DNA of 64,000 nt, from assembly GCA_964441235.1 (NCBI GenBank), contig CAYTUQ010000002.1, forward strand, positions 1,705-65,704, in the 5' to 3' direction. A program made the translations under genes and the position numbers. Below the pieces are notes generated by a model. The model was not told where the DNA came from. It did no database searches and was given only the letters and a program-made list of their open reading frames with translations. This document shows, one piece after another, positions 1-64,000 of the stretch; within the stretch, counting starts at the first letter, position 1; every line of letters starts with the position of its first letter. This DNA is from an uncultured bacterium (GTDB lineage: Bacteria > Fidelibacterota > UBA2242).

Positions 1-268
1 GATCGACAAAATTGATGTAGTCGTAACCGACGCAAACATACTTGAAAAGGACAGGAAAAACCTCGAAAATGCGGGTGTACAGGTTATTATTGTAGATTAA
101 AAGATGGATTCAAGTTCTAAGTGCAACAATCTAAGTAAAGTATTTTCACATAAATTCATTTTCCCCAAAACCCTCCAATATTGTGCGAGAGGATTTTGGG
201 AAAAATGAATTATAGAATCTCAGTGTTATACAGTATTATAATGTGTTGCACTTATTACTTGAACTCAC

Positions 269-1180
269 GTGATGTATAAAAGAGTAATCCTCATTATAAT
301 CGGTTTGTTTCTTTTATATACGTCGGTACTTGCAGATGGTTCAAAGCGTGACAAGTTAAATATCCAAATTCAATACCCTGAAAAGTACGAAGAAATAGCA
401 AAATATACTGAGTCAACGATTAGGAAAAACTTTTCAAAGATCTATTCTATATTTAGTAATCCTAAAGATACTATAATTTATATTCTGGTGGATTCTGAGA
501 AGCAATTCAGAAAATATACAGGTCCCTCTCTTCCCTCATGGGCAAATGGTGTGACTCTTTTTCCTCAAGGGGTAGTAGTTATTAAAACCCCTGATCTTAG
601 TCGTTCCACTCTTAAAAATTATAGAACGACAATCGTTCATGAGCTTGTCCATATCATTCAGGGTCAACAGGTACCTCTTAATCTAACGCCGGTGTGGTTT
701 AATGAAGGGTTAGCAGTATATTTTTCGGAAGATTATAATTTGCGAAGCAAAATAATTCTCTCAAGAGCCATTGCAAAGAAAAAATTAATACCACTGAATG
801 AACTGTCTGATATATTAAATTTCGGTGATCTAAAAGCAGAACTTGCATACGATGAAAGTGCTTCAGTAATTGAATATCTTGTTCAGGTTTACGGTTTTAA
901 AGTTTTAAAGGAGATATTTGAGAATATGCGGTCAGGGAACAGATTCGAAAAAAGTATTACAATCGCAACAGATATTGATTATTCAAACTTCTCATATTTT
1001 TGGGAGCGATATGTTTCCAGGACATACAGGTGGATATTTATTCTGGATATTCAATATATTTTGTGGCTTATTATGTCGTTACTTCTTATTTTAGCCTATC
1101 TGAGTATTCGTCGTCGAAACAGGGAAACTGCAAAAACATGGGAAGACCAAGAAAATAATGCGAACAGTATCAGTGCGTAA
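269..1180 (+). CDS. putative secreted zinc metallopeptidase (HExxH; peptidase-MA-like), C-terminal TM helix
   Basis: N-terminal signal peptide. HELVH motif followed by NEG, as in gluzincins. Hydrophobic C-terminal segment. Confidence 0.4.
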   Translation: MMYKRVILIIIGLFLLYTSVLADGSKRDKLNIQIQYPEKYEEIAKYTESTIRKNFSKIYSIFSNPKDTIIYILVDSEKQFRKYTGPSLPSWANGVTLFPQGVVVIKTPDLSRSTLKNYRTTIVHELVHIIQGQQVPLNLTPVWFNEGLAVYFSEDYNLRSKIILSRAIAKKKLIPLNELSDILNFGDLKAELAYDESASVIEYLVQVYGFKVLKEIFENMRSGNRFEKSITIATDIDYSNFSYFWERYVSRTYRWIFILDIQYILWLIMSLLLILAYLSIRRRNRETAKTWEDQENNANSISA

Positions 1181-2090
1181 ATATGTTGGATTTTACCTGA
1201 TAATTGCTGTTTTTGGTATTGTCAGTATGATGCAGGCACAGGCTCTATTTCAGGGTCTGAATCACCCTCTTAATTCACGTGGCTGGGGAATGGGTTCAGC
1301 CGTCTGCGGTTTAGTAAATGATGGGACGGGCATTTCATCTAACCCGGGTACTCTTTCCAGGGCACCGCTCTCCTGGCAGGTTAACTATACTTCATTCGTT
1401 CTTGATATTTATTCAACAACTGGTTTTGTAATTCTAAATGCCCCAGTAAAAGGGAAATATGCAGTTATGATACATTACCTTGATTATGGCTCTTTTAGTG
1501 AACGAAATCGTGAGGGTGAGGCTACAGGAAATTTTTGTGTTAATGATTTAAATATGGGTATAGCTTACGGAACTGATATAACACAGAAACTGAGTGCTGG
1601 CGCTTCAGCCTCAGTTGTTCATTCAAATCTTAATCTATTGTCCGCAAATGCTGTTCTTGGGACAATTGGAATTCTTTACTATGATAGCAATTCAAGTCTT
1701 GCTATTGGCTTTGCCTACAATAACTTTGGTACTCTGTTATCCGGATATAAAACAGAAGATGAACCTCTTCCCAGAACTTTCATAATTGGAGTATCTAAAC
1801 ATCTTGCTCACCTTCCTATGATTTTATCTTTTGATGTGTACCAAGCGTATAAAGATGAGTACATTGCTCGGATAGGTGGAGAATTTCATTTTCATAATCG
1901 TTTCTTTCTCCGGTGGGGTACATCAACCCGAAGATTTCAGATAAATACACAGCAAACTTTTAAAGACTTTTTAGCTGGTTCTTCAGCGGGAGTAGGGATA
2001 AAGTTAAGCAGGTTCCATTTTGATTTAGCATTCATGAGTTTTGGGAATATTGGAACGATTTCATCAATTAGCATATCGCAAAGTCTTTAA
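1158..2090 (+). CDS. outer-membrane beta-barrel protein, FadL/PorV-like
   Basis: Signal peptide. N-terminal 'RGWGMGSA...NDGTGISSNPGTL' matches the 'ARALGMGGA...DDASA..NPAGL' signature of the FadL/PorV superfamily. Ends in an aromatic-rich beta-strand. Confidence 0.4.
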   Translation: MRTVSVRKYVGFYLIIAVFGIVSMMQAQALFQGLNHPLNSRGWGMGSAVCGLVNDGTGISSNPGTLSRAPLSWQVNYTSFVLDIYSTTGFVILNAPVKGKYAVMIHYLDYGSFSERNREGEATGNFCVNDLNMGIAYGTDITQKLSAGASASVVHSNLNLLSANAVLGTIGILYYDSNSSLAIGFAYNNFGTLLSGYKTEDEPLPRTFIIGVSKHLAHLPMILSFDVYQAYKDEYIARIGGEFHFHNRFFLRWGTSTRRFQINTQQTFKDFLAGSSAGVGIKLSRFHFDLAFMSFGNIGTISSISISQSL

Positions 2091-2103
2091 AGGAGTAATC
2101 CTT

Positions 2104-2490
2104 ATGAAGAAAATTACATTTATATTCGTGAGCCTTGGAATTTTAATTATTACCGTTGCTTCTGTTTTAAGTTGTGAACCTGATGAAAAATACGATGTAA
2201 GTTTTTCTTATGATATTCAACCGATTTTTAACATAAAGTGTCTGGATTGCCATGGTGCAGGTGGAAATGCAAATCTTGACCTGTCCTCTTATTCAACCTT
2301 GATGAGCGGAGGAAATAATAATCCTCCTGTACTAATTCCATTTCAATCAGACCAGAGCTTATTATATGAGAAAGTTTCGCAACAATCTCCGAGTATTGGT
2401 GATAGAATGCCTCTTGGTAGAAATCCTTTAATTAATTCGGATATTATACTTATCAGAGATTGGATAGACCAGGGCGCGAAAGGTAATTAG
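2104..2490 (+). CDS. c-type cytochrome domain lipoprotein (PSCyt1-like CxxCH)
   Basis: RBS AAGGAG upstream of ATG at 2104. Lipoprotein signal ending in ...LSC. 'PIFNIKCLDCHG...NLDLSSY...GG...P...DRMPLG' matches the planctomycete-type cytochrome c domain. The ORF-track start at 2041 overlaps the previous gene and is unlikely. Confidence 0.5.
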   Translation: MKKITFIFVSLGILIITVASVLSCEPDEKYDVSFSYDIQPIFNIKCLDCHGAGGNANLDLSSYSTLMSGGNNNPPVLIPFQSDQSLLYEKVSQQSPSIGDRMPLGRNPLINSDIILIRDWIDQGAKGN

Positions 2491-2642
2491 ATTTTCCTCT
2501 GTGAATTTGTATATAGGAATCAAACTATATTTTACCGATTGACCATGAAGGTTACATAAAGTTATTAGTGATTGTTTTGATAAAAGAATAAAAAAGGCAA
2601 TATAAAAACATCACCTTTTTAAAATCTATCATGGTTTTTGCG

Positions 2643-3302
2643 TTAGCTCCTTAGTTTGAAAATTACAGGAATTGAAATATAAACACCAACTTTCCTGTCT
2701 CTTTGCATAGCAGGGATGAAACGGGTCATTTTTATGGCTTTAACTGCAGCCTCGTCAAGCCCGGTATTCGGCACACCTTTAAGTATTACGCAGTCTTGCA
2801 CTTTCCCCTTTTTATCTACAAATGCTTGAACGATAACTGTTCCCTCTATTCCGGCTTCCTGAGCAATTTCCGGGTAAACAACATTTTTTTGAATAGCTTC
2901 AAAACCACCAATAGGTTTTGGTGGTTCATCATAAGGGATAAAACGAATAGTTGGACCTGTATTTTCTTCGGGAGGTGCAGGTGGAGCTTCCCATGCTACA
3001 TAATCATCAAAATCCATGTCTATATCCATGGAAATGTCCTCGGAAAAATCTTCATCCTCCGATTCAACCGGGATTGCAGGTCTTGACGGAGGCTTTGCCA
3101 TTTCAATTTTTTGTTCTGTTATTGGAATATCGGTGGTTTCAATGATTATTTGGACCTCTTTCTGTGTTCTACTTCTTTGTTCGAGCTTAGGGAATAGTAC
3201 CATTACAGCGATAATAAAAGCAAGACTAACCACGAGTCCTACTCTAAGGACTAAATTATATCTTAATTTTAGACTGGCTTCGGGATATTTTCTAAGAATC
3301 AT
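2643..3302 (-). CDS. tonB: TonB family energy transducer
   Basis: N-terminal TM helix, Pro/Glu-rich spacer and C-terminal TonB domain (GIEGTVIVQAFVDKKGKV...). Last gene of the exbB-exbD-exbD-tonB operon. Confidence 0.7.
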   Translation of the reverse strand: MILRKYPEASLKLRYNLVLRVGLVVSLAFIIAVMVLFPKLEQRSRTQKEVQIIIETTDIPITEQKIEMAKPPSRPAIPVESEDEDFSEDISMDIDMDFDDYVAWEAPPAPPEENTGPTIRFIPYDEPPKPIGGFEAIQKNVVYPEIAQEAGIEGTVIVQAFVDKKGKVQDCVILKGVPNTGLDEAAVKAIKMTRFIPAMQRDRKVGVYISIPVIFKLRS

Positions 3303-3314
3303 TTGATAAAACCT

Positions 3315-3722
3315 CTAAATGGCAGTCTTTGTAGAATAATTTACTTTCAGAGCATCTGCCAATCTTAATTCTTTGTGAATCTTGTTCATAAGTCCCATAT
3401 TTACTCGTTGATCTGATCTTATGGATACAATAAGGTGTGGATCAGCTGTCCGTTTTTCATACATAACATTCCTGATACTTTTAACATCTAAGAGTTTACC
3501 ATCAATTGAAATCAATTCTTCTTTTGATACCCATAAATAAGTTACGTGCACTTTTGAGGCGAGTTTCTCAATCTGCCTGGCTTTGGGCAGGACGACATTT
3601 AATCCCTCGTATTCACGCAGAACAGAAGACACCATAAAAAAGAAAATCAACATAAAAATAATATCAGGCATTGATGCAGTTGGAATTCCAGTTTTCATCT
3701 TGCTTTTTTTCTTCAATTTCAT
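3315..3722 (-). CDS. exbD: ExbD/TolR biopolymer transport protein
   Basis: Single N-terminal TM helix followed by an ExbD periplasmic domain. Operon context. Confidence 0.75.
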   Translation of the reverse strand: MKLKKKSKMKTGIPTASMPDIIFMLIFFFMVSSVLREYEGLNVVLPKARQIEKLASKVHVTYLWVSKEELISIDGKLLDVKSIRNVMYEKRTADPHLIVSIRSDQRVNMGLMNKIHKELRLADALKVNYSTKTAI

Positions 3723-3734
3723 CTTTTTTCTTTC

Positions 3735-4127
3735 CTATTCAGCAATTGAAACTTTTGCACTTGTCTGTTTTAACTGATCAAGAACCTCAATATATGTGTG
3801 GTATTTGGTTCTTGCATGTGTTTTTACTGAAAATATCATCTTCGGATTTTTCAGTATAATACCCTCAACTGTAGATTTAATTTTGCTGATTTCTATTTCT
3901 TTGTTATCCAGTAATACTCTTCCTGTAGGATCAATTATGAGGTTTGTGATATTTTTCTTAGATATCTCAACCTGGTCTCCTTCTGCAGGTAGAATCAGTT
4001 GTATTCCTTTATCCATGTCAATAGTTGTAGCGACCATAAAGAAAATAAGAATAAGAAAAGCAATATCAGCCAGTGAGCTTGATGGTATTTCCGCTTCACG
4101 GATTCCTTTATTTTTTAATAAACTCAT
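3735..4127 (-). CDS. exbD: ExbD/TolR biopolymer transport protein (second copy)
   Basis: ExbD-like architecture, adjacent to exbB. Confidence 0.75.
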   Translation of the reverse strand: MSLLKNKGIREAEIPSSSLADIAFLILIFFMVATTIDMDKGIQLILPAEGDQVEISKKNITNLIIDPTGRVLLDNKEIEISKIKSTVEGIILKNPKMIFSVKTHARTKYHTYIEVLDQLKQTSAKVSIAE

Positions 4128-4138
4128 AATTATTGCCT

Positions 4139-4756
4139 TTAATCTTTTTTCACTTCATTTGCAGATAAGATATCTAAAAGATTTACTGAATTTTCTTCCA
4201 TATCAATGATAATACCATCTACACGTGCTGTAAAGAGATTATAGAAAATCGAGATAGTAATACCGACAATAAGACCAAATAAAGTGGTCAAAAGTGCTTC
4301 TGAAATACCACCTGCAACAACAGCAGGAGATATATCATTAGCAGCAGCAATATCTTGAAATGCTCTTACCATACCTGAAACTGTTCCGGCAAATCCTAAC
4401 ATGGGGGCAAGTGTGATAACTGTAGATAACCAGATCATTCCTTTCTCAAGGAAAGCCATTTCAATAGAACCTGCAGTTTCAATAGCTTTTTCAACAACCT
4501 CAACACCCTGGTCTGCACGAGAAAGACCGGCGTGAAAAACCTCAGCAATAGGTCCGGGAGTTTTCTTGCAAACTTCAAGAGCCTCAGCTACACCTTTATC
4601 ATTCAATGCCTTATTTATCTTTGGAATAAATTTTTTAGTAACCACAGAGGCTTTCGTTAAAGTGTAAATTCTTTCAAGTGTAACCATTAAACCGAAAATT
4701 AAGAGCCCCAAAATCGGCCACATAAAAATTCCACCCTGTAGAAAAAGATCAACCAT
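4139..4756 (-). CDS. exbB: MotA/TolQ/ExbB proton channel
   Basis: Three TM helices and conserved ExbB C-terminal core (...LGLLGTVSGM...). Confidence 0.8.
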   Translation of the reverse strand: MVDLFLQGGIFMWPILGLLIFGLMVTLERIYTLTKASVVTKKFIPKINKALNDKGVAEALEVCKKTPGPIAEVFHAGLSRADQGVEVVEKAIETAGSIEMAFLEKGMIWLSTVITLAPMLGFAGTVSGMVRAFQDIAAANDISPAVVAGGISEALLTTLFGLIVGITISIFYNLFTARVDGIIIDMEENSVNLLDILSANEVKKD

Positions 4757-5303
4757 TGAATTACTCCTTTAGTTATATAGTTATTCAGTTAAATCAAACG
4801 GCTGTTTATTTTAAGTGAATATTTTCTAAAAGTCAACATTATTTTCTATTTTATTTTCCGACAGTAAATAGCTTTTCACAATTATGTGTTAAATTAGAGT
4901 CAAGTTTATTAAAAATATTGGATATCAAAAATAATAAGTCCTCAAAAAAAATTCAAGTCGATGTTACTTCTATAAAAATATTTGATGGGATTGGCGGAGA
5001 CTCAGCTAAGGACTGATTTAATTAGAAATAATTAACGATTTATATTGCCATATTAATCTGAAAATACTACTTTGAACCGAAATCTTGATTTTTGATTTTG
5101 TGTGAAATAAAACCCAATTTCTGAGTTATTTATGATAGCGGGCATTTTTAACCTGAATAATTCGTGAATAAATGAATTTATAAGTTATTGGAGTTAAATT
5201 TCAAACAGTAAAAATAGGGAGGACTTAAAAGATTTATTTTCCTATCTTGGTATAAGTGCGAAAAATCCATAAGTTTTACTAGAACAGTGAGTAAAAGATT
5301 TAG

Positions 5304-6239
5304 ATGTACATAATTTATTTTTTAGCTGGATTAGTTTTACTCTACTATGGTGCTAATTTTCTTGTAAATGGCAGTTCCGCTATTGCAGTATCCCTCGGAG
5401 TTAAAAAAATTGTAGTTGGTCTAACACTTGTTGCTCTTGGTACATCAATGCCTGAGTTTGTTGTAAGTTTATTTGGTGCTGTTGAAAAGGTAGACGATGT
5501 AAGCGTTGGAAATATTGTTGGTAGCAATCTGGCAAATATTCTATTAGTTCTTGGAATCTCATCTTTTATTCATCCAATAAAAGCGAAGAGGAGGATATTT
5601 TTTCTTGACTTTCCAGTTCTCTTAATAATAACTGCTATTTTTATAATTTTTTGTTATGATGGGCGTTTAGTTTTTTACGAAGGTACCATTCTTCTAACCT
5701 TATTTGTCGCTTATATGTCATATATCATCGTTAATCGTAAAGTACAGGAAGAAAATGTTGTCGAAGTAAAAAATATTGAAAAGGGGCATATTTCAAAGAA
5801 TATAGCTTTATCTATTTTGGGATTAGGAGCATTGATAATGGGTGGGAATCTAACAGTTAGAGGAGCTATTGGATTGGCACGTGCTTTTGGTATTTCAGAA
5901 CTTATAATTGGTCTTACTATAGTTGCGCTTGGTACTTCTTTACCAGAACTCTTTACAAGTGTAATAGCAGTTATTAAAAGGGAAGATGAAATCTCTATAG
6001 GCAATATTATTGGGAGTAATCTTTTTAATACGGCATTTGTGTTAGGAATTATACCAATGGTCTATTCACTTAAAATAGATAAAAGCATAATCAGGATCGA
6101 GAATCCCTTTATGATGATTATTACTCTCATATTATTAATTTTTTTATTTATTGGGAAGAAATTGTCAAGAATTGAAGGAGTTTTTTTATTAATACTATAT
6201 GCCCTATTTATACTGAATCTGGGATATAGAATAATTTAG
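5304..6239 (+). CDS. Na+/Ca2+ exchanger family (CaCA, YrbG-like) membrane protein
   Basis: Two alpha-repeat signatures, GTSMPEFVVSL and GTSLPELFTSV. Ten predicted TM helices. Confidence 0.8.
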   Translation: MYIIYFLAGLVLLYYGANFLVNGSSAIAVSLGVKKIVVGLTLVALGTSMPEFVVSLFGAVEKVDDVSVGNIVGSNLANILLVLGISSFIHPIKAKRRIFFLDFPVLLIITAIFIIFCYDGRLVFYEGTILLTLFVAYMSYIIVNRKVQEENVVEVKNIEKGHISKNIALSILGLGALIMGGNLTVRGAIGLARAFGISELIIGLTIVALGTSLPELFTSVIAVIKREDEISIGNIIGSNLFNTAFVLGIIPMVYSLKIDKSIIRIENPFMMIITLILLIFLFIGKKLSRIEGVFLLILYALFILNLGYRII

Positions 6240-6517
6240 GGGGTGTGATAAAATAACCTTTAGGGGGTGTGTCGATCCTTAGGATTCCTTCGGAAAGACA
6301 TCCCTCTGGGAAGAAGAAATAAAATGGATTTTTGTATTATTCTAAGTTCAATCGCCAGACGGATCTCCGAAAAAATATTATGAATATAATTCTGTAAATG
6401 GTAATTAGTTTTTTCTCACCCCCTGAACATTTTTAGTATTGTAAATTCATCCCGAAGTTTCGGGACACAATGATAGTTAACCATGAATGACAACTTTATT
6501 CTATCACACCCCCTTAG
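6237..6517. mobile_element. MITE-like element with TAGGGGGTGTGATA terminal inverted repeats (~281 bp)
   Basis: The 14-15 nt motif is at 6237-6250, with a degenerate second copy at 6261-6275. Its reverse complement is at 6502-6517. A second, shorter 70-bp element with the same TIRs is at 43252-43321. Confidence 0.45.
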
Positions 6518-6537
6518 TGAAAAATTTGGAGTTAAAA

Positions 6538-8898
6538 ATGCCCGTAAAAATTATTACCGATGAGTCTTCAAGTTTAGATGAGGTAGATATTAAAAAATAT
6601 GGAATATCAATAATTCCATTCCTGATTAGCGATGCAGCTGGTAAGGAAGTGATAATTAAAGGTGAGCCAAATACGTATAATTCACAAGAGAATCAGACTA
6701 ATATCAGGAATTTTTCCTCGTTAAATGATTATTGTAGCTTTTTGGGTGGAATAAGAAACAAAGATGAGGCTCCAGTATCTGCAGCTCCAGATATTCATTG
6801 GTGTAAGAAATTTCTCGAAGATATTGTTCAGAAGGATGAAGGGGATATATGTTGCATTTTGCTGGCTAAGAATTTAAGCAAAATATATGATAATATTGAG
6901 ATTGCTTCTAAAGACATCAGTAAAAAGTATAATAGAAGAATAGAAGTAGTTGACTCAAATCAGGCATTTTGTCCTGAAGGACTGCTTGTGGTTGAAGCAG
7001 CAAAGATTGCAAAGCAGGGAAAAAGTCTTGATGAAATTATTGGCCATATTGATGATACAAAACATAAGATATTTTTCATCGCTTCTCTTGACAACTTAGA
7101 ATATTTGAGGAGATCTGGAAGGGTTCCTCTGCATAAAAGTATACTTACTAAGATAGCAGACCTTTTGGGAGTTGTTACAATTATTAGTTTTGCAGATAGT
7201 GTTCCACGTCCGATTTGCACTGTCAGAAAAGCTGATGTCAAAAAAAGGATGCTTCAAGAAATACGCGGAAGAATTGGGGATATGGAAACAATTGAACTTG
7301 TACTTGACTATTCAACCGAAAAACAGAGACTTTTTTTAGAGGAACTTAGTGAGACAGTTAAAAAAGAGTTCAATGTAGAAAAGATTTCATATAGACAGGC
7401 AAATAGGATTGTTGCTACTCATACTGGACCTCATATTTATAGTGCATCAATCCTCAGACTCGGTTATAACTCAATTAATACCTCCCTATTAATTAGAATG
7501 TTCAAGGAATCGGAAAAAAAATTAAGAAGATATCGGGGAATTATAGATAGTATAAATATTTTTCCTGTTAATGATTCAGATACTGGTAAAAATATATTGA
7601 GACCAATTGCTGGCGTAACTACAGGCTTAAGTGAAAAGGATATTGTAGTAAGAACGATCGATAAGATTTCAGGGAAAGCGTTTATGAAGGGGGGCGGTTG
7701 TTCTGGTAATGCACTATCCCAATATCTTTTAGGAATTAGTGATTATGTCAAATCTCATCTTTCTAAAGATAAGGATTTGGATCCTGAGACTTTTGTTTGT
7801 GCATTAAGAAAGGGAACCGAAAGCGTTTATGCTTCATTCAGCGACCCAAAAGAGGGAACGATACTTTCAGTGATGAAAGTGTTTGGCAAACAAGCTGAGG
7901 AAGCCCTTAAGAGAAAATATGAGTTTTCATATATTATTAAGAAGGCTTATTCTGCTAGTGTAAAAGAGCTATTAAATCCGATTGTGCAGGGAGTTAAAAT
8001 TCTGAGAGATAGTGATATTTCGGATTCTGGTGGCCTTGGCTTCATAATTTTTCTTCAGGGCTGGTTAGACACTCTAGGAATTTCTATGGACCCGAAAATC
8101 CAGAAACTCAATAGAAATCTGGAGAGGGAGATTAAAGACCAGATAGCCAGTCTAAAATATAAAGCAAAATATCCCGGTTTTTGTGTAGAATGTAATATTA
8201 AGGGCACTGTGGAGAGAGAAGAAATAAGCGACAGATTAAAGTCTCTTCCAAATAAAATTGACTATAATGCTTTGATAATAAGATACGGCGGCGGGTGCAC
8301 TTATATTCACATTCATGTATCTGATAGGGATTTAGTGGATAAAGTCAGACATATATGCAAGAGTTATGGTTACGAAGTCGAAGCAAAAACCCCGACCAGT
8401 TTATCTCAAAAAAAGATCGATATTTATAAACATAAGATTTTAAAATCATTGAAAAAATTAAAAGAAGTACCTTTCCTTTTTATGTACTGGTTTACACCTT
8501 TACCAAGGATATTCTTTGTAAGAAGCGAAATTAGAAAAAAGAAGAAGTATAAAGATATTTCAGAAGAAAGGGATTATCTCAAGCTTGTCTCAAGAGCTCT
8601 GGAGATAAAAACTGACGAAATGAGGACAATGATTCTAGTCTGTAATAAAAAAGGTGAAGTAATATATCTGAATAAGTTGGCAAGAGAATTTTACAACGTT
8701 GAAGATGGATATATAAAAGAGAAATTGAGCAAATTTTTATCTGAGGAAACATTTATATCTGCTGAGGAAAAGATAATTACAGGCTTGAGAGAGGAACATA
8801 TAATTAAAAACGATAATTCTACTTTATTGCTTAAACCAATACGAGTGAAAAGAAAAAATCTTGGAATAATGCTTGAAATAAAAGTAGAGGGAAATTAG
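6538..8898 (+). CDS. DegV-domain + DAK2(DhaL)-domain fusion protein (fatty-acid-kinase-like) with extra C-terminal region
   Basis: N-terminus MPVKIITDESSSL... resembles DegV (fatty-acid binding). The middle region 'EGTILSVMKVF...ILRDSDISDSGGLGFIIFLQG' resembles a Dak2/DhaL domain. The RBS GGAG precedes ATG 6538. The ORF-track start at 6487 lies inside the repeat element. Confidence 0.5.
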   Translation: MPVKIITDESSSLDEVDIKKYGISIIPFLISDAAGKEVIIKGEPNTYNSQENQTNIRNFSSLNDYCSFLGGIRNKDEAPVSAAPDIHWCKKFLEDIVQKDEGDICCILLAKNLSKIYDNIEIASKDISKKYNRRIEVVDSNQAFCPEGLLVVEAAKIAKQGKSLDEIIGHIDDTKHKIFFIASLDNLEYLRRSGRVPLHKSILTKIADLLGVVTIISFADSVPRPICTVRKADVKKRMLQEIRGRIGDMETIELVLDYSTEKQRLFLEELSETVKKEFNVEKISYRQANRIVATHTGPHIYSASILRLGYNSINTSLLIRMFKESEKKLRRYRGIIDSINIFPVNDSDTGKNILRPIAGVTTGLSEKDIVVRTIDKISGKAFMKGGGCSGNALSQYLLGISDYVKSHLSKDKDLDPETFVCALRKGTESVYASFSDPKEGTILSVMKVFGKQAEEALKRKYEFSYIIKKAYSASVKELLNPIVQGVKILRDSDISDSGGLGFIIFLQGWLDTLGISMDPKIQKLNRNLEREIKDQIASLKYKAKYPGFCVECNIKGTVEREEISDRLKSLPNKIDYNALIIRYGGGCTYIHIHVSDRDLVDKVRHICKSYGYEVEAKTPTSLSQKKIDIYKHKILKSLKKLKEVPFLFMYWFTPLPRIFFVRSEIRKKKKYKDISEERDYLKLVSRALEIKTDEMRTMILVCNKKGEVIYLNKLAREFYNVEDGYIKEKLSKFLSEETFISAEEKIITGLREEHIIKNDNSTLLLKPIRVKRKNLGIMLEIKVEGN

Positions 8899-8937
8899 CC
8901 GGAATTATTATTTCTGCCCTATAGGTTAAAAAAGATT

Positions 8938-9732
8938 ATGAAACTTGGAATTTTTCAGTTTGCTCCCATCTGGGGAAGTAAAGAAAAAAATCTTAAAAAA
9001 ATTGAAGGCACTATTTCTTCATATTCTGGTATTGATCTCTGGATTCTGCCAGAATTATGCATTACTGGTTACCAATTTAACTCCAAAGATGAAATTGAAG
9101 AACTCGCTGAAGAATTCCCCCTGGGCAAGTCTTCAAAAGTTCTACAAGAACTTTCGGAGAGCACTCAATCAGCGATAGTAATTGGGATTATGGAACGGGC
9201 TGATAATAGTTTTTTTAACAGTGCAGCTGTTTTTGATAAAGGAGAATTTTTAGGGACCTATCATAAGATTCATCTTTTTTACGAGGAAAAAATTTGGCTT
9301 TTACCTGGAACTGAAACTCCTTCTATTTTCGATATTAACGGAGTTAAAGTCGGAGTTATGATTTGCTTTGATTGGATTTTTCCGGAGATGGCGCGGACTC
9401 TTGCTCTGCAAGGAGCTCAAATAATTGCTCACCCTGCTAATCTGGTATTGCCCTATTGTCAGGATGCGATGATTACAAGAAGCATCGAAAACCGAGTTTT
9501 CACAGCTACTGCAAATAGAATTGGTACAGAAGTGATAAAAGGAAAACAACCTCTTACTTTTACTGGAAAAAGCCAGGTAATAGACCCGGGTGGAAAACGA
9601 CTCGGCAACCTCTCGGAAAATGAAGATGGCGTACTGATTGTTAATATCAATCCTGAAGAAGCTCTTAATAAAATGATTACACCAGTGAATGATATTTTTA
9701 AAGACCGTAATCCTTCGGTTTATCAATTATGA
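8938..9732 (+). CDS. carbon-nitrogen hydrolase (nitrilase superfamily) amidohydrolase
   Basis: Glu-Lys-Cys triad context (...ILPELCITGY..., ...VMICFDWIFPE...) typical of CN hydrolases. Confidence 0.7.
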   Translation: MKLGIFQFAPIWGSKEKNLKKIEGTISSYSGIDLWILPELCITGYQFNSKDEIEELAEEFPLGKSSKVLQELSESTQSAIVIGIMERADNSFFNSAAVFDKGEFLGTYHKIHLFYEEKIWLLPGTETPSIFDINGVKVGVMICFDWIFPEMARTLALQGAQIIAHPANLVLPYCQDAMITRSIENRVFTATANRIGTEVIKGKQPLTFTGKSQVIDPGGKRLGNLSENEDGVLIVNINPEEALNKMITPVNDIFKDRNPSVYQL

Positions 9733-9774
9733 ATAACTAATTCTGGAAAGGAATCTTTTAAAGAGTAATAATAT

Positions 9775-10056
9775 ATGTTAGTAAACGCCTCCGAAAAAAA
9801 ATATGAAGAAGAACAAAAGATTCAATGGCTCAGGAGATATTCTGATCTTGTTGTAAATAAATTAAGATCTGAAGATTTTACTGAAATAGAAGCTGCTGAA
9901 TTCCTTGAGTCAGTTAAACGAGAAATTCTGGAGCGATTTCCTGATAAAGAAGAGCAATATAACATAATTTATGAAAGGCGTTTTAAGAGGATTCTTCTAA
10001 AAAAAGGAATTTGCCTCAAACTTTACTCTGAAAATAGCACGAATGATTATAACTAA
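9775..10056 (+). CDS. hypothetical small protein
   Basis: Compact ORF between flanking genes, with no recognisable motif. Confidence 0.3.
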   Translation: MLVNASEKKYEEEQKIQWLRRYSDLVVNKLRSEDFTEIEAAEFLESVKREILERFPDKEEQYNIIYERRFKRILLKKGICLKLYSENSTNDYN

Positions 10057-10070
10057 AAATTATTTGGAGG

Positions 10071-10643
10071 GTGGAAATGGATAGAGAAAAAGCATGGAAT
10101 CTTTTATGCAAGTACACAAAAACTGAAAGTTTAAGAAAACATGCTCTTGCTGTCGAAGCAGCTATGCGTTACTATGCCGATTTTTATGGTGAAGATGTTG
10201 AACTTTGGGGGATAACAGGTCTGCTACATGACTTTGACTATGAGAAATATCCCGATGAGAAAAATCACCCTTATCGTGGAAATGAAATTCTTGAAAAGGA
10301 AGGTTATCCAGAAGAAATGCGCCATGCAATAATGGGGCATGCTTCATATACCGGGGTAACGAGAGACTCACTAATGGCAAAAGCGCTTTTCGCTGTTGAT
10401 GAACTTACAGGTTTTATAATTGCTGTTGCATTGGTTCGACCCTCTAAAAGTATCCTTGATGTGAAGCCGAAATCAGTGAAGAAAAAATTTAAGACAAAAG
10501 CTTTTGCGGCTAAAGTGAGTCGAGAAGAAATCAAACAGGGAATTGAGGAACTGGGCGTTGATGAAACCGAACATATTCAGAGAGTTATTGATGCACTCAA
10601 AACTATCGCAGATGATCTCGGTCTTGCAGGAGTAAAGGAATAA
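10071..10643 (+). CDS. HD-domain phosphohydrolase
   Basis: H...HD motif (LLHDFDY) and downstream His/Asp residues (MGHAS). Confidence 0.6.
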   Translation: MEMDREKAWNLLCKYTKTESLRKHALAVEAAMRYYADFYGEDVELWGITGLLHDFDYEKYPDEKNHPYRGNEILEKEGYPEEMRHAIMGHASYTGVTRDSLMAKALFAVDELTGFIIAVALVRPSKSILDVKPKSVKKKFKTKAFAAKVSREEIKQGIEELGVDETEHIQRVIDALKTIADDLGLAGVKE

Positions 10644-10645
10644 TA

Positions 10646-10915
10646 ATGAAAAAATGTAGATATTGCGGACATATTTTAGAAGAAGATGTGCTGCTTTGTC
10701 CTAATTGTGGACGTCGAATATATTTAAAGCGGTTTTACAGGTCCAGGAATGACAGGAAATTTTTAGGTATCTGCGGCGGGCTTGGAGAATATTTTGGAAT
10801 TGATTCAAACTTAATTCGTGTTATTGTCGCTTTAATTATTCTATGGACGGGAGTGTTACCCGGTTTTATTGTTTACTTTATACTTGGTGTCATAATTCCT
10901 TATTCAGATGAGTGA
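10646..10915 (+). CDS. PspC-domain membrane protein with N-terminal zinc ribbon
   Basis: CRYCGH...CPNCG ribbon. PspC motif 'RSRNDRKFLGICGGLGEYFGID...IRV' followed by a TM helix. Confidence 0.6.
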   Translation: MKKCRYCGHILEEDVLLCPNCGRRIYLKRFYRSRNDRKFLGICGGLGEYFGIDSNLIRVIVALIILWTGVLPGFIVYFILGVIIPYSDE

Positions 10916-11520
10916 AGTATCCCGGCATATTCTCAATATCACCCTAAACAGTATTGAATATTGAATAATGAACAGGGAATAATGAATTTTGAAGTTTTTT
11001 AAAATTAAAAGTTGTATTCTGAATGATTTGCTCTTCTTTATTCGACGTTCGTTGTTCGATATTCATCATTCAAAAGCACATTTATAAAAATTTGTGCCAC
11101 TTCGACTTCGCTCGGAGACCCGTCTGTCGTCAGGGCATTCTTTGTGCCTCGTATACTAAAAGTGGTCTTATTCATGGGTAGAAGAGATTTTAAAAATCTG
11201 TATCTTATTCTCTTTGATTATTACTTCTTATTTAAGAACAAGTTGAAAATCCCAAGTTGTCGGGGGATCAACGATTTTAAATTTTAGATGTTATCCATTC
11301 TCCCTCCTGCTCACTTACTCACTTGACTTTTAGTATAGTATCTCGTGGCTAATAACATCTCAAATATATATTGTTAAAATCGTAAATTTTAAGTAATATT
11401 CAGAGCATTGAAAATTGATTTTCATCTCATGATAAAAACTATCAGAAGGGTTTGGATGAATTAAATTATTTAATCAGCCAATACTCTGAATAGATAAAAA
11501 GATTTTATTGGAAGACTGTT

Positions 11521-14040
11521 TTGACTAAAAATATTCACTCTATCAATTATGATAGAGAGATTTTGCCTTTTGTGGAAAAGCCCGGTCGTTATGTAGGGCA
11601 TGAATTTAATATACAGCATAAAGACCTTTCAAAGGTAAAAGCATCTATTGTGCTTGGCTATCCTGACCTGTACGATGTCGGCATGTCTTATCATGGATTT
11701 CAGATACTTTATCATATTCTAAACAAAGACCGAGAAATAGCTGGAGAGCGTGTTTATGCTCCATGGCCGGATTTTGAAAAGCAACTCAGAAAGCATTCTG
11801 TTCCTTTATACAGCCTTGAGTCTTATACTTCTCTTCGCCAATTTGATATAGTAGGATTTACACTTCCTTATGAACTTACATTTACGAATATTCTGAATAT
11901 GCTGGATCTTTCCGGGATCCCGATATGGTCATACCAGCGGAAAGTAGATGATCCTTTTGTCATTGCAGGTGGGGTTGGGGCTTATAATCCGGAACCATTA
12001 GCTCCTTTTATTGACTTCTTCGTTATTGGAGATGCTGAGGAGGTAATAGTATCAATAGTGAAATTTGTTGCTGATAAACGAAGAAAAAAAGTGCCGCGCA
12101 TTGAGATTCTTAAAGAGCTGACTTACAGATTTCCCGGTATATACGTTCCTGCTCTTTATGAAATTGATATGGAAGAAAAGGACCTATTAAATCCAGCTCA
12201 TCCAATATTTGAGTATGTTCCTGAAAAAGTGAAATCTCTTAGAGTTTCAAAGCTTTTACCTGATTTTTACCCGGATTTTCCTATCATGCCGCTTGTTGAA
12301 ATTGTGCAGGATCGTCTGGTGATTGAGATTATGCGTGGATGTACACAAGGATGTAGGTTTTGCCAGGCAGGTATGATCTATAGACCTGTTAGGGAGCGAC
12401 CTTATAAAGACCTCGTAGACCAAATTCAGAAATCACTACCGAAAACTGGTTATAACGATATATCTTTGCTTTCTCTTTCTACATCAGATTATACAGGATT
12501 AGATAATCTTGCTAGCAAAGTTTTAGATAATTTGATTGCTCAGCATATATCAATTTCTCTCCCATCCCTTCGGCTTGATAGTTTTACTGAGAGAATAACA
12601 AAGTTGGCTAAGCAGACACGGAAGTCAGGATTAACATTTGCTCCTGAAGCTGGATCCTCAAGACTCAGGCATGTTATTAATAAAAATGTTACAGATGAGG
12701 ATTTGTTACAATCTACAGAAATAGCATTGCGGAATGGTTGGAGATTAATAAAACTCTACTATATGTTAGGTCTTCCAACAGAGACTGAAGCTGACATTGA
12801 TGCTGTTATTGAGCTTTCAGGAAAGGTTCTTCAAATTGGAAAGGGGAGACTTTCTCTCAATGTAACGCTTTCGACATTTATTCCTAAGCCGTTTACTCCC
12901 TTTCAATGGGAAGAACAAGATTCTGTGGAAAAGATCCAGAACAAACTGGACTTTGTAAAACCTGAACTCAGGTCGCTAAGAAAAATAAAAGTGATGGCTC
13001 GTGATCCTATATGCTCACAAATAGAAGGCGTGATTTCAAGGGGCGATAGAAGAATAGCAAATGTAATATTTGAGGCATGGAAACATGGTGCAAAGTTCGA
13101 TTCCTGGCATAAATATTTTTCAGCTGAAGTCTGGGACACTGCTTTTAAGAAAGCTGGCGTTGATTCTCAAAAATACATATCAGAAAGAAAAGAGGATAAA
13201 GCCTTATCATGGGATATTATAGACCCTTTAATAAGTAAAAAGTATCTTCTTAGTGAACGAGAAAAATCATATATGGGTGAGATAACACCTGACTGCCGCA
13301 ATGGATGTACCGGATGCGGTGTTTGTAAACCTAACATTTTGGATATGATAATTGTTGGCGGTAATAAGGGGACAACATCTGATAATCTTATTGAGAAAAA
13401 TGATAAAGAGGTTGAACCTGTAAAATACCGCCTGAAATATCGAAAAGGAAAGGAGATGAAATTTACATCACAGCTCGATATACTTCGAATATTTCAACAA
13501 GCTTTTAGGAGAGCTAAATTGAACCTTATCTATTCCCAGGGGTTTAATAAAAGGCCAAAGATTTCTACGGGTTTTTCACTACCTCTTGGATACACTTCAG
13601 AGGAAGAATATATCGAAATAACCTTAAAGAATAGAGTTCCTGAGCTATGTGAATGTATTAATGATAATCTTCCTAATGGTTTAAAAGTTATCAATTCTTT
13701 AGAAATACCATTAAAATCTCCTGCAATCTCCAGTTTAACTAATGGAATAGATTATGAAGTGACTTTTTATGCTGAATTGCCGCGAAATATTGATGATGCC
13801 ATAAATAATTTGTTGTTTAAGAAAGAACTTGCTATCAGCAGGAAGCGAGGTGAAGAAACAAAGCGAATTGATATTCGTAAATATATCAGTTCTATTTCAA
13901 GAAAAGATCGAAAATTACTTGTAAAAGTAAATGTAGAAGATGGGAAAACTGTAAGAATAATTGAGATACTTAAGAAATTAAATATAGAGAAATTTCCCAC
14001 TCAGGTACATAGATTAAAAACATATTTAAAAGAGTTATAA
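11521..14040 (+). CDS. radical SAM protein (TIGR03960-type B12-binding/rSAM) fused to DUF2344 (TIGR03936-like)
   Basis: CTQGCRFCQAG in the CxxxCxxC context. The N-terminal region is typical of the rng-associated rSAM family and the C-terminal ~250 aa are DUF2344-like. It lies directly upstream of rng. Start codon is TTG. Confidence 0.65.
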   Translation: MTKNIHSINYDREILPFVEKPGRYVGHEFNIQHKDLSKVKASIVLGYPDLYDVGMSYHGFQILYHILNKDREIAGERVYAPWPDFEKQLRKHSVPLYSLESYTSLRQFDIVGFTLPYELTFTNILNMLDLSGIPIWSYQRKVDDPFVIAGGVGAYNPEPLAPFIDFFVIGDAEEVIVSIVKFVADKRRKKVPRIEILKELTYRFPGIYVPALYEIDMEEKDLLNPAHPIFEYVPEKVKSLRVSKLLPDFYPDFPIMPLVEIVQDRLVIEIMRGCTQGCRFCQAGMIYRPVRERPYKDLVDQIQKSLPKTGYNDISLLSLSTSDYTGLDNLASKVLDNLIAQHISISLPSLRLDSFTERITKLAKQTRKSGLTFAPEAGSSRLRHVINKNVTDEDLLQSTEIALRNGWRLIKLYYMLGLPTETEADIDAVIELSGKVLQIGKGRLSLNVTLSTFIPKPFTPFQWEEQDSVEKIQNKLDFVKPELRSLRKIKVMARDPICSQIEGVISRGDRRIANVIFEAWKHGAKFDSWHKYFSAEVWDTAFKKAGVDSQKYISERKEDKALSWDIIDPLISKKYLLSEREKSYMGEITPDCRNGCTGCGVCKPNILDMIIVGGNKGTTSDNLIEKNDKEVEPVKYRLKYRKGKEMKFTSQLDILRIFQQAFRRAKLNLIYSQGFNKRPKISTGFSLPLGYTSEEEYIEITLKNRVPELCECINDNLPNGLKVINSLEIPLKSPAISSLTNGIDYEVTFYAELPRNIDDAINNLLFKKELAISRKRGEETKRIDIRKYISSISRKDRKLLVKVNVEDGKTVRIIEILKKLNIEKFPTQVHRLKTYLKEL

Positions 14041-14062
14041 AAGATTTTAACAGGATTTTACA

Positions 14063-15616
14063 ATGGACAAGACAATACTTATTAGTGAAACATCAAAAGA
14101 GACAAGAATAGCCATTCTTGAAAATGAAGATTTAGTAGAATTCTTTGTTGAGAAACCGGGAAGAACAAGAATGGTTGGCAATATTTACAAAGGAAAAGTT
14201 GAAAATGTTGTGCAGGGAATTCAAGCTGCTTTTATTGATATTGGTGATACTCAGAATGCATTTCTCCCTTTTTCGGAGATAGGTGACCCAACATCGGTTA
14301 CTACGATGATGGAAAGTATAAGTCATGATGATGAAGAGGACAGAGAAGAAAAGAAAGGTCTAAAACCTCGCAGACGTAGAGTTCCTCAAACTGGAGAAAT
14401 TAATCTAATAAAAGGACAGGATGTACTTGTACAGGTGATTAAAGAACCTTTCGGTACAAAAGGAGCTAGAGTTACAACTGATATCTCTATTCCCGGAAGA
14501 TTTCTTGTACTTGTTCCAGATGTTGATTTTATCGGAATTTCAAAAAAGATATATAACGTCTCTGAAAAAAAGCGTCTGAGAAGGATTGCGGATTCAATAA
14601 GACCTAAAAATTTTGGTCTGATCATAAGAACAATTACTAAGGGGAAAGATAAAAAAACACTAAATGCTGAACTTCAAAATTTGATGAAAATATGGCACGG
14701 CATAGAGGAGAATGTAAAAGAAAAAACCGCACCAATTTGTGTTTATAGCGATATGGAAATGGCAGCATCTGTTATTCGTGACCTGCTTACTCCAGATGTA
14801 AATAAAATCATTGTTGATACTAAGTATCTGTATAAAAATTTACATGCATATATTAAGTCAGTATCACCAGAATTTATTGATAAACTAAAATATTACCATT
14901 CGAGAAATCCTCTTTTTGAGCAAAATAATATTGAAAAGGAATTTGAAAAATCCCTTGATAAAAAAGTCTGGCTGAAAAGTGGTGGATTTATCGTAATTGA
15001 ACATACTGAAGCAATGGCTACAATTGATGTAAATAGTGGAAAATTTATAGGGAAAAAAGACCACGAAAAGAATTCATTAAAGATTGATCTCCAGGCAGCA
15101 AAAGAGATCGCCAGGCAGCTCAGACTTCGCGATATCGGTGGATTGATTGTAATTGATTTTATTGATATGGAAGAGGAGGAAAATAAAAAGAAAATATATC
15201 AGGAACTTGAACGTGAATTGAAAAAAGATAGAGCAAAAGTATCTTTGTCCCCAATTTCGGAATTTGGTCTACTCGAAATGACACGGCAGAGAGTTCGCGT
15301 AAATCTATTATATACTGTAAGTGAGGAGTGTCCAACATGTCATGGCTCAGGTCGAATTACTTCAAAAGAGTCTTTAGTAACTAAAATTGAAAGCTGGTTT
15401 AGACGCTTTAAAGTAAAGTCTAAAGAAAGAAGGTTGCATTTGCATGTTCAACCCGAAATTGCAGAGTATCTTAGAAAATCAACCGGGAACCTACTTAAAA
15501 GAATACAGTTGATAAATTTACTCCGGATAAAAATTTACGAAGATTCTTCAGTAAATATTAATGAGTTTAGAGTGTTTTCTGTAAAAACAGGAAAAGATAT
15601 TACTGATGAATATTAG
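14063..15616 (+). CDS. rng: ribonuclease G/E family (Rne/Rng)
   Basis: N-terminal S1 domain, RNase E/G catalytic core and a CPTCHGSG zinc-link. Confidence 0.8.
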   Translation: MDKTILISETSKETRIAILENEDLVEFFVEKPGRTRMVGNIYKGKVENVVQGIQAAFIDIGDTQNAFLPFSEIGDPTSVTTMMESISHDDEEDREEKKGLKPRRRRVPQTGEINLIKGQDVLVQVIKEPFGTKGARVTTDISIPGRFLVLVPDVDFIGISKKIYNVSEKKRLRRIADSIRPKNFGLIIRTITKGKDKKTLNAELQNLMKIWHGIEENVKEKTAPICVYSDMEMAASVIRDLLTPDVNKIIVDTKYLYKNLHAYIKSVSPEFIDKLKYYHSRNPLFEQNNIEKEFEKSLDKKVWLKSGGFIVIEHTEAMATIDVNSGKFIGKKDHEKNSLKIDLQAAKEIARQLRLRDIGGLIVIDFIDMEEEENKKKIYQELERELKKDRAKVSLSPISEFGLLEMTRQRVRVNLLYTVSEECPTCHGSGRITSKESLVTKIESWFRRFKVKSKERRLHLHVQPEIAEYLRKSTGNLLKRIQLINLLRIKIYEDSSVNINEFRVFSVKTGKDITDEY

Positions 15617-15683
15617 ACTTGACAAATCTCAATGGAATACATAAATTCACCAGCTTTTTTAAAGAGGAAAGTAAGAGAGTCTT

Positions 15684-16118
15684 ATGGAAAAAATGAATTA
15701 CGCTATCGCAGAAATTGCAGGTCAACAGGTTATTTTAGAGCCCGGGAAAAAGGTTTCGGTACCGAAGATTGATGTTGAAGAGGGAACTAAATATACTGCG
15801 GACAAAATTCTTTATATTCGACAGGATGGAAAAGTAAAAATTGGGAAACCTTATGTCAGAGGTGTCTCTGTCGAAACTGTTGTTAAAAAGCACAAACGAG
15901 CAGATAAGATAATTGTATTTAAAAAGAAACGTAGAAAAGGATACAAAGTAAAACGTGGACATCGTCAACCTTTCTGTGTACTTGAAGTAGGTGAGTTCAA
16001 AACAGGGGCAAAAAAAAAGCAGACAAAAAAGGCGGTTTCAAAAGTAAAGCCTAAGCCCGAAGAAGCACAAGTCGAGAAATTAAATGAGAATATAGGAGCT
16101 GATAAAAATGGCACATAA
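15684..16118 (+). CDS. rplU: 50S ribosomal protein L21 with Lys-rich C-terminal extension
   Basis: [12 protein letters not shown]...[15 protein letters not shown] matches L21. About 40 extra Lys-rich residues overlap the rpmA start. Confidence 0.85.
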
Positions 16119-16359
16119 AAAAGGTGTTGGAAGTTCAAGAAACGGTCGAGATAGCAATGCTCAGAGGTTAGGTATAAAACGATTCGGTGGACAAAATGTT
16201 ACCGCTGGCTCTATCATAGTCCGTCAACGAGGCACAAGAATCCACCCCGGAGATAATGTCGGTGTTGGTGGTGATTACACACTTTTTGCTCTTATTGATG
16301 GTACAGTAAAGTTTGGAAGAAAAGGACGTGACAGGAAAATAGTCAGTATTGTAGCTTAA
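16108..16359 (+). CDS. rpmA: 50S ribosomal protein L27
   Basis: [28 protein letters not shown]... is the canonical L27 N-terminus. Confidence 0.9.
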
Positions 16360-16365
16360 ATACAT

Positions 16366-16426
16366 CCCGCAATTTCAGTAAAGGGTTCCTCCCACTTACC
16401 CTTATATTTTGCGGGATTTTTATATT
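16366..16426 (+). terminator. putative intrinsic terminator after rpmA
   Basis: The inverted repeat atcccgcaa...ttgcgggat is followed by a T-run (tttttat). The loop is unusually long. Confidence 0.35.
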
Positions 16427-16478
16427 CTTAGCAAATGCAATAATCCCTGGAGGATTCTTTACATGATGAATCGGGATC

Positions 16479-16543
16479 GTCTCTAAGAGACCTCTGTCCC
16501 AAAGGGATCTCTTCGAGACGAGGCAATGACAGCTAATTCAGAC
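16479..16543. repeat. 65-bp GC-rich hairpin repeat (copy A)
   Basis: Near-identical (1 mismatch) inverted copy at 26747-26812. Contains the near-palindromes gtctctaagagac and tctcttcgagac. Confidence 0.6.
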
Positions 16544-16738
16544 TTTTTATCTCATGGAGATCCCATTGGGACGAATTCATCAATTTTGTTTCAAAAACAT
16601 AATTTGCAATTTAGACTATTCCATATACTATGTTCAAAAAAAGAAGTATTAACAATCATTATTAGTGAATCTTTTGCAAAATTAATATAGTCTAAAATTT
16701 ACCTTTCGAAAGTACCCTCTTTTACTCTCGACTTTCGC

Positions 16739-18025
16739 TTACCCCTTTAAATCCTTATTTATTTCACCAGCCTTTTCTAAACCAATTTTAGTCAATATAG
16801 GACCGATAATCTCAAAGAAAATACAGGTTGCGGTAACAATAGTTATTACTATTGCACCAAGTTTATCTCCTGAAGTAATATTAGTGCCATTAACAACTTC
16901 TACAATTTTGCCAAGCCCTTTGAATTCATGCTTAACAATTAGAGCTAAACCAATAGCAACACCTGCCTGAGATAAAATCCCCAACCCAAGATATTTTCTT
17001 ATTTTATCTTCAGCCTTACCAACTATTGCACCTATTTTTGCACCTGCGATGAGCCCACCTGAACGAGTTAAAACATATACAATTCCTAAAATCCCAAGTG
17101 AAGGTAGAACATTTAAATGAAGATTAGCTCCCGCCAAGGTGAAAAACAAAATAAATAACAAAGGCATAACAAGTGGTAATCTATCATGTATTTTTTGAAG
17201 TAATGAATGAGACTGGGTATTGACAACTATCATTCCAAATACCATATTTGTAAGAATGAGAGAAAGATGAAAAACTGTACAAATCCCATTTGAAGCAAGA
17301 ATAAATCCAAATATTAAAATTAAAATATCCCCGGCATTCTGCAACTTCCTTGTCAATAAAGAAAATATTGTTGCTATGATTCCACCAAGTAAAAAACTAA
17401 ATATAATTTCTTTGAATGGATAAAGCATCATTGACCAGAAATTCTCAGAAACCGCACCGGTTTCCCGCAAAAGAACAGCGCGGACAATAGCCGCAGCAAA
17501 TCCAAAAATAATTATCCCCAAACCGTCATCAAAGCCAACTACGGCATAAAGCGCTTTAGTTAAGCTCCCTTTTGCTTTATATTCCTGTATCACGGCAACC
17601 GTACCAGCCGGAGCGCTTGCAGGAGCAATTGCAGCAAAAATTAATGCAAGTGGTAAATTGCGAGTCAGTAAATATAATCCTGAAAATACCAATATAAATG
17701 CTCCAAAGGACTCAGCAAAAATAATGTAAATGATACTAATACCTAATTTTTTTAATGAAGAAAATTTAAGTTCCAGTCCAATACTAAATGCAACAAAACC
17801 TAAAGCTATTTCAGTAATAAATGATAACTGCTCCTGCAGTCCGTCGCTCATTATGTTTAAAATTGATGGACCTAAAATAACACCCAAAAGCATATAACCT
17901 ATTATTGATGGCAATTTTATAAACTTCATATTACGGCCAAAGTAAAATCCGAATATAATCGTAAGCCCAATCAATAATATTATCGGCATCGTAAAGTCAT
18001 TTAAATAGTTTATTAACCCCTCCAT
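16739..18025 (-). CDS. monovalent cation:proton antiporter (CPA2/Kef-like) membrane protein
   Basis: About 12 TM helices, Gly-rich helix pairs and no soluble domain. Confidence 0.55.
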   Translation of the reverse strand: MEGLINYLNDFTMPIILLIGLTIIFGFYFGRNMKFIKLPSIIGYMLLGVILGPSILNIMSDGLQEQLSFITEIALGFVAFSIGLELKFSSLKKLGISIIYIIFAESFGAFILVFSGLYLLTRNLPLALIFAAIAPASAPAGTVAVIQEYKAKGSLTKALYAVVGFDDGLGIIIFGFAAAIVRAVLLRETGAVSENFWSMMLYPFKEIIFSFLLGGIIATIFSLLTRKLQNAGDILILIFGFILASNGICTVFHLSLILTNMVFGMIVVNTQSHSLLQKIHDRLPLVMPLLFILFFTLAGANLHLNVLPSLGILGIVYVLTRSGGLIAGAKIGAIVGKAEDKIRKYLGLGILSQAGVAIGLALIVKHEFKGLGKIVEVVNGTNITSGDKLGAIVITIVTATCIFFEIIGPILTKIGLEKAGEINKDLKG

Positions 18026-18038
18026 TCCAGACCTTTAT

Positions 18039-18851
18039 TTAAATGTTAAGTGAGCCATTGAAATAAAAAACATCGTGTACTAAAACCAAAATGCCTGATT
18101 TTTCCTCTAAGTCCTCAATAACCATATTGATTCTTCTCAATACTTCATTTGAAAGGGATTTTTTTACTCCGGCAATTATTACTCTGCTGAAACCCTTATC
18201 TTTATCGCTCCAAAAACTTGAAAAAAGAGGTAGCGAATAAAGATACTTACTTGCATCATTGGCTTCAATAACAGTAACTGAACATTCATCGGTCTCGGTA
18301 AATATTTCAAGTATGTCATTAAATTTTTCTTCCAGTTGAATAACCACATAAAACAGACTATACTCCTTTGTTTCTTTAACTTCTTCCTCGATAACTGTAT
18401 GACGTAAAAAACTTTCACGAACAACTGAAGGACTTTTCCCTGATAACATTTCATTCACCTTTTCCGGATCGCGTAAGACACTGGAGATTTTAGATAATAA
18501 CCGTATGTGCTCGTTTCTCCTATCATTCGGCACAACAATAAAAACAAACAGTTCTGTTTTTTTTCTATCTAATGATTCGAAATCTACACCGTCAGGAACT
18601 GTTATAATGCCTATTACAAAATCAGATATTCCGTCTAAAGCACAATGTGGAATAGCAATATAATTACCAAATCCAGTTGAGCCTAATTTCTCTCGATCCT
18701 GTAATCCTTGTAAAATTTCATCTTCACTTTTATTGTCAAGTATGGAATTCCTTTTGGATAATTTCGCAATTTCTTTCAAAACTGAAATCTTATCAGAAGG
18801 TTTAAAATCGACTCGAATACATTCTTCGTGTAAAATTTCATATAAATTCAT
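18039..18851 (-). CDS. PTS EIIA type-2 (PtsN-like) domain regulatory protein
   Basis: The N-terminal 150 aa match the EIIA-2 fold with its conserved His context (...NYIAIPHCALDGI...). Co-oriented, just upstream of the antiporter. Confidence 0.5.
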   Translation of the reverse strand: MNLYEILHEECIRVDFKPSDKISVLKEIAKLSKRNSILDNKSEDEILQGLQDREKLGSTGFGNYIAIPHCALDGISDFVIGIITVPDGVDFESLDRKKTELFVFIVVPNDRRNEHIRLLSKISSVLRDPEKVNEMLSGKSPSVVRESFLRHTVIEEEVKETKEYSLFYVVIQLEEKFNDILEIFTETDECSVTVIEANDASKYLYSLPLFSSFWSDKDKGFSRVIIAGVKKSLSNEVLRRINMVIEDLEEKSGILVLVHDVFYFNGSLNI

Positions 18852-19261
18852 AACCTACCCCCAATGAAAAAAGGTTCATTAATAATAGTACTTATTGCAA
18901 AATACATTATAATCGTAATTATTTAGAAAAAATAACCCTATATTTACAAATCGAGTAATAATGAAAAGTAACAAACAGTAAAAGCAAAAAATAGGGCATT
19001 AACAACAAGCAATAGAAATTTACCATATTATTGGCAAAGAATTCAAGATACTTTGTTTTGCGAATGACAATGATAATCTAAGAAATTTACAGAAAAACGA
19101 AATCAATCATAGTTTATTTCACTATCAATTGTATCACTGGATTTTTTATATGTAGGCAGACCCAATTCATTGTTTTGATAATAAAAATATGTGTTTAATT
19201 TTAACCGGATTCTTTGAATGGATGATAAATAAAATTAAAATCGAGGTAAAGGCATAAAAAT

Positions 19262-21019
19262 ATGTTAAAAAGAACAGTAACGTGCGGTGAATTAAGAAGA
19301 GAAAATTCAGGACAAACCGTTGTTTTAAACGGCTGGGTAAACCGCAAACGGGATCACGGCGGACTGAGTTTTATAGATTTGCGTGATAGATATGGGCTAA
19401 CACAAATTGTCTTCGGTCCCGAAATGGGAGAAAAACTTCTAAATAAGGCGAAGAAGTTAGGTGCTGAAGATGTTGTAGCTGTTAGAGGAGTTGTAAGGAT
19501 TCGCCCTCAAGCCTCCCCAAATCGTGAAATGTCCACAGGTGAAATTGAAGTTCTCGCACAAGAGTTAGAAATTCTGAATAAGGCAAAAACATTGCCCTTC
19601 CTTGTAACTGACCGCTCTACCGGTCTCGAAGACTTGCGACTAAAATATAGATATCTTGATCTGCGTACAAAGGATTTACAACGAACAATTGCAATTAGAC
19701 ATTCTGCCGCTCAAAGTGTACGAAAATATTACATAAAGAACAATTTCTACGAAATCGAAACTCCTTTTTTGATGAAAAGTACTCCCGAAGGAGCAAGGGA
19801 TTATCTTGTACCGAGCAGAATTCACAAAGGCAAATTTTATGCTCTTCCTCAATCTCCGCAGACTTACAAACAACTCTTGATGATCTCAGGATTTGATAAA
19901 TATTTCCAGATTGTCAAATGCTTTCGCGATGAAGACCTCCGTGCTGATAGACAGCCGGAATTCACACAGATTGACGTCGAAATGTCATTTATTGAAGAAG
20001 AAGATGTAATTCAATCTACAGAGTCAATGCTCAGACATGTATTTAAAGAAGTAATCGGAATTGAACTGGTAAATCCCTTCCCGCGCATGACATACGAAAA
20101 GGCAATAGAACTTTACGGCTCTGATAAACCTGATATGAGATTCGGTATGGAAATTCACAAACTAAATAAAATTACCTACAAAACAGATTTTAAAGTCTTC
20201 AAATCTGTAATTGATAATGACGGAGTTGTTGCTGGAGTATGCGTTCCTGGTAGAGCAAAACTTTCCAGAAAAGAAATTGATAAATTAACTGAAAAGGCTC
20301 GGAATCTTGGTGCTAAAGGATTGGCATTTACAAAAGTCACCGAAAATGGCTTAGAGAGTGGAATTGCCAGATTTCTTTCTTCTGCTGATAAAGAAATAAT
20401 ACACGAGTTTAAAGCAGACATCGGTGATTTATTGCTGTTTGTAGCAGACCAAAAGAATATTACATATTCGGCACTTGGAAATCTACGTTTAGAAGTCGCA
20501 AAAAAATTAGATTTAATACCAACGGATACTTTTCAACCGGTTTGGGTGATACGCTTTCCCCTGCTTGAGTGGAGTGAAGAAGAAAAGCGTTATCTTGCAA
20601 CTCACCACCCGTTTACTTCATCAGTTCCTGAAGATACGGAGCTGCTGGATAAAGAACCGGAAAAAGCTCATTCACGCTCTTACGATATTGTAATTAACGG
20701 GCAGGAAATTGGTGGCGGCAGTATTAGAAATCATAACGTAGAGATGCAGGAAAAAATGTTTGAAGTATTGAGAATAAGTAAACAAGAGTCACGCAAAAAG
20801 TTCGGTTTCCTTCTGGATGCTCTGTCTTATGGTGCTCCACCCCATGGCGGAATAGCTCTCGGATTTGACCGACTTGTAATGATTTTAGCGGGAGTTGATA
20901 ATATCAGGGAGGTAATAGCCTTCCCAAAAACAACAAGCGCTTCATCTTTAATGGACGGCTGCCCTACAGATGTGGATGAGCAGCAGTTAAAAGAATTAGG
21001 AATTGCAATAAAACAGTGA
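19262..21019 (+). CDS. aspS: aspartate--tRNA ligase
   Basis: Class II aaRS motifs, an N-terminal OB anticodon-binding domain, a GAD insertion and the QSPQ/FRDEDLRADRQPEF signature. Confidence 0.9.
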   Translation: MLKRTVTCGELRRENSGQTVVLNGWVNRKRDHGGLSFIDLRDRYGLTQIVFGPEMGEKLLNKAKKLGAEDVVAVRGVVRIRPQASPNREMSTGEIEVLAQELEILNKAKTLPFLVTDRSTGLEDLRLKYRYLDLRTKDLQRTIAIRHSAAQSVRKYYIKNNFYEIETPFLMKSTPEGARDYLVPSRIHKGKFYALPQSPQTYKQLLMISGFDKYFQIVKCFRDEDLRADRQPEFTQIDVEMSFIEEEDVIQSTESMLRHVFKEVIGIELVNPFPRMTYEKAIELYGSDKPDMRFGMEIHKLNKITYKTDFKVFKSVIDNDGVVAGVCVPGRAKLSRKEIDKLTEKARNLGAKGLAFTKVTENGLESGIARFLSSADKEIIHEFKADIGDLLLFVADQKNITYSALGNLRLEVAKKLDLIPTDTFQPVWVIRFPLLEWSEEEKRYLATHHPFTSSVPEDTELLDKEPEKAHSRSYDIVINGQEIGGGSIRNHNVEMQEKMFEVLRISKQESRKKFGFLLDALSYGAPPHGGIALGFDRLVMILAGVDNIREVIAFPKTTSASSLMDGCPTDVDEQQLKELGIAIKQ

Positions 21020-21052
21020 TTATGAAATCATCTTTATTAAGGATTAAATATA

Positions 21053-22009
21053 ATGACATCAAAAGTTATTGAATTAAAGGGAGTGAACCCCTTTTTGGTA
21101 TTCGGAGTGAACGATGTTTTTCTTAAACTTATCGAGAAAAGCTTCCCATTGAACATCTTTGCAAGGGGAAATAAAATAACCCTCGAAGGCGATGAGAAAT
21201 GTATTCAGCAGGTAGATCGGATTTTAGGCGAAATGCTTTTAACAATTAATCAAAAAGGATTTGTAGATGAAAACGATGTTGTAGCACTAATTAATGTGGA
21301 AATCGGTGGACAAAAGTTAAAAGGAGAAATTACACCTGATACCGTTATACTATTTACAAAAAACGGTGCTGTGAAACCTCGCTCACCTAATCAAGAAAAG
21401 TATTACCAGTCAACACTCAAAAACGATATTGTATTTGGTATAGGACCGGCTGGAACCGGAAAAACCTATCTTGCTGTTGCAATAGCTATATCTGCATTCC
21501 GCAATCACGATGTTAAGCGGATAATACTGACTCGACCGGCGGTTGAAGCTGGCGAAAGTCTGGGATATTTACCGGGAGACCTCAAAGAAAAAATTGAGCC
21601 GTACCTCGCTCCATTATATGATGCTCTTCAAGATATGCTACCCTTAGAAAAAATAAAATCTCTGACCGAGCAACATGTAATCGAAATTCTACCGTTAGCA
21701 TATATGAGGGGGAGAACATTAAACAACGCCTTTGTTATTCTCGATGAAGCACAAAATACAGCCAGTATGCAAATGAAGATGTTTCTTACACGACTCGGTG
21801 TTAATTCGAAAGCAATTATTACAGGTGATATTACACAAATAGATATTCCGAATAGACAGAATTCAGGATTGATAGAAGCTAAAAATATTTTAAGAAATAT
21901 AGACGGTATAGATTTTATTTATTTCGACGAAGGAGATGTCGTTCGACATAGGTTGGTGAAGGAGATTATTAAAGCTTATAACGGTAAAAATAGTGCCAAT
22001 AATTTTTGA
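21053..22009 (+). CDS. phoH: PhoH family ATPase
   Basis: Walker A GPAGTGKTYLAVA and a PhoH C-terminal region. Confidence 0.85.
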   Translation: MTSKVIELKGVNPFLVFGVNDVFLKLIEKSFPLNIFARGNKITLEGDEKCIQQVDRILGEMLLTINQKGFVDENDVVALINVEIGGQKLKGEITPDTVILFTKNGAVKPRSPNQEKYYQSTLKNDIVFGIGPAGTGKTYLAVAIAISAFRNHDVKRIILTRPAVEAGESLGYLPGDLKEKIEPYLAPLYDALQDMLPLEKIKSLTEQHVIEILPLAYMRGRTLNNAFVILDEAQNTASMQMKMFLTRLGVNSKAIITGDITQIDIPNRQNSGLIEAKNILRNIDGIDFIYFDEGDVVRHRLVKEIIKAYNGKNSANNF

Positions 22010-22185
22010 GAAACTTAAAATCAAAGAAAATAAAGGGAATAAGGTAAAAGGGTATAAGGGAATTTCAAATTTCAAATATCAAATATCAAAGTGCCTAAAA
22101 GAGGCTCCTTCGGAGCAAATTTCAAACAAACCCATTTTAAAGCGAGCGTAGCGAGGTCAAATGGGCTTTGGTTTTACGGGAATAA

Positions 22186-22245
22186 AGGGATACCAAATTT
22201 CCCCAAAGGGGTCTCTTGCGAGACAAATCGCAGGAAAATTATTGC
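22186..22245. repeat. GC-rich hairpin repeat related to the 16.5 kb / 26.8 kb family
   Basis: ggggtctcttgcgagacaaatcgc resembles gggatctcttcgagacgagg. Confidence 0.35.
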
Positions 22246-22299
22246 AATCACAAATAAACTCGCTTTAATCCGTCAGCTGTGACAATCAAATAGGATTTT

Positions 22300-22773
22300 C
22301 TAATCCTTGATCAAAACATCAGCAGTCATCTCTTTGGGAATTTCCAAACTGAGTAAATACAAAACAGTAGGCGAAATATAGGACAGTTTTCCTCGGTCAA
22401 GAAGTTTTCTACCTAAAGAATCTCGGGCAACATATATCAATTCAACAGGAAATGTAGTATGGCTCGTTTTCAGTATCCATGTTTCATAATCGATCATCTG
22501 CTCTGAATTGCCATGGTCAGCTGTAATAAGTATATGAGCATCTAACTCCAGAAGTCTCTTGACTATTTTTCCTACATATTCATCTACAATTTCCACTGCT
22601 TGTTTTGCCGCATTAAAATCACCGGTGTGACCAACAATATCGCCATTTGCATAGTTGATCACTATAAAGGCGTAGAAATTATTTTTAAGACATTTTAACA
22701 GCGCTTCGGCTACATTGTATGTTTCCAGTTTGTTGGTATCATTAAAGTTAGACAGTTTATTTGTTTTCGCTGT
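22300..22773 (-). pseudogene. gpmI: C-terminal fragment of 2,3-bisphosphoglycerate-independent phosphoglycerate mutase (iPGM)
   Basis: The reading frame translates ...ETYNVAEALLKCLKNNFYAFIVINYANGDIVGHTG...ITADHGNSEQMID..., matching the C-terminal ~155 aa of iPGM. It is bounded upstream by an in-frame stop at 22774-22776. No N-terminal ~350 aa are found further upstream. Confidence 0.65.
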
Positions 22774-23038
22774 TCAGTCATCCGCAAGGCTATCCTATAA
22801 TCTTCTTGACTTCCAGGATTGAAAGATATATATTAAACCGTTACTTTAAAACGTGATTAAAAATAGGGAAACATGTGAAAATCATGTGCAGCCCCGCTAC
22901 TGTAACCGGAGCGTTTTCTGCATTATGTCACGATCCAAATAAATAGGGATTGGAAGGCGCAGAGAGCTGGATGCCGGAAGCCAGGACACCTGTTTGAAAT
23001 TACTTTAATCCAAAATGCGCGGGCATTAGAGGGTTGAA

Positions 23039-25195
23039 TTGTTTAAAAAATTATTAAAATCTTCACACTACTACTTTTTCAAATCCACTCTTAAATTTTT
23101 CATAGGCAACTACTGCATTCATCATATTGAATATCCCTTGAGGAATACCTTAATTTTAGCATTAGTCGTATATCCCCTGCTTACACTTAATGCTGGAAAC
23201 CAGTGGAAAGGTATGGTTGTCGATTCTTGCAACAATTCCGTTTCCTATGTTTTTATTAATAATTCAACAAAAAATTTATGGACAATTACCGACGAAAACG
23301 GTGAATTCACACTTCCATTTTCCTTTGAAGAAAACGATTCAGTAAGATTTTCCCGCATTGGTTTCAAAACAAAAACAATCAGATTATCAGAAAAGAATAA
23401 CTTACTTTACATAATACTTACAACAAATCCAGTTTTGCTAAAAGAGATAAAAGTATCTGCTAAAAAAGACCAAATAGACATCAGGAACCACAAAATGGCT
23501 GAGATATTCAAATCACCTGAATTAGGAGATATTGAGCACCGACAATTACTTGCTGTCATTCCCGGACTTTCAATCCGATCCTACGGAGGACCAGCTGGAA
23601 TTACTACATTAAGTCTTGATGGAGGACCTTCTTCACAAACCAAAGTTATGGTTTCTGGATTTGATCTGACCAATGCCCAAAATGGTGAAATGGACCTGTC
23701 CCAACTTCCCGGTCCTTTTGTGGAGAACGTAAGTTATATACCCCAGGATGAAAATTTTTACGGCTCGGGTAGCAATGAAAGTACTATACATCTAAACCCC
23801 TGGTCTGGGAAAACCGGATTGTCACTAAGCACTGGAAGTTATGAACATAGTTCTATCCATGGCACTTTAAACCTCAACAAAAACCAGTGGTTTGGAAACT
23901 TTTTGATAGGGAAACGACATGATGATGGCAATTATCCTTTCAAATGGAGAAATGAAAGTTTCAAGCGTGAGAACAACTACTTTGACCAAAAATTCATATC
24001 AGCCCGGTTTAACACAGTTATTCAGAAACGCGCATTTCTTCGTTTTCTCTACTTATTGTCTAATCAGAACAGAGGTATAGCCGGACAGTCGTGGAATCCG
24101 AGCAAAAATGCTAGTAGAGATGATAAACTACAAATAATTGGTGTAAAATTCGGATGGACTAACAAAAAGGGACATGGTTATATCCAAACTATGTATAGAT
24201 ATTCATATGAGCAATACAAAAATCCAATGATTGCAGTAAATAGTTTTCATAGGCTAAGCACATGGCAGGTAATACTGAATCAAGAGAAAAAAATTAACGA
24301 AAAAATTGGGGTAAATTTGCTTTTTGAAACTAAAAAAGATGGGCTTAAAAGCAAAGATACACATAATCATTCTAGAATTAGTTATAGCACTGCAATTACA
24401 ATTCCTTATCATATTTCAAAAACGTTTAAATTTCAACCTGCTTACTGTTACGACATTTCGCCGAATCTATATCATGAAAGCACTTATGAACTGAAATTGC
24501 TGACGTCATTCAATTTTCTTTTTATCAAATCATTAACTATTCATCAAGGCAGATATTTTCGCTATCCTACCTTTAATGATCTCTATTGGATTCCTGGTGG
24601 GAACCCGAATTTGAAGCCGGAACATACCGACAATATAAGTCTTGATATCAAATGTCATTTAATCCAGGATTCCGATCTTGAAATTTTATTATTTTATAAA
24701 TCCAGTGATGATTTAATTCAATGGACACCAATTAGTTCTTATTGGCAGCCTAAAAATATTCAGCATGCAGTCAGGAATGGATATAAAATAATTTATCGCT
24801 GGAATAGTCCAAATTTACCATTAAAAGCTTTTGCTCATTATAGCAGCAATAGAACCAAAGACTTATCTCCAGGTGATTGCTATGGAAAACCGCTTCGATA
24901 TGCACCGGAACAAACCGCTGCAGTAGGTATAAACTGTGAGCCCGAACCGCTATCCTTTCATCTTCAAATACATCATACAAGCGAAAGAATATCTATGTAT
25001 TCCTGGCCAGAAGATGTGATATTATCGGAAGTAGTACTCATATTTACCAGCTGTGCATATACATGGAAAAGACCTTCTGGAGATATAATTATTGTTTTTG
25101 CCATGGATAACCTGGCAAATAAAAGATATGAAACAATCAAGGGTTATCCAGAACCAGGTAGAACATTTAGAATGACAATAAGCTATCAACATTAA
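23039..25195 (+). CDS. TonB-dependent receptor-like outer-membrane protein (CarboxypepD_reg + plug)
   Basis: CarboxypepD_reg-like segment (NGEFTLPF...VRFSRIGFKTKTI) then a plug motif (IPGLSIRSYGG...) and a beta-rich C-terminus. The exact start is uncertain (TTG at 23039). Confidence 0.5.
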   Translation: MFKKLLKSSHYYFFKSTLKFFIGNYCIHHIEYPLRNTLILALVVYPLLTLNAGNQWKGMVVDSCNNSVSYVFINNSTKNLWTITDENGEFTLPFSFEENDSVRFSRIGFKTKTIRLSEKNNLLYIILTTNPVLLKEIKVSAKKDQIDIRNHKMAEIFKSPELGDIEHRQLLAVIPGLSIRSYGGPAGITTLSLDGGPSSQTKVMVSGFDLTNAQNGEMDLSQLPGPFVENVSYIPQDENFYGSGSNESTIHLNPWSGKTGLSLSTGSYEHSSIHGTLNLNKNQWFGNFLIGKRHDDGNYPFKWRNESFKRENNYFDQKFISARFNTVIQKRAFLRFLYLLSNQNRGIAGQSWNPSKNASRDDKLQIIGVKFGWTNKKGHGYIQTMYRYSYEQYKNPMIAVNSFHRLSTWQVILNQEKKINEKIGVNLLFETKKDGLKSKDTHNHSRISYSTAITIPYHISKTFKFQPAYCYDISPNLYHESTYELKLLTSFNFLFIKSLTIHQGRYFRYPTFNDLYWIPGGNPNLKPEHTDNISLDIKCHLIQDSDLEILLFYKSSDDLIQWTPISSYWQPKNIQHAVRNGYKIIYRWNSPNLPLKAFAHYSSNRTKDLSPGDCYGKPLRYAPEQTAAVGINCEPEPLSFHLQIHHTSERISMYSWPEDVILSEVVLIFTSCAYTWKRPSGDIIIVFAMDNLANKRYETIKGYPEPGRTFRMTISYQH

Positions 25196-25210
25196 AAAGA
25201 GGAGAGAAAA

Positions 25211-26530
25211 ATGAACAAACTATTACTTGTGATTTTGCTAATCCCTGTAACCATTCTTGCACAAACCAATGTATTTATTCTGTGTGAGGGAAACATGACT
25301 CAATTAAATTCTTCACTATGGATTTTAAATGAAGACTTAAATCAAATTACAGGTCCTATTCATTGGGATTCCATTGCAAATCCTCTCGGAGACGTTGGCC
25401 AATCAATGACTATTTACAACAATAAGCTTTATATCATTATGAATAACTCACATACAATAGAAGTTGTGGATTTATCAGATAGCATTCATTATGAAATGAC
25501 TATCTCTGTTCTGGGAGCAAGTCCACGTGAAATGGAAGTTGTTGAAGGAATTGGATACTTAACATGCTGGAATTTACATGGTATTTTAGTTATAGATCTT
25601 GATAGTGGTACTTTACTAGATACTCTTGTTTTATCCGATGTTGGGCAACCAGAGGATATAGTATTCAGTGACGGCAAATTATATACCTCAATTAAACAGA
25701 ACTCAGACTGGTCGGCAGGTCATCAAATTTTTGAAATTTCTATAAATACTGAACCTACTATTACGGACACATTTGAGGTTATTGACGGTCCAGGTCAAAT
25801 GTTAATTCATGACGGATTTCTGTATGTTGTAAGTACTTACTTTGATGCTTCATATAATTCATATATTGGCATGTCAAGGATAGACCTTTTAACAGGTGAA
25901 GTAACCAAGAAAGATTACGGACAGACGTATATCTATGATTCTGACATAACTTTCTATAATGATAAAATATATTTTACTTATTCTACCGGTATTGTGCCAT
26001 TGTCCGATTCCCTGACGATTGAAGAATCAGGGCTAATTGGTAATCTCAGTGGCATTTATTCAATGGCATCTTACAATGGTTATATTTATTTCGGCTTAAG
26101 TGATTATATTGCACCTGATGATATTATAGTGTTAGACTCTTTGGGTAACCAAATAGGAAGTTTTACAGTTGGGGCATGTCCGGGTTCCTTTGCATTTTAT
26201 TCCTCCCAACAAAATTCAATAAAAGATAACTCAAGTAATATACAAACTGCATCTTTATACTCACTACATCAAAATTTTCCCAATCCGTTTAATTCTTATA
26301 CAACAATTCCATATTACATTGGGGGAAAAAGCCATATTACGATTTCAATCTATGATCTTTTAGGACATCACATCGTTGATCTTGTTAATACGAACCAGAA
26401 TAAGGGTAACAAATCAATATCGTGGAATGGTAAAGATAAATTTGGCAAAACAGTCCCGGGGGGAATCTATATCTACGAGTTAAAAACAGGGGGAGTCTTC
26501 TTAGCGAAAAAATTGGTTTATATCAAATAA
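25211..26530 (+). CDS. secreted beta-propeller protein with T9SS C-terminal sorting domain
   Basis: Signal peptide. The C-terminal ~80 aa (FPNPFNSYTTIPYYIGGKSHITISIYDLLGHHIV...KSISWNGKD..GKTVPGGIYIYELKTGG...KKLVYIK) match the Por-secretion CTD pattern. Confidence 0.6.
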   Translation: MNKLLLVILLIPVTILAQTNVFILCEGNMTQLNSSLWILNEDLNQITGPIHWDSIANPLGDVGQSMTIYNNKLYIIMNNSHTIEVVDLSDSIHYEMTISVLGASPREMEVVEGIGYLTCWNLHGILVIDLDSGTLLDTLVLSDVGQPEDIVFSDGKLYTSIKQNSDWSAGHQIFEISINTEPTITDTFEVIDGPGQMLIHDGFLYVVSTYFDASYNSYIGMSRIDLLTGEVTKKDYGQTYIYDSDITFYNDKIYFTYSTGIVPLSDSLTIEESGLIGNLSGIYSMASYNGYIYFGLSDYIAPDDIIVLDSLGNQIGSFTVGACPGSFAFYSSQQNSIKDNSSNIQTASLYSLHQNFPNPFNSYTTIPYYIGGKSHITISIYDLLGHHIVDLVNTNQNKGNKSISWNGKDKFGKTVPGGIYIYELKTGGVFLAKKLVYIK

Positions 26531-26746
26531 GCCGTCCCGTTTCAATATTTAAAATTGAAACTTATAAGGATATTAAAATTTCCCACAGAGGTTCCAATTG
26601 AGAATTTAGCAATACCACAATCATTTTTAAAAAGAAGCCCGGCAATTGTTTGTCAGACTTCTTCAGTATATTATCATAAACCTACAAATTTATTTTTTTA
26701 TTAATTTGGATAAAATTGTCCCAACGGGATTTCCATGAGATAAAAA

Positions 26747-26812
26747 GTCTGAATTAGCTCTCATTGCCTCGTCTCGAAGAGATCCCTTTGGGACAGAGGT
26801 CTCTTAGAGACG
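26747..26812. repeat. 65-bp GC-rich hairpin repeat (copy B, inverted relative to copy A)
   Basis: Reverse complement of 16479-16543 with one mismatch. Further related GC-rich fragments lie at 26925-26965. Confidence 0.6.
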
Positions 26813-27090
26813 TTCCTGATTTATCAGAAGGAGCAATCTCCCGGGTCATAAGTACTTGTTTTTAATAGATTGCTCCGCCTGCCTGTCCTGCGGACACAGA
26901 CAGGGATACGCACAGGTAGACGTAGACAGGTCTCTCTGCTCCTCGTCTCGTGGAGAATCCTAAAGAACAAAGCAAAAATTCTGGTTACTAAAAACATGTA
27001 TTAAATCTTTCGAAATGTCAAAAGTGTCTCTGAATTTTAACAATTAAATTTGTATATTATATTTGTGAATAACATAAAGGAAAGTTATAA

Positions 27091-28551
27091 ATGAAAAAGT
27101 CTATTGTACCACTACTTGATTATATTCCAGAGAAAATGGAAAATGCATTTGCTGATTTTCAAAATAATTTTCCCTCTTTTAAAAGAACAAATTCCTTAGA
27201 CAACTTACGTAAGTTAGAATATTCTCGGTTAGACATTAATAACCAGATTTATCTTGATTACACTGGTGGTGGACAGTATGCCGATTTGCAACTCCGAAAG
27301 CATTTAGAGATATTGAGACAGGGCGTATTCGGTAATCCTCATTCTAATAATCCAAGTTCATTAGCATCAACAGCATTAGTACAGAAAGCTCGTTCCTGCG
27401 TACTTGAATTCTTCAACGCATCGCCCGATGAGTATGTGATAATTTTTACTACGAATGCTACCGGAGCAATTAAACTTGTAGCAGAATCCTATCCTTTTTC
27501 ATCAGGTAGTCAACTTCTAATGACTTTTGATAATCATAACTCCGTTAACGGTATTCGTGAGTATGCCCATGCTAAAAACTCTACGGTAAATTATGTACCC
27601 ATCACACCACCAGATTTGAGAGTAGATACGGATAAATTATTTGATTATTTTGAACGCTCCCAAAAAGACCATCATAATTTGTTTGTTTATCCCGCCCAAT
27701 CTAACTTTTCCGGTGTACAGCATCCGTTGGAATGGATTGCCATCGCACAGGATAAAGGTTGGGACGTTATTATAGATTCTGCGGCTTTTGCTCCTACAAA
27801 CCGTATTGACTTAAGTTTGTGGCATCCCGATTTTGTACCAATTTCTTTTTATAAAATGTTTGGATATCCGACTGGCGTGGGTTGTTTACTTGCTCGAAAA
27901 GAGAAATTGCATAAACTTAAGCGTCCCTGGTTTTCCGGAGGAACTATTACTATTTCTTCGGTACAGGGAGAAGGACATTACCTGGCAGAGGATGAAGTGG
28001 CTTTTGAGGATGGTACGGTTAATTACCTCAATCTGCCAGCCGTAGAAATAGGACTCAAGCATATAGCAATTATCGGAATAGAAATAATCCATGAACGTGT
28101 TAACTGTTTAGCAGATTGGCTGTTAAAACAATTATTGTCTTTACATCATAGTAATGGACTACCACTGATTCGGATTTATGGACCGACAGATATGAATATG
28201 CGTGGAGGAACAATTGCATTCAATTTCTATGATCCGCAGGAAAAACTTATCGATTACCGGCAAGTTGAAGCATTAGCCAATAGGGCAAATATTTCATTAC
28301 GTACCGGCTGTTTTTGCAATCCTGGTGTAAGCGAATCAATTCACGGTCTAACTGAAAATGAATTAAAAGATTGTTTCAAGAATAAAGAAAGAATGACATT
28401 CGAACAATTTATCACGGTGATACAGAAAATTGATGGAAAGAGCGCAGGTGCAATTCGTGTTTCGTTGGGTTTAGTAACAAACTTTCCGGATGTATATAGA
28501 TTCATGCAATTTGCCAAAGGTTTTCTGGATAAGCCAGCGGCAGAGACTTAA
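27091..28551 (+). CDS. class V aminotransferase-fold PLP enzyme, molybdenum-cofactor-sulfurase (NifS-like N-domain)-like
   Basis: YLDYTGGGQY...NPHSNNPSS...TTNATGAIKLVAE resembles the MOCOS/ABA3 N-terminal domain. Conserved Cys context FCNPG near the C-terminus. Confidence 0.5.
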   Translation: MKKSIVPLLDYIPEKMENAFADFQNNFPSFKRTNSLDNLRKLEYSRLDINNQIYLDYTGGGQYADLQLRKHLEILRQGVFGNPHSNNPSSLASTALVQKARSCVLEFFNASPDEYVIIFTTNATGAIKLVAESYPFSSGSQLLMTFDNHNSVNGIREYAHAKNSTVNYVPITPPDLRVDTDKLFDYFERSQKDHHNLFVYPAQSNFSGVQHPLEWIAIAQDKGWDVIIDSAAFAPTNRIDLSLWHPDFVPISFYKMFGYPTGVGCLLARKEKLHKLKRPWFSGGTITISSVQGEGHYLAEDEVAFEDGTVNYLNLPAVEIGLKHIAIIGIEIIHERVNCLADWLLKQLLSLHHSNGLPLIRIYGPTDMNMRGGTIAFNFYDPQEKLIDYRQVEALANRANISLRTGCFCNPGVSESIHGLTENELKDCFKNKERMTFEQFITVIQKIDGKSAGAIRVSLGLVTNFPDVYRFMQFAKGFLDKPAAET

Positions 28552-28636
28552 GCACCAATCTGTCATCCAATGGAAAGGCACAAATGAAAAAAGTGATTGG
28601 AAGTAAGTATATATGACATAGAAAATATTTAACAAT

Positions 28637-29369
28637 ATGAAGCTAATAATGAAAAGGATATTAACGCTGCTGATTTTTATGTTTTACACACTTTATTCCC
28701 ATGAAAAAATTGGGCTGGATTTTATATTCGCACATCCCAGAATCTGTTGGACTCCCCGGAAGAAATCAGATGGTCACCGGACGATTCTAAAATTGCATTC
28801 CTATGGAATAATTCAGGAGAACAATTCAGGGACATTCATCCGAGAGATAAAATGGTTACTTTATGACAATTTCCTTGCATTTAAAACTATCACCCACGAC
28901 TTGAAAAAGAGATACATCATTTTATCAAATACAAAATCAGGTGATCTGGGCACATTAATATTGCGAACACAGTAAAAAATGGATCGGCGACTTCGGAAAT
29001 AATCTCTTCTGGATTGAGAGCGGGGAAAAGATGTCATTTGGTGCCGGCAAAAATGGCTTTAACCATCTATACGCAATTCCAATCGAAAGCAGGCAGATTA
29101 TTGCTTTAACATGCGGTAAATGGAATGATATTGATTATAAAGTAGATGATTCCGGTCAGCATATTTTCTTTACCTCAACAAAAGATATCCCTAACGAACA
29201 CCACCTCTATTCTATTTCTATTACAAACGGAAAATCTGTTGATTTCATTTTCTATCCGTGTGAAAGCGATTGTATCAAATTAGATGGAAGCTATATAAAT
29301 TTATTCCAGAAGGTTTGTGAATATTTTGAAAGGAATTTAAAATGCTGCGGCGACCCACCGGAAAATTAG
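28637..29369 (+). pseudogene. frameshifted remnant of an S9 peptidase / dipeptidyl-peptidase-IV-type N-terminal beta-propeller
   Basis: Three frames together read ...PEEIRWSPDDSKIAFLWNNSGEQFRDI..., ...WIGDFGNNLFWIESGEK... and ...GKNGFNHLYAIPIES...DDSGQHIFFTSTKDIPNEHHLYSISITNGKS..., which are DPP-IV N-domain-like strings. The two 112-aa ORFs in the track are fragments of this. Confidence 0.45.
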
Positions 29370-29390
29370 ATACCTGGTTTTTACTAATCT

Positions 29391-29714
29391 TCAGTTAGGC
29401 AATTTATCAGGTGGAATTGGCTGAATACCGAACGGCAAATTTCTCTCTTTATCGGGCATTTTGACTTCACCAAACTTTGACTCAAACTTAGCAATGTTGT
29501 CTCTAAGTGTATAAAGCAGAGTTTTTGCATGTATTGGAGTCATAATAATCCTGCTTTGAACGACAGCTTTGGGAGCTCCTGGCATAACTCTGGCAAAATC
29601 AATGACAAATTCTGCGCCTGAATGTGATATTACCGTAAAGTTGCTATAGTTACCTTCAGCTTTTGATTCGGGTAGCTCTATTTTTATCTGAGTAACCTGC
29701 TTTTTTTGATCCAC
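29391..29714 (-). CDS. hypothetical protein (DUF3467-like)
   Basis: EGNYSNFTVISHSGAEFVIDF pattern. Confidence 0.3.
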   Translation of the reverse strand: MDQKKQVTQIKIELPESKAEGNYSNFTVISHSGAEFVIDFARVMPGAPKAVVQSRIIMTPIHAKTLLYTLRDNIAKFESKFGEVKMPDKERNLPFGIQPIPPDKLPN

Positions 29715-29752
29715 AATATCTCCTTGTTAAAAATCCCAAATTGTAAACCTGA

Positions 29753-30211
29753 TTATTTTTTCTTCTTTTTAGGTTTTTTCTTGGGTTTATCGGAAGATTC
29801 ATTTACTGAATTATCTTCATGGGATTCGTCCTCCCAATCATCAATAATTGCGATGTTATCCCCAAAAATATTCCATGCATCTTCTTCATTCTCATTTTGA
29901 AGACTTTTTTCGCGTTCTAATTCCTCTTCAAATTCGTCCCAGACTTCCTTACGCTTTTCAAACTTAGACGGATCTATTTCAGGCTCATCATAATCTTCCA
30001 GTTCTTCCTTTAACATTTCATCTCCATATAGACTCATATCAAAGAAATCTATATCATCTACTATATCATAGAAAACGAGTAACTCGAGGAAATTTAAATA
30101 TTTGGGATTTCGTAAATTTTTCTTACAGTGTGGACAAATTAAAGATTTTTTTAATTGTTCTTCCGATAATGGCTGACCACATTCTGGGCAAGCTAAATCT
30201 TCCATTGTCAC
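29753..30211 (-). CDS. zinc-ribbon protein with acidic middle and poly-Lys tail
   Basis: CPECG...CPHCKK ribbon, then a D/E-rich stretch and ...KKKPKKKKK. Confidence 0.35.
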   Translation of the reverse strand: MTMEDLACPECGQPLSEEQLKKSLICPHCKKNLRNPKYLNFLELLVFYDIVDDIDFFDMSLYGDEMLKEELEDYDEPEIDPSKFEKRKEVWDEFEEELEREKSLQNENEEDAWNIFGDNIAIIDDWEDESHEDNSVNESSDKPKKKPKKKKK

Positions 30212-30395
30212 TCCTCAATAATTGCGGCGGTAAATATAAACTGTTAAGCCCAGTTGGTCAAGAGAAATTTTAGATTTTTTTAATATTTTATTTTATGTAA
30301 AAATATTACTCTTAAAACGCATGAAACGCTTATTTTAATTACCTTTTATAATAAAATTCATACAGAACTTTTATATTGTGTATTACTGAAATTTT

Positions 30396-30929
30396 TCAAG
30401 TATTATTCTCAGTCGTCTGTTTATGTATAGATGTTATCAGGCTCTTTATTTGGATGTACCCGGATTCAATGGAATTATCTTCCTTCTTGTCAATTTGCAT
30501 ATTAAAACAGAAATCGGAATAATCTGATTTAAAGCCGATTCGTAATTGTACATTGCTATTATTAACGAAATATGCTGTCGTTAAATTGAAATCAATATTT
30601 AAATCAGCTGCTGCAATATAATTGTACTGAAAAATTTCTTTTACCAGACTATCTGAGGGTAGCAGAGACCTGCCAATATCAGAATTTAAAACAGGTATAA
30701 AACGGTTTGGGTCAATATTCTTGATAATCGGAAAAAATGCCTGGTGAATTATTGCCTTTATTTTAATACTATGCTCATCTATTAATGGGAAAAATACACG
30801 CTGTGCAATTTTAAATGGTATCGTATCAAATGGTAAACAAATGAGTATATATTCCTCATCTGAAGAATGCTGTGGACTGAGATTTCCGGTGCCCAATAAT
30901 TTTTTAACAGTTCGCTTTGATGTACTCAA
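30396..30929 (-). CDS. hypothetical protein
   Basis: ORF only. Marks the left edge of the defense island. Confidence 0.25.
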   Translation of the reverse strand: MSTSKRTVKKLLGTGNLSPQHSSDEEYILICLPFDTIPFKIAQRVFFPLIDEHSIKIKAIIHQAFFPIIKNIDPNRFIPVLNSDIGRSLLPSDSLVKEIFQYNYIAAADLNIDFNLTTAYFVNNSNVQLRIGFKSDYSDFCFNMQIDKKEDNSIESGYIQIKSLITSIHKQTTENNT

Positions 30930-31408
30930 TTATATCTCAATATTTTATCCTTATATCAAAATGCCTTTTTTTATATGGTACGCCTATAAGTCGAAGGGAA
31001 CGATTTTAAAAGACCTTTTTTCTTATCACTCACTAAACATTCCTTATTTTTTATTGGGTGGAAAATAAGTTATTCAGATGAAAAACAAAAGATATTTTAA
31101 ACCTGCACAGTAATTCACCAAGTTATAGGTTTTGCTCGTACCACGAAGCTCTGCTTCGCAAGCATATTTGCGAAGCAGTACGTAGGACGCGGTACATTTA
31201 TCCGTTTTAGTAAGAAGATCAGAAGACACGTCTGTGCCCGTAACTGACTCATTACCTTGCAAAACCAGGATAATGTTATCACTCATCAAACTTGTTATAT
31301 TATCTTAGATGATAAATAACAAAAGTTTTTATAGAAATTTAATTTATTGTCTTTTTACTTATTATCTGTAATTTTGTTTTCTGTGAAGATTTAAATAGGG
31401 AAATAACG

Positions 31409-31693
31409 ATGAGCATTAAAATAAAAAAGTTCGGCACTTTTGAGGGAGTTTTGACTCTACGCTCCTTGCTACTCTATTTTATTTACGGCAATAATTATAG
31501 AACTAAGCCTGCTGGTTATTCCGTAAATGATATTGGAAAAATAGATTTCTCCAAATTACGTAATGTTACAATTGGTAGGATTTTTTCTGAATTAAATATA
31601 ATTGAGCAGTGGGGACGGGAATTTACAAATATTATTGAATCTTGTAGGCAATATAAAAATATCGTTCCGGAATTCAAAGAAGAATTATTGTAG
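31409..31693 (+). pseudogene. remnant of HATPase_c_4-type (RecG-C-terminal-like) putative transcriptional regulator
   Basis: The C-terminal 'QWGREFTNIIESCRQYKNIVPEFKE' resembles the HATPase_c_4 tail 'G.GI.R..E.C...G.P.P.F'. At 94 aa it is far shorter than intact members. Confidence 0.3.
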
Positions 31694-32020
31694 TTTAAGA
31701 TTATTTTTTGGAATAAGAAAATAGATAAAAAAGTCGGAGATAAGCTCGGAGAAAAGGTGGTCAGAAAATCTTGCAAAAAGCTAAAAATATATTAGACTTA
31801 GTTAAAACAAATCCACATATTTCAAAAAGTGAACGCACTGCGTTCAGAATTGAGCTGGACGCATTATAGTCTATTGTTGAAGGTAGAAATTGATGTTGTT
31901 GACCATATTATTGCCACCAAAACTGAATATTTTAGTTTTAAAGATAGAAAATTATTGCAATGTTGCTGAAAGTTTAATATTTTCATTTACCTGTATAAAT
32001 TTATACAGGAATTATAAAAT

Positions 32021-32602
32021 ATGAAAAATATAAAGGCTATAGAAATCTTACAAAATTCAGGGAAGAAGATTTTCACCCTTTCTGAAATAAAGAATATTTT
32101 AGGCATTGAGAAAGATAATACAATCTACAAAAAAGTAGAATCTTTGATAAAAGATCGGATATTAAAAAGGGCAATTAAAGGAATCTATTATTTTACTTAT
32201 AATTCACCGTCAGATTTTGAATTAGCTAATCATCTTTATCAACCGTCTTATGTCTCTCTTACTTCGGCGTTAAATTTCCATGGAATTTTAGTCCAGGTGC
32301 CATATAAAATAACTTCTGTTACTCCTAAATTAACACGGGAAATTTATATTAACGAAAAGACCTTTAAATATTCTCATATCTCAAAAGATTATTTTTGGGG
32401 ATATCAAAAAGTAGAAGGATTTCTAATTGCAGAACCAGAAAAAGCATTTTTGGATGTTCTGTTCTTTATGAGCTTGGGGAGGATTATTATAAGTTACGAT
32501 GAACTTTTGTTAGATAGGATTGATTATGAAAAATTTTCAGAAATGACCAAAAAAATTAAAAACCCTAACTTTCACAGATTTTTAAAAAAATTAAAATTAT
32601 GA
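32021..32602 (+). CDS. AbiEi-type antitoxin/transcriptional regulator (type IV TA / abortive infection)
   Basis: N-terminal wHTH (KNILGIEKDNTIYKKVESLIKDRILKRAIKGIYYF). Its stop overlaps the start of the downstream AbiEii gene (ATGA). Confidence 0.55.
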   Translation: MKNIKAIEILQNSGKKIFTLSEIKNILGIEKDNTIYKKVESLIKDRILKRAIKGIYYFTYNSPSDFELANHLYQPSYVSLTSALNFHGILVQVPYKITSVTPKLTREIYINEKTFKYSHISKDYFWGYQKVEGFLIAEPEKAFLDVLFFMSLGRIIISYDELLLDRIDYEKFSEMTKKIKNPNFHRFLKKLKL

Positions 32603-33399
32603 TTACACCTGAACAGATTCAAGATTTATCAAAAAAAAAGAGGATAAATCAAGATACTATACTGCGAGAATATCTTCAACTTTTATTTTTGCAGAATCTT
32701 TATAGCGAAAAGTTGTCACAGAAAATTTATTTTAGAGGCGGAACAGCAATTCATTTGCTTTTAGGTTCTTCACGATTTTCAATGGATTTGGATTTTACTT
32801 CAGAAATTTCTACAACTTGTCTGGAAAAATTAATAAAAAAGATTGTTGATAGAATGAATTTGGAAATTCCAGATATCAGATTAAAATCATCAAGAAAAAG
32901 AATCAATCACTCATTTTCTAAGATTCTATCCTATTATCCAAAAGAGAAGAAATACCCTGTTAATATTGCAATTGATTTCTCTTTAAGAGAAAAACCTGTG
33001 AAAAAAACTCAAATAACAGTATTGAAAACTGATTTTCCAATAAGTGGTTTACCTGTAATTTCACATCTACATTGGCAGGAAATCTTAGCAGAAAAAATCA
33101 GGGCAATCTTGATTCGTGGAAAAGGAAGAGATTTATATGATATTTATTATTTGGTTATGAAAAATATCCGCCAGCTGGCAGATTGGGATGTGGTGAAAGA
33201 AAAAATGAAGATATATCCAGAAGTTGATATTGATACAAATATGAATACTCTTATTAGTAGAATTGAAAAATTGGGAAACAAAGAGCTTAAAAATGATTTA
33301 GCCCAGTTTTTACCTGATTCTGAAAGAAATTCTCTTTTGCCAATATTGAAAGACGAGTTAATTAAAGAACTTGAAAAATATAAACAAACACGAGGATGA
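32599..33399 (+). CDS. AbiEii/AbiGii nucleotidyltransferase toxin (DUF1814)
   Basis: YFRGGTAIHLLLGSSRFSMDLDF matches the GGTAL...R.S.DLDF nucleotidyltransferase signature. Confidence 0.7.
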   Translation: MITPEQIQDLSKKKRINQDTILREYLQLLFLQNLYSEKLSQKIYFRGGTAIHLLLGSSRFSMDLDFTSEISTTCLEKLIKKIVDRMNLEIPDIRLKSSRKRINHSFSKILSYYPKEKKYPVNIAIDFSLREKPVKKTQITVLKTDFPISGLPVISHLHWQEILAEKIRAILIRGKGRDLYDIYYLVMKNIRQLADWDVVKEKMKIYPEVDIDTNMNTLISRIEKLGNKELKNDLAQFLPDSERNSLLPILKDELIKELEKYKQTRG

Positions 33400-33490
33400 G
33401 TTTATAATTCGGTGAAAATTATGAACAAAAATAATTACCAAAATTGGACAAATGATGCTTATAATAATTAAATAGGACCATGAAATAGTT

Positions 33491-34216
33491 ATGGATGAAA
33501 AGAGTTGGATAAAAAATAGACCGGAGTATGAAAGACCTCGTGAAAAACTTTTGAAGTTTGGTTCTAAGAATCTTTCTAATTCGGAATTACTTGCTATCTT
33601 TCTTAGAATAGGTGTTAAAGACAAAAGTGCAATTCAACTTGCAGCAGAAATATTAGAAAAATTTGGTGGGATTAGAGGAATTTGTACTGCCAAAATAGAA
33701 GATTTACTTACAATAAAAGGATTGGGTATAGCAAAGATTGCTCAATTAAAAGCAACTTTAGAACTCGCTGAAAGGTATCTTAAAGAAGATGTTAAGCAAA
33801 AATCAATTGTAGAAAGCTCAAAGGAAGTTTTAAATTATCTTCATCATTCAATGCAAGATTTAGATCATGAATTAATGAAAGTAATCCTTTTGAATGGTCA
33901 AAATCAAATAATAAATATTGTAGATTTATTTAGAGGCTCTATAAGTTCATCAAGTGTTTATCCAAGGGAGATAATCAAATTGGCTCTTAAATATTCAGCT
34001 TTAGCAATTGTTATTGTTCATAATCATCCTTCTGGAATTTCAAAACCAAGCGAAGGTGATAAAAAACTTACAAAAGAAATTATTTTTGCATGTATTTCTA
34101 CAGGTATTAAAGTTCACGACCATATAATAATTGGCAATAAAAAGCATTATAGTTTTGCTGATGAGGGAATTATTGAAGTTTACGAAAAAGAATATGAAAA
34201 GAGGATGAAACTATGA
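33491..34216 (+). CDS. radC: RadC-like JAB/MPN domain protein
   Basis: N-terminal HhH (LLTIKGLGIAKIAQLKATLELAERY) and a JAMM motif (HNHPSG...S..D). Confidence 0.8.
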   Translation: MDEKSWIKNRPEYERPREKLLKFGSKNLSNSELLAIFLRIGVKDKSAIQLAAEILEKFGGIRGICTAKIEDLLTIKGLGIAKIAQLKATLELAERYLKEDVKQKSIVESSKEVLNYLHHSMQDLDHELMKVILLNGQNQIINIVDLFRGSISSSSVYPREIIKLALKYSALAIVIVHNHPSGISKPSEGDKKLTKEIIFACISTGIKVHDHIIIGNKKHYSFADEGIIEVYEKEYEKRMKL

Positions 34217-36096
34217 GTCCAGTAAAATATCAAAGAGTGGATGAAATAGAAAAAAGGGGATATTTAAGAGATTATGCAACGGGAAAATGGGTTAGGTCAA
34301 GGCCCGAAGAAGGACCAAGACAAATATTTGAAAAAAGGTTAGTTGGAGAATATGGCTACGACAAAGGTCAAATTGAAATTGAGTTCTTAATACAAAAAGG
34401 AGCTAGAAAAATCGGTCCTGCTGATATAGTTGTTTTTCACGATTCAAAAAGAAAAACATTTGATAACATAAAAATAGTGGTTGAAACAAAGAGAAAAGAA
34501 AAAAATGATGGAAAAGATCAATTAAGATCTTATTCAATATCACCATCCCAAGAATTTGCAGTTTGGTTTAACGGAAAAGACATTCTATTTCTACAGGTTC
34601 TGAAAAAAGCACCATGGTTTAGAGAAATCCCAGATATTCCTAAAAAAGGTGAGACATTAGAAGATGTAGGGCTTTATTATAAGAAGGATTTAAAACCTGC
34701 AACAGAACTGAAAACTGTTTTTGAGATTTGTCACAATTATATTTATGCAAATGAGGGACTCTTGAAAGAGAAGGTATTTAATGAGGTGCTAAAACTAATT
34801 TTTATCAAAATGGCTGATGAAAAGAAATCAAATCCCAAATGTGAGTTTAGAATTACTGACAAAGAATTAAAAGAATTAGAAGAGGGCAAAGAAAATGCAT
34901 TTGTGAATAGGATTTTGAATCTTTTTAGTGAAGTAAAAACAAGATATAGTGATGTTTTTGAGAAAAATGAAAGAATATATCTAAGACCTTTAACAATTGC
35001 CTTTATTGTCAGTCAATTCCAAAAATATAGTTTGATTAACACTAAAGCAGATGTTAAAGGAACAGCATTTCAAACATTTGTTTATGCTCATCAAAGAGGA
35101 GAGAGAGGGGAGTTCTTTACACCACATCCAATTGTTGAATTAGCAGTAAATATGCTAAATCCAAAAGACAATGAAAGATTTATTGACCCTGCTTGTGGTT
35201 CTGGCGGTTTCCTTGTTAAAGGAATGAATTATATTAAAGAAAAATTTATTAAAGATAATCCTCATAGGATAACTGAAGCAGATAAATTTATAGGTGAATA
35301 TGCACATTCTTATGTTTCTGGAATTGATATTAATCCTGATTTGGCAAAAGTTGCAAAGATGCACATGATTTTGTATGATGATGGACACACGGGAATTTTT
35401 TCAGCGAATACTTTAGAGAGTTTTGATAATTTGGTAAAAACTGCACAAGAAATGGGAGTTCCAAGAGCAATACAACCAAGACCAAATACTTTTCAAGTTT
35501 TGATGACCAATCCACCTTTTGGGACAAAGGGAAAAGTAACGAATAAAAGAATCTTGGAAAACTTTGAACTTGGCCATAAATGGAAAAACGATAAAGAAAT
35601 AGGAGGATGGATAAAAACAAATAAAATCTTGGATGGGCAAGTTCCAGATATTTTATTCATTGAGAGATGTTTGCGGTTATTGGACAATCATGGTAGAATG
35701 GCAATTGTTTTGCCTGACGGTGATTTAACAAATCAAAATACAGAGCATATAAGAGAATTTATTAAACAAAAAGCAAGATTACTGGCAGTAGTTTCTATGC
35801 CTATTGGAACATTTATGCATGCTGGAGTTAATCCAAAAGCAAGTGTATTGTTTTTACAAAAATTGGATGAAGAAAAATTAGAAGAGTTGAATAGAAAAGA
35901 TTATCCCATCTTCATGGCCATTGCTGAGAGGATAGGCTATGATTTAACAAGTAAAACACCTAAAATACTTTACAAAAGAGATGAGAAGGGAGAGATAATT
36001 AAATATAAAGAAGGAAAACCAATTATTGAATCTGATATTCCAGAAATAATAGAAGCGTTTAACGGATTCAAAAGGAAATATAACTTGAGGTTTTAA
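34213..36096 (+). CDS. hsdM: Type I-like N6-adenine DNA methyltransferase (HsdM) with N-terminal HsdR_N-like domain
   Basis: Motif I DPACGSGGFL and motif IV NPPFG. The N-terminal ~130 aa (ARKIGPADIVVFHD...IKIVVETKRKEK...QLRSYS...FAVWFNGKDI) match the HsdR_N PD-(D/E)xK-like fold. Confidence 0.75.
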   Translation: MSPVKYQRVDEIEKRGYLRDYATGKWVRSRPEEGPRQIFEKRLVGEYGYDKGQIEIEFLIQKGARKIGPADIVVFHDSKRKTFDNIKIVVETKRKEKNDGKDQLRSYSISPSQEFAVWFNGKDILFLQVLKKAPWFREIPDIPKKGETLEDVGLYYKKDLKPATELKTVFEICHNYIYANEGLLKEKVFNEVLKLIFIKMADEKKSNPKCEFRITDKELKELEEGKENAFVNRILNLFSEVKTRYSDVFEKNERIYLRPLTIAFIVSQFQKYSLINTKADVKGTAFQTFVYAHQRGERGEFFTPHPIVELAVNMLNPKDNERFIDPACGSGGFLVKGMNYIKEKFIKDNPHRITEADKFIGEYAHSYVSGIDINPDLAKVAKMHMILYDDGHTGIFSANTLESFDNLVKTAQEMGVPRAIQPRPNTFQVLMTNPPFGTKGKVTNKRILENFELGHKWKNDKEIGGWIKTNKILDGQVPDILFIERCLRLLDNHGRMAIVLPDGDLTNQNTEHIREFIKQKARLLAVVSMPIGTFMHAGVNPKASVLFLQKLDEEKLEELNRKDYPIFMAIAERIGYDLTSKTPKILYKRDEKGEIIKYKEGKPIIESDIPEIIEAFNGFKRKYNLRF

Positions 36097-37034
36097 TGAT
36101 GGAAAAAGAAAAAATGACTTTTGAGGATTTTTGGAATCATGAAACAGAATATTTTAAAGAAACGGCAAAAGAAAGTTTTAAAAAAAATAAACAGGGAGTT
36201 GAATATTTTATAGAATATCTCGATAATTATATAGATCTATTTGGCATAAACAAGTATTACCAAAAAGATGAAATAACAAATTCTATTTCTGCTATGTTTC
36301 TCTTTTACTCCTTTAAACAATTGCGATGGGTTAATCATGAGATTCTATCAGGTGCTTATTTTGAGGCAATCAGAGATTTAAGATTTGCATTTGAAACTAT
36401 TGTTTGGGCACATTTTTTAGATGAGTGGATTAACGAAAAAACAAAAGAATACCTAAAAGTAAGTATAGGAGCAGGAATATCTTTAAAATATGAGATTTTA
36501 AAGTTAAGAGATGAGATATATGATGTCAAAGGTTATAGAAAAAAGAAAAATGAAAGAGAGAAAATAGTTAAGGAAAATGTTGGCAAATTCATAAAAAAGC
36601 ATGCCCAAGATTTTACAAACGAAGAAACGTGGAAATATAAAGAACTTTATTTTGAAATCTTGAAGAACTTGGGAGTTGGATTTACTGGAAAAAATGGATT
36701 AATTGCTAAACTTCCCTTAGAAGAGGAAGATGAAAAGAAGTTGGACAAACTTTATTCAGAATTATCAAAATATATCCATCCATCAAACAGAATAATAAAA
36801 CCGTTTTATGAAGACGATATTGGTTTAATCTTTAATTTTTGCTATAATAAAATATTATTTAATAGCTGTATGAGGTTTCTTGTAGATGTTATGGACTTAT
36901 TTTATGCCATTCTTTACGTCCATTTTGAGAAACTTAGAGAAGTGATTAAAGAAAAAATTGTAGATTTTTGTAAGGTTAATTTTAATATGGAATTTCCGAT
37001 AACTGAAAAATTAATACGGGATGACCTAGTATGA
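36096..37034 (+). CDS. hypothetical protein embedded between hsdM and hsdS
   Basis: 312 aa with no recognisable motif. Start overlaps the hsdM stop and stop overlaps the hsdS start, so it is operonic. Confidence 0.3.
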   Translation: MMEKEKMTFEDFWNHETEYFKETAKESFKKNKQGVEYFIEYLDNYIDLFGINKYYQKDEITNSISAMFLFYSFKQLRWVNHEILSGAYFEAIRDLRFAFETIVWAHFLDEWINEKTKEYLKVSIGAGISLKYEILKLRDEIYDVKGYRKKKNEREKIVKENVGKFIKKHAQDFTNEETWKYKELYFEILKNLGVGFTGKNGLIAKLPLEEEDEKKLDKLYSELSKYIHPSNRIIKPFYEDDIGLIFNFCYNKILFNSCMRFLVDVMDLFYAILYVHFEKLREVIKEKIVDFCKVNFNMEFPITEKLIRDDLV

Positions 37035-39439
37035 TAATTTCAGAAGCAAAATTTTCAGAAGCTTATACCAAACTAAGATTTGATGCTGAATATTTTAAAA
37101 CAGAATTCATTGAAACACGATATAGATTAGAAAAAATTAATGCATCCAAACTTACTTCTATTGCTGAAATATCAAAATTAAGGAGGGATCCTACAAAAGA
37201 ATCGGATAAAGAATTTATATACATTGATATAAGCAATATTGATACATCTGTTGCTGATGTCAGTACACAGAAAATAATAGGTTATAAAGCACCAACAAGA
37301 GCGAGAAAATTAGTTCAAACAGGAGATGTTATAGTATCTACTGTACGACCGAATAGAAATGCCGTCGCAATTATACCAAAAGAATTAGATAATAGCGTTT
37401 GTTCTACAGGCTTTTGTGTTTTAAAACCGACGGAAGTAAATTTGCATTATTTGTTTGTTTTCTTAAAAACAAAATATGCAATAAATCAACTAGTAAGAGA
37501 AACTATGGCTTCTATGTATCCCGCAGTTAGTGAAGATCAAATTAAAAAGATATTGGTGTTTTTACCATCTTTTGAATTCCAGTTTCACGTAGAAAAACTC
37601 GTCAAAGAAGCATTTTCAAAACGAAAACTTGCTGATGAAAAATACAAACAAGCAAAACAACTTTTAGAAAAAGAATTAGGACTTGATAAATTAAAATTAA
37701 AAGAAGAAAAAACATTTGAAGCAAAATCATCAGAACTATTTGGAAGTAGAAGATTTGATTCTGAGTACTACAAGCCGAAGTGCAAACAAATCATAAGGTT
37801 TCTTAAAAATTCTGGGTTTGAAGTAAAGAAATTAAAAGAGATTGTAAAAATTTCAAATAAGAAAATTGACCCAACAAAGGAGCCAACCAAAAGGTTTAGA
37901 TATGTTCCAATAGCAAAGATAAATTCAAATGGAGAAATTGATGAGTGGGATGAATTTAATGGTTGGCAGGCACCAAGCAGGGCAAGAATGCTTATTAAAA
38001 AAGGGGATGTTTTAGTCTCATCATTAGGTGGTTCGCTTAACAAAATAGCATTAGTTCCTGAAGAATTAAATAATTCAATTGCTACAACAGGAACCTTTGT
38101 CATCAATTCTGAAAACTTTTATAGTGAATTCTTATTTTTATTATTCAGAACAGAACTAATCAAATTGCAGTTGGAGCGGAAAACAGCAGGTGCAATAATG
38201 ACTGCTGTTCCTAAAACAACTTTTGGAAATTTACTAATTCCAATTATTCCAAAACAAAAGCAAGAAAATATTGCAAAATTAATAAACCAATCTTTTACTT
38301 TGAGAAAAGAAGCAAAACAACTTTTAGAAGAGGCAAAAGAAAAGGTGGAAAGTATGATAGAAAATCCTTTAGAAATCTCTGAAACCCAACCCGTTCTCCG
38401 TAGTCCTGATAAAATTGGGACGAAGGGTGAACCTGAGATTATTATCCCTTTTCCTATTCCTTCAAAATTAATAAGCCTTAAACCGCCTGTCAAAGTAAAA
38501 TATAAAGATTACCAAATGCTTGATGGTTCAATAAAGAAATTGGTTCAACAAATAGGAGATGGTTCAATCATTAAAAGATTTGAAAAAACACCAATACCTA
38601 AAAGTAAAATAGATGTAGTTTGTCCTCATTTTCTTGAATTAAAATGGGCAACAGGATGTCCTTATGATTGTTCCTGGTGCTATCTGAAAGGAACTTTTAG
38701 ATTCTTGCCGTATAAAGCGAAACCACATATTAAGGATTTTGATAAGATAGAAAAACATACAAAGACATTTTTGGAATATGTTCAAACTCCTGAAGTATTA
38801 AATACAGGTGAGCTGGCAGACTCACTAATGCTTGAAGTAAAGAATAAATCATTTGTTAAGTTTATTGTTCCACTTTTTGAAAACCAAAATAAGCATAAGA
38901 TTCTCTTTTTGAGTAAATCAAACAAAATAGAAAATCTTTTATTACTTAATACACATCGTCAGGTTATAGTAAGTTTTAGTCTTAATGCTATTCCTGTGGC
39001 ACAAAGATGGGAAAAGAAAGCACCTTCAGTTGAAGACCGCATAAAAGCAGCAGGGATTCTATACAAACAACGATTTGAAGTAAGGATAAGGATAGACCCA
39101 ATGATCCCTGTGGAAAACTGGGAGCAACTTTATACTGATTTAATAGACCGCATATTTAATTCGTTTATACCTGAAAGAATTACTTTAGGTTCTCTTAGAG
39201 GATTACAGAGTACTATCAATGGAACATCAGATAAGTCCTGGGTAAAATATCTATCTGAACGCTCAAACTGGGGAAGAAAAATAGATATTAATTTAAGGCT
39301 TGCTATGTACAAAACAATTATCTCTTATTTAAATGAAAAGTATAAATATAATAAGGTCGCTCTTTGCAAAGAAACTTTGGCAATTTGGGATATACTAAAT
39401 ACGAATTATAAAAATATAAAATGTAATTGTGTGTGGTAG
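37031..39439 (+). CDS. hsdS: Type I specificity subunit (two TRDs) fused to a C-terminal SPL/COG1533-like radical SAM domain
   Basis: Residues 1-~450 carry two HsdS target-recognition domains (RFDAEYF...STGFCVLKP..., RFDSEYYKP...TTGTFVI...) with conserved coiled-coil spacers. Residues ~500-802 carry CPYDCSWCY (CxxxCxxC) followed by spore-photoproduct-lyase-family landmarks (LFLSKS, SFSLNA, IRIDPMIP). It is a single continuous ORF. Confidence 0.6.
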   Translation: MIISEAKFSEAYTKLRFDAEYFKTEFIETRYRLEKINASKLTSIAEISKLRRDPTKESDKEFIYIDISNIDTSVADVSTQKIIGYKAPTRARKLVQTGDVIVSTVRPNRNAVAIIPKELDNSVCSTGFCVLKPTEVNLHYLFVFLKTKYAINQLVRETMASMYPAVSEDQIKKILVFLPSFEFQFHVEKLVKEAFSKRKLADEKYKQAKQLLEKELGLDKLKLKEEKTFEAKSSELFGSRRFDSEYYKPKCKQIIRFLKNSGFEVKKLKEIVKISNKKIDPTKEPTKRFRYVPIAKINSNGEIDEWDEFNGWQAPSRARMLIKKGDVLVSSLGGSLNKIALVPEELNNSIATTGTFVINSENFYSEFLFLLFRTELIKLQLERKTAGAIMTAVPKTTFGNLLIPIIPKQKQENIAKLINQSFTLRKEAKQLLEEAKEKVESMIENPLEISETQPVLRSPDKIGTKGEPEIIIPFPIPSKLISLKPPVKVKYKDYQMLDGSIKKLVQQIGDGSIIKRFEKTPIPKSKIDVVCPHFLELKWATGCPYDCSWCYLKGTFRFLPYKAKPHIKDFDKIEKHTKTFLEYVQTPEVLNTGELADSLMLEVKNKSFVKFIVPLFENQNKHKILFLSKSNKIENLLLLNTHRQVIVSFSLNAIPVAQRWEKKAPSVEDRIKAAGILYKQRFEVRIRIDPMIPVENWEQLYTDLIDRIFNSFIPERITLGSLRGLQSTINGTSDKSWVKYLSERSNWGRKIDINLRLAMYKTIISYLNEKYKYNKVALCKETLAIWDILNTNYKNIKCNCVW

Positions 39440-39451
39440 AAAGGAAAGATT

Positions 39452-40549
39452 ATGTCTATTAAAGAAACAATATGGAAGATTGAACTGCACACACAGGCAA
39501 AGCATGAAATACTAAAGCGGTATCTTCAAGCGTGGCTTCCAATAATGAGTACTGTTAGTGGGCGTATTTTGTATATTGATGGCTTTGCAGGTCCAGGAAA
39601 GTATTTAGACGAAAATAATCAGCCAACTATTGATGGCTCTCCACTTGTGGCTATGAATGCAGCAATAAAGCACAAGTTACCGCTAAAGGCGGAGATAGTA
39701 TTTCTTTTAATTGAAGCAGACCCTAAAAGATTTGACTATCTTAAAAATTTGCTTTCAGAAATAACTTTTGCAGATAGTATGAAATATAAAGTAGTATGTA
39801 GTAAATTTGATGAAACTCTTACATCTATTCTAAACGACTTTGATGAGCAGAAGAAACAATTAGCTCCAACTTTTGCATTCATTGACCCATTTGGATATTC
39901 CGATACACCTCTTGCAGTTGTTAAACGAATAATGGAGAGCCCAAAGTGTGAGGTCCTTATTACATTTATGTATAGTTTTATAAAAAGAGCTATTGTCAAA
40001 CTCGACCAAGAAGATCATCTAGACATTCTTTTTGGTACCCAAGAATGGAGAAAAATTCGAGATATTGGTTATCCTTCAAAGAAACGAGAATTTGCCCAGC
40101 AACTTTATAAAAAACAATTGGAAAAGGAAGCCAATATAAAATATGTGCGTTTTTTTGAGATGATTAATAAGTTCAATCAAACTGAATATTTTTTATTTTT
40201 CGGAACTAATAGTCTTGAAGGACTTAGATATATGAATTCGTCAATGTGGAAAGTTGATCCGAGTGGAACATTTCAATTTTCTGATAGAACAAATCCTAAT
40301 CAAACAGTGCTCTTTACTCTAGAGCCTAACTATAACTTACTTAAAAGATTAATTGTCAGAGAATATAAAGGTAAAACGGTCTCAGTTGAAGAAGTTGATG
40401 AATTTGTATTAGTGGCTGGTTTCACTCATTTCAAAAAGAATATTTTGGAACCTATGGAAAGAGCAAAACCTGCTCAGATAGAAGTGATTAAGAGTAATAG
40501 GAAGAGAAGATATACTTATCCACCAAGAACTATAATTAAATTTTTGTAA
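39452..40549 (+). CDS. hypothetical protein with methyltransferase-like DxFxGxG motif, possible radical-SAM partner ('TcmP-like')
   Basis: LYIDGFAGPGKY resembles SAM-MTase motif I and FAFIDPFGY resembles a degenerate motif IV. Immediately downstream of the rSAM fusion, with a 12-nt gap. Assignment to the three-Cys-motif-partner family is from memory only. Confidence 0.3.
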   Translation: MSIKETIWKIELHTQAKHEILKRYLQAWLPIMSTVSGRILYIDGFAGPGKYLDENNQPTIDGSPLVAMNAAIKHKLPLKAEIVFLLIEADPKRFDYLKNLLSEITFADSMKYKVVCSKFDETLTSILNDFDEQKKQLAPTFAFIDPFGYSDTPLAVVKRIMESPKCEVLITFMYSFIKRAIVKLDQEDHLDILFGTQEWRKIRDIGYPSKKREFAQQLYKKQLEKEANIKYVRFFEMINKFNQTEYFLFFGTNSLEGLRYMNSSMWKVDPSGTFQFSDRTNPNQTVLFTLEPNYNLLKRLIVREYKGKTVSVEEVDEFVLVAGFTHFKKNILEPMERAKPAQIEVIKSNRKRRYTYPPRTIIKFL

Positions 40550-40643
40550 AAGAATTTAAAACATATTTTGATACAAAAATTAAATTTAATATCAGGTCAG
40601 TTTTAAAGTGAAATGCTAAATAAAAATTAAGGTGAGGAATAGG

Positions 40644-40922
40644 ATGAAGAAAAATCAGAAAACTGGCTACCAATATGAAAAATCTCAAGCAAAAAAACAC
40701 CGAGGTAAACATCTTGGTGGCCCAGGAAAACCGGATTATCAAAGAGGTAAAATTAAGGGTGAAGTAAAAGACTGGAAACATCCCGTACATAGCGGAGTAA
40801 TTAAAAAAGCCATAAAAAATGGTGTAAAAGAAGTTGTAAGTAAAAGTGGTTTCACAAAACCAGCTATACAATTGGCTAAAAAGAAAAATATAAAATTTAT
40901 AAGACGAGGAAAAAAAGTTTAG
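40644..40922 (+). CDS. small basic protein with PD-(D/E)xK-like motif (Mrr-cat-like restriction endonuclease fold?)
   Basis: GGPGKPDYQRGKIKGEVKDWKH fits D-x(9)-E-x-K. Very Lys/Arg-rich. RBS GGTGAGG precedes ATG 40644. Confidence 0.25.
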   Translation: MKKNQKTGYQYEKSQAKKHRGKHLGGPGKPDYQRGKIKGEVKDWKHPVHSGVIKKAIKNGVKEVVSKSGFTKPAIQLAKKKNIKFIRRGKKV

Positions 40923-41164
40923 AAAAAAATATAATTCTCCTATTCAGTCATTATAAATAAGATAAAAAATTTCTTATTTATAATGCAAATTTATTAGAAG
41001 CAATTGTTACTAAAAATCTTATTATTATGAAAAAAACATAGACATTTAGAGATTTGCCGATATAAGAGCAATAAATAGCATAAATGCAAAAGAAAAGCAA
41101 AATAGCTTTTTGAAGAAGCAAAAAGAAAAATTGAGAAGATGATTTTAAGATCATCTACAAGAAA

Positions 41165-41524
41165 ATGACTTTATTTATAGAGAACAAAATGAATAGAGAT
41201 AAAAATATCAGAAAAATAATTTCAAGAATGGTAGAGAAAATCAAAACTGAATATCAACCAGAAAGGATAGTTCTCTTTGGTTCTTATTCTTGGGGAAAGC
41301 CAACAAGGGATAGTGATGTAGATTTACTTATTATTAAAAAGACAAATGAAAGACATTTAGAGAGAGCAATTAGGGTTAGAGAAATTGTTGATAAAGAAAA
41401 CCGAATGGTTCCACTAGATATTGTGGTATATACTCCACAAGAGCTCAAACAGAGATTGAAAGCAAGAGATTGTTTTATAAAAACAATATTAACAAAAGGA
41501 GATGTAGTTTATGAACAAGAATGA
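41165..41524 (+). CDS. nucleotidyltransferase (MntA-like antitoxin, Pol-beta superfamily)
   Basis: LFGSYSWGKPTRDSDVDLLII is the GS...D.D motif. Overlaps the downstream HEPN gene by 14 nt. Confidence 0.7.
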   Translation: MTLFIENKMNRDKNIRKIISRMVEKIKTEYQPERIVLFGSYSWGKPTRDSDVDLLIIKKTNERHLERAIRVREIVDKENRMVPLDIVVYTPQELKQRLKARDCFIKTILTKGDVVYEQE

Positions 41525-41894
41525 AGCATTTAGATGGTTCAAACGAGCTCAAAAAGATATTGAAGATGCAGAATTCCTCTTGAAAGAAAGCCGAACTTTA
41601 GAAAATGTAGCACTCCTTATTCAACAAGCAATTGAAAAATATCTCAAAGGATTCATAATATATCATGATTGGGAATTGGAGAAAATCCATGATTTGATAA
41701 CGCTTATTAACTATGCGAGTAAAATTGACAAATCCTTTGAGAAGTTTGTTCCTTCTCTCAGAATTATCACTAATTTCTATTTTGAAAGCCGCTATCCTAT
41801 TACCTATGAACCAGATTATACAAAAGAAGAAATAAGAGAATCTCTTAAAGAAGCAAAGAAACTTATTGCTCTAATTAAAGAAAAAGTAAAATAA
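41511..41894 (+). CDS. HEPN domain protein (HepT-like toxin)
   Basis: HEPN helical fold with ...ESRYP...Y... signature. Paired with the MNT gene. Confidence 0.6.
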   Translation: MNKNEAFRWFKRAQKDIEDAEFLLKESRTLENVALLIQQAIEKYLKGFIIYHDWELEKIHDLITLINYASKIDKSFEKFVPSLRIITNFYFESRYPITYEPDYTKEEIRESLKEAKKLIALIKEKVK

Positions 41895-42013
41895 TGCTTT
41901 GATTACTTGTTCAATCCCCTGAAGCAACAAGAAGCAAAGCAACTCTTAGAAGAAGCAAAAAGAAAAGTTGAGAAGATAATGGATAGAGAAAGTGATAAAA
42001 ACAGGTAGGAAAA

Positions 42014-43051
42014 ATGTTTAAACCCAAATTTACATACACAAATAAAATTGTAAGGTTGCTTACCAGAATATCTGCAGCGAGAGAGATAATTCTTAATTCG
42101 CCTTTGATCCCGGGGTGGAATGTTACATTAAGGCAGGAAGCAATAATCCACAGTGCTCATTCGTCCACGCGTATTGAGGGAAATAGATTATCATTGGAAC
42201 AAGTAAGCGAATTATCTCTTGGAAGAGAAGTAATGGCGACTCGAAGAGATAAACAGGAAGTTTTGAACTATCTGAATGTGCTAAAAAATATTGATAAGCT
42301 GATAAAAGGAAATTCTATAAGTGAGAAAGATATCTTAAATATTCACCGTATGGTAACAGAAGACACATTAGACAATTCTAATGATTGTGGGGTTTATCGT
42401 AACCGTTATGTTGTGGTTGGAAATAGATTTACAGGGGAGATTTTCTTTAAGCCACCGCAAAATGAGGATGTTCCCGGGTTAATAGAAGATTTGATTGAAT
42501 GGATAAACTCTGAGGAATCAAAATCACTCGAGCCTGTTATTGAAGCGGGTATTGAGCATTATGAATTTGTCAGAATTCATCCTTTTGTTGATGGTAATGG
42601 GAGAACTGCAAGAGTTCTGGCAACTTTGATTCTCTACATGCGAGATTTCGACACAAAACAATTTTTTTGCCTTGATGATTATTACGATTCTGATAGACAA
42701 GCATACTATTTAGCATTACAAAGTGTTAAACAAGACACATTAGACCTGACAAACTGGTTGGAATATTTTGTCGAGGGAGTAAGTGTAAGCACTGAGGCTG
42801 TCAAAGAAAGAGTGATAAGGTTAAGTAGTGAGAGACTGAGAAGATCAAAAGGCGGGCAAATAGCTTTAACCGAAAGACAGATAAGAATTGTGGAATTTAT
42901 TAATAAAAATGGTAAAATAACTAATAGAGATGTACGGGGAATGTTTAAACTTTCGGATGAAGGTGCATTGAGAGAGATTAAAAAACTAATGGTGTTGAAA
43001 GTTATTCAAAGCCAGGGTAAAGGGAGAGGGTTGCATTATGTCCTTAAATAA
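42014..43051 (+). CDS. fic: Fic/DOC family protein with Fic_N and C-terminal wHTH
   Basis: HPFVDGNGRTARV is the Fic motif HPFx[DE]GNGR. N-terminal ...HSSTRIEGN... is a Fic_N motif. Confidence 0.8.
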   Translation: MFKPKFTYTNKIVRLLTRISAAREIILNSPLIPGWNVTLRQEAIIHSAHSSTRIEGNRLSLEQVSELSLGREVMATRRDKQEVLNYLNVLKNIDKLIKGNSISEKDILNIHRMVTEDTLDNSNDCGVYRNRYVVVGNRFTGEIFFKPPQNEDVPGLIEDLIEWINSEESKSLEPVIEAGIEHYEFVRIHPFVDGNGRTARVLATLILYMRDFDTKQFFCLDDYYDSDRQAYYLALQSVKQDTLDLTNWLEYFVEGVSVSTEAVKERVIRLSSERLRRSKGGQIALTERQIRIVEFINKNGKITNRDVRGMFKLSDEGALREIKKLMVLKVIQSQGKGRGLHYVLK

Positions 43052-43123
43052 GGTTGGCGATTAGGTTGGCGATTAGGTTGGCGATTAGGTTGATGATTAG
43101 GTTGATGATTAGGTTGATGATTT
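43052..43123. repeat. 12-bp tandem repeat (GGTTGGCGATTA x3, GGTTGATGATTA x3)
   Basis: Six perfect or near-perfect head-to-tail units, starting one base after the fic stop codon. Confidence 0.85.
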
Positions 43124-43251
43124 GACAATTTTATTTTGTCTAAATTTACCCTACAACGTCATTTGTCGCAGACATCTCTTTGAGATAGCAAATCAGGCAA
43201 ATGCCTGATATAGTTCGTACCATCAACTGTAAATACTACATCCGGTATATT

Positions 43252-43321
43252 TAAGGGGGTGTGATAGAATGAAGTTTTCACTCAGTCAACTTACTAAAGG
43301 TTATATTATCACACCCCCTAA
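43252..43321. mobile_element. 70-bp MITE-like element with TAAGGGGGTGTGATA TIRs
   Basis: taagggggtgtgata ... tatcacaccccctaa. Same TIR as the 6237-6517 element. Confidence 0.45.
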
Positions 43322-43360
43322 ATTTTTATATTACGTAGTAGGGTTAATAGTGGTGTAATA

Positions 43361-44200
43361 ATGAAACGATTATATTTTCAAAGAAATCTTTTTAGAATCC
43401 TTTGCATACTACCAGTTCTTATCTTCTTCTCATTTACTTCTGCTGCTCAGATAGATACTGTCGAAATTAAAAGTGAAGCGATGCAGAAGTCGCCAAAAGC
43501 GGTTGTAGTATTGCCTGAAAAATATTTAAGCAGCGACAGCAATTTCCCCGTACTCTATCTCTTACACGGTTGGAGTGGATGTTATGGGGATTGGAGCAAG
43601 CATATAGATTTGCGTCCTTTAGCGGATGAATACAATTTGATAATTGTCTGTCCTGACGGCGGTTATGCCGGCTGGTATATAGATAGTCCTCTGGTTGAAG
43701 ATTCTCAATATGAAACCTATATTTCCAATGAAGTGGTTGCTTTTGTTGATAAAAATTATAGAACAATTGAAAAGACAGATGGCAGGGTGATTTGTGGTTT
43801 AAGTATGGGTGGGCATGGTGCGATTAGTCTGCTTGCCAAACATCCTGATATTTACTGTGCTGCGGGAAGTATGAGTGGCGTAATGGAATTGACTTCATCA
43901 AGTAAAAAATACGGGCTTACTAATTTGCTTGGTGATTACAGGACGAATAAAAATAAGTGGAGAAAGAATTCTTGTATTAATTTGGCTGGTAAATTAGTTG
44001 GGAAAAATAGAGGAGTTATTATTGATTGCGGTGTAGATGATTTTCTCGTTAAAGGTAATAGGAAAATGCACAAGAAACTTCTGAAATTGAAGATAGAACA
44101 CGATTATTATGAGAGAACGGGGAAACACAGTTGGAGCTATTGGACAAATGCTCTGGAATACCATATTTTATTTTTTAGCAAGTTTTTAAGGCATGAATAG
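43361..44200 (+). CDS. putative esterase (alpha/beta hydrolase, esterase D/S-formylglutathione-hydrolase-like)
   Basis: Signal peptide, VLYLLHGWSG and GLSMGGHGA nucleophile elbow. Confidence 0.6.
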   Translation: MKRLYFQRNLFRILCILPVLIFFSFTSAAQIDTVEIKSEAMQKSPKAVVVLPEKYLSSDSNFPVLYLLHGWSGCYGDWSKHIDLRPLADEYNLIIVCPDGGYAGWYIDSPLVEDSQYETYISNEVVAFVDKNYRTIEKTDGRVICGLSMGGHGAISLLAKHPDIYCAAGSMSGVMELTSSSKKYGLTNLLGDYRTNKNKWRKNSCINLAGKLVGKNRGVIIDCGVDDFLVKGNRKMHKKLLKLKIEHDYYERTGKHSWSYWTNALEYHILFFSKFLRHE

Positions 44201-44265
44201 TAATATGAATCTTTTTATCAGAGAAAAAGGAATCATTTTACTTATAGTTTCAAAATCAGATCAAT

Positions 44266-45306
44266 TTGAGGAATAGTATGAAAGCTATGGTATTGAATGC
44301 TATTTGTGATATAAGGGGAAATAAAACTCCTTTAGAACTTGTAGATATGCCGAAACCAAAGCCTGGTGAAAAAGAGATTTTGATTAAGGTTACTGCATGC
44401 GGTGTATGTCATACAGAATTAGATGAAATTGAAGGGAGAACACCTCCCCCTAAATTCCCGGTGGTTCCTGGACATGAGGTAGTTGGCAAAGTTGAAGAAG
44501 CTGGTAGTCAGGCTAACCGTTTTAAGATTGGAGACAGAGTGGGAGTCGCATGGATATTTTCCTCGTGTGGGAAATGTAAATTCTGCCTATCCGGAAATGA
44601 AAACCTCTGCCCGGACTTTAAAGCAACCGGGAGAGATGCAAACGGAGGTTATGCACAATATATGACGGTACCGGAAGATTTTGCTTATTCTATTCCAGAT
44701 ATTTTCAGTGATACCGAAGCAGCTCCACTTTTATGTGCCGGGGCAATTGGATATCGTTCGTTGAAGTTATCGGGTTTGAAAGATGGACAGAATCTTGGGC
44801 TCACCGGGTTTGGAGCTTCCGCTCACCTGGTATTGAAAATGGTAAAACACAAATATCCTAATACGAATGTCTATGTGTTTGCGAGGAGTGAAAAGGAGCA
44901 GATATTTGCGAGGGAACTTGGAGCAGTATGGGCAAGTGACACAGAAAAAACTTCCCCTGTCAAACTAGATTCTATTATAGATACAACCCCAGTATGGAAA
45001 CCAATAGTCGAAGCGATGAAAAATCTTGAGCCCGGTGGAAGATTGATCATAAATGCAATACGCAAAGAGGAGATAGATAAAGAATATTTACTAAAATTAA
45101 ATTATCCAACACATCTCTGGATGGAAAAAGAGATAAAGAGCGTTGCTAATGTTGCGAGTAACGATGTCAGCGAGTTTATTAAATTGGCTGCTGAAATTCC
45201 AATAAAGCCGGAAGTTCAGGAATATAGCCTTGAGGAAGCCAATAAAGCTCTGCTTGAACTTAAGGAACAAAAAATCAGGGGAGCGAAAGTTTTAAAAATA
45301 GAGTAA
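44266..45306 (+). CDS. zinc-dependent alcohol dehydrogenase (MDR family)
   Basis: GVCHTELD...PGHEVVG catalytic Zn site, a structural Zn Cys cluster (CGKCKFC...C) and a GLTGFGASAH Rossmann motif. Confidence 0.8.
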   Translation: MRNSMKAMVLNAICDIRGNKTPLELVDMPKPKPGEKEILIKVTACGVCHTELDEIEGRTPPPKFPVVPGHEVVGKVEEAGSQANRFKIGDRVGVAWIFSSCGKCKFCLSGNENLCPDFKATGRDANGGYAQYMTVPEDFAYSIPDIFSDTEAAPLLCAGAIGYRSLKLSGLKDGQNLGLTGFGASAHLVLKMVKHKYPNTNVYVFARSEKEQIFARELGAVWASDTEKTSPVKLDSIIDTTPVWKPIVEAMKNLEPGGRLIINAIRKEEIDKEYLLKLNYPTHLWMEKEIKSVANVASNDVSEFIKLAAEIPIKPEVQEYSLEEANKALLELKEQKIRGAKVLKIE

Positions 45307-45394
45307 ACAATTGATTAAAACAGTATGATTTGTTAAAATGAATGCGAATGATCACGGCTCAAGTTGAAAATATTAGTCAGGGGAGATATAAGAA

Positions 45395-46417
45395 ATGAAT
45401 TACACAAAAACACTGCAGGGAAAACATCTAATTACAACACAGGATTGGGGAAAAGTAGAATTAGATATTGTCCTTGGACTTGCAAAGGAAATGAAAAAAA
45501 ATCGTTTCCATCACCCGTTAAACAAATCCCTGGAGAATAAAAGTTTCTTTATGTTTTTTTACAATCCATCAGTAAGGACCCGGCAATCATTTGAAGTTGC
45601 AGCTACAGAGTTGGGTGGGCATGCTCTGTTTCTGGAGCCTAAATCCATGAGGCTTAAAACAGCAACGACCGCGGGAGAAACAATTGAAGATGCTGCTAAG
45701 GTAATGTCAAGATATGCTTGCGGTTTGGGCATAAGAATACTTGAAGATAAAATTCCACATTATGGGGCTGGAGAAGAGCTGGTTCGTGAATATGCTAAAT
45801 ATTCGACTATCCCAATTGTATCTATGGCACATGATAAATACCACCCATGTCAGGGATTAGCAGACATTATGGGGATTCAGGAGCATTTAGGCGAACTTAA
45901 AGGGAAAAAAACTTTATTAACATGGGGATGCAGTGCTCTTGCCCGGTCATGGTGTTCTGTTCAGGAGTATTTATTGATTGCTTCGCGATATGGTATGTCT
46001 GTTAACCTTGCTTTCCCTGAGAGTTATGATTTGGATCCGGAAATAATTGAGCAGGCGAAAAAGAATTGTGAGCAGAATTCTCAGGAATTTAATATCACAA
46101 ATGATGTGAAAGAGGGATATGAGGACGTTGATGTTGTCTATTCCAGAAACTGGATGAGTCCGCAGGCGTATAGAGACAACAAGTTGCATAAGGATGAGGA
46201 GATTGAAAAAGCATTACAGTTCAATGAATGGATATTTGATGCGGAGAAAATGAGATTAACAAATGATGCGTTATTTATTCATCCGATGCCTATTGATAGG
46301 GAAAATGAAGTTACAGATGAGATAGCATCAGGTTCACGTTCTATCATATATGATGTTGCCGAAAACAGACTTCATGTTCAAAAGGCGGTAATGGCGTTGA
46401 CAATGGGTGAATTCTAA
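45395..46417 (+). CDS. aspartate/ornithine carbamoyltransferase family protein (OTCase/YgeW-type)
   Basis: STRTRQSFE carbamoyl-phosphate-binding motif, HPCQGLAD and a C-terminal HPMP-like motif. Confidence 0.75.
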   Translation: MNYTKTLQGKHLITTQDWGKVELDIVLGLAKEMKKNRFHHPLNKSLENKSFFMFFYNPSVRTRQSFEVAATELGGHALFLEPKSMRLKTATTAGETIEDAAKVMSRYACGLGIRILEDKIPHYGAGEELVREYAKYSTIPIVSMAHDKYHPCQGLADIMGIQEHLGELKGKKTLLTWGCSALARSWCSVQEYLLIASRYGMSVNLAFPESYDLDPEIIEQAKKNCEQNSQEFNITNDVKEGYEDVDVVYSRNWMSPQAYRDNKLHKDEEIEKALQFNEWIFDAEKMRLTNDALFIHPMPIDRENEVTDEIASGSRSIIYDVAENRLHVQKAVMALTMGEF

Positions 46418-46447
46418 TCAGTGTTCGCAAGGTTTAAGGAGAGTAGT

Positions 46448-47530
46448 ATGGGAATTAAGAGAATTAGAATATTTGCATTAGGTGGAAATGAAGTATCCCC
46501 AATTGATATTAAAGATAAAAATGGAAGTTCTGTAAGAGCTGATATCCCAATGCAGTGGCAACGGACAGCGGATACATGTAAAGAAATAGCCAATATTATT
46601 GAGGAGTTCCCGGAAGATTCCTTTATAATAACACATGGGAACGGTCCACAGGTAGGGAATATTTTGTTAAGAGCCGAACACTCTTTGGATATATTACCAC
46701 CTTTGCCTTTAGATGTATGCGGAGCTGATAGTCAGGGTGCAATTGGTTATATGATTGGTCAGCTTTTGAATAATGAATTAAGAACGAGAAATATCAAAAG
46801 GAACGTTGATACTATTATAACACAGGTAGTCGTTGATAGAAACGACCCTAATTTTAAAAATCAGACCAAATTTATCGGACCTGCCTTTACGAAAGAAGAG
46901 GCGCTGGAGAGAAAAGAAAAAGCAGGTTGGATTGTGAAACTTTACAAAAAAGACCCTGAGGGATATGAGATATGGCGGAGAGTCGTACCTTCTCCTCAAC
47001 CCATAGATATTGTTGAACTTGATCTGGTTCAATCTACTTTGGAAAAAGGGATTATACCTATTACAGTTGGTGGCGGTGGTATCCCGGTTATAGAAGTTGA
47101 GGCAGATAATAGAGGAGTTTACAAATGTAATTATAACATAAAGTATCAAAATGAAAGAGATTTGAAAATTTTCACCGGTGTTGAAGTTGTTATTGATAAA
47201 GACCTTGCATCCGCACTTCTTGGAGTATTATTAATACAAAGATATAAAAGATATGGCGAGTGTGTTGAGGTAATGTTGACGATTTTCACGGCCGAAGATG
47301 GAGCTAAACTATATTATCAGAAACCAGATCAGAGTGATTTAAGAATTGTAACACTCGACGAGATAAAAGAGTATTATAATGCTGGACATTTTCCGCCAGG
47401 TAGTATGGGCCCCAAAATCAAAGCCATTATTAATTTTATGGAGGGTGGCGGTGAGAGAGCCTATATTTCACTTACTAAGAAATATAAAAAAACAATTAGA
47501 GGTGAAGCGGGAACTACTATTGTCAAGTAA
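46448..47530 (+). CDS. arcC: carbamate kinase (with internal insertion)
   Basis: ITHGNGPQVGN, VVPSPQPIDI, GGGGIPV, DKDLAS and AGHFPPGSMGPKI all match carbamate kinase. An RBS AAGGAG precedes ATG 46448. Confidence 0.75.
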   Translation: MGIKRIRIFALGGNEVSPIDIKDKNGSSVRADIPMQWQRTADTCKEIANIIEEFPEDSFIITHGNGPQVGNILLRAEHSLDILPPLPLDVCGADSQGAIGYMIGQLLNNELRTRNIKRNVDTIITQVVVDRNDPNFKNQTKFIGPAFTKEEALERKEKAGWIVKLYKKDPEGYEIWRRVVPSPQPIDIVELDLVQSTLEKGIIPITVGGGGIPVIEVEADNRGVYKCNYNIKYQNERDLKIFTGVEVVIDKDLASALLGVLLIQRYKRYGECVEVMLTIFTAEDGAKLYYQKPDQSDLRIVTLDEIKEYYNAGHFPPGSMGPKIKAIINFMEGGGERAYISLTKKYKKTIRGEAGTTIVK

Positions 47531-47585
47531 CAATGATTTATAAATTGAAAAAGAATATTAACAAATAGAAAATAGGAGGATCAAA

Positions 47586-48662
47586 ATGAGATCAAATAAA
47601 TTTTTAGGGAAAGATTGGATTGATGCCGAATTGGATTTTACAAAAGAGGAATGGGAAACATTAATTGACGTGGCGCTTTATTTAAAACGCCGTCACGCCA
47701 TGAATGAAGATCAAAGCAATATTCTAAAAGGTAAAACTTTATTTACGATGTTTTTCAATCAATCACTGAGAACTCGCAGTACTTTTGCAGTGGGGATTCA
47801 GCAGTTGGGCGGTATTCACGTGGATTTAGAACCTGGAAAAACATATACTCCGGCAAGGAAAGGTTTTGATATTCCATATAAAACCGAGAGAATTTCTGAT
47901 GTAGCGAGAATGTTAAGCAGAGTTGGTGATGCTATAGCTATTCGTATGTATGGTCCGCCGGCTTACTGGATATACGGATTTGCAAATGCTACGGTAAAAG
48001 AGTTTGCGGAATATGCTGGAATTCCTATCATTAATATGGAATGTGATAAATACCATCCGACACAAGCCCTTGCAGATCTCATTACTATTAAAGAAAAATT
48101 CGGTACGTTTAAGGCTGTGAATCTTACAATGTCCTGGGCATATTCGGGCTCTATCGAAAAACCGAGAGCTGTACCTCAAAGCGTCATACTTGCTGCAACT
48201 AAAATGGGAATGAATGTAACTTTAGCACATCCTGAAGGGTTTGAATTAGACCCTGAAGTCAACAAGGCATGTCAGAAGTTTTCAGAACAGACAAATGGTT
48301 CATTCAAGATAACCAATGATTTTGAGGAAGGTTTTAAAGGTGCAGATGTTGTATATCCTAAATCCTGGGGCGCCGCTTCCTGCTTTAATTATACGGATGA
48401 AAAAGGCAATACTATTAAGAAACAAGATCATGAGGAAGCGGAAAGATTGAACAATGCCAGTAAAAATTGGATGACTACAGAGAAACAGATGCGATTAGTT
48501 AATAAAAATGGTGTCTATATGCACTGTCTCCCGGCAGATAGAGGACAGGAAGTGACTGACGAAGTGATTGACGGACCCAATTCTGTTGTTATTGATGAAG
48601 CGGAGAACAGACTGCACGCTCACAAGGCTATTATGGCGATGATCATGGGGGGAAGGCTGTAG
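47586..48662 (+). CDS. second carbamoyltransferase (OTCase/YgeW-type paralog)
   Basis: SLRTRSTF, HPTQALADL and C-terminal HCLPA motifs. Confidence 0.75.
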   Translation: MRSNKFLGKDWIDAELDFTKEEWETLIDVALYLKRRHAMNEDQSNILKGKTLFTMFFNQSLRTRSTFAVGIQQLGGIHVDLEPGKTYTPARKGFDIPYKTERISDVARMLSRVGDAIAIRMYGPPAYWIYGFANATVKEFAEYAGIPIINMECDKYHPTQALADLITIKEKFGTFKAVNLTMSWAYSGSIEKPRAVPQSVILAATKMGMNVTLAHPEGFELDPEVNKACQKFSEQTNGSFKITNDFEEGFKGADVVYPKSWGAASCFNYTDEKGNTIKKQDHEEAERLNNASKNWMTTEKQMRLVNKNGVYMHCLPADRGQEVTDEVIDGPNSVVIDEAENRLHAHKAIMAMIMGGRL

Positions 48663-49004
48663 GATTGTAGATTGTGATTAGAGATTTTCGATTTGAAATA
48701 CAGAAGACTGAAATTAGACAAATATGGTTATTTCATTGTAGAGCACAACTTACATAACCACAGCGGTGAATTGTCGCAGATTGCACCTGGATCATTCAAG
48801 TTAAGCCCAACAAGTTATTCTCATTGTATTCTACCAGACCCGTTTGTTTTGAAAAACGGTCAAACAATTTACAAGCCAAAGGATTGGTGATGCAGGTTTC
48901 GATTGTTAAATATTCAGAGTTTGCGAATGTCTATCTTCAGTTGTATTTTGTTTTAATGAACTATTTCCAGAATCTCGTTAATTTCATTAACATAGAAGGA
49001 TTAT

Positions 49005-50213
49005 ATGAAGTTTTATTACAAATGTATCGATTGTGATGCTGAATATTCATCGGATAAGATCCTTTACCTTTGTCCAAAATGTGAGAAAGAGCAAATATCC
49101 GGCGAATTTCAAAAAGGTGTTCTCCGGACTAAGTTGGATGAAGATTATCTCAAATCACTTCAACGAAAATTTGAAATCAGTCCCGATGACTTCTCTGTTT
49201 ATAAAATTCCACATTCTGAATCCTATCCGGTTGGGGGTACACCGTTTATTTCACCAATACGTTTGAGACAGAAAACCGGGTTTAAATATCTTTATTTTAA
49301 GAATGACAGTACAAATCCATCCGGTTCTTTGAAAGACAGAGCGTCACGGCTCGTAGCAGCGCAGGCAATTTACCACAAAGAAAAAACCGTAACCCTTGCA
49401 TCAACGGGCAATGCAGGCTCAGCCATGGCTTGTGCCGGTGCTGCTTATGGATTAGATATTGTGCTTTTTGTACCGGAGAGTGCTCCGAAAGCAAAATTGA
49501 TTCAATCACTGTTATATGGTGCTAAAGTAATACCGATAAAAGGCACTTATGATGATGCATTTCGGCTTTCGATAGAATTTACAAATATGTATGGTGGAAT
49601 AAACCGAAATACTGCCTATAATCCGCTGACAATAGAGGGCAAAAAAACGGTATCGGTTGAAATTTACAATCAATTAAATAAAACTGCTCCTGATATTGTC
49701 TATTTACCAGTTGGTGACGGCGTAATATATTCCGGTGTGTATAAAGGATTTTCGGATTTACAAGAGGCAGGACTTATTGAAAATATACCTCAAATTGTAG
49801 GTGTTCAATCAGTAGGAAGCAATGCGATTTCCAGGGCATTTCATACTGGGAAAATGAAAGCGCTCGAATCTGCGAACACAATAGCGGATTCGATTTCCGT
49901 CGCCTCACCTGCGTGTGGTAGAATGGCGGTTAAATATTTAAAGAGTTGTAAGGGTTGGATGACTGAAGTTACAGATGACGAAATTTCCAAAGCGCAATTG
50001 CAGCTCTGCCGCGATTCGGGAATCTTCGTAGAGCCAGCTGCTGCTGCATCGTGGGCTGGATTTTTAAAAGACAGCGACAAACTGGATAAAGATAAAACAA
50101 TTGTTATTCTTTTGACGGGAACTGGTTTAAAAGATATGAAAGCGGTGGAAGATATTGTGTCAATTCCTGATTCAATTAAGCCCGAATTAAAAGAGGTTGA
50201 AAAGTTATTTTGA
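49005..50213 (+). CDS. fold-type II PLP enzyme, threonine-synthase-like, with N-terminal zinc ribbon
   Basis: CIDC...CPKC ribbon. The NPSGSLKDRAS PLP-lysine motif and the Gly-rich loop GNAGSAMA. Confidence 0.6.
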   Translation: MKFYYKCIDCDAEYSSDKILYLCPKCEKEQISGEFQKGVLRTKLDEDYLKSLQRKFEISPDDFSVYKIPHSESYPVGGTPFISPIRLRQKTGFKYLYFKNDSTNPSGSLKDRASRLVAAQAIYHKEKTVTLASTGNAGSAMACAGAAYGLDIVLFVPESAPKAKLIQSLLYGAKVIPIKGTYDDAFRLSIEFTNMYGGINRNTAYNPLTIEGKKTVSVEIYNQLNKTAPDIVYLPVGDGVIYSGVYKGFSDLQEAGLIENIPQIVGVQSVGSNAISRAFHTGKMKALESANTIADSISVASPACGRMAVKYLKSCKGWMTEVTDDEISKAQLQLCRDSGIFVEPAAAASWAGFLKDSDKLDKDKTIVILLTGTGLKDMKAVEDIVSIPDSIKPELKEVEKLF

Positions 50214-50782
50214 ATATCGAAGCGATTGTACTTGCAGCCGGCAAATCAAGCAGGATGACTGGATTTAAACCGTTACTCCTATATGGAAATTCCACGATCA
50301 TTGAAACTGTCATAGAAAGTGCGCTTTCCGTCGCAGAAAGGGCAATTGTTGTTGTAGGATATTATAGCGATAGAATACTGAATTTAAAAAATTGGGATGA
50401 CAGAATCCTATTTGTAAAAAACCCAAATCCCGAATTCGGGATGTTTTCTTCAGTAAAGATTGGCGTAAAAGAAATTACAACCCCGAGATTTTTTATAGTC
50501 TTAGGTGATCAGCCGCAGGTCTCAAAGAAAGTTTATAAACAGTTGTTAGAAGTCACTGATGCCGATGTAGTTTCGCCAAGGTATAAAGAAATATCCGGTC
50601 ATCCGGTACTATTGTCAGAAGCCGTAAGGATACGTATTTTGCAAGCAGATGAAAAAGATAGTTCAGTTACTTTAAGGACCATTTTATCAGAATTTAAGCA
50701 CAAATATATAGAAGTAAATGATGAATGGATTTTGTGGAATATTAATACCGATGATCAATACCGGGAAATATTAAAAAAATAG
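50210..50782 (+). CDS. MobA-like nucleotidyltransferase (molybdenum cofactor cytidylyl/guanylyltransferase, MocA-like)
   Basis: IVLAAGKSSRMTGFKPLL N-terminal signature. Its start overlaps the upstream stop. Confidence 0.6.
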   Translation: MNIEAIVLAAGKSSRMTGFKPLLLYGNSTIIETVIESALSVAERAIVVVGYYSDRILNLKNWDDRILFVKNPNPEFGMFSSVKIGVKEITTPRFFIVLGDQPQVSKKVYKQLLEVTDADVVSPRYKEISGHPVLLSEAVRIRILQADEKDSSVTLRTILSEFKHKYIEVNDEWILWNINTDDQYREILKK

Positions 50783-50857
50783 ATATAGGCAGTTGATATT
50801 GCCGATTTTCTATTTTTGGGTAAATTCTAAACAATAAGGAGGTTATTAAAGGGAATT

Positions 50858-51655
50858 GTGGACATTTTTAAAGAAATCACTGCTATCAGAAATTCCGGAA
50901 CTCCTTGTGTTCTTGTCACAGTTATTAAAACAATAGGTGCTTCACCAGGGAAAAAATCCTTCAAAATGATTGTTCTGCCCGATGGGAAGACATTTGGAAC
51001 CGTTGGAGGAGGTGATGTTGAACAAATGGCTTTGCAAGAAGCTCTTAAAGTCCTGAAGAGTGAAATTTCCGGATTAAAGGAATATGACCTTGATAAACTT
51101 CAGATGGAGTGCGGCGGAAGTATTTCGCTGTTTTACGATTTCATTCCACCAGAACGCCAATTGTTAATCTTTGGTGGAGGACACGTAGGACAGGCGCTTT
51201 ATAGGATTGCGAGGAATGTTTCATTTTATACGAGAGTTTATGACGATAGAGAAAGTTTGAAATCAAATTTTGACGCACAAGATTTTGTTCTTTGTAATTT
51301 TGAAAATCTGCCAGTGGAAATGTTTCCTGTTTCAAATTCTTATGTGGCTATTATGACCTATAATCACAAATACGATTATACAGTTTTAAAACAAGTTTTG
51401 AAATGCGGGGAGTCTTTTAAATATATTGGCTTAATTGGATCAAATAAAAAAGTCGAGGCTACTCATAAAAAGTTGCTTAAGGAGGGAATTAATATACCTG
51501 ATAATCTATATGCGCCAATTGGATTGGATATCGGAGCAAAAACCGCTGAAGAAATAGCAGTAGCAATAATGGGAGAAATCATCGGCGTAGCAAATAAAAA
51601 AGAAGTTGATTCTATGAGGAAATCAATTACCCACAAAACACACGAAAAACACTAA
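50858..51655 (+). CDS. xdhC: XdhC/CoxI family molybdo-enzyme maturation protein
   Basis: XdhC_CoxI N-domain and Rossmann-like C-domain (LLIFGGGHVGQAL). Confidence 0.7.
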   Translation: MDIFKEITAIRNSGTPCVLVTVIKTIGASPGKKSFKMIVLPDGKTFGTVGGGDVEQMALQEALKVLKSEISGLKEYDLDKLQMECGGSISLFYDFIPPERQLLIFGGGHVGQALYRIARNVSFYTRVYDDRESLKSNFDAQDFVLCNFENLPVEMFPVSNSYVAIMTYNHKYDYTVLKQVLKCGESFKYIGLIGSNKKVEATHKKLLKEGINIPDNLYAPIGLDIGAKTAEEIAVAIMGEIIGVANKKEVDSMRKSITHKTHEKH

Positions 51656-51721
51656 TAGTATTTGTAGAAAGATTTTACCATTTTAGAGTGTTTCGTGGGA
51701 AAAGAGAAAGTTGTTATTTAA

Positions 51722-53944
51722 ATGGGATATGTAGGGAAAAGTATAAATAGAGTTGATGCACCTGACAAGATTCGAGGGAAAGCGAAGTACATTGATGATT
51801 TAACTTTTCCGTATATGTTATTTGGGATAACCGTTCGTTCTACGAGGCAGCGTGCTCACATTGTTGACATAAAAATACCCGAATTGCCCAAAGATGTTTT
51901 TACTTTCACTGCTGATGAAATTCCCGGTGATAACTATGTAGCACTATTTAAAGAAGACCAACCGTTTTTAGCATGTGGTATTGTACAGTATATAGGTGAG
52001 CCTGTACTTTTGCTTGCAGGTCCCGATAAAAATATACTCCGTGAAGTTGAAGACAAAATTAAGATAAATTACGAGGATATTCCAGCGATCAATACTATTG
52101 AAGAAGCGCTGTCCGGCAAATTTCTTCCAATTTATGGCGAAGAAAATATTTACAAAAAGTATGGCTACGTAAAAGGTGATCCCAATTCCATTTTCAAGGA
52201 GAAAGAAAAAAGTAAAAAGTATAAAATATTTTGTGGCACTTATAAAACTGGTTACCAGGAACATGTCTATATGGAAACACAGGGCATGATAGCAATGCCG
52301 TATGGAAGTGGTGTAAAAATCTTGGGTTCTATGCAATGTCCTTTTTATATCAATAGGGCTCTGGCAATTGGATTGGGACTTAAGCCTGACGATGTTGTAA
52401 TAGAGCAGGTTTGTACCGGGGGCGCATTTGGTGGGAAGGAAGAATTTCCCTCGTTAATAGCGGGTCATGCTGCATTTCTTGCCTTAAAAACCGGAAAACC
52501 GGTCAAAATGGTCTATGATCGCCAGGAAGACCTTTTAGTTACTACCAAACGTCACCCTTCAAAAACAGCTCAAAGAATTGCATTTGATTCTGATAATAGA
52601 ATTGTAGCCCTGGACACTGATTTCACTCTTGATGGAGGAGCACACAGCACTTTATCAGAAGTAGTATTAGCACGAGGAGCGCTGGCCGCAACAGGAGTTT
52701 ATCGCTGTAAGAACTCTAAACTATCGAGTCGGGTGGTCAGTACAAATAATGTTCCCTCCGGTGCATTTAGAGGTTTTGGTGCACCGCAAGCTTTTTTCGC
52801 CATTGAACAATCAATCAACCATTCAGCATATAGACTGGGGGTAAATCCTTACGACCTGCGAAAAATTAATATATTAAGAAAAGGTGACATCTCAACAACA
52901 GGACAATTGCTAAGCGAGTCTATTGGTTTGGAGAGAGTTTTAGATGCAGTTGAAAAGGCAACTGATTTTAAAAGAAAGTATAAATCTTATAAAAATAGAG
53001 AACCTGATGATAAACCGTTAAAAGGGATAGGTATTTCCTCATTTTTCCATGGAATCGGATTTACAGGCAAGGGAGAAGAAATTATAAAAGCAACGGCTAC
53101 GGTTGAATATTCAATAAAGTACGGCGCCGTTATCAAAATTGGCACAGTGGAAATGGGGCAGGGAATGAATACAGTCATAAGGCAAATCGGAGCAGATTCT
53201 TTACATCTTCCGATTTCTGAAGTTCATATCTCTGCACCCGATACTTCAAGGGTTCCCAATTCAGGTCCAACAGTTGCATCAAGAACGACAACAATTGTAG
53301 GTGGATTGGTTTATCAGTGCTGTATGGAATTGAGAGAAAAAGTTAATGCAAAAGATTTTTCCAGAGATTTTTCCTTTTTGGCGAAAGAGAATTTACGTAA
53401 GGAAGAAGTTATTTCATCTACGAAAAGTTATAAAATTCCGAAGGATGTTCACTGGGACGATGATAATTTTATTGGAAGTGCATATCCTACTTATTCATGG
53501 GCAGCGGCAGTTGTAGAAGTCGAAGTTGATCCGACAACTTTTGAGGTTTCCGTAGAGAAAATTACAGCGGCACATGACATTGGAAAAGCAATTAATCCGA
53601 TTTTAGTAGAAGGACAGATAGAAGGCGGCTCAGTTCAGGGACTGGGTTACGCTTCGATGGAAGTGATGACGATAACTAATGGTAAAATTAATAATCCTAA
53701 TTTGACTGATTATATAATTCCTACATCACTTGATACTCCGGAGATTGATTCAATTATTGTAGAAGAAAGATACCCTCGCGGTCCATTTGGTGCGAAAGGC
53801 GTCGGCGAGCAGCCTCTGGTTGGAGTTCCACCTGCTTATATCGGAGCGGTGGAAAATGCACTTGGCGTGGAATTTTATAAAATACCATTAACGCCAGAAA
53901 AAATCTATAATAAATTAAAAGATACTAACCGCAGAGGACGCTGA
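51722..53944 (+). CDS. xanthine dehydrogenase family molybdopterin-binding subunit
   Basis: a/b hammerhead followed by the MoCo-binding domain (GGAFGGKE, ...FRGFGAPQ..., the ...ENPILVEGQ... equivalent, and a C-terminal GVGE motif). Confidence 0.8.
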   Translation: MGYVGKSINRVDAPDKIRGKAKYIDDLTFPYMLFGITVRSTRQRAHIVDIKIPELPKDVFTFTADEIPGDNYVALFKEDQPFLACGIVQYIGEPVLLLAGPDKNILREVEDKIKINYEDIPAINTIEEALSGKFLPIYGEENIYKKYGYVKGDPNSIFKEKEKSKKYKIFCGTYKTGYQEHVYMETQGMIAMPYGSGVKILGSMQCPFYINRALAIGLGLKPDDVVIEQVCTGGAFGGKEEFPSLIAGHAAFLALKTGKPVKMVYDRQEDLLVTTKRHPSKTAQRIAFDSDNRIVALDTDFTLDGGAHSTLSEVVLARGALAATGVYRCKNSKLSSRVVSTNNVPSGAFRGFGAPQAFFAIEQSINHSAYRLGVNPYDLRKINILRKGDISTTGQLLSESIGLERVLDAVEKATDFKRKYKSYKNREPDDKPLKGIGISSFFHGIGFTGKGEEIIKATATVEYSIKYGAVIKIGTVEMGQGMNTVIRQIGADSLHLPISEVHISAPDTSRVPNSGPTVASRTTTIVGGLVYQCCMELREKVNAKDFSRDFSFLAKENLRKEEVISSTKSYKIPKDVHWDDDNFIGSAYPTYSWAAAVVEVEVDPTTFEVSVEKITAAHDIGKAINPILVEGQIEGGSVQGLGYASMEVMTITNGKINNPNLTDYIIPTSLDTPEIDSIIVEERYPRGPFGAKGVGEQPLVGVPPAYIGAVENALGVEFYKIPLTPEKIYNKLKDTNRRGR

Positions 53945-54080
53945 GACCGCAGAGCGAGAAAATTAAAAAAATGTTTGGGAAAACGTTCATACTTTTATTG
54001 TCTATAAAGAATGCTAATCCTAATTATTGTAGAGACTCATCTATATTCTCAGCGTTCTCTGCGAACTCTGCGGTGAGAAA
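53941..54080. repeat. CGCAGAG-type inverted-repeat element
   Basis: Arms gagaccgcagagcgag and ctcagcgttctctgcgaactctgcggtgag flank an AT-rich core. Related to the 62352-62588 element. Confidence 0.4.
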
Positions 54081-54092
54081 AGTGAGGAAGTT

Positions 54093-54533
54093 TTGAAGAT
54101 TATAGTTAATGGAATTGAATATCTCCCAACCGTTTCCCCAACAATGAGGTTACTTGATTATCTAAGAAAAGAAATAAAACTAACCGGTACAAAAGAGGGC
54201 TGCGATGAAGGTGAATGTGGAGCGTGTTCTGTTCTTATAGATGGCAAATTAGTGAACTCATGTATGGTTTTATTAGGGCAGGTTGATGATAAATCGGTTA
54301 CGACGATTGAAGGTATTGACGAGCCGGAACTGTTCAGAGCATTTGAAGAAACAGGGGCGGTGCAGTGCGGATTTTGCACGCCGGGAATGATTATGGCGGC
54401 AACTGCTCTGTTGAGAAAAAATCCAAATCCATCTGTTTATGAAATTAAAGAAGCAATTTCCGGAAATCTCTGCCGCTGTACGGGATATAAGAAAATTGTG
54501 GAAGCGATTTCGAAAGTGAAACGTGAATTGTGA
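54093..54533 (+). CDS. (2Fe-2S)-binding subunit of xanthine-dehydrogenase-family enzyme
   Basis: CDEGECGACSV plant-type cluster plus the second cluster GFCTPG...CRCTGY. Confidence 0.85.
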   Translation: MKIIVNGIEYLPTVSPTMRLLDYLRKEIKLTGTKEGCDEGECGACSVLIDGKLVNSCMVLLGQVDDKSVTTIEGIDEPELFRAFEETGAVQCGFCTPGMIMAATALLRKNPNPSVYEIKEAISGNLCRCTGYKKIVEAISKVKREL

Positions 54534-54549
54534 ATCGTGAACATAAAAT

Positions 54550-54635
54550 TATCAATAGTCAATAATCAATGGTCAATAGTCAATAATCAATAGCCAATAG
54601 TCAATAATCAATGGTCAATGGTCAATAGACAATCG
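54550..54635. repeat. heptamer microsatellite ((A/G)TCAATA-like, ~12 units)
   Basis: atcaatagtcaataatcaatggtcaatagtcaataatcaatagccaatagtcaataatcaatggtcaatggtcaatagacaat, lying between the FeS and FAD subunit genes. Confidence 0.8.
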
Positions 54636-54643
54636 AGTAAGGG

Positions 54644-55465
54644 ATGTGGTACGAATCACTAAAATTTGAGAATCCGAAAACCGTAGAAGAAGCATTAAAC
54701 TGTCTGGAAACTGATGGTGCAGAAATCATTGCCGGGGGTACGGATGAACTCATTCAGATAAGAGAAAAGAAAAAATGTATAAAAAAATTAGTCAATATTG
54801 GAGATATAAAATCTCTTAAAAAGATAAAGAAAAAAGATAATACTCTAATTATTGGAGCATGTGTAACATATTCGGAGTTTCTTGAACTTGCTTCTGAAAA
54901 TTTGCCTCCATTGACAGATGCCGTAAAGCAAATTGCATCTCCCTCGATAAGAAATATTGCTACTTTTGGAGGAAATATTGTGAACGCTTCCCCTGCAGGT
55001 GATACTTTACCTGTTTTGTATGCTTTTAATGCGGAATTGGTTCTGGAGTCTTTGCAGGGCAAGAGAGTTGTAAAGATAAGCGATTTTATTGTCGGCCCAG
55101 GCAAAACAATACTGAATAATATAGAACTTCTAACCGAAATTCGGGTAAATATTCCATCCTTCACTTGTTACTATCGAAAATTCGGTCCACGTAAAGCATT
55201 AGCACTTTCGAAGGTTTCTTTTTGCGGAGTTCACCTGACTGATTACGATGAAATCCGATTGGCGTACGGCTCGGTGGGGCCTACTGTCATAAGGGCTTAT
55301 GAAGCAGAGGAATTATATAAAAAAGGTCAAAAAGACAAAATCCCAAAGTTAATAAATAAATTAGTTCAGCCAATAAATGACCAGCGCTCTACTGCGGAAT
55401 ATCGGAGATATCTGTGCGTGGAAATGACGAGGGAGTTTTTAAAAAAGTGTGAAAATTTGTCTTAA
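54644..55465 (+). CDS. FAD-binding subunit (CO dehydrogenase flavoprotein-like) of molybdo-hydroxylase
   Basis: FAD_binding_5-type motifs (AGGTDEL, ...FGGNIVNASPAGD...). Lacks the CO_deh_flav_C extension. Confidence 0.75.
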   Translation: MWYESLKFENPKTVEEALNCLETDGAEIIAGGTDELIQIREKKKCIKKLVNIGDIKSLKKIKKKDNTLIIGACVTYSEFLELASENLPPLTDAVKQIASPSIRNIATFGGNIVNASPAGDTLPVLYAFNAELVLESLQGKRVVKISDFIVGPGKTILNNIELLTEIRVNIPSFTCYYRKFGPRKALALSKVSFCGVHLTDYDEIRLAYGSVGPTVIRAYEAEELYKKGQKDKIPKLINKLVQPINDQRSTAEYRRYLCVEMTREFLKKCENLS

Positions 55466-55716
55466 ATTTTCTATTGATTGTTTCATTTTATTTGGTTACA
55501 CTAACTAATAGTATAAGTGATAAAGAGGAGAAATGAGATTTTATTACTTTAAATTTATAAATCAGAAAGATTTTGTAGATTATCCTAAATTTTCTTCAAT
55601 AATATCTAAATATGTCGAATATAGTAGAAGTCTGTATTAGGTATATGTTGTATTTATAATTTTTCAGGATTCTTTCGTGAGTAATGTTGGATTTTTAGAA
55701 ATTTATAATCGTTAAT

Positions 55717-56388
55717 ATGGAAAATAAAATGAATTTTGATGATCTTTATTTAAATAGAGTGATTTTGGAATTTAGATATGATGGAGGATTTCTATATTGG
55801 GACAAATGTGGAGAAACAATTTTAGATATTCAGAGTAATTTTCCTGAGTGGAATTGGGAAGGAATTTCAACTGAATTAGCAAGGTTGAAAAACCATACAA
55901 GAAATATGGAACTTGTGTTTAATTATAAAAATATACGCTTCATTCAAAATGAAGTCGAGAATCTGAACCAGTTCAAAGAAGCAGCAAGTAAGATTACACC
56001 AATAATTGTCAAAAGCCTTGAGATAAACAAATTCAAGCGAATAGGTAACAGATATCAGTATGTTTTTCCTCTGGAGAATCCTGAGCAGGGCAAGAAAATC
56101 ATAAGAGAGAGTTCCTTGATTAAAATACCTGAGGGAAAACTGGCCTTGTTTGGAGAGAATTCCATTAAAACTAATTTTATTGTCCACATTGAAAACGAAA
56201 ATTATCGTTACAGGATTGAACTTGTAGGCATCGAGCGAGTTGAGGTGCCAAAGAATATTAAGATTGATGAGCGGTTTAACCCCAAATATGGACTGCGTGT
56301 TGATGTAGATATTGCTACTATTAATAAAGTTAATGCTTTAGATTTTGATTGCAGTAGCTTTATTCAATCAAGCAAGAAGTTCCTGTAA
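55717..56388 (+). CDS. hypothetical protein (paralogous in architecture to 58883..59581; TIGR04255-like?)
   Basis: The N-terminal ...LNRVILEFRYD... and central ...FKRIGNRYQYVFPLE... parallel ...PVIEAVFEIRFP... and ...LNRTGLRYINHIPIE... in the second copy. Confidence 0.3.
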   Translation: MENKMNFDDLYLNRVILEFRYDGGFLYWDKCGETILDIQSNFPEWNWEGISTELARLKNHTRNMELVFNYKNIRFIQNEVENLNQFKEAASKITPIIVKSLEINKFKRIGNRYQYVFPLENPEQGKKIIRESSLIKIPEGKLALFGENSIKTNFIVHIENENYRYRIELVGIERVEVPKNIKIDERFNPKYGLRVDVDIATINKVNALDFDCSSFIQSSKKFL

Positions 56389-56418
56389 AATAATTTAATT
56401 AAATTTATCTAAGAATCA

Positions 56419-57087
56419 GTGATAAAGGAGGTAGTTCTTGTGAATAACACAACCACTGAGACAAGAATTGATGAGAGAGGTGAAGGAATCGCCAAATATG
56501 TTCTCTCAAGAGGAATGACTCAGGTTGAAACTGTAGGCACGTTCCCAAAAGAGCAATTTGCACCGTTCTATTTGCCAACAGAGGAAGAAGAAACTCATAA
56601 GGAATTAGAAGAAACAGATATGACTTTATCAACATCTCCTACAGGTGAAATTGAAAGAGAAATTATACCCACTATAAAAAGGCTAGTTGAAATCATTGAA
56701 TCTGCAATTAGTTTGCTTGATGAGGTATTGGAAGTTTATGATGATGAGATTGAAAGGATAAACACGTTTTCACTCTTTGAAGAAGAAATTAAATCTCTGT
56801 GGGAGTTACGGGAAGAGGCAAACAAGAACTTTGTAGATGTTCTCGTTCTTTTAGAAGTAGCAGCTAAAAATTCACATTATAAAAATTATCAGAAACATCA
56901 GTACCAATCTATAAAAATGGTTTTAGAAAAAATTAAGAGTATCTATATCACACCCCAGAACGCAAGAGAATGTAGAAGATTATTAATGGACAATGGGATT
57001 GACCTTTTTGCTCCTATCAGAAACTGGGAGAATTATACAGTTGAAATAAAGAAAAATAGTATCCTCTCAATAAAGCATGGTAAATAA
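56419..57087 (+). CDS. hypothetical acidic protein (partner of 55717 gene)
   Basis: Glu-rich, no recognisable motif. Separated from the 55717 gene by 30 nt. Confidence 0.25.
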   Translation: MIKEVVLVNNTTTETRIDERGEGIAKYVLSRGMTQVETVGTFPKEQFAPFYLPTEEEETHKELEETDMTLSTSPTGEIEREIIPTIKRLVEIIESAISLLDEVLEVYDDEIERINTFSLFEEEIKSLWELREEANKNFVDVLVLLEVAAKNSHYKNYQKHQYQSIKMVLEKIKSIYITPQNARECRRLLMDNGIDLFAPIRNWENYTVEIKKNSILSIKHGK

Positions 57088-57326
57088 ATTCTAAATTCTA
57101 ATATCTAAACTCTAAACAATTTTAAAATTCAAATGTTCAAATGCTCAAAATTCGGCAGATGCTGGACCGATGATTAAATGGATTCCCGTCGATACTTTTG
57201 GTCATTTTGATTTTGGGTTTTTAATTTGTTTAGTATTTCGGATTTCGTACTTCGGATTTTACCTTGTTGGAAATTTACTAATATCAAAGAAACTTACCAT
57301 AAGATATTGAGCGGATACGAAAAATA

Positions 57327-58019
57327 TTGAAACAAAATAGAAAGTTATTTTTAGAAACCACTATCCAGATAGATCGGTTCTCTGCTGACCTAGATAAAAA
57401 GGAAAGAATAGATAAGATAATTTCCCAGTTTAGCCAGATTCTAAGTTCTACTTACGTGAAGATGGAATTCAGAAGAAGGTTTATCCAGGATTTAGTTTAC
57501 CTTTACAATGAAGCCATTTGGGGTGCTGAAACTTTTGCCGATGTCTATGCTAGAATTGACAAACTACATTCTGATTTCCATAAAAGGAAAATTAAAGGGA
57601 TAGTTGCCAGTTTTTACAGATTTTTTTCAGATACCAAAGATGAAGAAATTTCAGGAACATTAGGTAAGATAATTTTAGAAAAAGTAAGACCGTATTTTAA
57701 ACAAATTATATTAGCTGCCTGGGAAAGTTTTGATTTTGGGATCAATACAATACTAAATGAGATTAATTGCTATCATGGATTGAGAGGTCCAGTTCAAAAA
57801 GGCGGGAAGTTTGATAATAGGATGAGCAAGTGTAAAAAAGCAGATATAAGATGTAAGATTCAGGAATTCTTCAATAGAAATATGGAAACTTTCAGAAAAA
57901 TATATGACAAATTTTCTCAAATGGACTGTTTGGATAGTGAACAACAAAAGATGAAGAAATTCTTGAAAAATATAATTCGCTTGAAGGGCTTGCAAATCAG
58001 CCACTTGAAAATTTATTGA
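57327..58019 (+). CDS. hypothetical protein
   Basis: ORF only. Confidence 0.25.
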   Translation: MKQNRKLFLETTIQIDRFSADLDKKERIDKIISQFSQILSSTYVKMEFRRRFIQDLVYLYNEAIWGAETFADVYARIDKLHSDFHKRKIKGIVASFYRFFSDTKDEEISGTLGKIILEKVRPYFKQIILAAWESFDFGINTILNEINCYHGLRGPVQKGGKFDNRMSKCKKADIRCKIQEFFNRNMETFRKIYDKFSQMDCLDSEQQKMKKFLKNIIRLKGLQISHLKIY

Positions 58020-58107
58020 AAATTAAAGGCATATCCGACGTGAAGATAATACGAATAGCTGCAGCTTTTGAAATAGCACTGAGACTGATAGAAAGAAAGA
58101 AGAAATA
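57941..58107 (+). pseudogene. RadC N-terminal (HhH) remnant
   Basis: The frame reads ...DEEILEKYNSLEGLANQPLENLLKIKGISDVKIIRIAAAFEIALRLIERKKK*, matching the RadC N-terminal 'LL..FGSL.GL..A..EEL..IKGIG.AKA.QL.A..ELA.R'. The JAB domain is absent. Confidence 0.4.
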
Positions 58108-58130
58108 ATTTGTCTAATAAGAAAACCAGG

Positions 58131-58536
58131 CTAACTGAAAGAGCAACAAGTTATTTTAAAAGGGATTATTACTGAGAGTGGAACATATTATTATGAAACA
58201 AATAATATAAATGAGGCATTATATTTACTATCTGTTCTAAATTCGGTAATAGTAGATAAACTTGTCAAACCACTTCAAGTGCGTGGGCTATGGGGATCCC
58301 GTCATTTTCATAAAAAAGTTCTCAAGCTGCCCATTCCGCAATTTGGTGTAAATAATACGCATCATCATAGACTAGCAGAAATTGGTAAAGAATGTAGTAA
58401 AAAAGTAGAAAAATGGTTAAAATGTGGTGGAGTGGGAAAGATTAGAAGTATTGGGAAGTTGCGGAGTATGGTGAGGGAAATGTTGAGGGGAGAGTTGGGG
58501 GAGATTGATGGGGTGGTGGAAGGGATTCTTAGATAA
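58131..58536 (+). pseudogene. remnant of a DNA methyltransferase / type IIG enzyme C-terminal TaqI_C-like target-recognition domain
   Basis: ...YYYETNNINEALYLLSVLNSVIVDKLVKPLQVRGLWGSRHFHKKVLKLPIPQF... is paralogous to 60309..60740. It fits the 'YYLLaiLNS.l..fy.k.....G......i..lPIP' pattern and is N-terminally truncated by a stop. Confidence 0.4.
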
Positions 58537-58882
58537 AAAAAAGCACAAAGGATAAAACAGAAGTTATTTGCGAAATATTATAACTCGTTTCATAATGAAT
58601 TATCAAATTGATTTTTTAATAAAGATTTAGACGAGGGAGTTTTTAAATGACTTATGCAAAATTTCTTGTTGATTTATTTATTTCATTTACTTAAAATAAT
58701 TATAGGAAAGATGTACAAGAGAAGAAATATTGCCTTATCATTTAAATCTGTTGTATTATTGGGTATTAATTTTACGATTTTTGATTACTTTTTGAACAAT
58801 TGAGTGAGGAAAGTAGTCAAGAGATTGGGAATAGAATATTAAACTTTTAATCAGAATTGGTTAAAGTAAATCTGAGGACAAA

Positions 58883-59581
58883 ATGAATACTAAATATATT
58901 GATCCTCCTGTTATAGAGGCTGTTTTCGAAATTAGATTTCCTGCAGAATTATCTATAGAATCTCAAAGAGATAAGTACTATGAAAAGATTAGAGAATATT
59001 TCCCCGATATTTCCGTTCCTAAGGTTGAAAGTCCAGAGCCTTATCCTCTAAAACCTTATCGGTTTGAAACTTCTGATAAATTAAAGATGATCCAATTTTC
59101 AATCAATAGATTTTCTTTTCATACTAAGAAGTATAATACATTTAATGAATTCAATACGGAAGTGATTAATTATATTGAATCTTTTTGCGAGCTGTATAGA
59201 ATATCAAAACTCAATAGAACAGGATTAAGATATATCAATCACATTCCTATAGAACGAGAAAATGGAGTTTTGCAAATATCTAAATATTTGAAATTTGGAT
59301 ATATTTTACCTGATATTATTCCAAGCAACTTAGAACTGTTTCAAACGGTCTTATTGTCACGAATTGAAGAGGGGAAATTAAGGATATTAATTGCTTCTCA
59401 AAATGCAATAGGTACCGGGGATGGAGAGATTATGGTGCTTGACTTTGATTTCTTTTTTGAGGGTGATCTTTCTGTAGATTTGTTAAAGAATTATTTACAA
59501 AATTCTCATATACATACTAAGAAAGTTTTTGAAAGTTTGATTAGTAAAGAATACAGAAGTATTCCAGAGAAAGGGGATTAA
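58883..59581 (+). CDS. hypothetical protein (second copy of 55717-type family; TIGR04255-like?)
   Basis: See 55717. Its stop abuts the next gene's ATG. Confidence 0.3.
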   Translation: MNTKYIDPPVIEAVFEIRFPAELSIESQRDKYYEKIREYFPDISVPKVESPEPYPLKPYRFETSDKLKMIQFSINRFSFHTKKYNTFNEFNTEVINYIESFCELYRISKLNRTGLRYINHIPIERENGVLQISKYLKFGYILPDIIPSNLELFQTVLLSRIEEGKLRILIASQNAIGTGDGEIMVLDFDFFFEGDLSVDLLKNYLQNSHIHTKKVFESLISKEYRSIPEKGD

Positions 59582-60061
59582 ATGGATGTTTCTGGTGAAA
59601 CAGTTGAAAAGTTAACTTATCACAATATGTATGATTATCCGGGTGGACAGATTGAGACTTACAAGGGATGGACAGGACCCGGCAAATTTATTGCTCAGGG
59701 AGGTTCCTATGTACCTTTAGCCTATGTTCCGATAAGGCGTGAAGTTCTAACTATGCTTTTATCAGTTGATTCCCAGGTACAAGGCATTATTGAAAAAATA
59801 AATGGCTTGGAAAATAGAGTTTCTACGTTGGAAAAAGGAATTTCATCGGTAGGGATGATTGAGATTTCTGAATCAAATCCAATTGAAGGTAATATTAGGA
59901 TAACAAAAACGGAGGCGAGGAAAAAGATATTAAAACACTTTCAGCTAAGAGGTGAGTTAGATTACTTTGACATAGTAGAAGATCTTGGTCTAGACTTGAA
60001 ATTTGTTGTTGAAATTTGTGAAGAACTAGAAAATGAGAAAGAAATAAAAGCAGTAAAATAA
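59582..60061 (+). CDS. hypothetical protein (partner of 58883 gene)
   Basis: ORF only. Translationally coupled to the upstream gene. Confidence 0.25.
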   Translation: MDVSGETVEKLTYHNMYDYPGGQIETYKGWTGPGKFIAQGGSYVPLAYVPIRREVLTMLLSVDSQVQGIIEKINGLENRVSTLEKGISSVGMIEISESNPIEGNIRITKTEARKKILKHFQLRGELDYFDIVEDLGLDLKFVVEICEELENEKEIKAVK

Positions 60062-60308
60062 TGCCAATATATTTCAAAGAGGGGGATGCAATTCAGGGTG
60101 AAAAATTAGTTTTCACTTGTAGGAAATTTAGTATCTCTAAGAAACCTGTAAAACGAACATCAGCTCATAGAGCACAGAGTGGGAAATTAGATAACGCATA
60201 TTGTGTAATAAATAAGCGTTTTAGGCACATACCAGAGAAATGAAGGTAAAAAAGTATCAATTATATGCTATTTTAAAATAAAATCATCATGTAATTTACA
60301 AATATCGA

Positions 60309-60740
60309 GTGATTTGTAATACTTCGGGGACATTTCTTACTGCTGCAACTGTTGAAAATGAACCTATAGCATTTGAGATTAACGGTCAGAAAATTATATC
60401 AAATGGATTCGTAGCTGATTATGTAACTTACTATTTCGAAACATCAAATTTTAAAGAAGCATACTATCTTAGTTCAATTCTGAACTCTCCTATCCTGAAC
60501 ATTCTGATCAAGCCTATGCAAGCACGGGGCTTATGGGGTCCTCGGGATATTCATAAAAAAGTTCTCGAGTTGCCCATTCCGCAGTTTGATGCGGAAAACT
60601 CCCAACATCGGCAATTGACTGAATTGGGCCAAGCCTGCTCTGCCAAAGTCAGGCAGTGGGTCAACAGCGGCGGTCTCGGCAATATTCGCAGCATCGGTAC
60701 GCTGCTCACACGATGGAAACGTTATACGAAACCGGTATAA
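60309..60740 (+). pseudogene. fragment: TaqI_C-like C-terminal target-recognition domain of an N6-MTase / type IIG enzyme, no catalytic domain
   Basis: ...EAYYLSSILNSPILNILIKPMQARGLWGPRDIHKKVLELPIPQFDAENSQHRQLTELGQ... No NPPY/FxGxG-bearing ORF lies upstream. Confidence 0.4.
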
Positions 60741-61312
60741 TTTAATTTTGGGTTATTTTTAAAGTAAGGAAGTGTATTATGGTTGAACAATTAAGTAAGG
60801 AAATTCTTGCTTTTGAAAGTGATCATATATGGGTACATGAGAATTTTGATGATTTGCTTAAAGATTATCAAGACCGGTGGATTGACAAATTTCAAGTTTC
60901 AATCATAGCCTCAGCCTTTGTAGTCAATGGGACAGGCAAGTTTCAAGTATCACGTTTTACGTATTAATTTATATGAAAGTAACCACGAATTACACTAATT
61001 ACACTAATTGAAACCGTTCACCCCGTTAGATACTTACTATTTTAAACAATGAATATCTATCAGGGGTTGTTATCTTACGGGGTTCATGGTTTACAGTTTA
61101 TGGTTAACGGTCTCTTAATCCCACCCCGATTTGTATAAGTTAGTTTTGAACATTAGACATTGAGATTTGTAATTTGTTTGAAATTTGATCCGCCAGCTGG
61201 TGGATTAATATTTGCAATTTGCAATTTGATATTTATTTTGTCTCAGCCTTTTTAAATTTCACGCTTCGTTGTGGTGAAAAATCATGGGTGTTATTAACAA
61301 TATGTTGCTAAT

Positions 61313-62281
61313 ATGTACTTTGAAGCTGAATTAAACGAAGCCATTCGGTTGAAACAGAAGAAGGAATATCACCGGGCATGGGAACTGTTTGATGAGATTT
61401 CAAAGTCCAATCCCCGGTCGGCTTATTTCTGGTCCAATTATGCCCATTTGGCATTCCTGATGAACCGATATCAGAAAGCAAAGGAGTTTTCGGAAACGGC
61501 TTTGAGCATTGACCCCCTGTCCAGATTTGTGAGGTCGTTATATTCATCTATCCTGCTTCACACTAATGATACAGCGTCTTCTCTGGAATTAATACAGGAA
61601 CTCATCGAAGAAAAAATGGAAGTTCCTCTTTTGAAAAAATTGGTGAAAGCCGGTGAATCTCTGGGAATTCTCAACGATCTTGAGCCGTATTTCAATGATT
61701 GGATTCTACGATTTCACAGTGATAGAGAATTTGTTTCAACAGCGGCTGAGTATTACCATAAAATTGGTAAGACAGAGAAGACAATTGAACTTTATCAACG
61801 ACTGGTATCGGAAGAAAAATCAAACGATTTTATTTATGAACGTTTGATAGCACTTAAGACACTGGGCAAGTCAAGTCAGGAAAAAATCCGCGAACTGGAA
61901 ATAATACTGAAGCTTCCATCTCAGGAGAGGAATATTCACCTACTTGGTCTGTTGGCACGAGAGTACAAGAAAAGCAAGGAGTGGGGAAAGGCAGAACAAA
62001 CATATCGCAAGATACTTTCCATTAATCCTGATGATTTGTTTCAAAAGAAACAGATGGGATTTCTCTACGCCCGGAGTGGCAATCTGGAACAGGCTGTTGA
62101 AATCTTGAAAGATTGTTTATTTAAAGACCCAGACGACCATTTTGTCCGTAGTTCCCTGCTCTCAGCTTTTAAAAAGATGAACAGTAAGGAAAAAGCTCTT
62201 CAATTCATTGATCAGTTGCTCCTCCATTATCCTGAGAAGAAGAGTTATCTGGGTATTCGGAAAAGAGTTGAGAAGTGGTAA
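61313..62281 (+). CDS. tetratricopeptide-repeat protein
   Basis: Multiple 34-aa TPR-like repeats (W..LG/A..Y...G....A...Y..AL..DP). Confidence 0.6.
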   Translation: MYFEAELNEAIRLKQKKEYHRAWELFDEISKSNPRSAYFWSNYAHLAFLMNRYQKAKEFSETALSIDPLSRFVRSLYSSILLHTNDTASSLELIQELIEEKMEVPLLKKLVKAGESLGILNDLEPYFNDWILRFHSDREFVSTAAEYYHKIGKTEKTIELYQRLVSEEKSNDFIYERLIALKTLGKSSQEKIRELEIILKLPSQERNIHLLGLLAREYKKSKEWGKAEQTYRKILSINPDDLFQKKQMGFLYARSGNLEQAVEILKDCLFKDPDDHFVRSSLLSAFKKMNSKEKALQFIDQLLLHYPEKKSYLGIRKRVEKW

Positions 62282-62351
62282 TTGATAATTGGTGAGTGGT
62301 GTTTACTTAAATGTAAAAATTCAGTAAACTACGTCTGACTTAAAAAAAGAT

Positions 62352-62588
62352 TAAAACGCAGAGGCGCAGAGAACGCAGGGAGAAAAAGAAATATTGTAAA
62401 TAGATAAGATGTCGAAAATAGTATCATTAATTAGACGCTAAGGAAAGTTGAAAGATTATGAACATATATTTTAAACAGAGATTGTGAAATGAATAGGAAA
62501 ATTAACATAACTAATCATAAAAATTCTGCGTCTAAAGAATATTATATATCATTTAAATCTCTGCGTTCTCTGCGCCTCTGCGTTTATA
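62352..62588. repeat. ~240-bp element bounded by a perfect 25-nt inverted repeat (AAACGCAGAGGCGCAGAGAACGCAG)
   Basis: 62356-62380 equals the reverse complement of 62561-62585. The core is AT-rich. It lies immediately upstream of the brxC-like gene. Confidence 0.7.
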
Positions 62589-62640
62589 AATTTGGTTCTT
62601 TTTTTGTTCTGGTTTGTCCAAGTTAGGTGCACAACACTAT

Positions 62641-64000
62641 GAATAAACATGACCTAAAAATAGCTGATCTCATCACCGTTCCACCAGTGGAGACGGTAAT
62701 TCAACTTGAAACGGCGGACAGCAGAGATTTAGATCTCAGCCGGGGACTCCTCACCTCATTCGTACTCACTGATGAAATCGAAAATGCCCTTGCTCAACTT
62801 TTTACGCACATTCTGGAAAAGAAGGGTGCAGGGGCATTCCTGAAAGGGAATTACGGCTCCGGTAAATCTCATTTTCTGGCTGTCGTCTCATTGTTGTTGG
62901 AATCAAACCAGTGCTGGCAGTTTATCACTCACCCTCTACTCAAACAGTTTTCTGACATTCAGAAGCAACAGACTTTAATCGTAAAAATTGCTCTACATAA
63001 CTATTCAGCCGGAGAACCTCTGGAAGCTATTATTCTGGAAGAAACAGAAAAGGCGCTTCAAGACCGAACTGGTAAACCCATACTTCTCCGCAGTAAGGCT
63101 TTGCTGATTGAGCATTTCAACCGATATATCCTTCCACAGCATTCAGAATTCTTAAAATCCGCTGACCACTCCAGAGAGAGTTGGAAACGTTTTTGTAAAA
63201 CTGATCTGTCCCAAGCAGTGAAAAAGGTCACTGCCTTCATCCAATCCCATGGTATTCCTCTAAAAGCGCAATTCGATCGCCGTCAATCCCTTAGAACACT
63301 CCTATCATTTTTGAAGAACGAGCAATTTGCGGGGATATTCTTCGCCGTAGATGAACTATCGGAATTCCTGAAATCCAAAAGCAATTCATCCCTCCTCTCT
63401 GAAGACCTTCGCTTTTTACAGTTTCTTGGGGAAGCATGCAAACAGAACCCTTTCTATCTGGTAGCTACCCTCCAAGAAAATATTGAACAAACGGGGTATG
63501 TGGAAGATGACCTGGTATACCGGATCAAGGACCGTTTCCCCTTAAGATTTAGCCTGTCTGCACACCACGTCAACCAGTTGATTTCCAAACGTCTTGTACA
63601 AAAGAAAGCAGGTTCGGATAAACCCATCCAGGTTGTGTACGACCGTTTCCGGTCATCTTTTCCAAAACTTGAAGTGGGACCAAAGACATTTACCGAAATA
63701 TATCCGGTTCATCCGGATACGGTTACTATGCTGGAAGGTCTGACACCTATCTTCTCCCAACACCGAGGAGTGGTGGACTTCATCTATCACCAGTTGACAG
63801 GTGATGAAAACAGGCAATGGGATGGAATGCTTTCACTTGGTGCCGATTGCCTGATGACTCCCGACACCATCTTTGACCATTTCCGCGAGCGAATCAAAGA
63901 GCACCCGGATTTAGAAGCCTATTCGGAAGTTGTATTCAAAACTATAGAGCGTGAAATCCCTGCTTTGTTTGAATCAGAGAAGGATCAACATATTGCCCTT
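62641..64000 (+). CDS. brxC: BrxC/PglY-like P-loop ATPase (DUF499-type), 3'-partial at window end
   Basis: Walker A GNYGSGKSHFL, Walker B FFAVDELSEF and a YPVHPDTVTMLE...FSQHRGVVDFI motif resembling the DUF499 'YPFHP...FQrTRG' motif. No stop before 64000. GC is visibly higher than the rest of the window. Confidence 0.5.

Follow-up and report, generated by a model that had tools for sequence, protein, structure and literature searches.

A BrxC::PglZ fusion gene with a TPR partner in an uncultured bacterium, probably a methyltransferase-less relative of BREX

The open reading frame at the end of the window, the whole 64,000-nucleotide stretch of DNA analysed here, is the 5' quarter of a 1748-codon gene whose product joins a BrxC-like ATPase and a PglZ domain in a single polypeptide. 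Together with the gene of a TPR-repeat protein directly upstream, this BrxC::PglZ fusion constitutes a module of two genes that is found again in distantly related uncultured bacteria, with a RecQ helicase as a third gene in about 40% of the relatives. As the fusion and its TPR partner are found with no PglX-type methyltransferase among the ORFs of 5.6 kb upstream and 10 kb downstream, the module appears to be a stripped-down relative of BREX and not a standard BREX operon, and its role is probably defensive.

Results

Extent of the fusion gene

The gene lies on the forward strand, starts with an ATG at 62639, has its first 454 codons inside the window (62639..64000) and continues to the window-equivalent position 67885. 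Its remainder was reached by searching for exact matches to the full TPR protein encoded upstream, which led to five public contigs (L006-L014) that are 100% identical to positions 61020-64000 of the window (2981 nt, 0 mismatches) and that carry a 1748-aa ORF annotated as BrxC-PglY_N plus PglZ. A sequence-only reading of the same DNA had recognized a partial ORF at the window end, which is borne out, and had placed the remainder of a BREX/Pgl operon beyond it; upon extension, the same ORF instead runs on to its own C-terminal PglZ domain, and pglX, brxL, brxA and brxB, the first two of which that reading expected downstream, are absent from the following 10 kb. The fusion-gene sequence is the same in at least 20 contigs obtained in several sequencing runs, and its product aligns without gaps over 1743 residues with the protein of the closest relative, L015 (63% identity).

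The ATPase part

The N-terminal ~1400 residues are assigned by their sequence to the BrxC/PglY family of ATPases (DUF6079), as a divergent member. Three motifs on the forward strand carry residues that are invariant in 23 homologues, namely the Walker A motif GNYGSGKS (residues 70-77, 62846..62869; G70, G73, G75, K76 and S77), the Walker B region IFFAVDELSEF (residues 233-243, 63335..63367; D238, E239, L240, S241 and E242), which aligns with the Walker B region of the solved BrxC 9zn5_A, and the YPVHP…FSQHRG motif YPVHPDTVTMLEGLTPIFSQHRG (residues 355-377, 63701..63769; P356, H358, P359, F372, S373, R376 and G377), which is characteristic of the BrxC/DUF6079 clade. The Pfam family DUF6079/PF19557 (BrxC-PglY_N) scores 134.2 bits with the part inside the window and 157.3 bits with the full-length protein against a gathering score of 23, the PADLOC BrxC models match the ATPase part at 1.8e-32 to 2e-38, with the PADLOC SspC models scoring below them, and a profile of the family finds the solved BrxC structures 9zn5_A (2.4e-19) and 9zdx_C (1.8e-17). 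The proposal of a brxC-like P-loop gene with Walker A and B motifs is thus upheld. The YP.HP...FSQ.RG motif is likewise present as it had been read, but its attribution to DUF499 is not sustained, as the Pfam searches, run to E<=1 with the part inside the window and to E<=0.1 with the whole protein, gave no match to the DUF499 profile. The KAP NTPase family, which had been named as the alternative that would speak against BrxC, reaches only 16.7 and 15.0 bits, under its gathering score of 20, and does so in the P-loop region only. The run ggtgcaggggcattcctg, which had been quoted as an example of runs seen throughout, is found once, at 62825.

The divergence is apparent from the NCBI models, as the fusion protein scores 83.5 bits with BrxC NF033441 (cut-off 400) and 22.7 bits with PglY NF047891 (cut-off 1700). 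BREX BrxC proteins are reported to be stand-alone, of about 1200-1300 residues and without an enzymatic C-terminal domain, a form from which the fusion protein departs by its 1748 residues and its PglZ domain. The DUF6079 (BrxC/PglY) family as such has been assigned to the ORC/Cdc6-type clade of AAA+ proteins.

The PglZ domain

The last ~180 residues of the protein (residues ~1570-1748, outside the window) form a PorX-like PglZ phosphodiesterase domain of the alkaline-phosphatase superfamily, with all metal-binding and nucleophile residues present. The PglZ component of BREX is hence represented at this locus, as the C-terminal domain of the same protein as the ATPase. The Pfam PglZ family (PF08665) scores 25.6 bits with the full protein and 32 bits with the C-terminal piece against a gathering score of 25, a match that is marginal for single sequences (E<=0.01 in 12 of 42 members). 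A profile of the 42 C-termini, in which the residues D, D, D, H, D, H, G and H are invariant, matches the PglZ domain of PorX (7pv7) at 3.5e-10, with the D..R.D, PTxT, D…H, DHG and HGG motifs all aligned, whereas its match to BREX PglZ is at 0.16. The fold comparison is in agreement with this assignment: the 13 best PDB matches to an AlphaFold model of the domain (pLDDT 63.9, moderate confidence) are PorX and BREX PglZ, with E-values of 4e-5 to 2e-4 and low TM-scores (0.35-0.41). An earlier structure prediction from 3 sequences (pLDDT 43.7) was discarded as unusable. Homologue searches started from the C-terminal part gave only short proteins (2 and 8, all under 800 aa), from which the fusion could not be recognized; it became visible in the scan of related loci and in the search of representatives.

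PorX is a response regulator of type IX secretion, and it provides both the best sequence match and the best fold match of the C-terminal domain, with the same catalytic motifs. However, PorX carries a receiver domain at its N-terminus and functions in secretion signalling, whereas here the PglZ domain hangs on a 1400-aa BrxC-like ATPase.

Partner genes and recurrence in related loci

The upstream partner (61313..62281, forward strand) encodes a TPR-repeat protein of 322 aa that matches many Pfam TPR families above their cut-offs and shares 64% identity with the TPR protein of L015. A TPR gene of ~320-350 aa is located directly upstream of the fusion gene and on the same strand in 52 of the 62 related metagenome loci with enough upstream DNA; as TPR similarity is generic, the case for a partner rests mainly on this position. 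The related loci were sampled as the best 80 of 355 confirmed matches to two peptide patterns, so that they represent the closest clade and not all BrxC proteins, and their ORFs were called by a simple script of our own.

The fusion itself is widespread. A fused ORF of 1650-1890 aa was found in 41 distinct complete loci, and the C-terminal PglZ profile is present in 102 of 144 new representatives (among the best 150), including all 89 with lengths of 1590-1900 aa; 261 representatives in all reached E<=1e-30. At least 102 clusters at 50% identity thus carry the fusion, in several phyla and mostly in uncultured bacteria. A first reading of L001-L005 as 'split' loci, with BrxC and a separate small PglZ gene, was rejected: L003-L005 contain frameshifted versions of the same fused gene, the fusion gene of L002 is disrupted by IS21, and in L001 PglZ is absent altogether.

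A RecQ helicase gene, its identity confirmed with Pfam, occurs in 16 of 38 related loci (taken from the best 80 of 355 matches). This RecQ has the DEAD, Helicase_C, RecQ_Zn_bind, RQC and HRDC domains of the full housekeeping-type architecture and is not of the BrxH type; TPR-RecQ fusions were seen in L088 and L091. Neither RecQ nor a remnant of it was detected in the 64-kb window or in the 10 kb downstream, so that the local system may not correspond to the form with three genes (TPR, fusion and RecQ).

Apart from TPR and RecQ, no gene cluster is common to more than 6 of the 85 related loci, and no flanking Pfam family appears in more than 3 of 136 ORFs from 53 related loci. The flanks are a mix of housekeeping genes (among them tRNA synthetase, MFS and PmbA/TldD genes) with only a few defence or toxin-antitoxin genes, and family-wide enrichment in defence islands is therefore not evident. 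Such flanks, the housekeeping-type RecQ, the closer relationship of the PglZ domain to a response regulator than to BREX PglZ, and the occurrence of PglZ-less relatives of ~1350 aa among ATP synthase and other core genes are what would be expected if the module were not immune at all but a device of DNA metabolism, repair or signalling, engaged in RecQ-linked processing of DNA structures or in PorX-like hydrolysis of signalling oligonucleotides on a TPR scaffold. This possibility is considered rather unlikely in view of the patchy distribution and the variable neighbours, of the IS21, integrase and HEPN/MNT genes beside some relatives, and of the atypical GC of the module studied here and its place in a strain-variable island of defence genes; moreover, the characterised BrxC relatives named in the cited BREX papers all belong to defence systems.

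Missing BREX genes

On the identical contigs, none of pglX, brxL, brxA and brxB was found in ~0.3 kb upstream and 10 kb downstream of the gene, nor among the ORFs of 5.6 kb upstream in the window. BrxP-type PAPS reductases are equally absent from the ORFs of 5.6 kb upstream and 10 kb downstream, and neither PglX nor BrxP is among the 25 commonest families in the 136 flanking ORFs of 53 related loci. BrxA-like and BrxB-like components are called universal in BREX in the accessible parts of one survey (PMC12839542); no Pfam, PADLOC or NCBIfam match to either was obtained in the neighbouring genes, where cryptic fused or divergent versions could escape sequence profiles. BrxL is missing nearby, and the sole neighbouring helicase is PbeA of the Pbe module described below, with no BrxH.

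It might be argued that these genes (pglX, brxL or a helicase, brxA and brxB) reside elsewhere in the genome and complement the locus in trans as a canonical BREX system of types 1-6, given that BrxC and PglZ, the two most conserved BREX proteins, are both represented, that the Pgl system of Streptomyces has been described as split over two loci, and that a methyltransferase gene lies 26 kb upstream (34213-36096). The latter, however, was ruled out as a trans-acting PglX: it belongs to its own type I/MADS-like cluster, which has a specificity subunit, and its product matches the MTase_I and MTase_II models and not PglX. Type IIG fragments located upstream of the module were also rejected as remnants of PglX, as they match only the C-termini of REase_MTase_IIG, at 24-26 bits. 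In view of these assignments, of the absence of a recurrent pglX, brxL, brxA or brxB in 85 loci and 136 flanking ORFs, and of scores far below the NCBI cut-offs for BrxC and PglY, a BREX system acting in trans is very unlikely. The locus is BREX-related: it has PglZ from among the BREX components but lacks the methyltransferase that defines such systems, so that it is not the BREX-type system that had been predicted.

An inverted-repeat element between the two genes

A MITE-like element of 232 bp (62354..62585, no strand assigned), represented by the sequence AAACGCAGAGGCGCAGAGAACGCAG, is inserted between the TPR gene and the fusion gene. Its perfect 25-nt terminal inverted repeats (62354-62378 and 62561-62585) are part of 28-nt arms (62354-62381 and 62558-62585) that are 96% complementary, a match that was reached in 0 of 100 shuffles, and as single-stranded DNA the element folds at -48.6 kcal/mol (z = -8.9). 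The sequence-only reading had the repeats and their position right but gave a length of 240 bp. Terminal repeats, small size and the lack of a transposase gene, with a 45-aa ORF as the only coding potential, are the features by which the element is classed as MITE-like; its flanks, TTA and ATA, show no clean target-site duplication. A second copy was not found in the 64-kb window, in the non-identical related loci or in viral contigs, an Rfam search of the spacer returned nothing credible, and a scan of the spacer for promoters and terminators gave no more than expected by chance.

The element extends the spacer between the TPR and ATPase genes to 357 nt; the same spacer measures 75 nt in L015 and for the most part lies between -56 and +30 nt in other relatives. 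The parting of genes that are otherwise tightly coupled, the fragmentary state of neighbouring island genes and the disruption of some relatives by IS21 or frameshifts could be taken to indicate that the module is a decaying, nonfunctional remnant. This seems extremely improbable, as the two ORFs are intact, with 322 and 1748 codons, no catalytic residue is missing, and the sequence is both identical among the 20 or more contigs and alignable without gaps to the L015 protein.

GC content and island context

With a GC content of 0.445, positions 62641-64000 rank first among 627 sliding windows of 1360 nt (mean 0.347, sd 0.031). The elevation noted from the letters is thus real, but the background of the window is 0.348 and not the ~33% assumed then. 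Type IIG restriction-modification remnants precede the module in the surrounding island, which consists of defence genes and varies between strains; the gene fragments of the island comprise type IIG C-termini and a C-terminal piece of PDC-S01. Atypical GC and location in a variable island are compatible with horizontal acquisition, the part of the initial prediction of a horizontally acquired BREX-type system that still stands.

Downstream of the fusion gene follow a small DUF7718/DUF5647 pair, then a PbeABCD-like module and then housekeeping genes. The Pbe module lies 1.2 kb downstream on the same strand and includes PbeA (786 bits in PADLOC; TIGR04095, 452 bits), a DndD-like PbeC and dnd_assoc_4. 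This arrangement, together with the description of BrxC as a homologue of SspC and the production of phosphorothioate by BREX type 4, would suit a composite phosphorothioation-linked system of which the TPR and fusion genes are one half, analogous to the BrxP-BrxC-PglZ-BrxL set of BREX type 4. However, the third-position GC content (GC3) of the TPR and fusion genes is 0.42, against 0.18-0.26 in the Pbe genes and 0.29-0.35 in host genes, which suggests separate origins for the two modules. Furthermore, Pbe-like genes adjoin the module only in the contigs of this genome itself, the DUF7718/DUF5647 pair intervenes, and no PAPS reductase/DndC or DndACDE was detected in the stretch examined, so that a composite system is highly improbable.

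Discussion

Comparison with known systems

In comparison with BREX type 1 (BrxA, BrxB, BrxC, PglX, PglZ and BrxL), the module likewise has an ATPase of the BrxC family, in which the Walker A/B and YPxHP…QxRG motifs are shared, as well as a PglZ domain of the alkaline-phosphatase type, and its covalent fusion mirrors the physical association of BrxC and PglZ in the solved complex 9zn5. Nevertheless, PglX, BrxL, BrxA and BrxB are missing, a single polypeptide contains both BrxC and PglZ, the latter reduced to a minimal core of ~180 aa without the long N- and C-terminal regions described for BREX PglZ, and the genes that accompany the fusion are TPR and, in part of the relatives, RecQ. BREX type 4 (BrxP, BrxC, PglZ and BrxL), which is based on phosphorothioation, likewise combines BrxC and PglZ without an N6-adenine methyltransferase, and a Pbe module happens to adjoin the genes studied here; however, the DUF4007-containing PAPS reductase BrxP and BrxL are lacking, and the Pbe genes, which have another composition, are not a conserved neighbour of the family.

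Two further groups are known to us from the accessible parts of Rakesh & Krishnan (NAR 2026, PMC12839542, via PMC13326643). The BREX-related (BR) systems, including type 3, are described there as having DUF499 ATPases and as keeping a PglX-like methyltransferase and a BrxB homologue, whereas the present ATPase is of the DUF6079 type, methyltransferase and BrxB are absent, and PglZ is fused. The HerA/FtsK-centred BREX-related system (PglZ, DUF6079, STAND, DUF4007, HerA, GNAT and TGT), as far as that account is accessible, similarly has a DUF6079-type ATPase and a reduced PglZ outside canonical BREX and no PglX, but consists of seven separate components, with neither TPR nor RecQ among them, and an inactive Swi2/Snf2 domain is retained in its PglZ. 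None of its other partners (STAND, DUF4007, HerA, GNAT and TGT) was found at the locus or among the flanking ORFs. The BrxC::PglZ fusion is not described in the BREX surveys accessible to us.

Proposed function and implications

On balance, the module is fairly likely to be a methyltransferase-less derivative of the BREX core that acts on phages or other mobile DNA. Metal-dependent nuclease or phosphodiesterase activity has been reported for BREX PglZ and for PorX, as has oligomerisation for BrxC. By analogy, oligomers of the ATPase part would load on DNA in the manner of BrxC, and the tethered PglZ domain would be the effector, as a metal-dependent nuclease or phosphodiesterase. The TPR protein may serve as a protein-binding sensor or regulator that replaces methylation-based discrimination of self from non-self, a role we propose by inference only, and RecQ, where present, would unwind the target DNA. 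A bolder version, in which TPR and BrxC::PglZ, with or without RecQ, are an autonomous and undescribed immune system that arose from BREX, unites a BrxC ring and a PglZ nuclease in one chain, dispensed with DNA modification and discriminates self from non-self by the TPR sensor (and RecQ), is plausible, with slightly less than an even chance of being correct.

The mechanism by which BREX restricts phages is unsettled, with the literature pointing to PglZ as a nuclease effector and to BrxC as an oligomeric scaffold. If the bolder version holds, BrxC and PglZ together would make up the minimal unit of restriction in BREX, and the module, with its two genes, would give access to the long-standing problem of how phage DNA is stopped by BREX. 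As six-gene BREX systems are hard to dissect, the fusion family would be a minimal model for their restriction half. For annotation, a 'brxC-like' match should not be read as the presence of a BREX operon. For the family itself, these genes would exemplify the evolution of a modification-based system into a modification-free one.

A BrxC-like ATPase fused to a PglZ domain

The open reading frame at the end of the window starts with an ATG at 62639 on the plus strand and remains open to 64000, and therefore 454 of its codons lie within the window. Reading of the sequence gives, on the same strand, a Walker A motif (GNYGSGKS, residues 70-77), a Walker B motif (FAVDELSEF, around D238/E239) and the motif quoted in the sequence-only reading, YPVHPDTVTMLEGLTPIFSQHRG (residues 355-377); the residues of all three show no variation in an alignment with 22 homologues. 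The elevated GC content reported for this gene was also found, as 62641-64000, at 0.445, ranks first among 627 equally long sliding windows (mean 0.347, sd 0.031). The background is 0.348 rather than about 33%, and the 18-mer said to run throughout occurs once in the window. The observation is thus confirmed, and its interpretation as a horizontally acquired BREX-type system is partly supported by the results below.

The complete TPR protein that is encoded upstream (61313-62281), looked up as an exact match, led to public contigs, and the five of them that were checked against the window agree with it at every position over 2981 nt (61020-64000); further look-ups with the full fusion protein reach at most 10 kb past the gene. 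In identical public contigs the full ORF has 1748 codons, ends at window-equivalent 67885 (projected beyond 64000) and carries a PglZ domain at its C-terminus. Pfam PF08665 scores 25.6 bits with the whole protein and 32 bits with the last 340 residues (gathering score 25), and a 42-sequence C-terminal profile matches the PglZ domain of PorX (7pv7) at 3.5e-10. The latter alignment covers the D..R.D, LPTxT (with the nucleophile threonine of PorX), D…H, DHG and HGG motifs; the PglZ motifs of the window's protein are FIVDAMRWD, SPTNTE, VDTLLH, TSDHGF and AHGG, and the D, D, D, H, D, H, G and H of this region are invariant in 42/42 sequences. The last 340 residues were also modelled with AlphaFold (nine-sequence alignment, pLDDT 63.9); the 13 best PDB matches of the model are chains of PorX together with PglZ from the Acinetobacter BREX complex (E 4e-5 to 2e-4, TM-scores 0.34-0.41), which serve as supporting evidence only because the confidence of the model is moderate. 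It is nearly certain that the architecture is a BrxC-like ATPase fused to PglZ, with a TPR partner. A cysteine cluster, PTPCRRKADRQITATPICECG, lies beyond the window at residues ~1150-1170 of the fusion protein (identical contig L011), in a predicted coiled-coil region; it is kept as CNR…CECG in the related locus L015, and its pattern recalls a zinc hook at the tip of a coiled coil.

The top Pfam match of the ATPase part is DUF6079 (PF19557; gathering score 23), which scores 134 bits on the window part alone and 157 bits at full length, and not DUF499, the label first proposed; for canonical BrxC, too, the top profile is DUF6079 rather than DUF499 (BREX survey of Rakesh & Krishnan, bioRxiv 2025 / NAR 2026, PMC12839542). 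For both the window part and the full length, BrxC_BrxD, AAA_16, NACHT and KAP_NTPase, the last named at the outset as the competing family, remain below the Pfam cut-offs and match the P-loop region only. PADLOC places BrxC models first (1.8e-32 to 2e-38) and SspC models below them, and a profile of the N-terminal region matches the solved BrxC structures 9zn5_A (2.4e-19) and 9zdx_C (1.8e-17), so the description as a brxC-like P-loop gene stands. Despite this family match, the fusion protein is remote from curated BrxC by its sequence scores, with 83.5 bits against the NCBI BrxC model (cut-off 400), 22.7 bits against the PglY model (cut-off 1700) and only 24.6 bits when the single sequence is compared with solved BrxC. 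Relatives are labelled in databases only as 'DUF6079 family protein'.

Conservation of the module in related loci

When metagenomes were scanned with aligned N-terminal homologues, 355 matches to two peptide patterns were confirmed; the ORFs of the best 80 loci were called by our own script and then clustered. In 41 distinct complete loci of this set, a single ORF of 1650-1890 aa combines a BrxC-like N-terminus with a PglZ-like C-terminus. A TPR gene of ~320-350 aa lies directly upstream on the same strand in 52 of the 62 fusion-group loci with at least 1.1 kb of upstream sequence, the two genes often overlapping or being separated by just a few bases. A RecQ-family helicase (DEAD, Helicase_C, RecQ_Zn_bind, RQC and HRDC domains) is also present in 16 of the 38 loci whose upstream sequence extends for at least 3.6 kb, and is fused to TPR in L088 and L091. 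Beyond TPR and RecQ, no gene cluster is common to more than 6 of 85 loci; among 136 flanking ORFs of 53 loci, no Pfam family occurs in more than three, and methyltransferase, Lon, BrxA/B and PAPS reductase are not among the top 25 families.

The closest relative among the loci compared, L015, has the order RecQ - 80 aa - TPR - main gene with a TPR-main spacer of 75 nt; protein identity to the window's module is 64% for TPR and 63% for the main product, the latter without gaps over 1743 residues. Neither RecQ nor a RecQ remnant was found within the 64-kb window. That the module is a decaying remnant is very unlikely. In another locus, L002 (3980-6732, 12558-14737), the fusion gene is split by an IS21-family element, and its C-terminal half including PglZ is inverted, about 3-6 kb upstream of the gene start.

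HMMER, run exhaustively over 1.84 billion cluster representatives, gave 261 relatives at E<=1e-30. The C-terminal PglZ profile is present in 102 of the 144 new representatives among the best 150 of these, including 89/89 of those 1590-1900 aa long; by database names, relatives belong to Poribacteria, Deltaproteobacteria/Thermodesulfobacteriota, Dormibacteraeota, Actinomycetota, Binatia and Myxococcaceae. The window's own source is probably a member of Marinimicrobia, the name carried by proteins that share a 90% cluster with its ornithine carbamoyltransferase. BrxC-like proteins of ~1330-1390 aa form a sister group, which (L001, L018, L019, L021, L023, L024, L029, L030, L039, L055) has no PglZ, TPR or conserved neighbour; some of its genes adjoin ATP-synthase and other core genes.

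An inverted-repeat element between the two genes

The TPR-main spacer is 357 nt in the window, as opposed to the short or overlapping junctions in relatives. It holds an element whose arms (62354-62381 and 62558-62585) are perfect over 25 nt, as originally noted, and 96% complementary over 28 nt; its length is 232 bp and not 240 bp, and 100 shuffles gave no chance match to the repeat. As homology with L015 breaks off where the TPR gene ends and restarts where the main gene begins, and the spacer is long here, the element is best read from these alignments as having inserted between two genes that are normally coupled. In single-stranded form the element is predicted to make a long hairpin (-48.6 kcal/mol, z = -8.9). 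It has no Rfam family and no credible coding content. Since neither a second copy in the window, other loci or viral contigs nor a clean target duplication at its flanks was found, 'MITE-like' is a description and not a demonstrated membership.

Genomic neighbourhood

The rest of a BREX/Pgl operon had been expected beyond the window. Among pglX, pglZ and brxL, only PglZ was found there, as the C-terminus of the same ORF; a Pbe module and housekeeping genes follow instead. No PglX-type methyltransferase, BrxL, BrxA, BrxB or PAPS reductase was detected in the ORFs 5.6 kb upstream and 10 kb downstream, and the window's sole methyltransferase (34213-36096) is part of a distinct type I/MADS-like cluster 26 kb off. 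A canonical BREX with its partner genes encoded in trans is very unlikely.

Next after the fusion gene are DUF7718 (104 aa) and DUF5647 (91 aa) genes (L011 7242-7828, window-equivalent 68261-68847), which overlap by 4 nt, lie between the fusion and Pbe modules and resemble a toxin-antitoxin pair in layout; the DUF7718 ORF is uncalled in some otherwise identical contigs. The PbeABCD-like restriction module (L011 8040-13949, window-equivalent 69059-74968) consists of PbeA (PADLOC 786 bits, TIGR04095 452 bits), a 62-aa ORF, a DndD-like PbeC and a dnd_assoc_4 protein; after these come a 384-aa ORF that shows a faint radical-SAM signal, the C-terminal part of a PDC-S01/DUF4143 ATPase, and DNA-alkylation repair and PALP genes. 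The Pbe module is apparently an orphan, with no dndACDE modification genes in the stretch seen around it. GC3 is 0.42 in both the TPR and fusion genes, 0.29-0.35 in housekeeping genes and 0.18-0.26 in the Pbe genes; on this basis the TPR and fusion genes appear to have been acquired together and the Pbe module to have arrived separately. A composite of the two modules in the manner of BREX type 4 is highly unlikely.

Upstream of the TPR gene are C-terminal fragments of type IIG restriction-modification genes and TIGR04255-type cassettes. Two tandem cassettes (55400-61020), from which a type IIG gene body is absent, each close with a diverged copy of the fragment (58279-58536 and 60309-60740; 51% aa identity), and the second contains a TIGR04255-family gene (58883-59581). 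The exact 18-mer GACGAGGGAGTTTTTAAA occurs at 55426-55443, at the 3' end of a xanthine-dehydrogenase FAD-subunit ORF, and 3.2 kb downstream at 58630-58647; the two copies may be a target site that was duplicated by an insertion where the gene ends. Eight of the nine listed public short-read contigs with the TPR and fusion genes start exactly at 61020, 293 nt upstream of the TPR gene, a pattern that points to a junction which is repeated or varies between strains. At 32021-43051 lies a second defence island, low in GC (0.29-0.32), which comprises AbiEi/AbiEii (32021-33399), the methyltransferase, an 802-aa double specificity-like protein matching type I and MADS mad2/mad5 models (37031-39439), a PDC-M30A/TcmP-like gene (39452-40549), an MNT/HEPN-like pair (41165-41894) and SoFic (42014-43051).

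Relation to BREX and possible function

The module shares BrxC and PglZ with BREX, but neither the methyltransferase (or BrxP) that defines BREX nor BrxA, BrxB or BrxL was detected in its neighbourhood; it is related to BREX rather than the BREX-type system first proposed. It also differs from the DUF499-based 'BR' systems, which keep a PglX-like methyltransferase, and from the seven-gene HerA/FtsK BREX-related system, which has none of the module's partners (TPR, RecQ). Neither TPR nor RecQ is mentioned in the bioRxiv or NAR version of the BREX survey (PMC12839542). The literature searched, which omits most subscription journals, so that a prior description elsewhere is possible, contains no mention of 'BrxC-PglZ', and DUF6079 appears there in only eight papers (four once copies are merged). 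The module is a methyltransferase-less, BREX-related TPR + BrxC::PglZ variant, split here by a MITE-like element and set in a composite defence island.

BrxC is an oligomerising, DNA-binding AAA+ scaffold and BREX PglZ a metal-dependent nuclease (cited BREX literature), a complex of BrxC-BrxB with PglZ has been solved (9zn5), and the phosphodiesterase activity of PorX PglZ is directed at oligonucleotides, both cyclic and linear (cited literature). A non-immune role in DNA metabolism or signalling would agree with the PorX-like PglZ, the housekeeping type of RecQ and the many housekeeping neighbours in related loci, and is an unlikely explanation of appreciable weight. We lean towards a defence role for the TPR + BrxC::PglZ module. 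For the partners, only tentative roles can be proposed: the adjacent TPR protein, because TPR is a protein-binding fold, is a candidate sensor or regulator, and RecQ, sometimes fused to TPR, might unwind the target. On the simplest reading, the fusion protein, whose ATPase and phosphodiesterase sites are intact, would be an ATP-driven DNA-loading ring bearing its own nuclease or phosphodiesterase effector, and, as there is no modification enzyme, discrimination would have to be supplied by something else.
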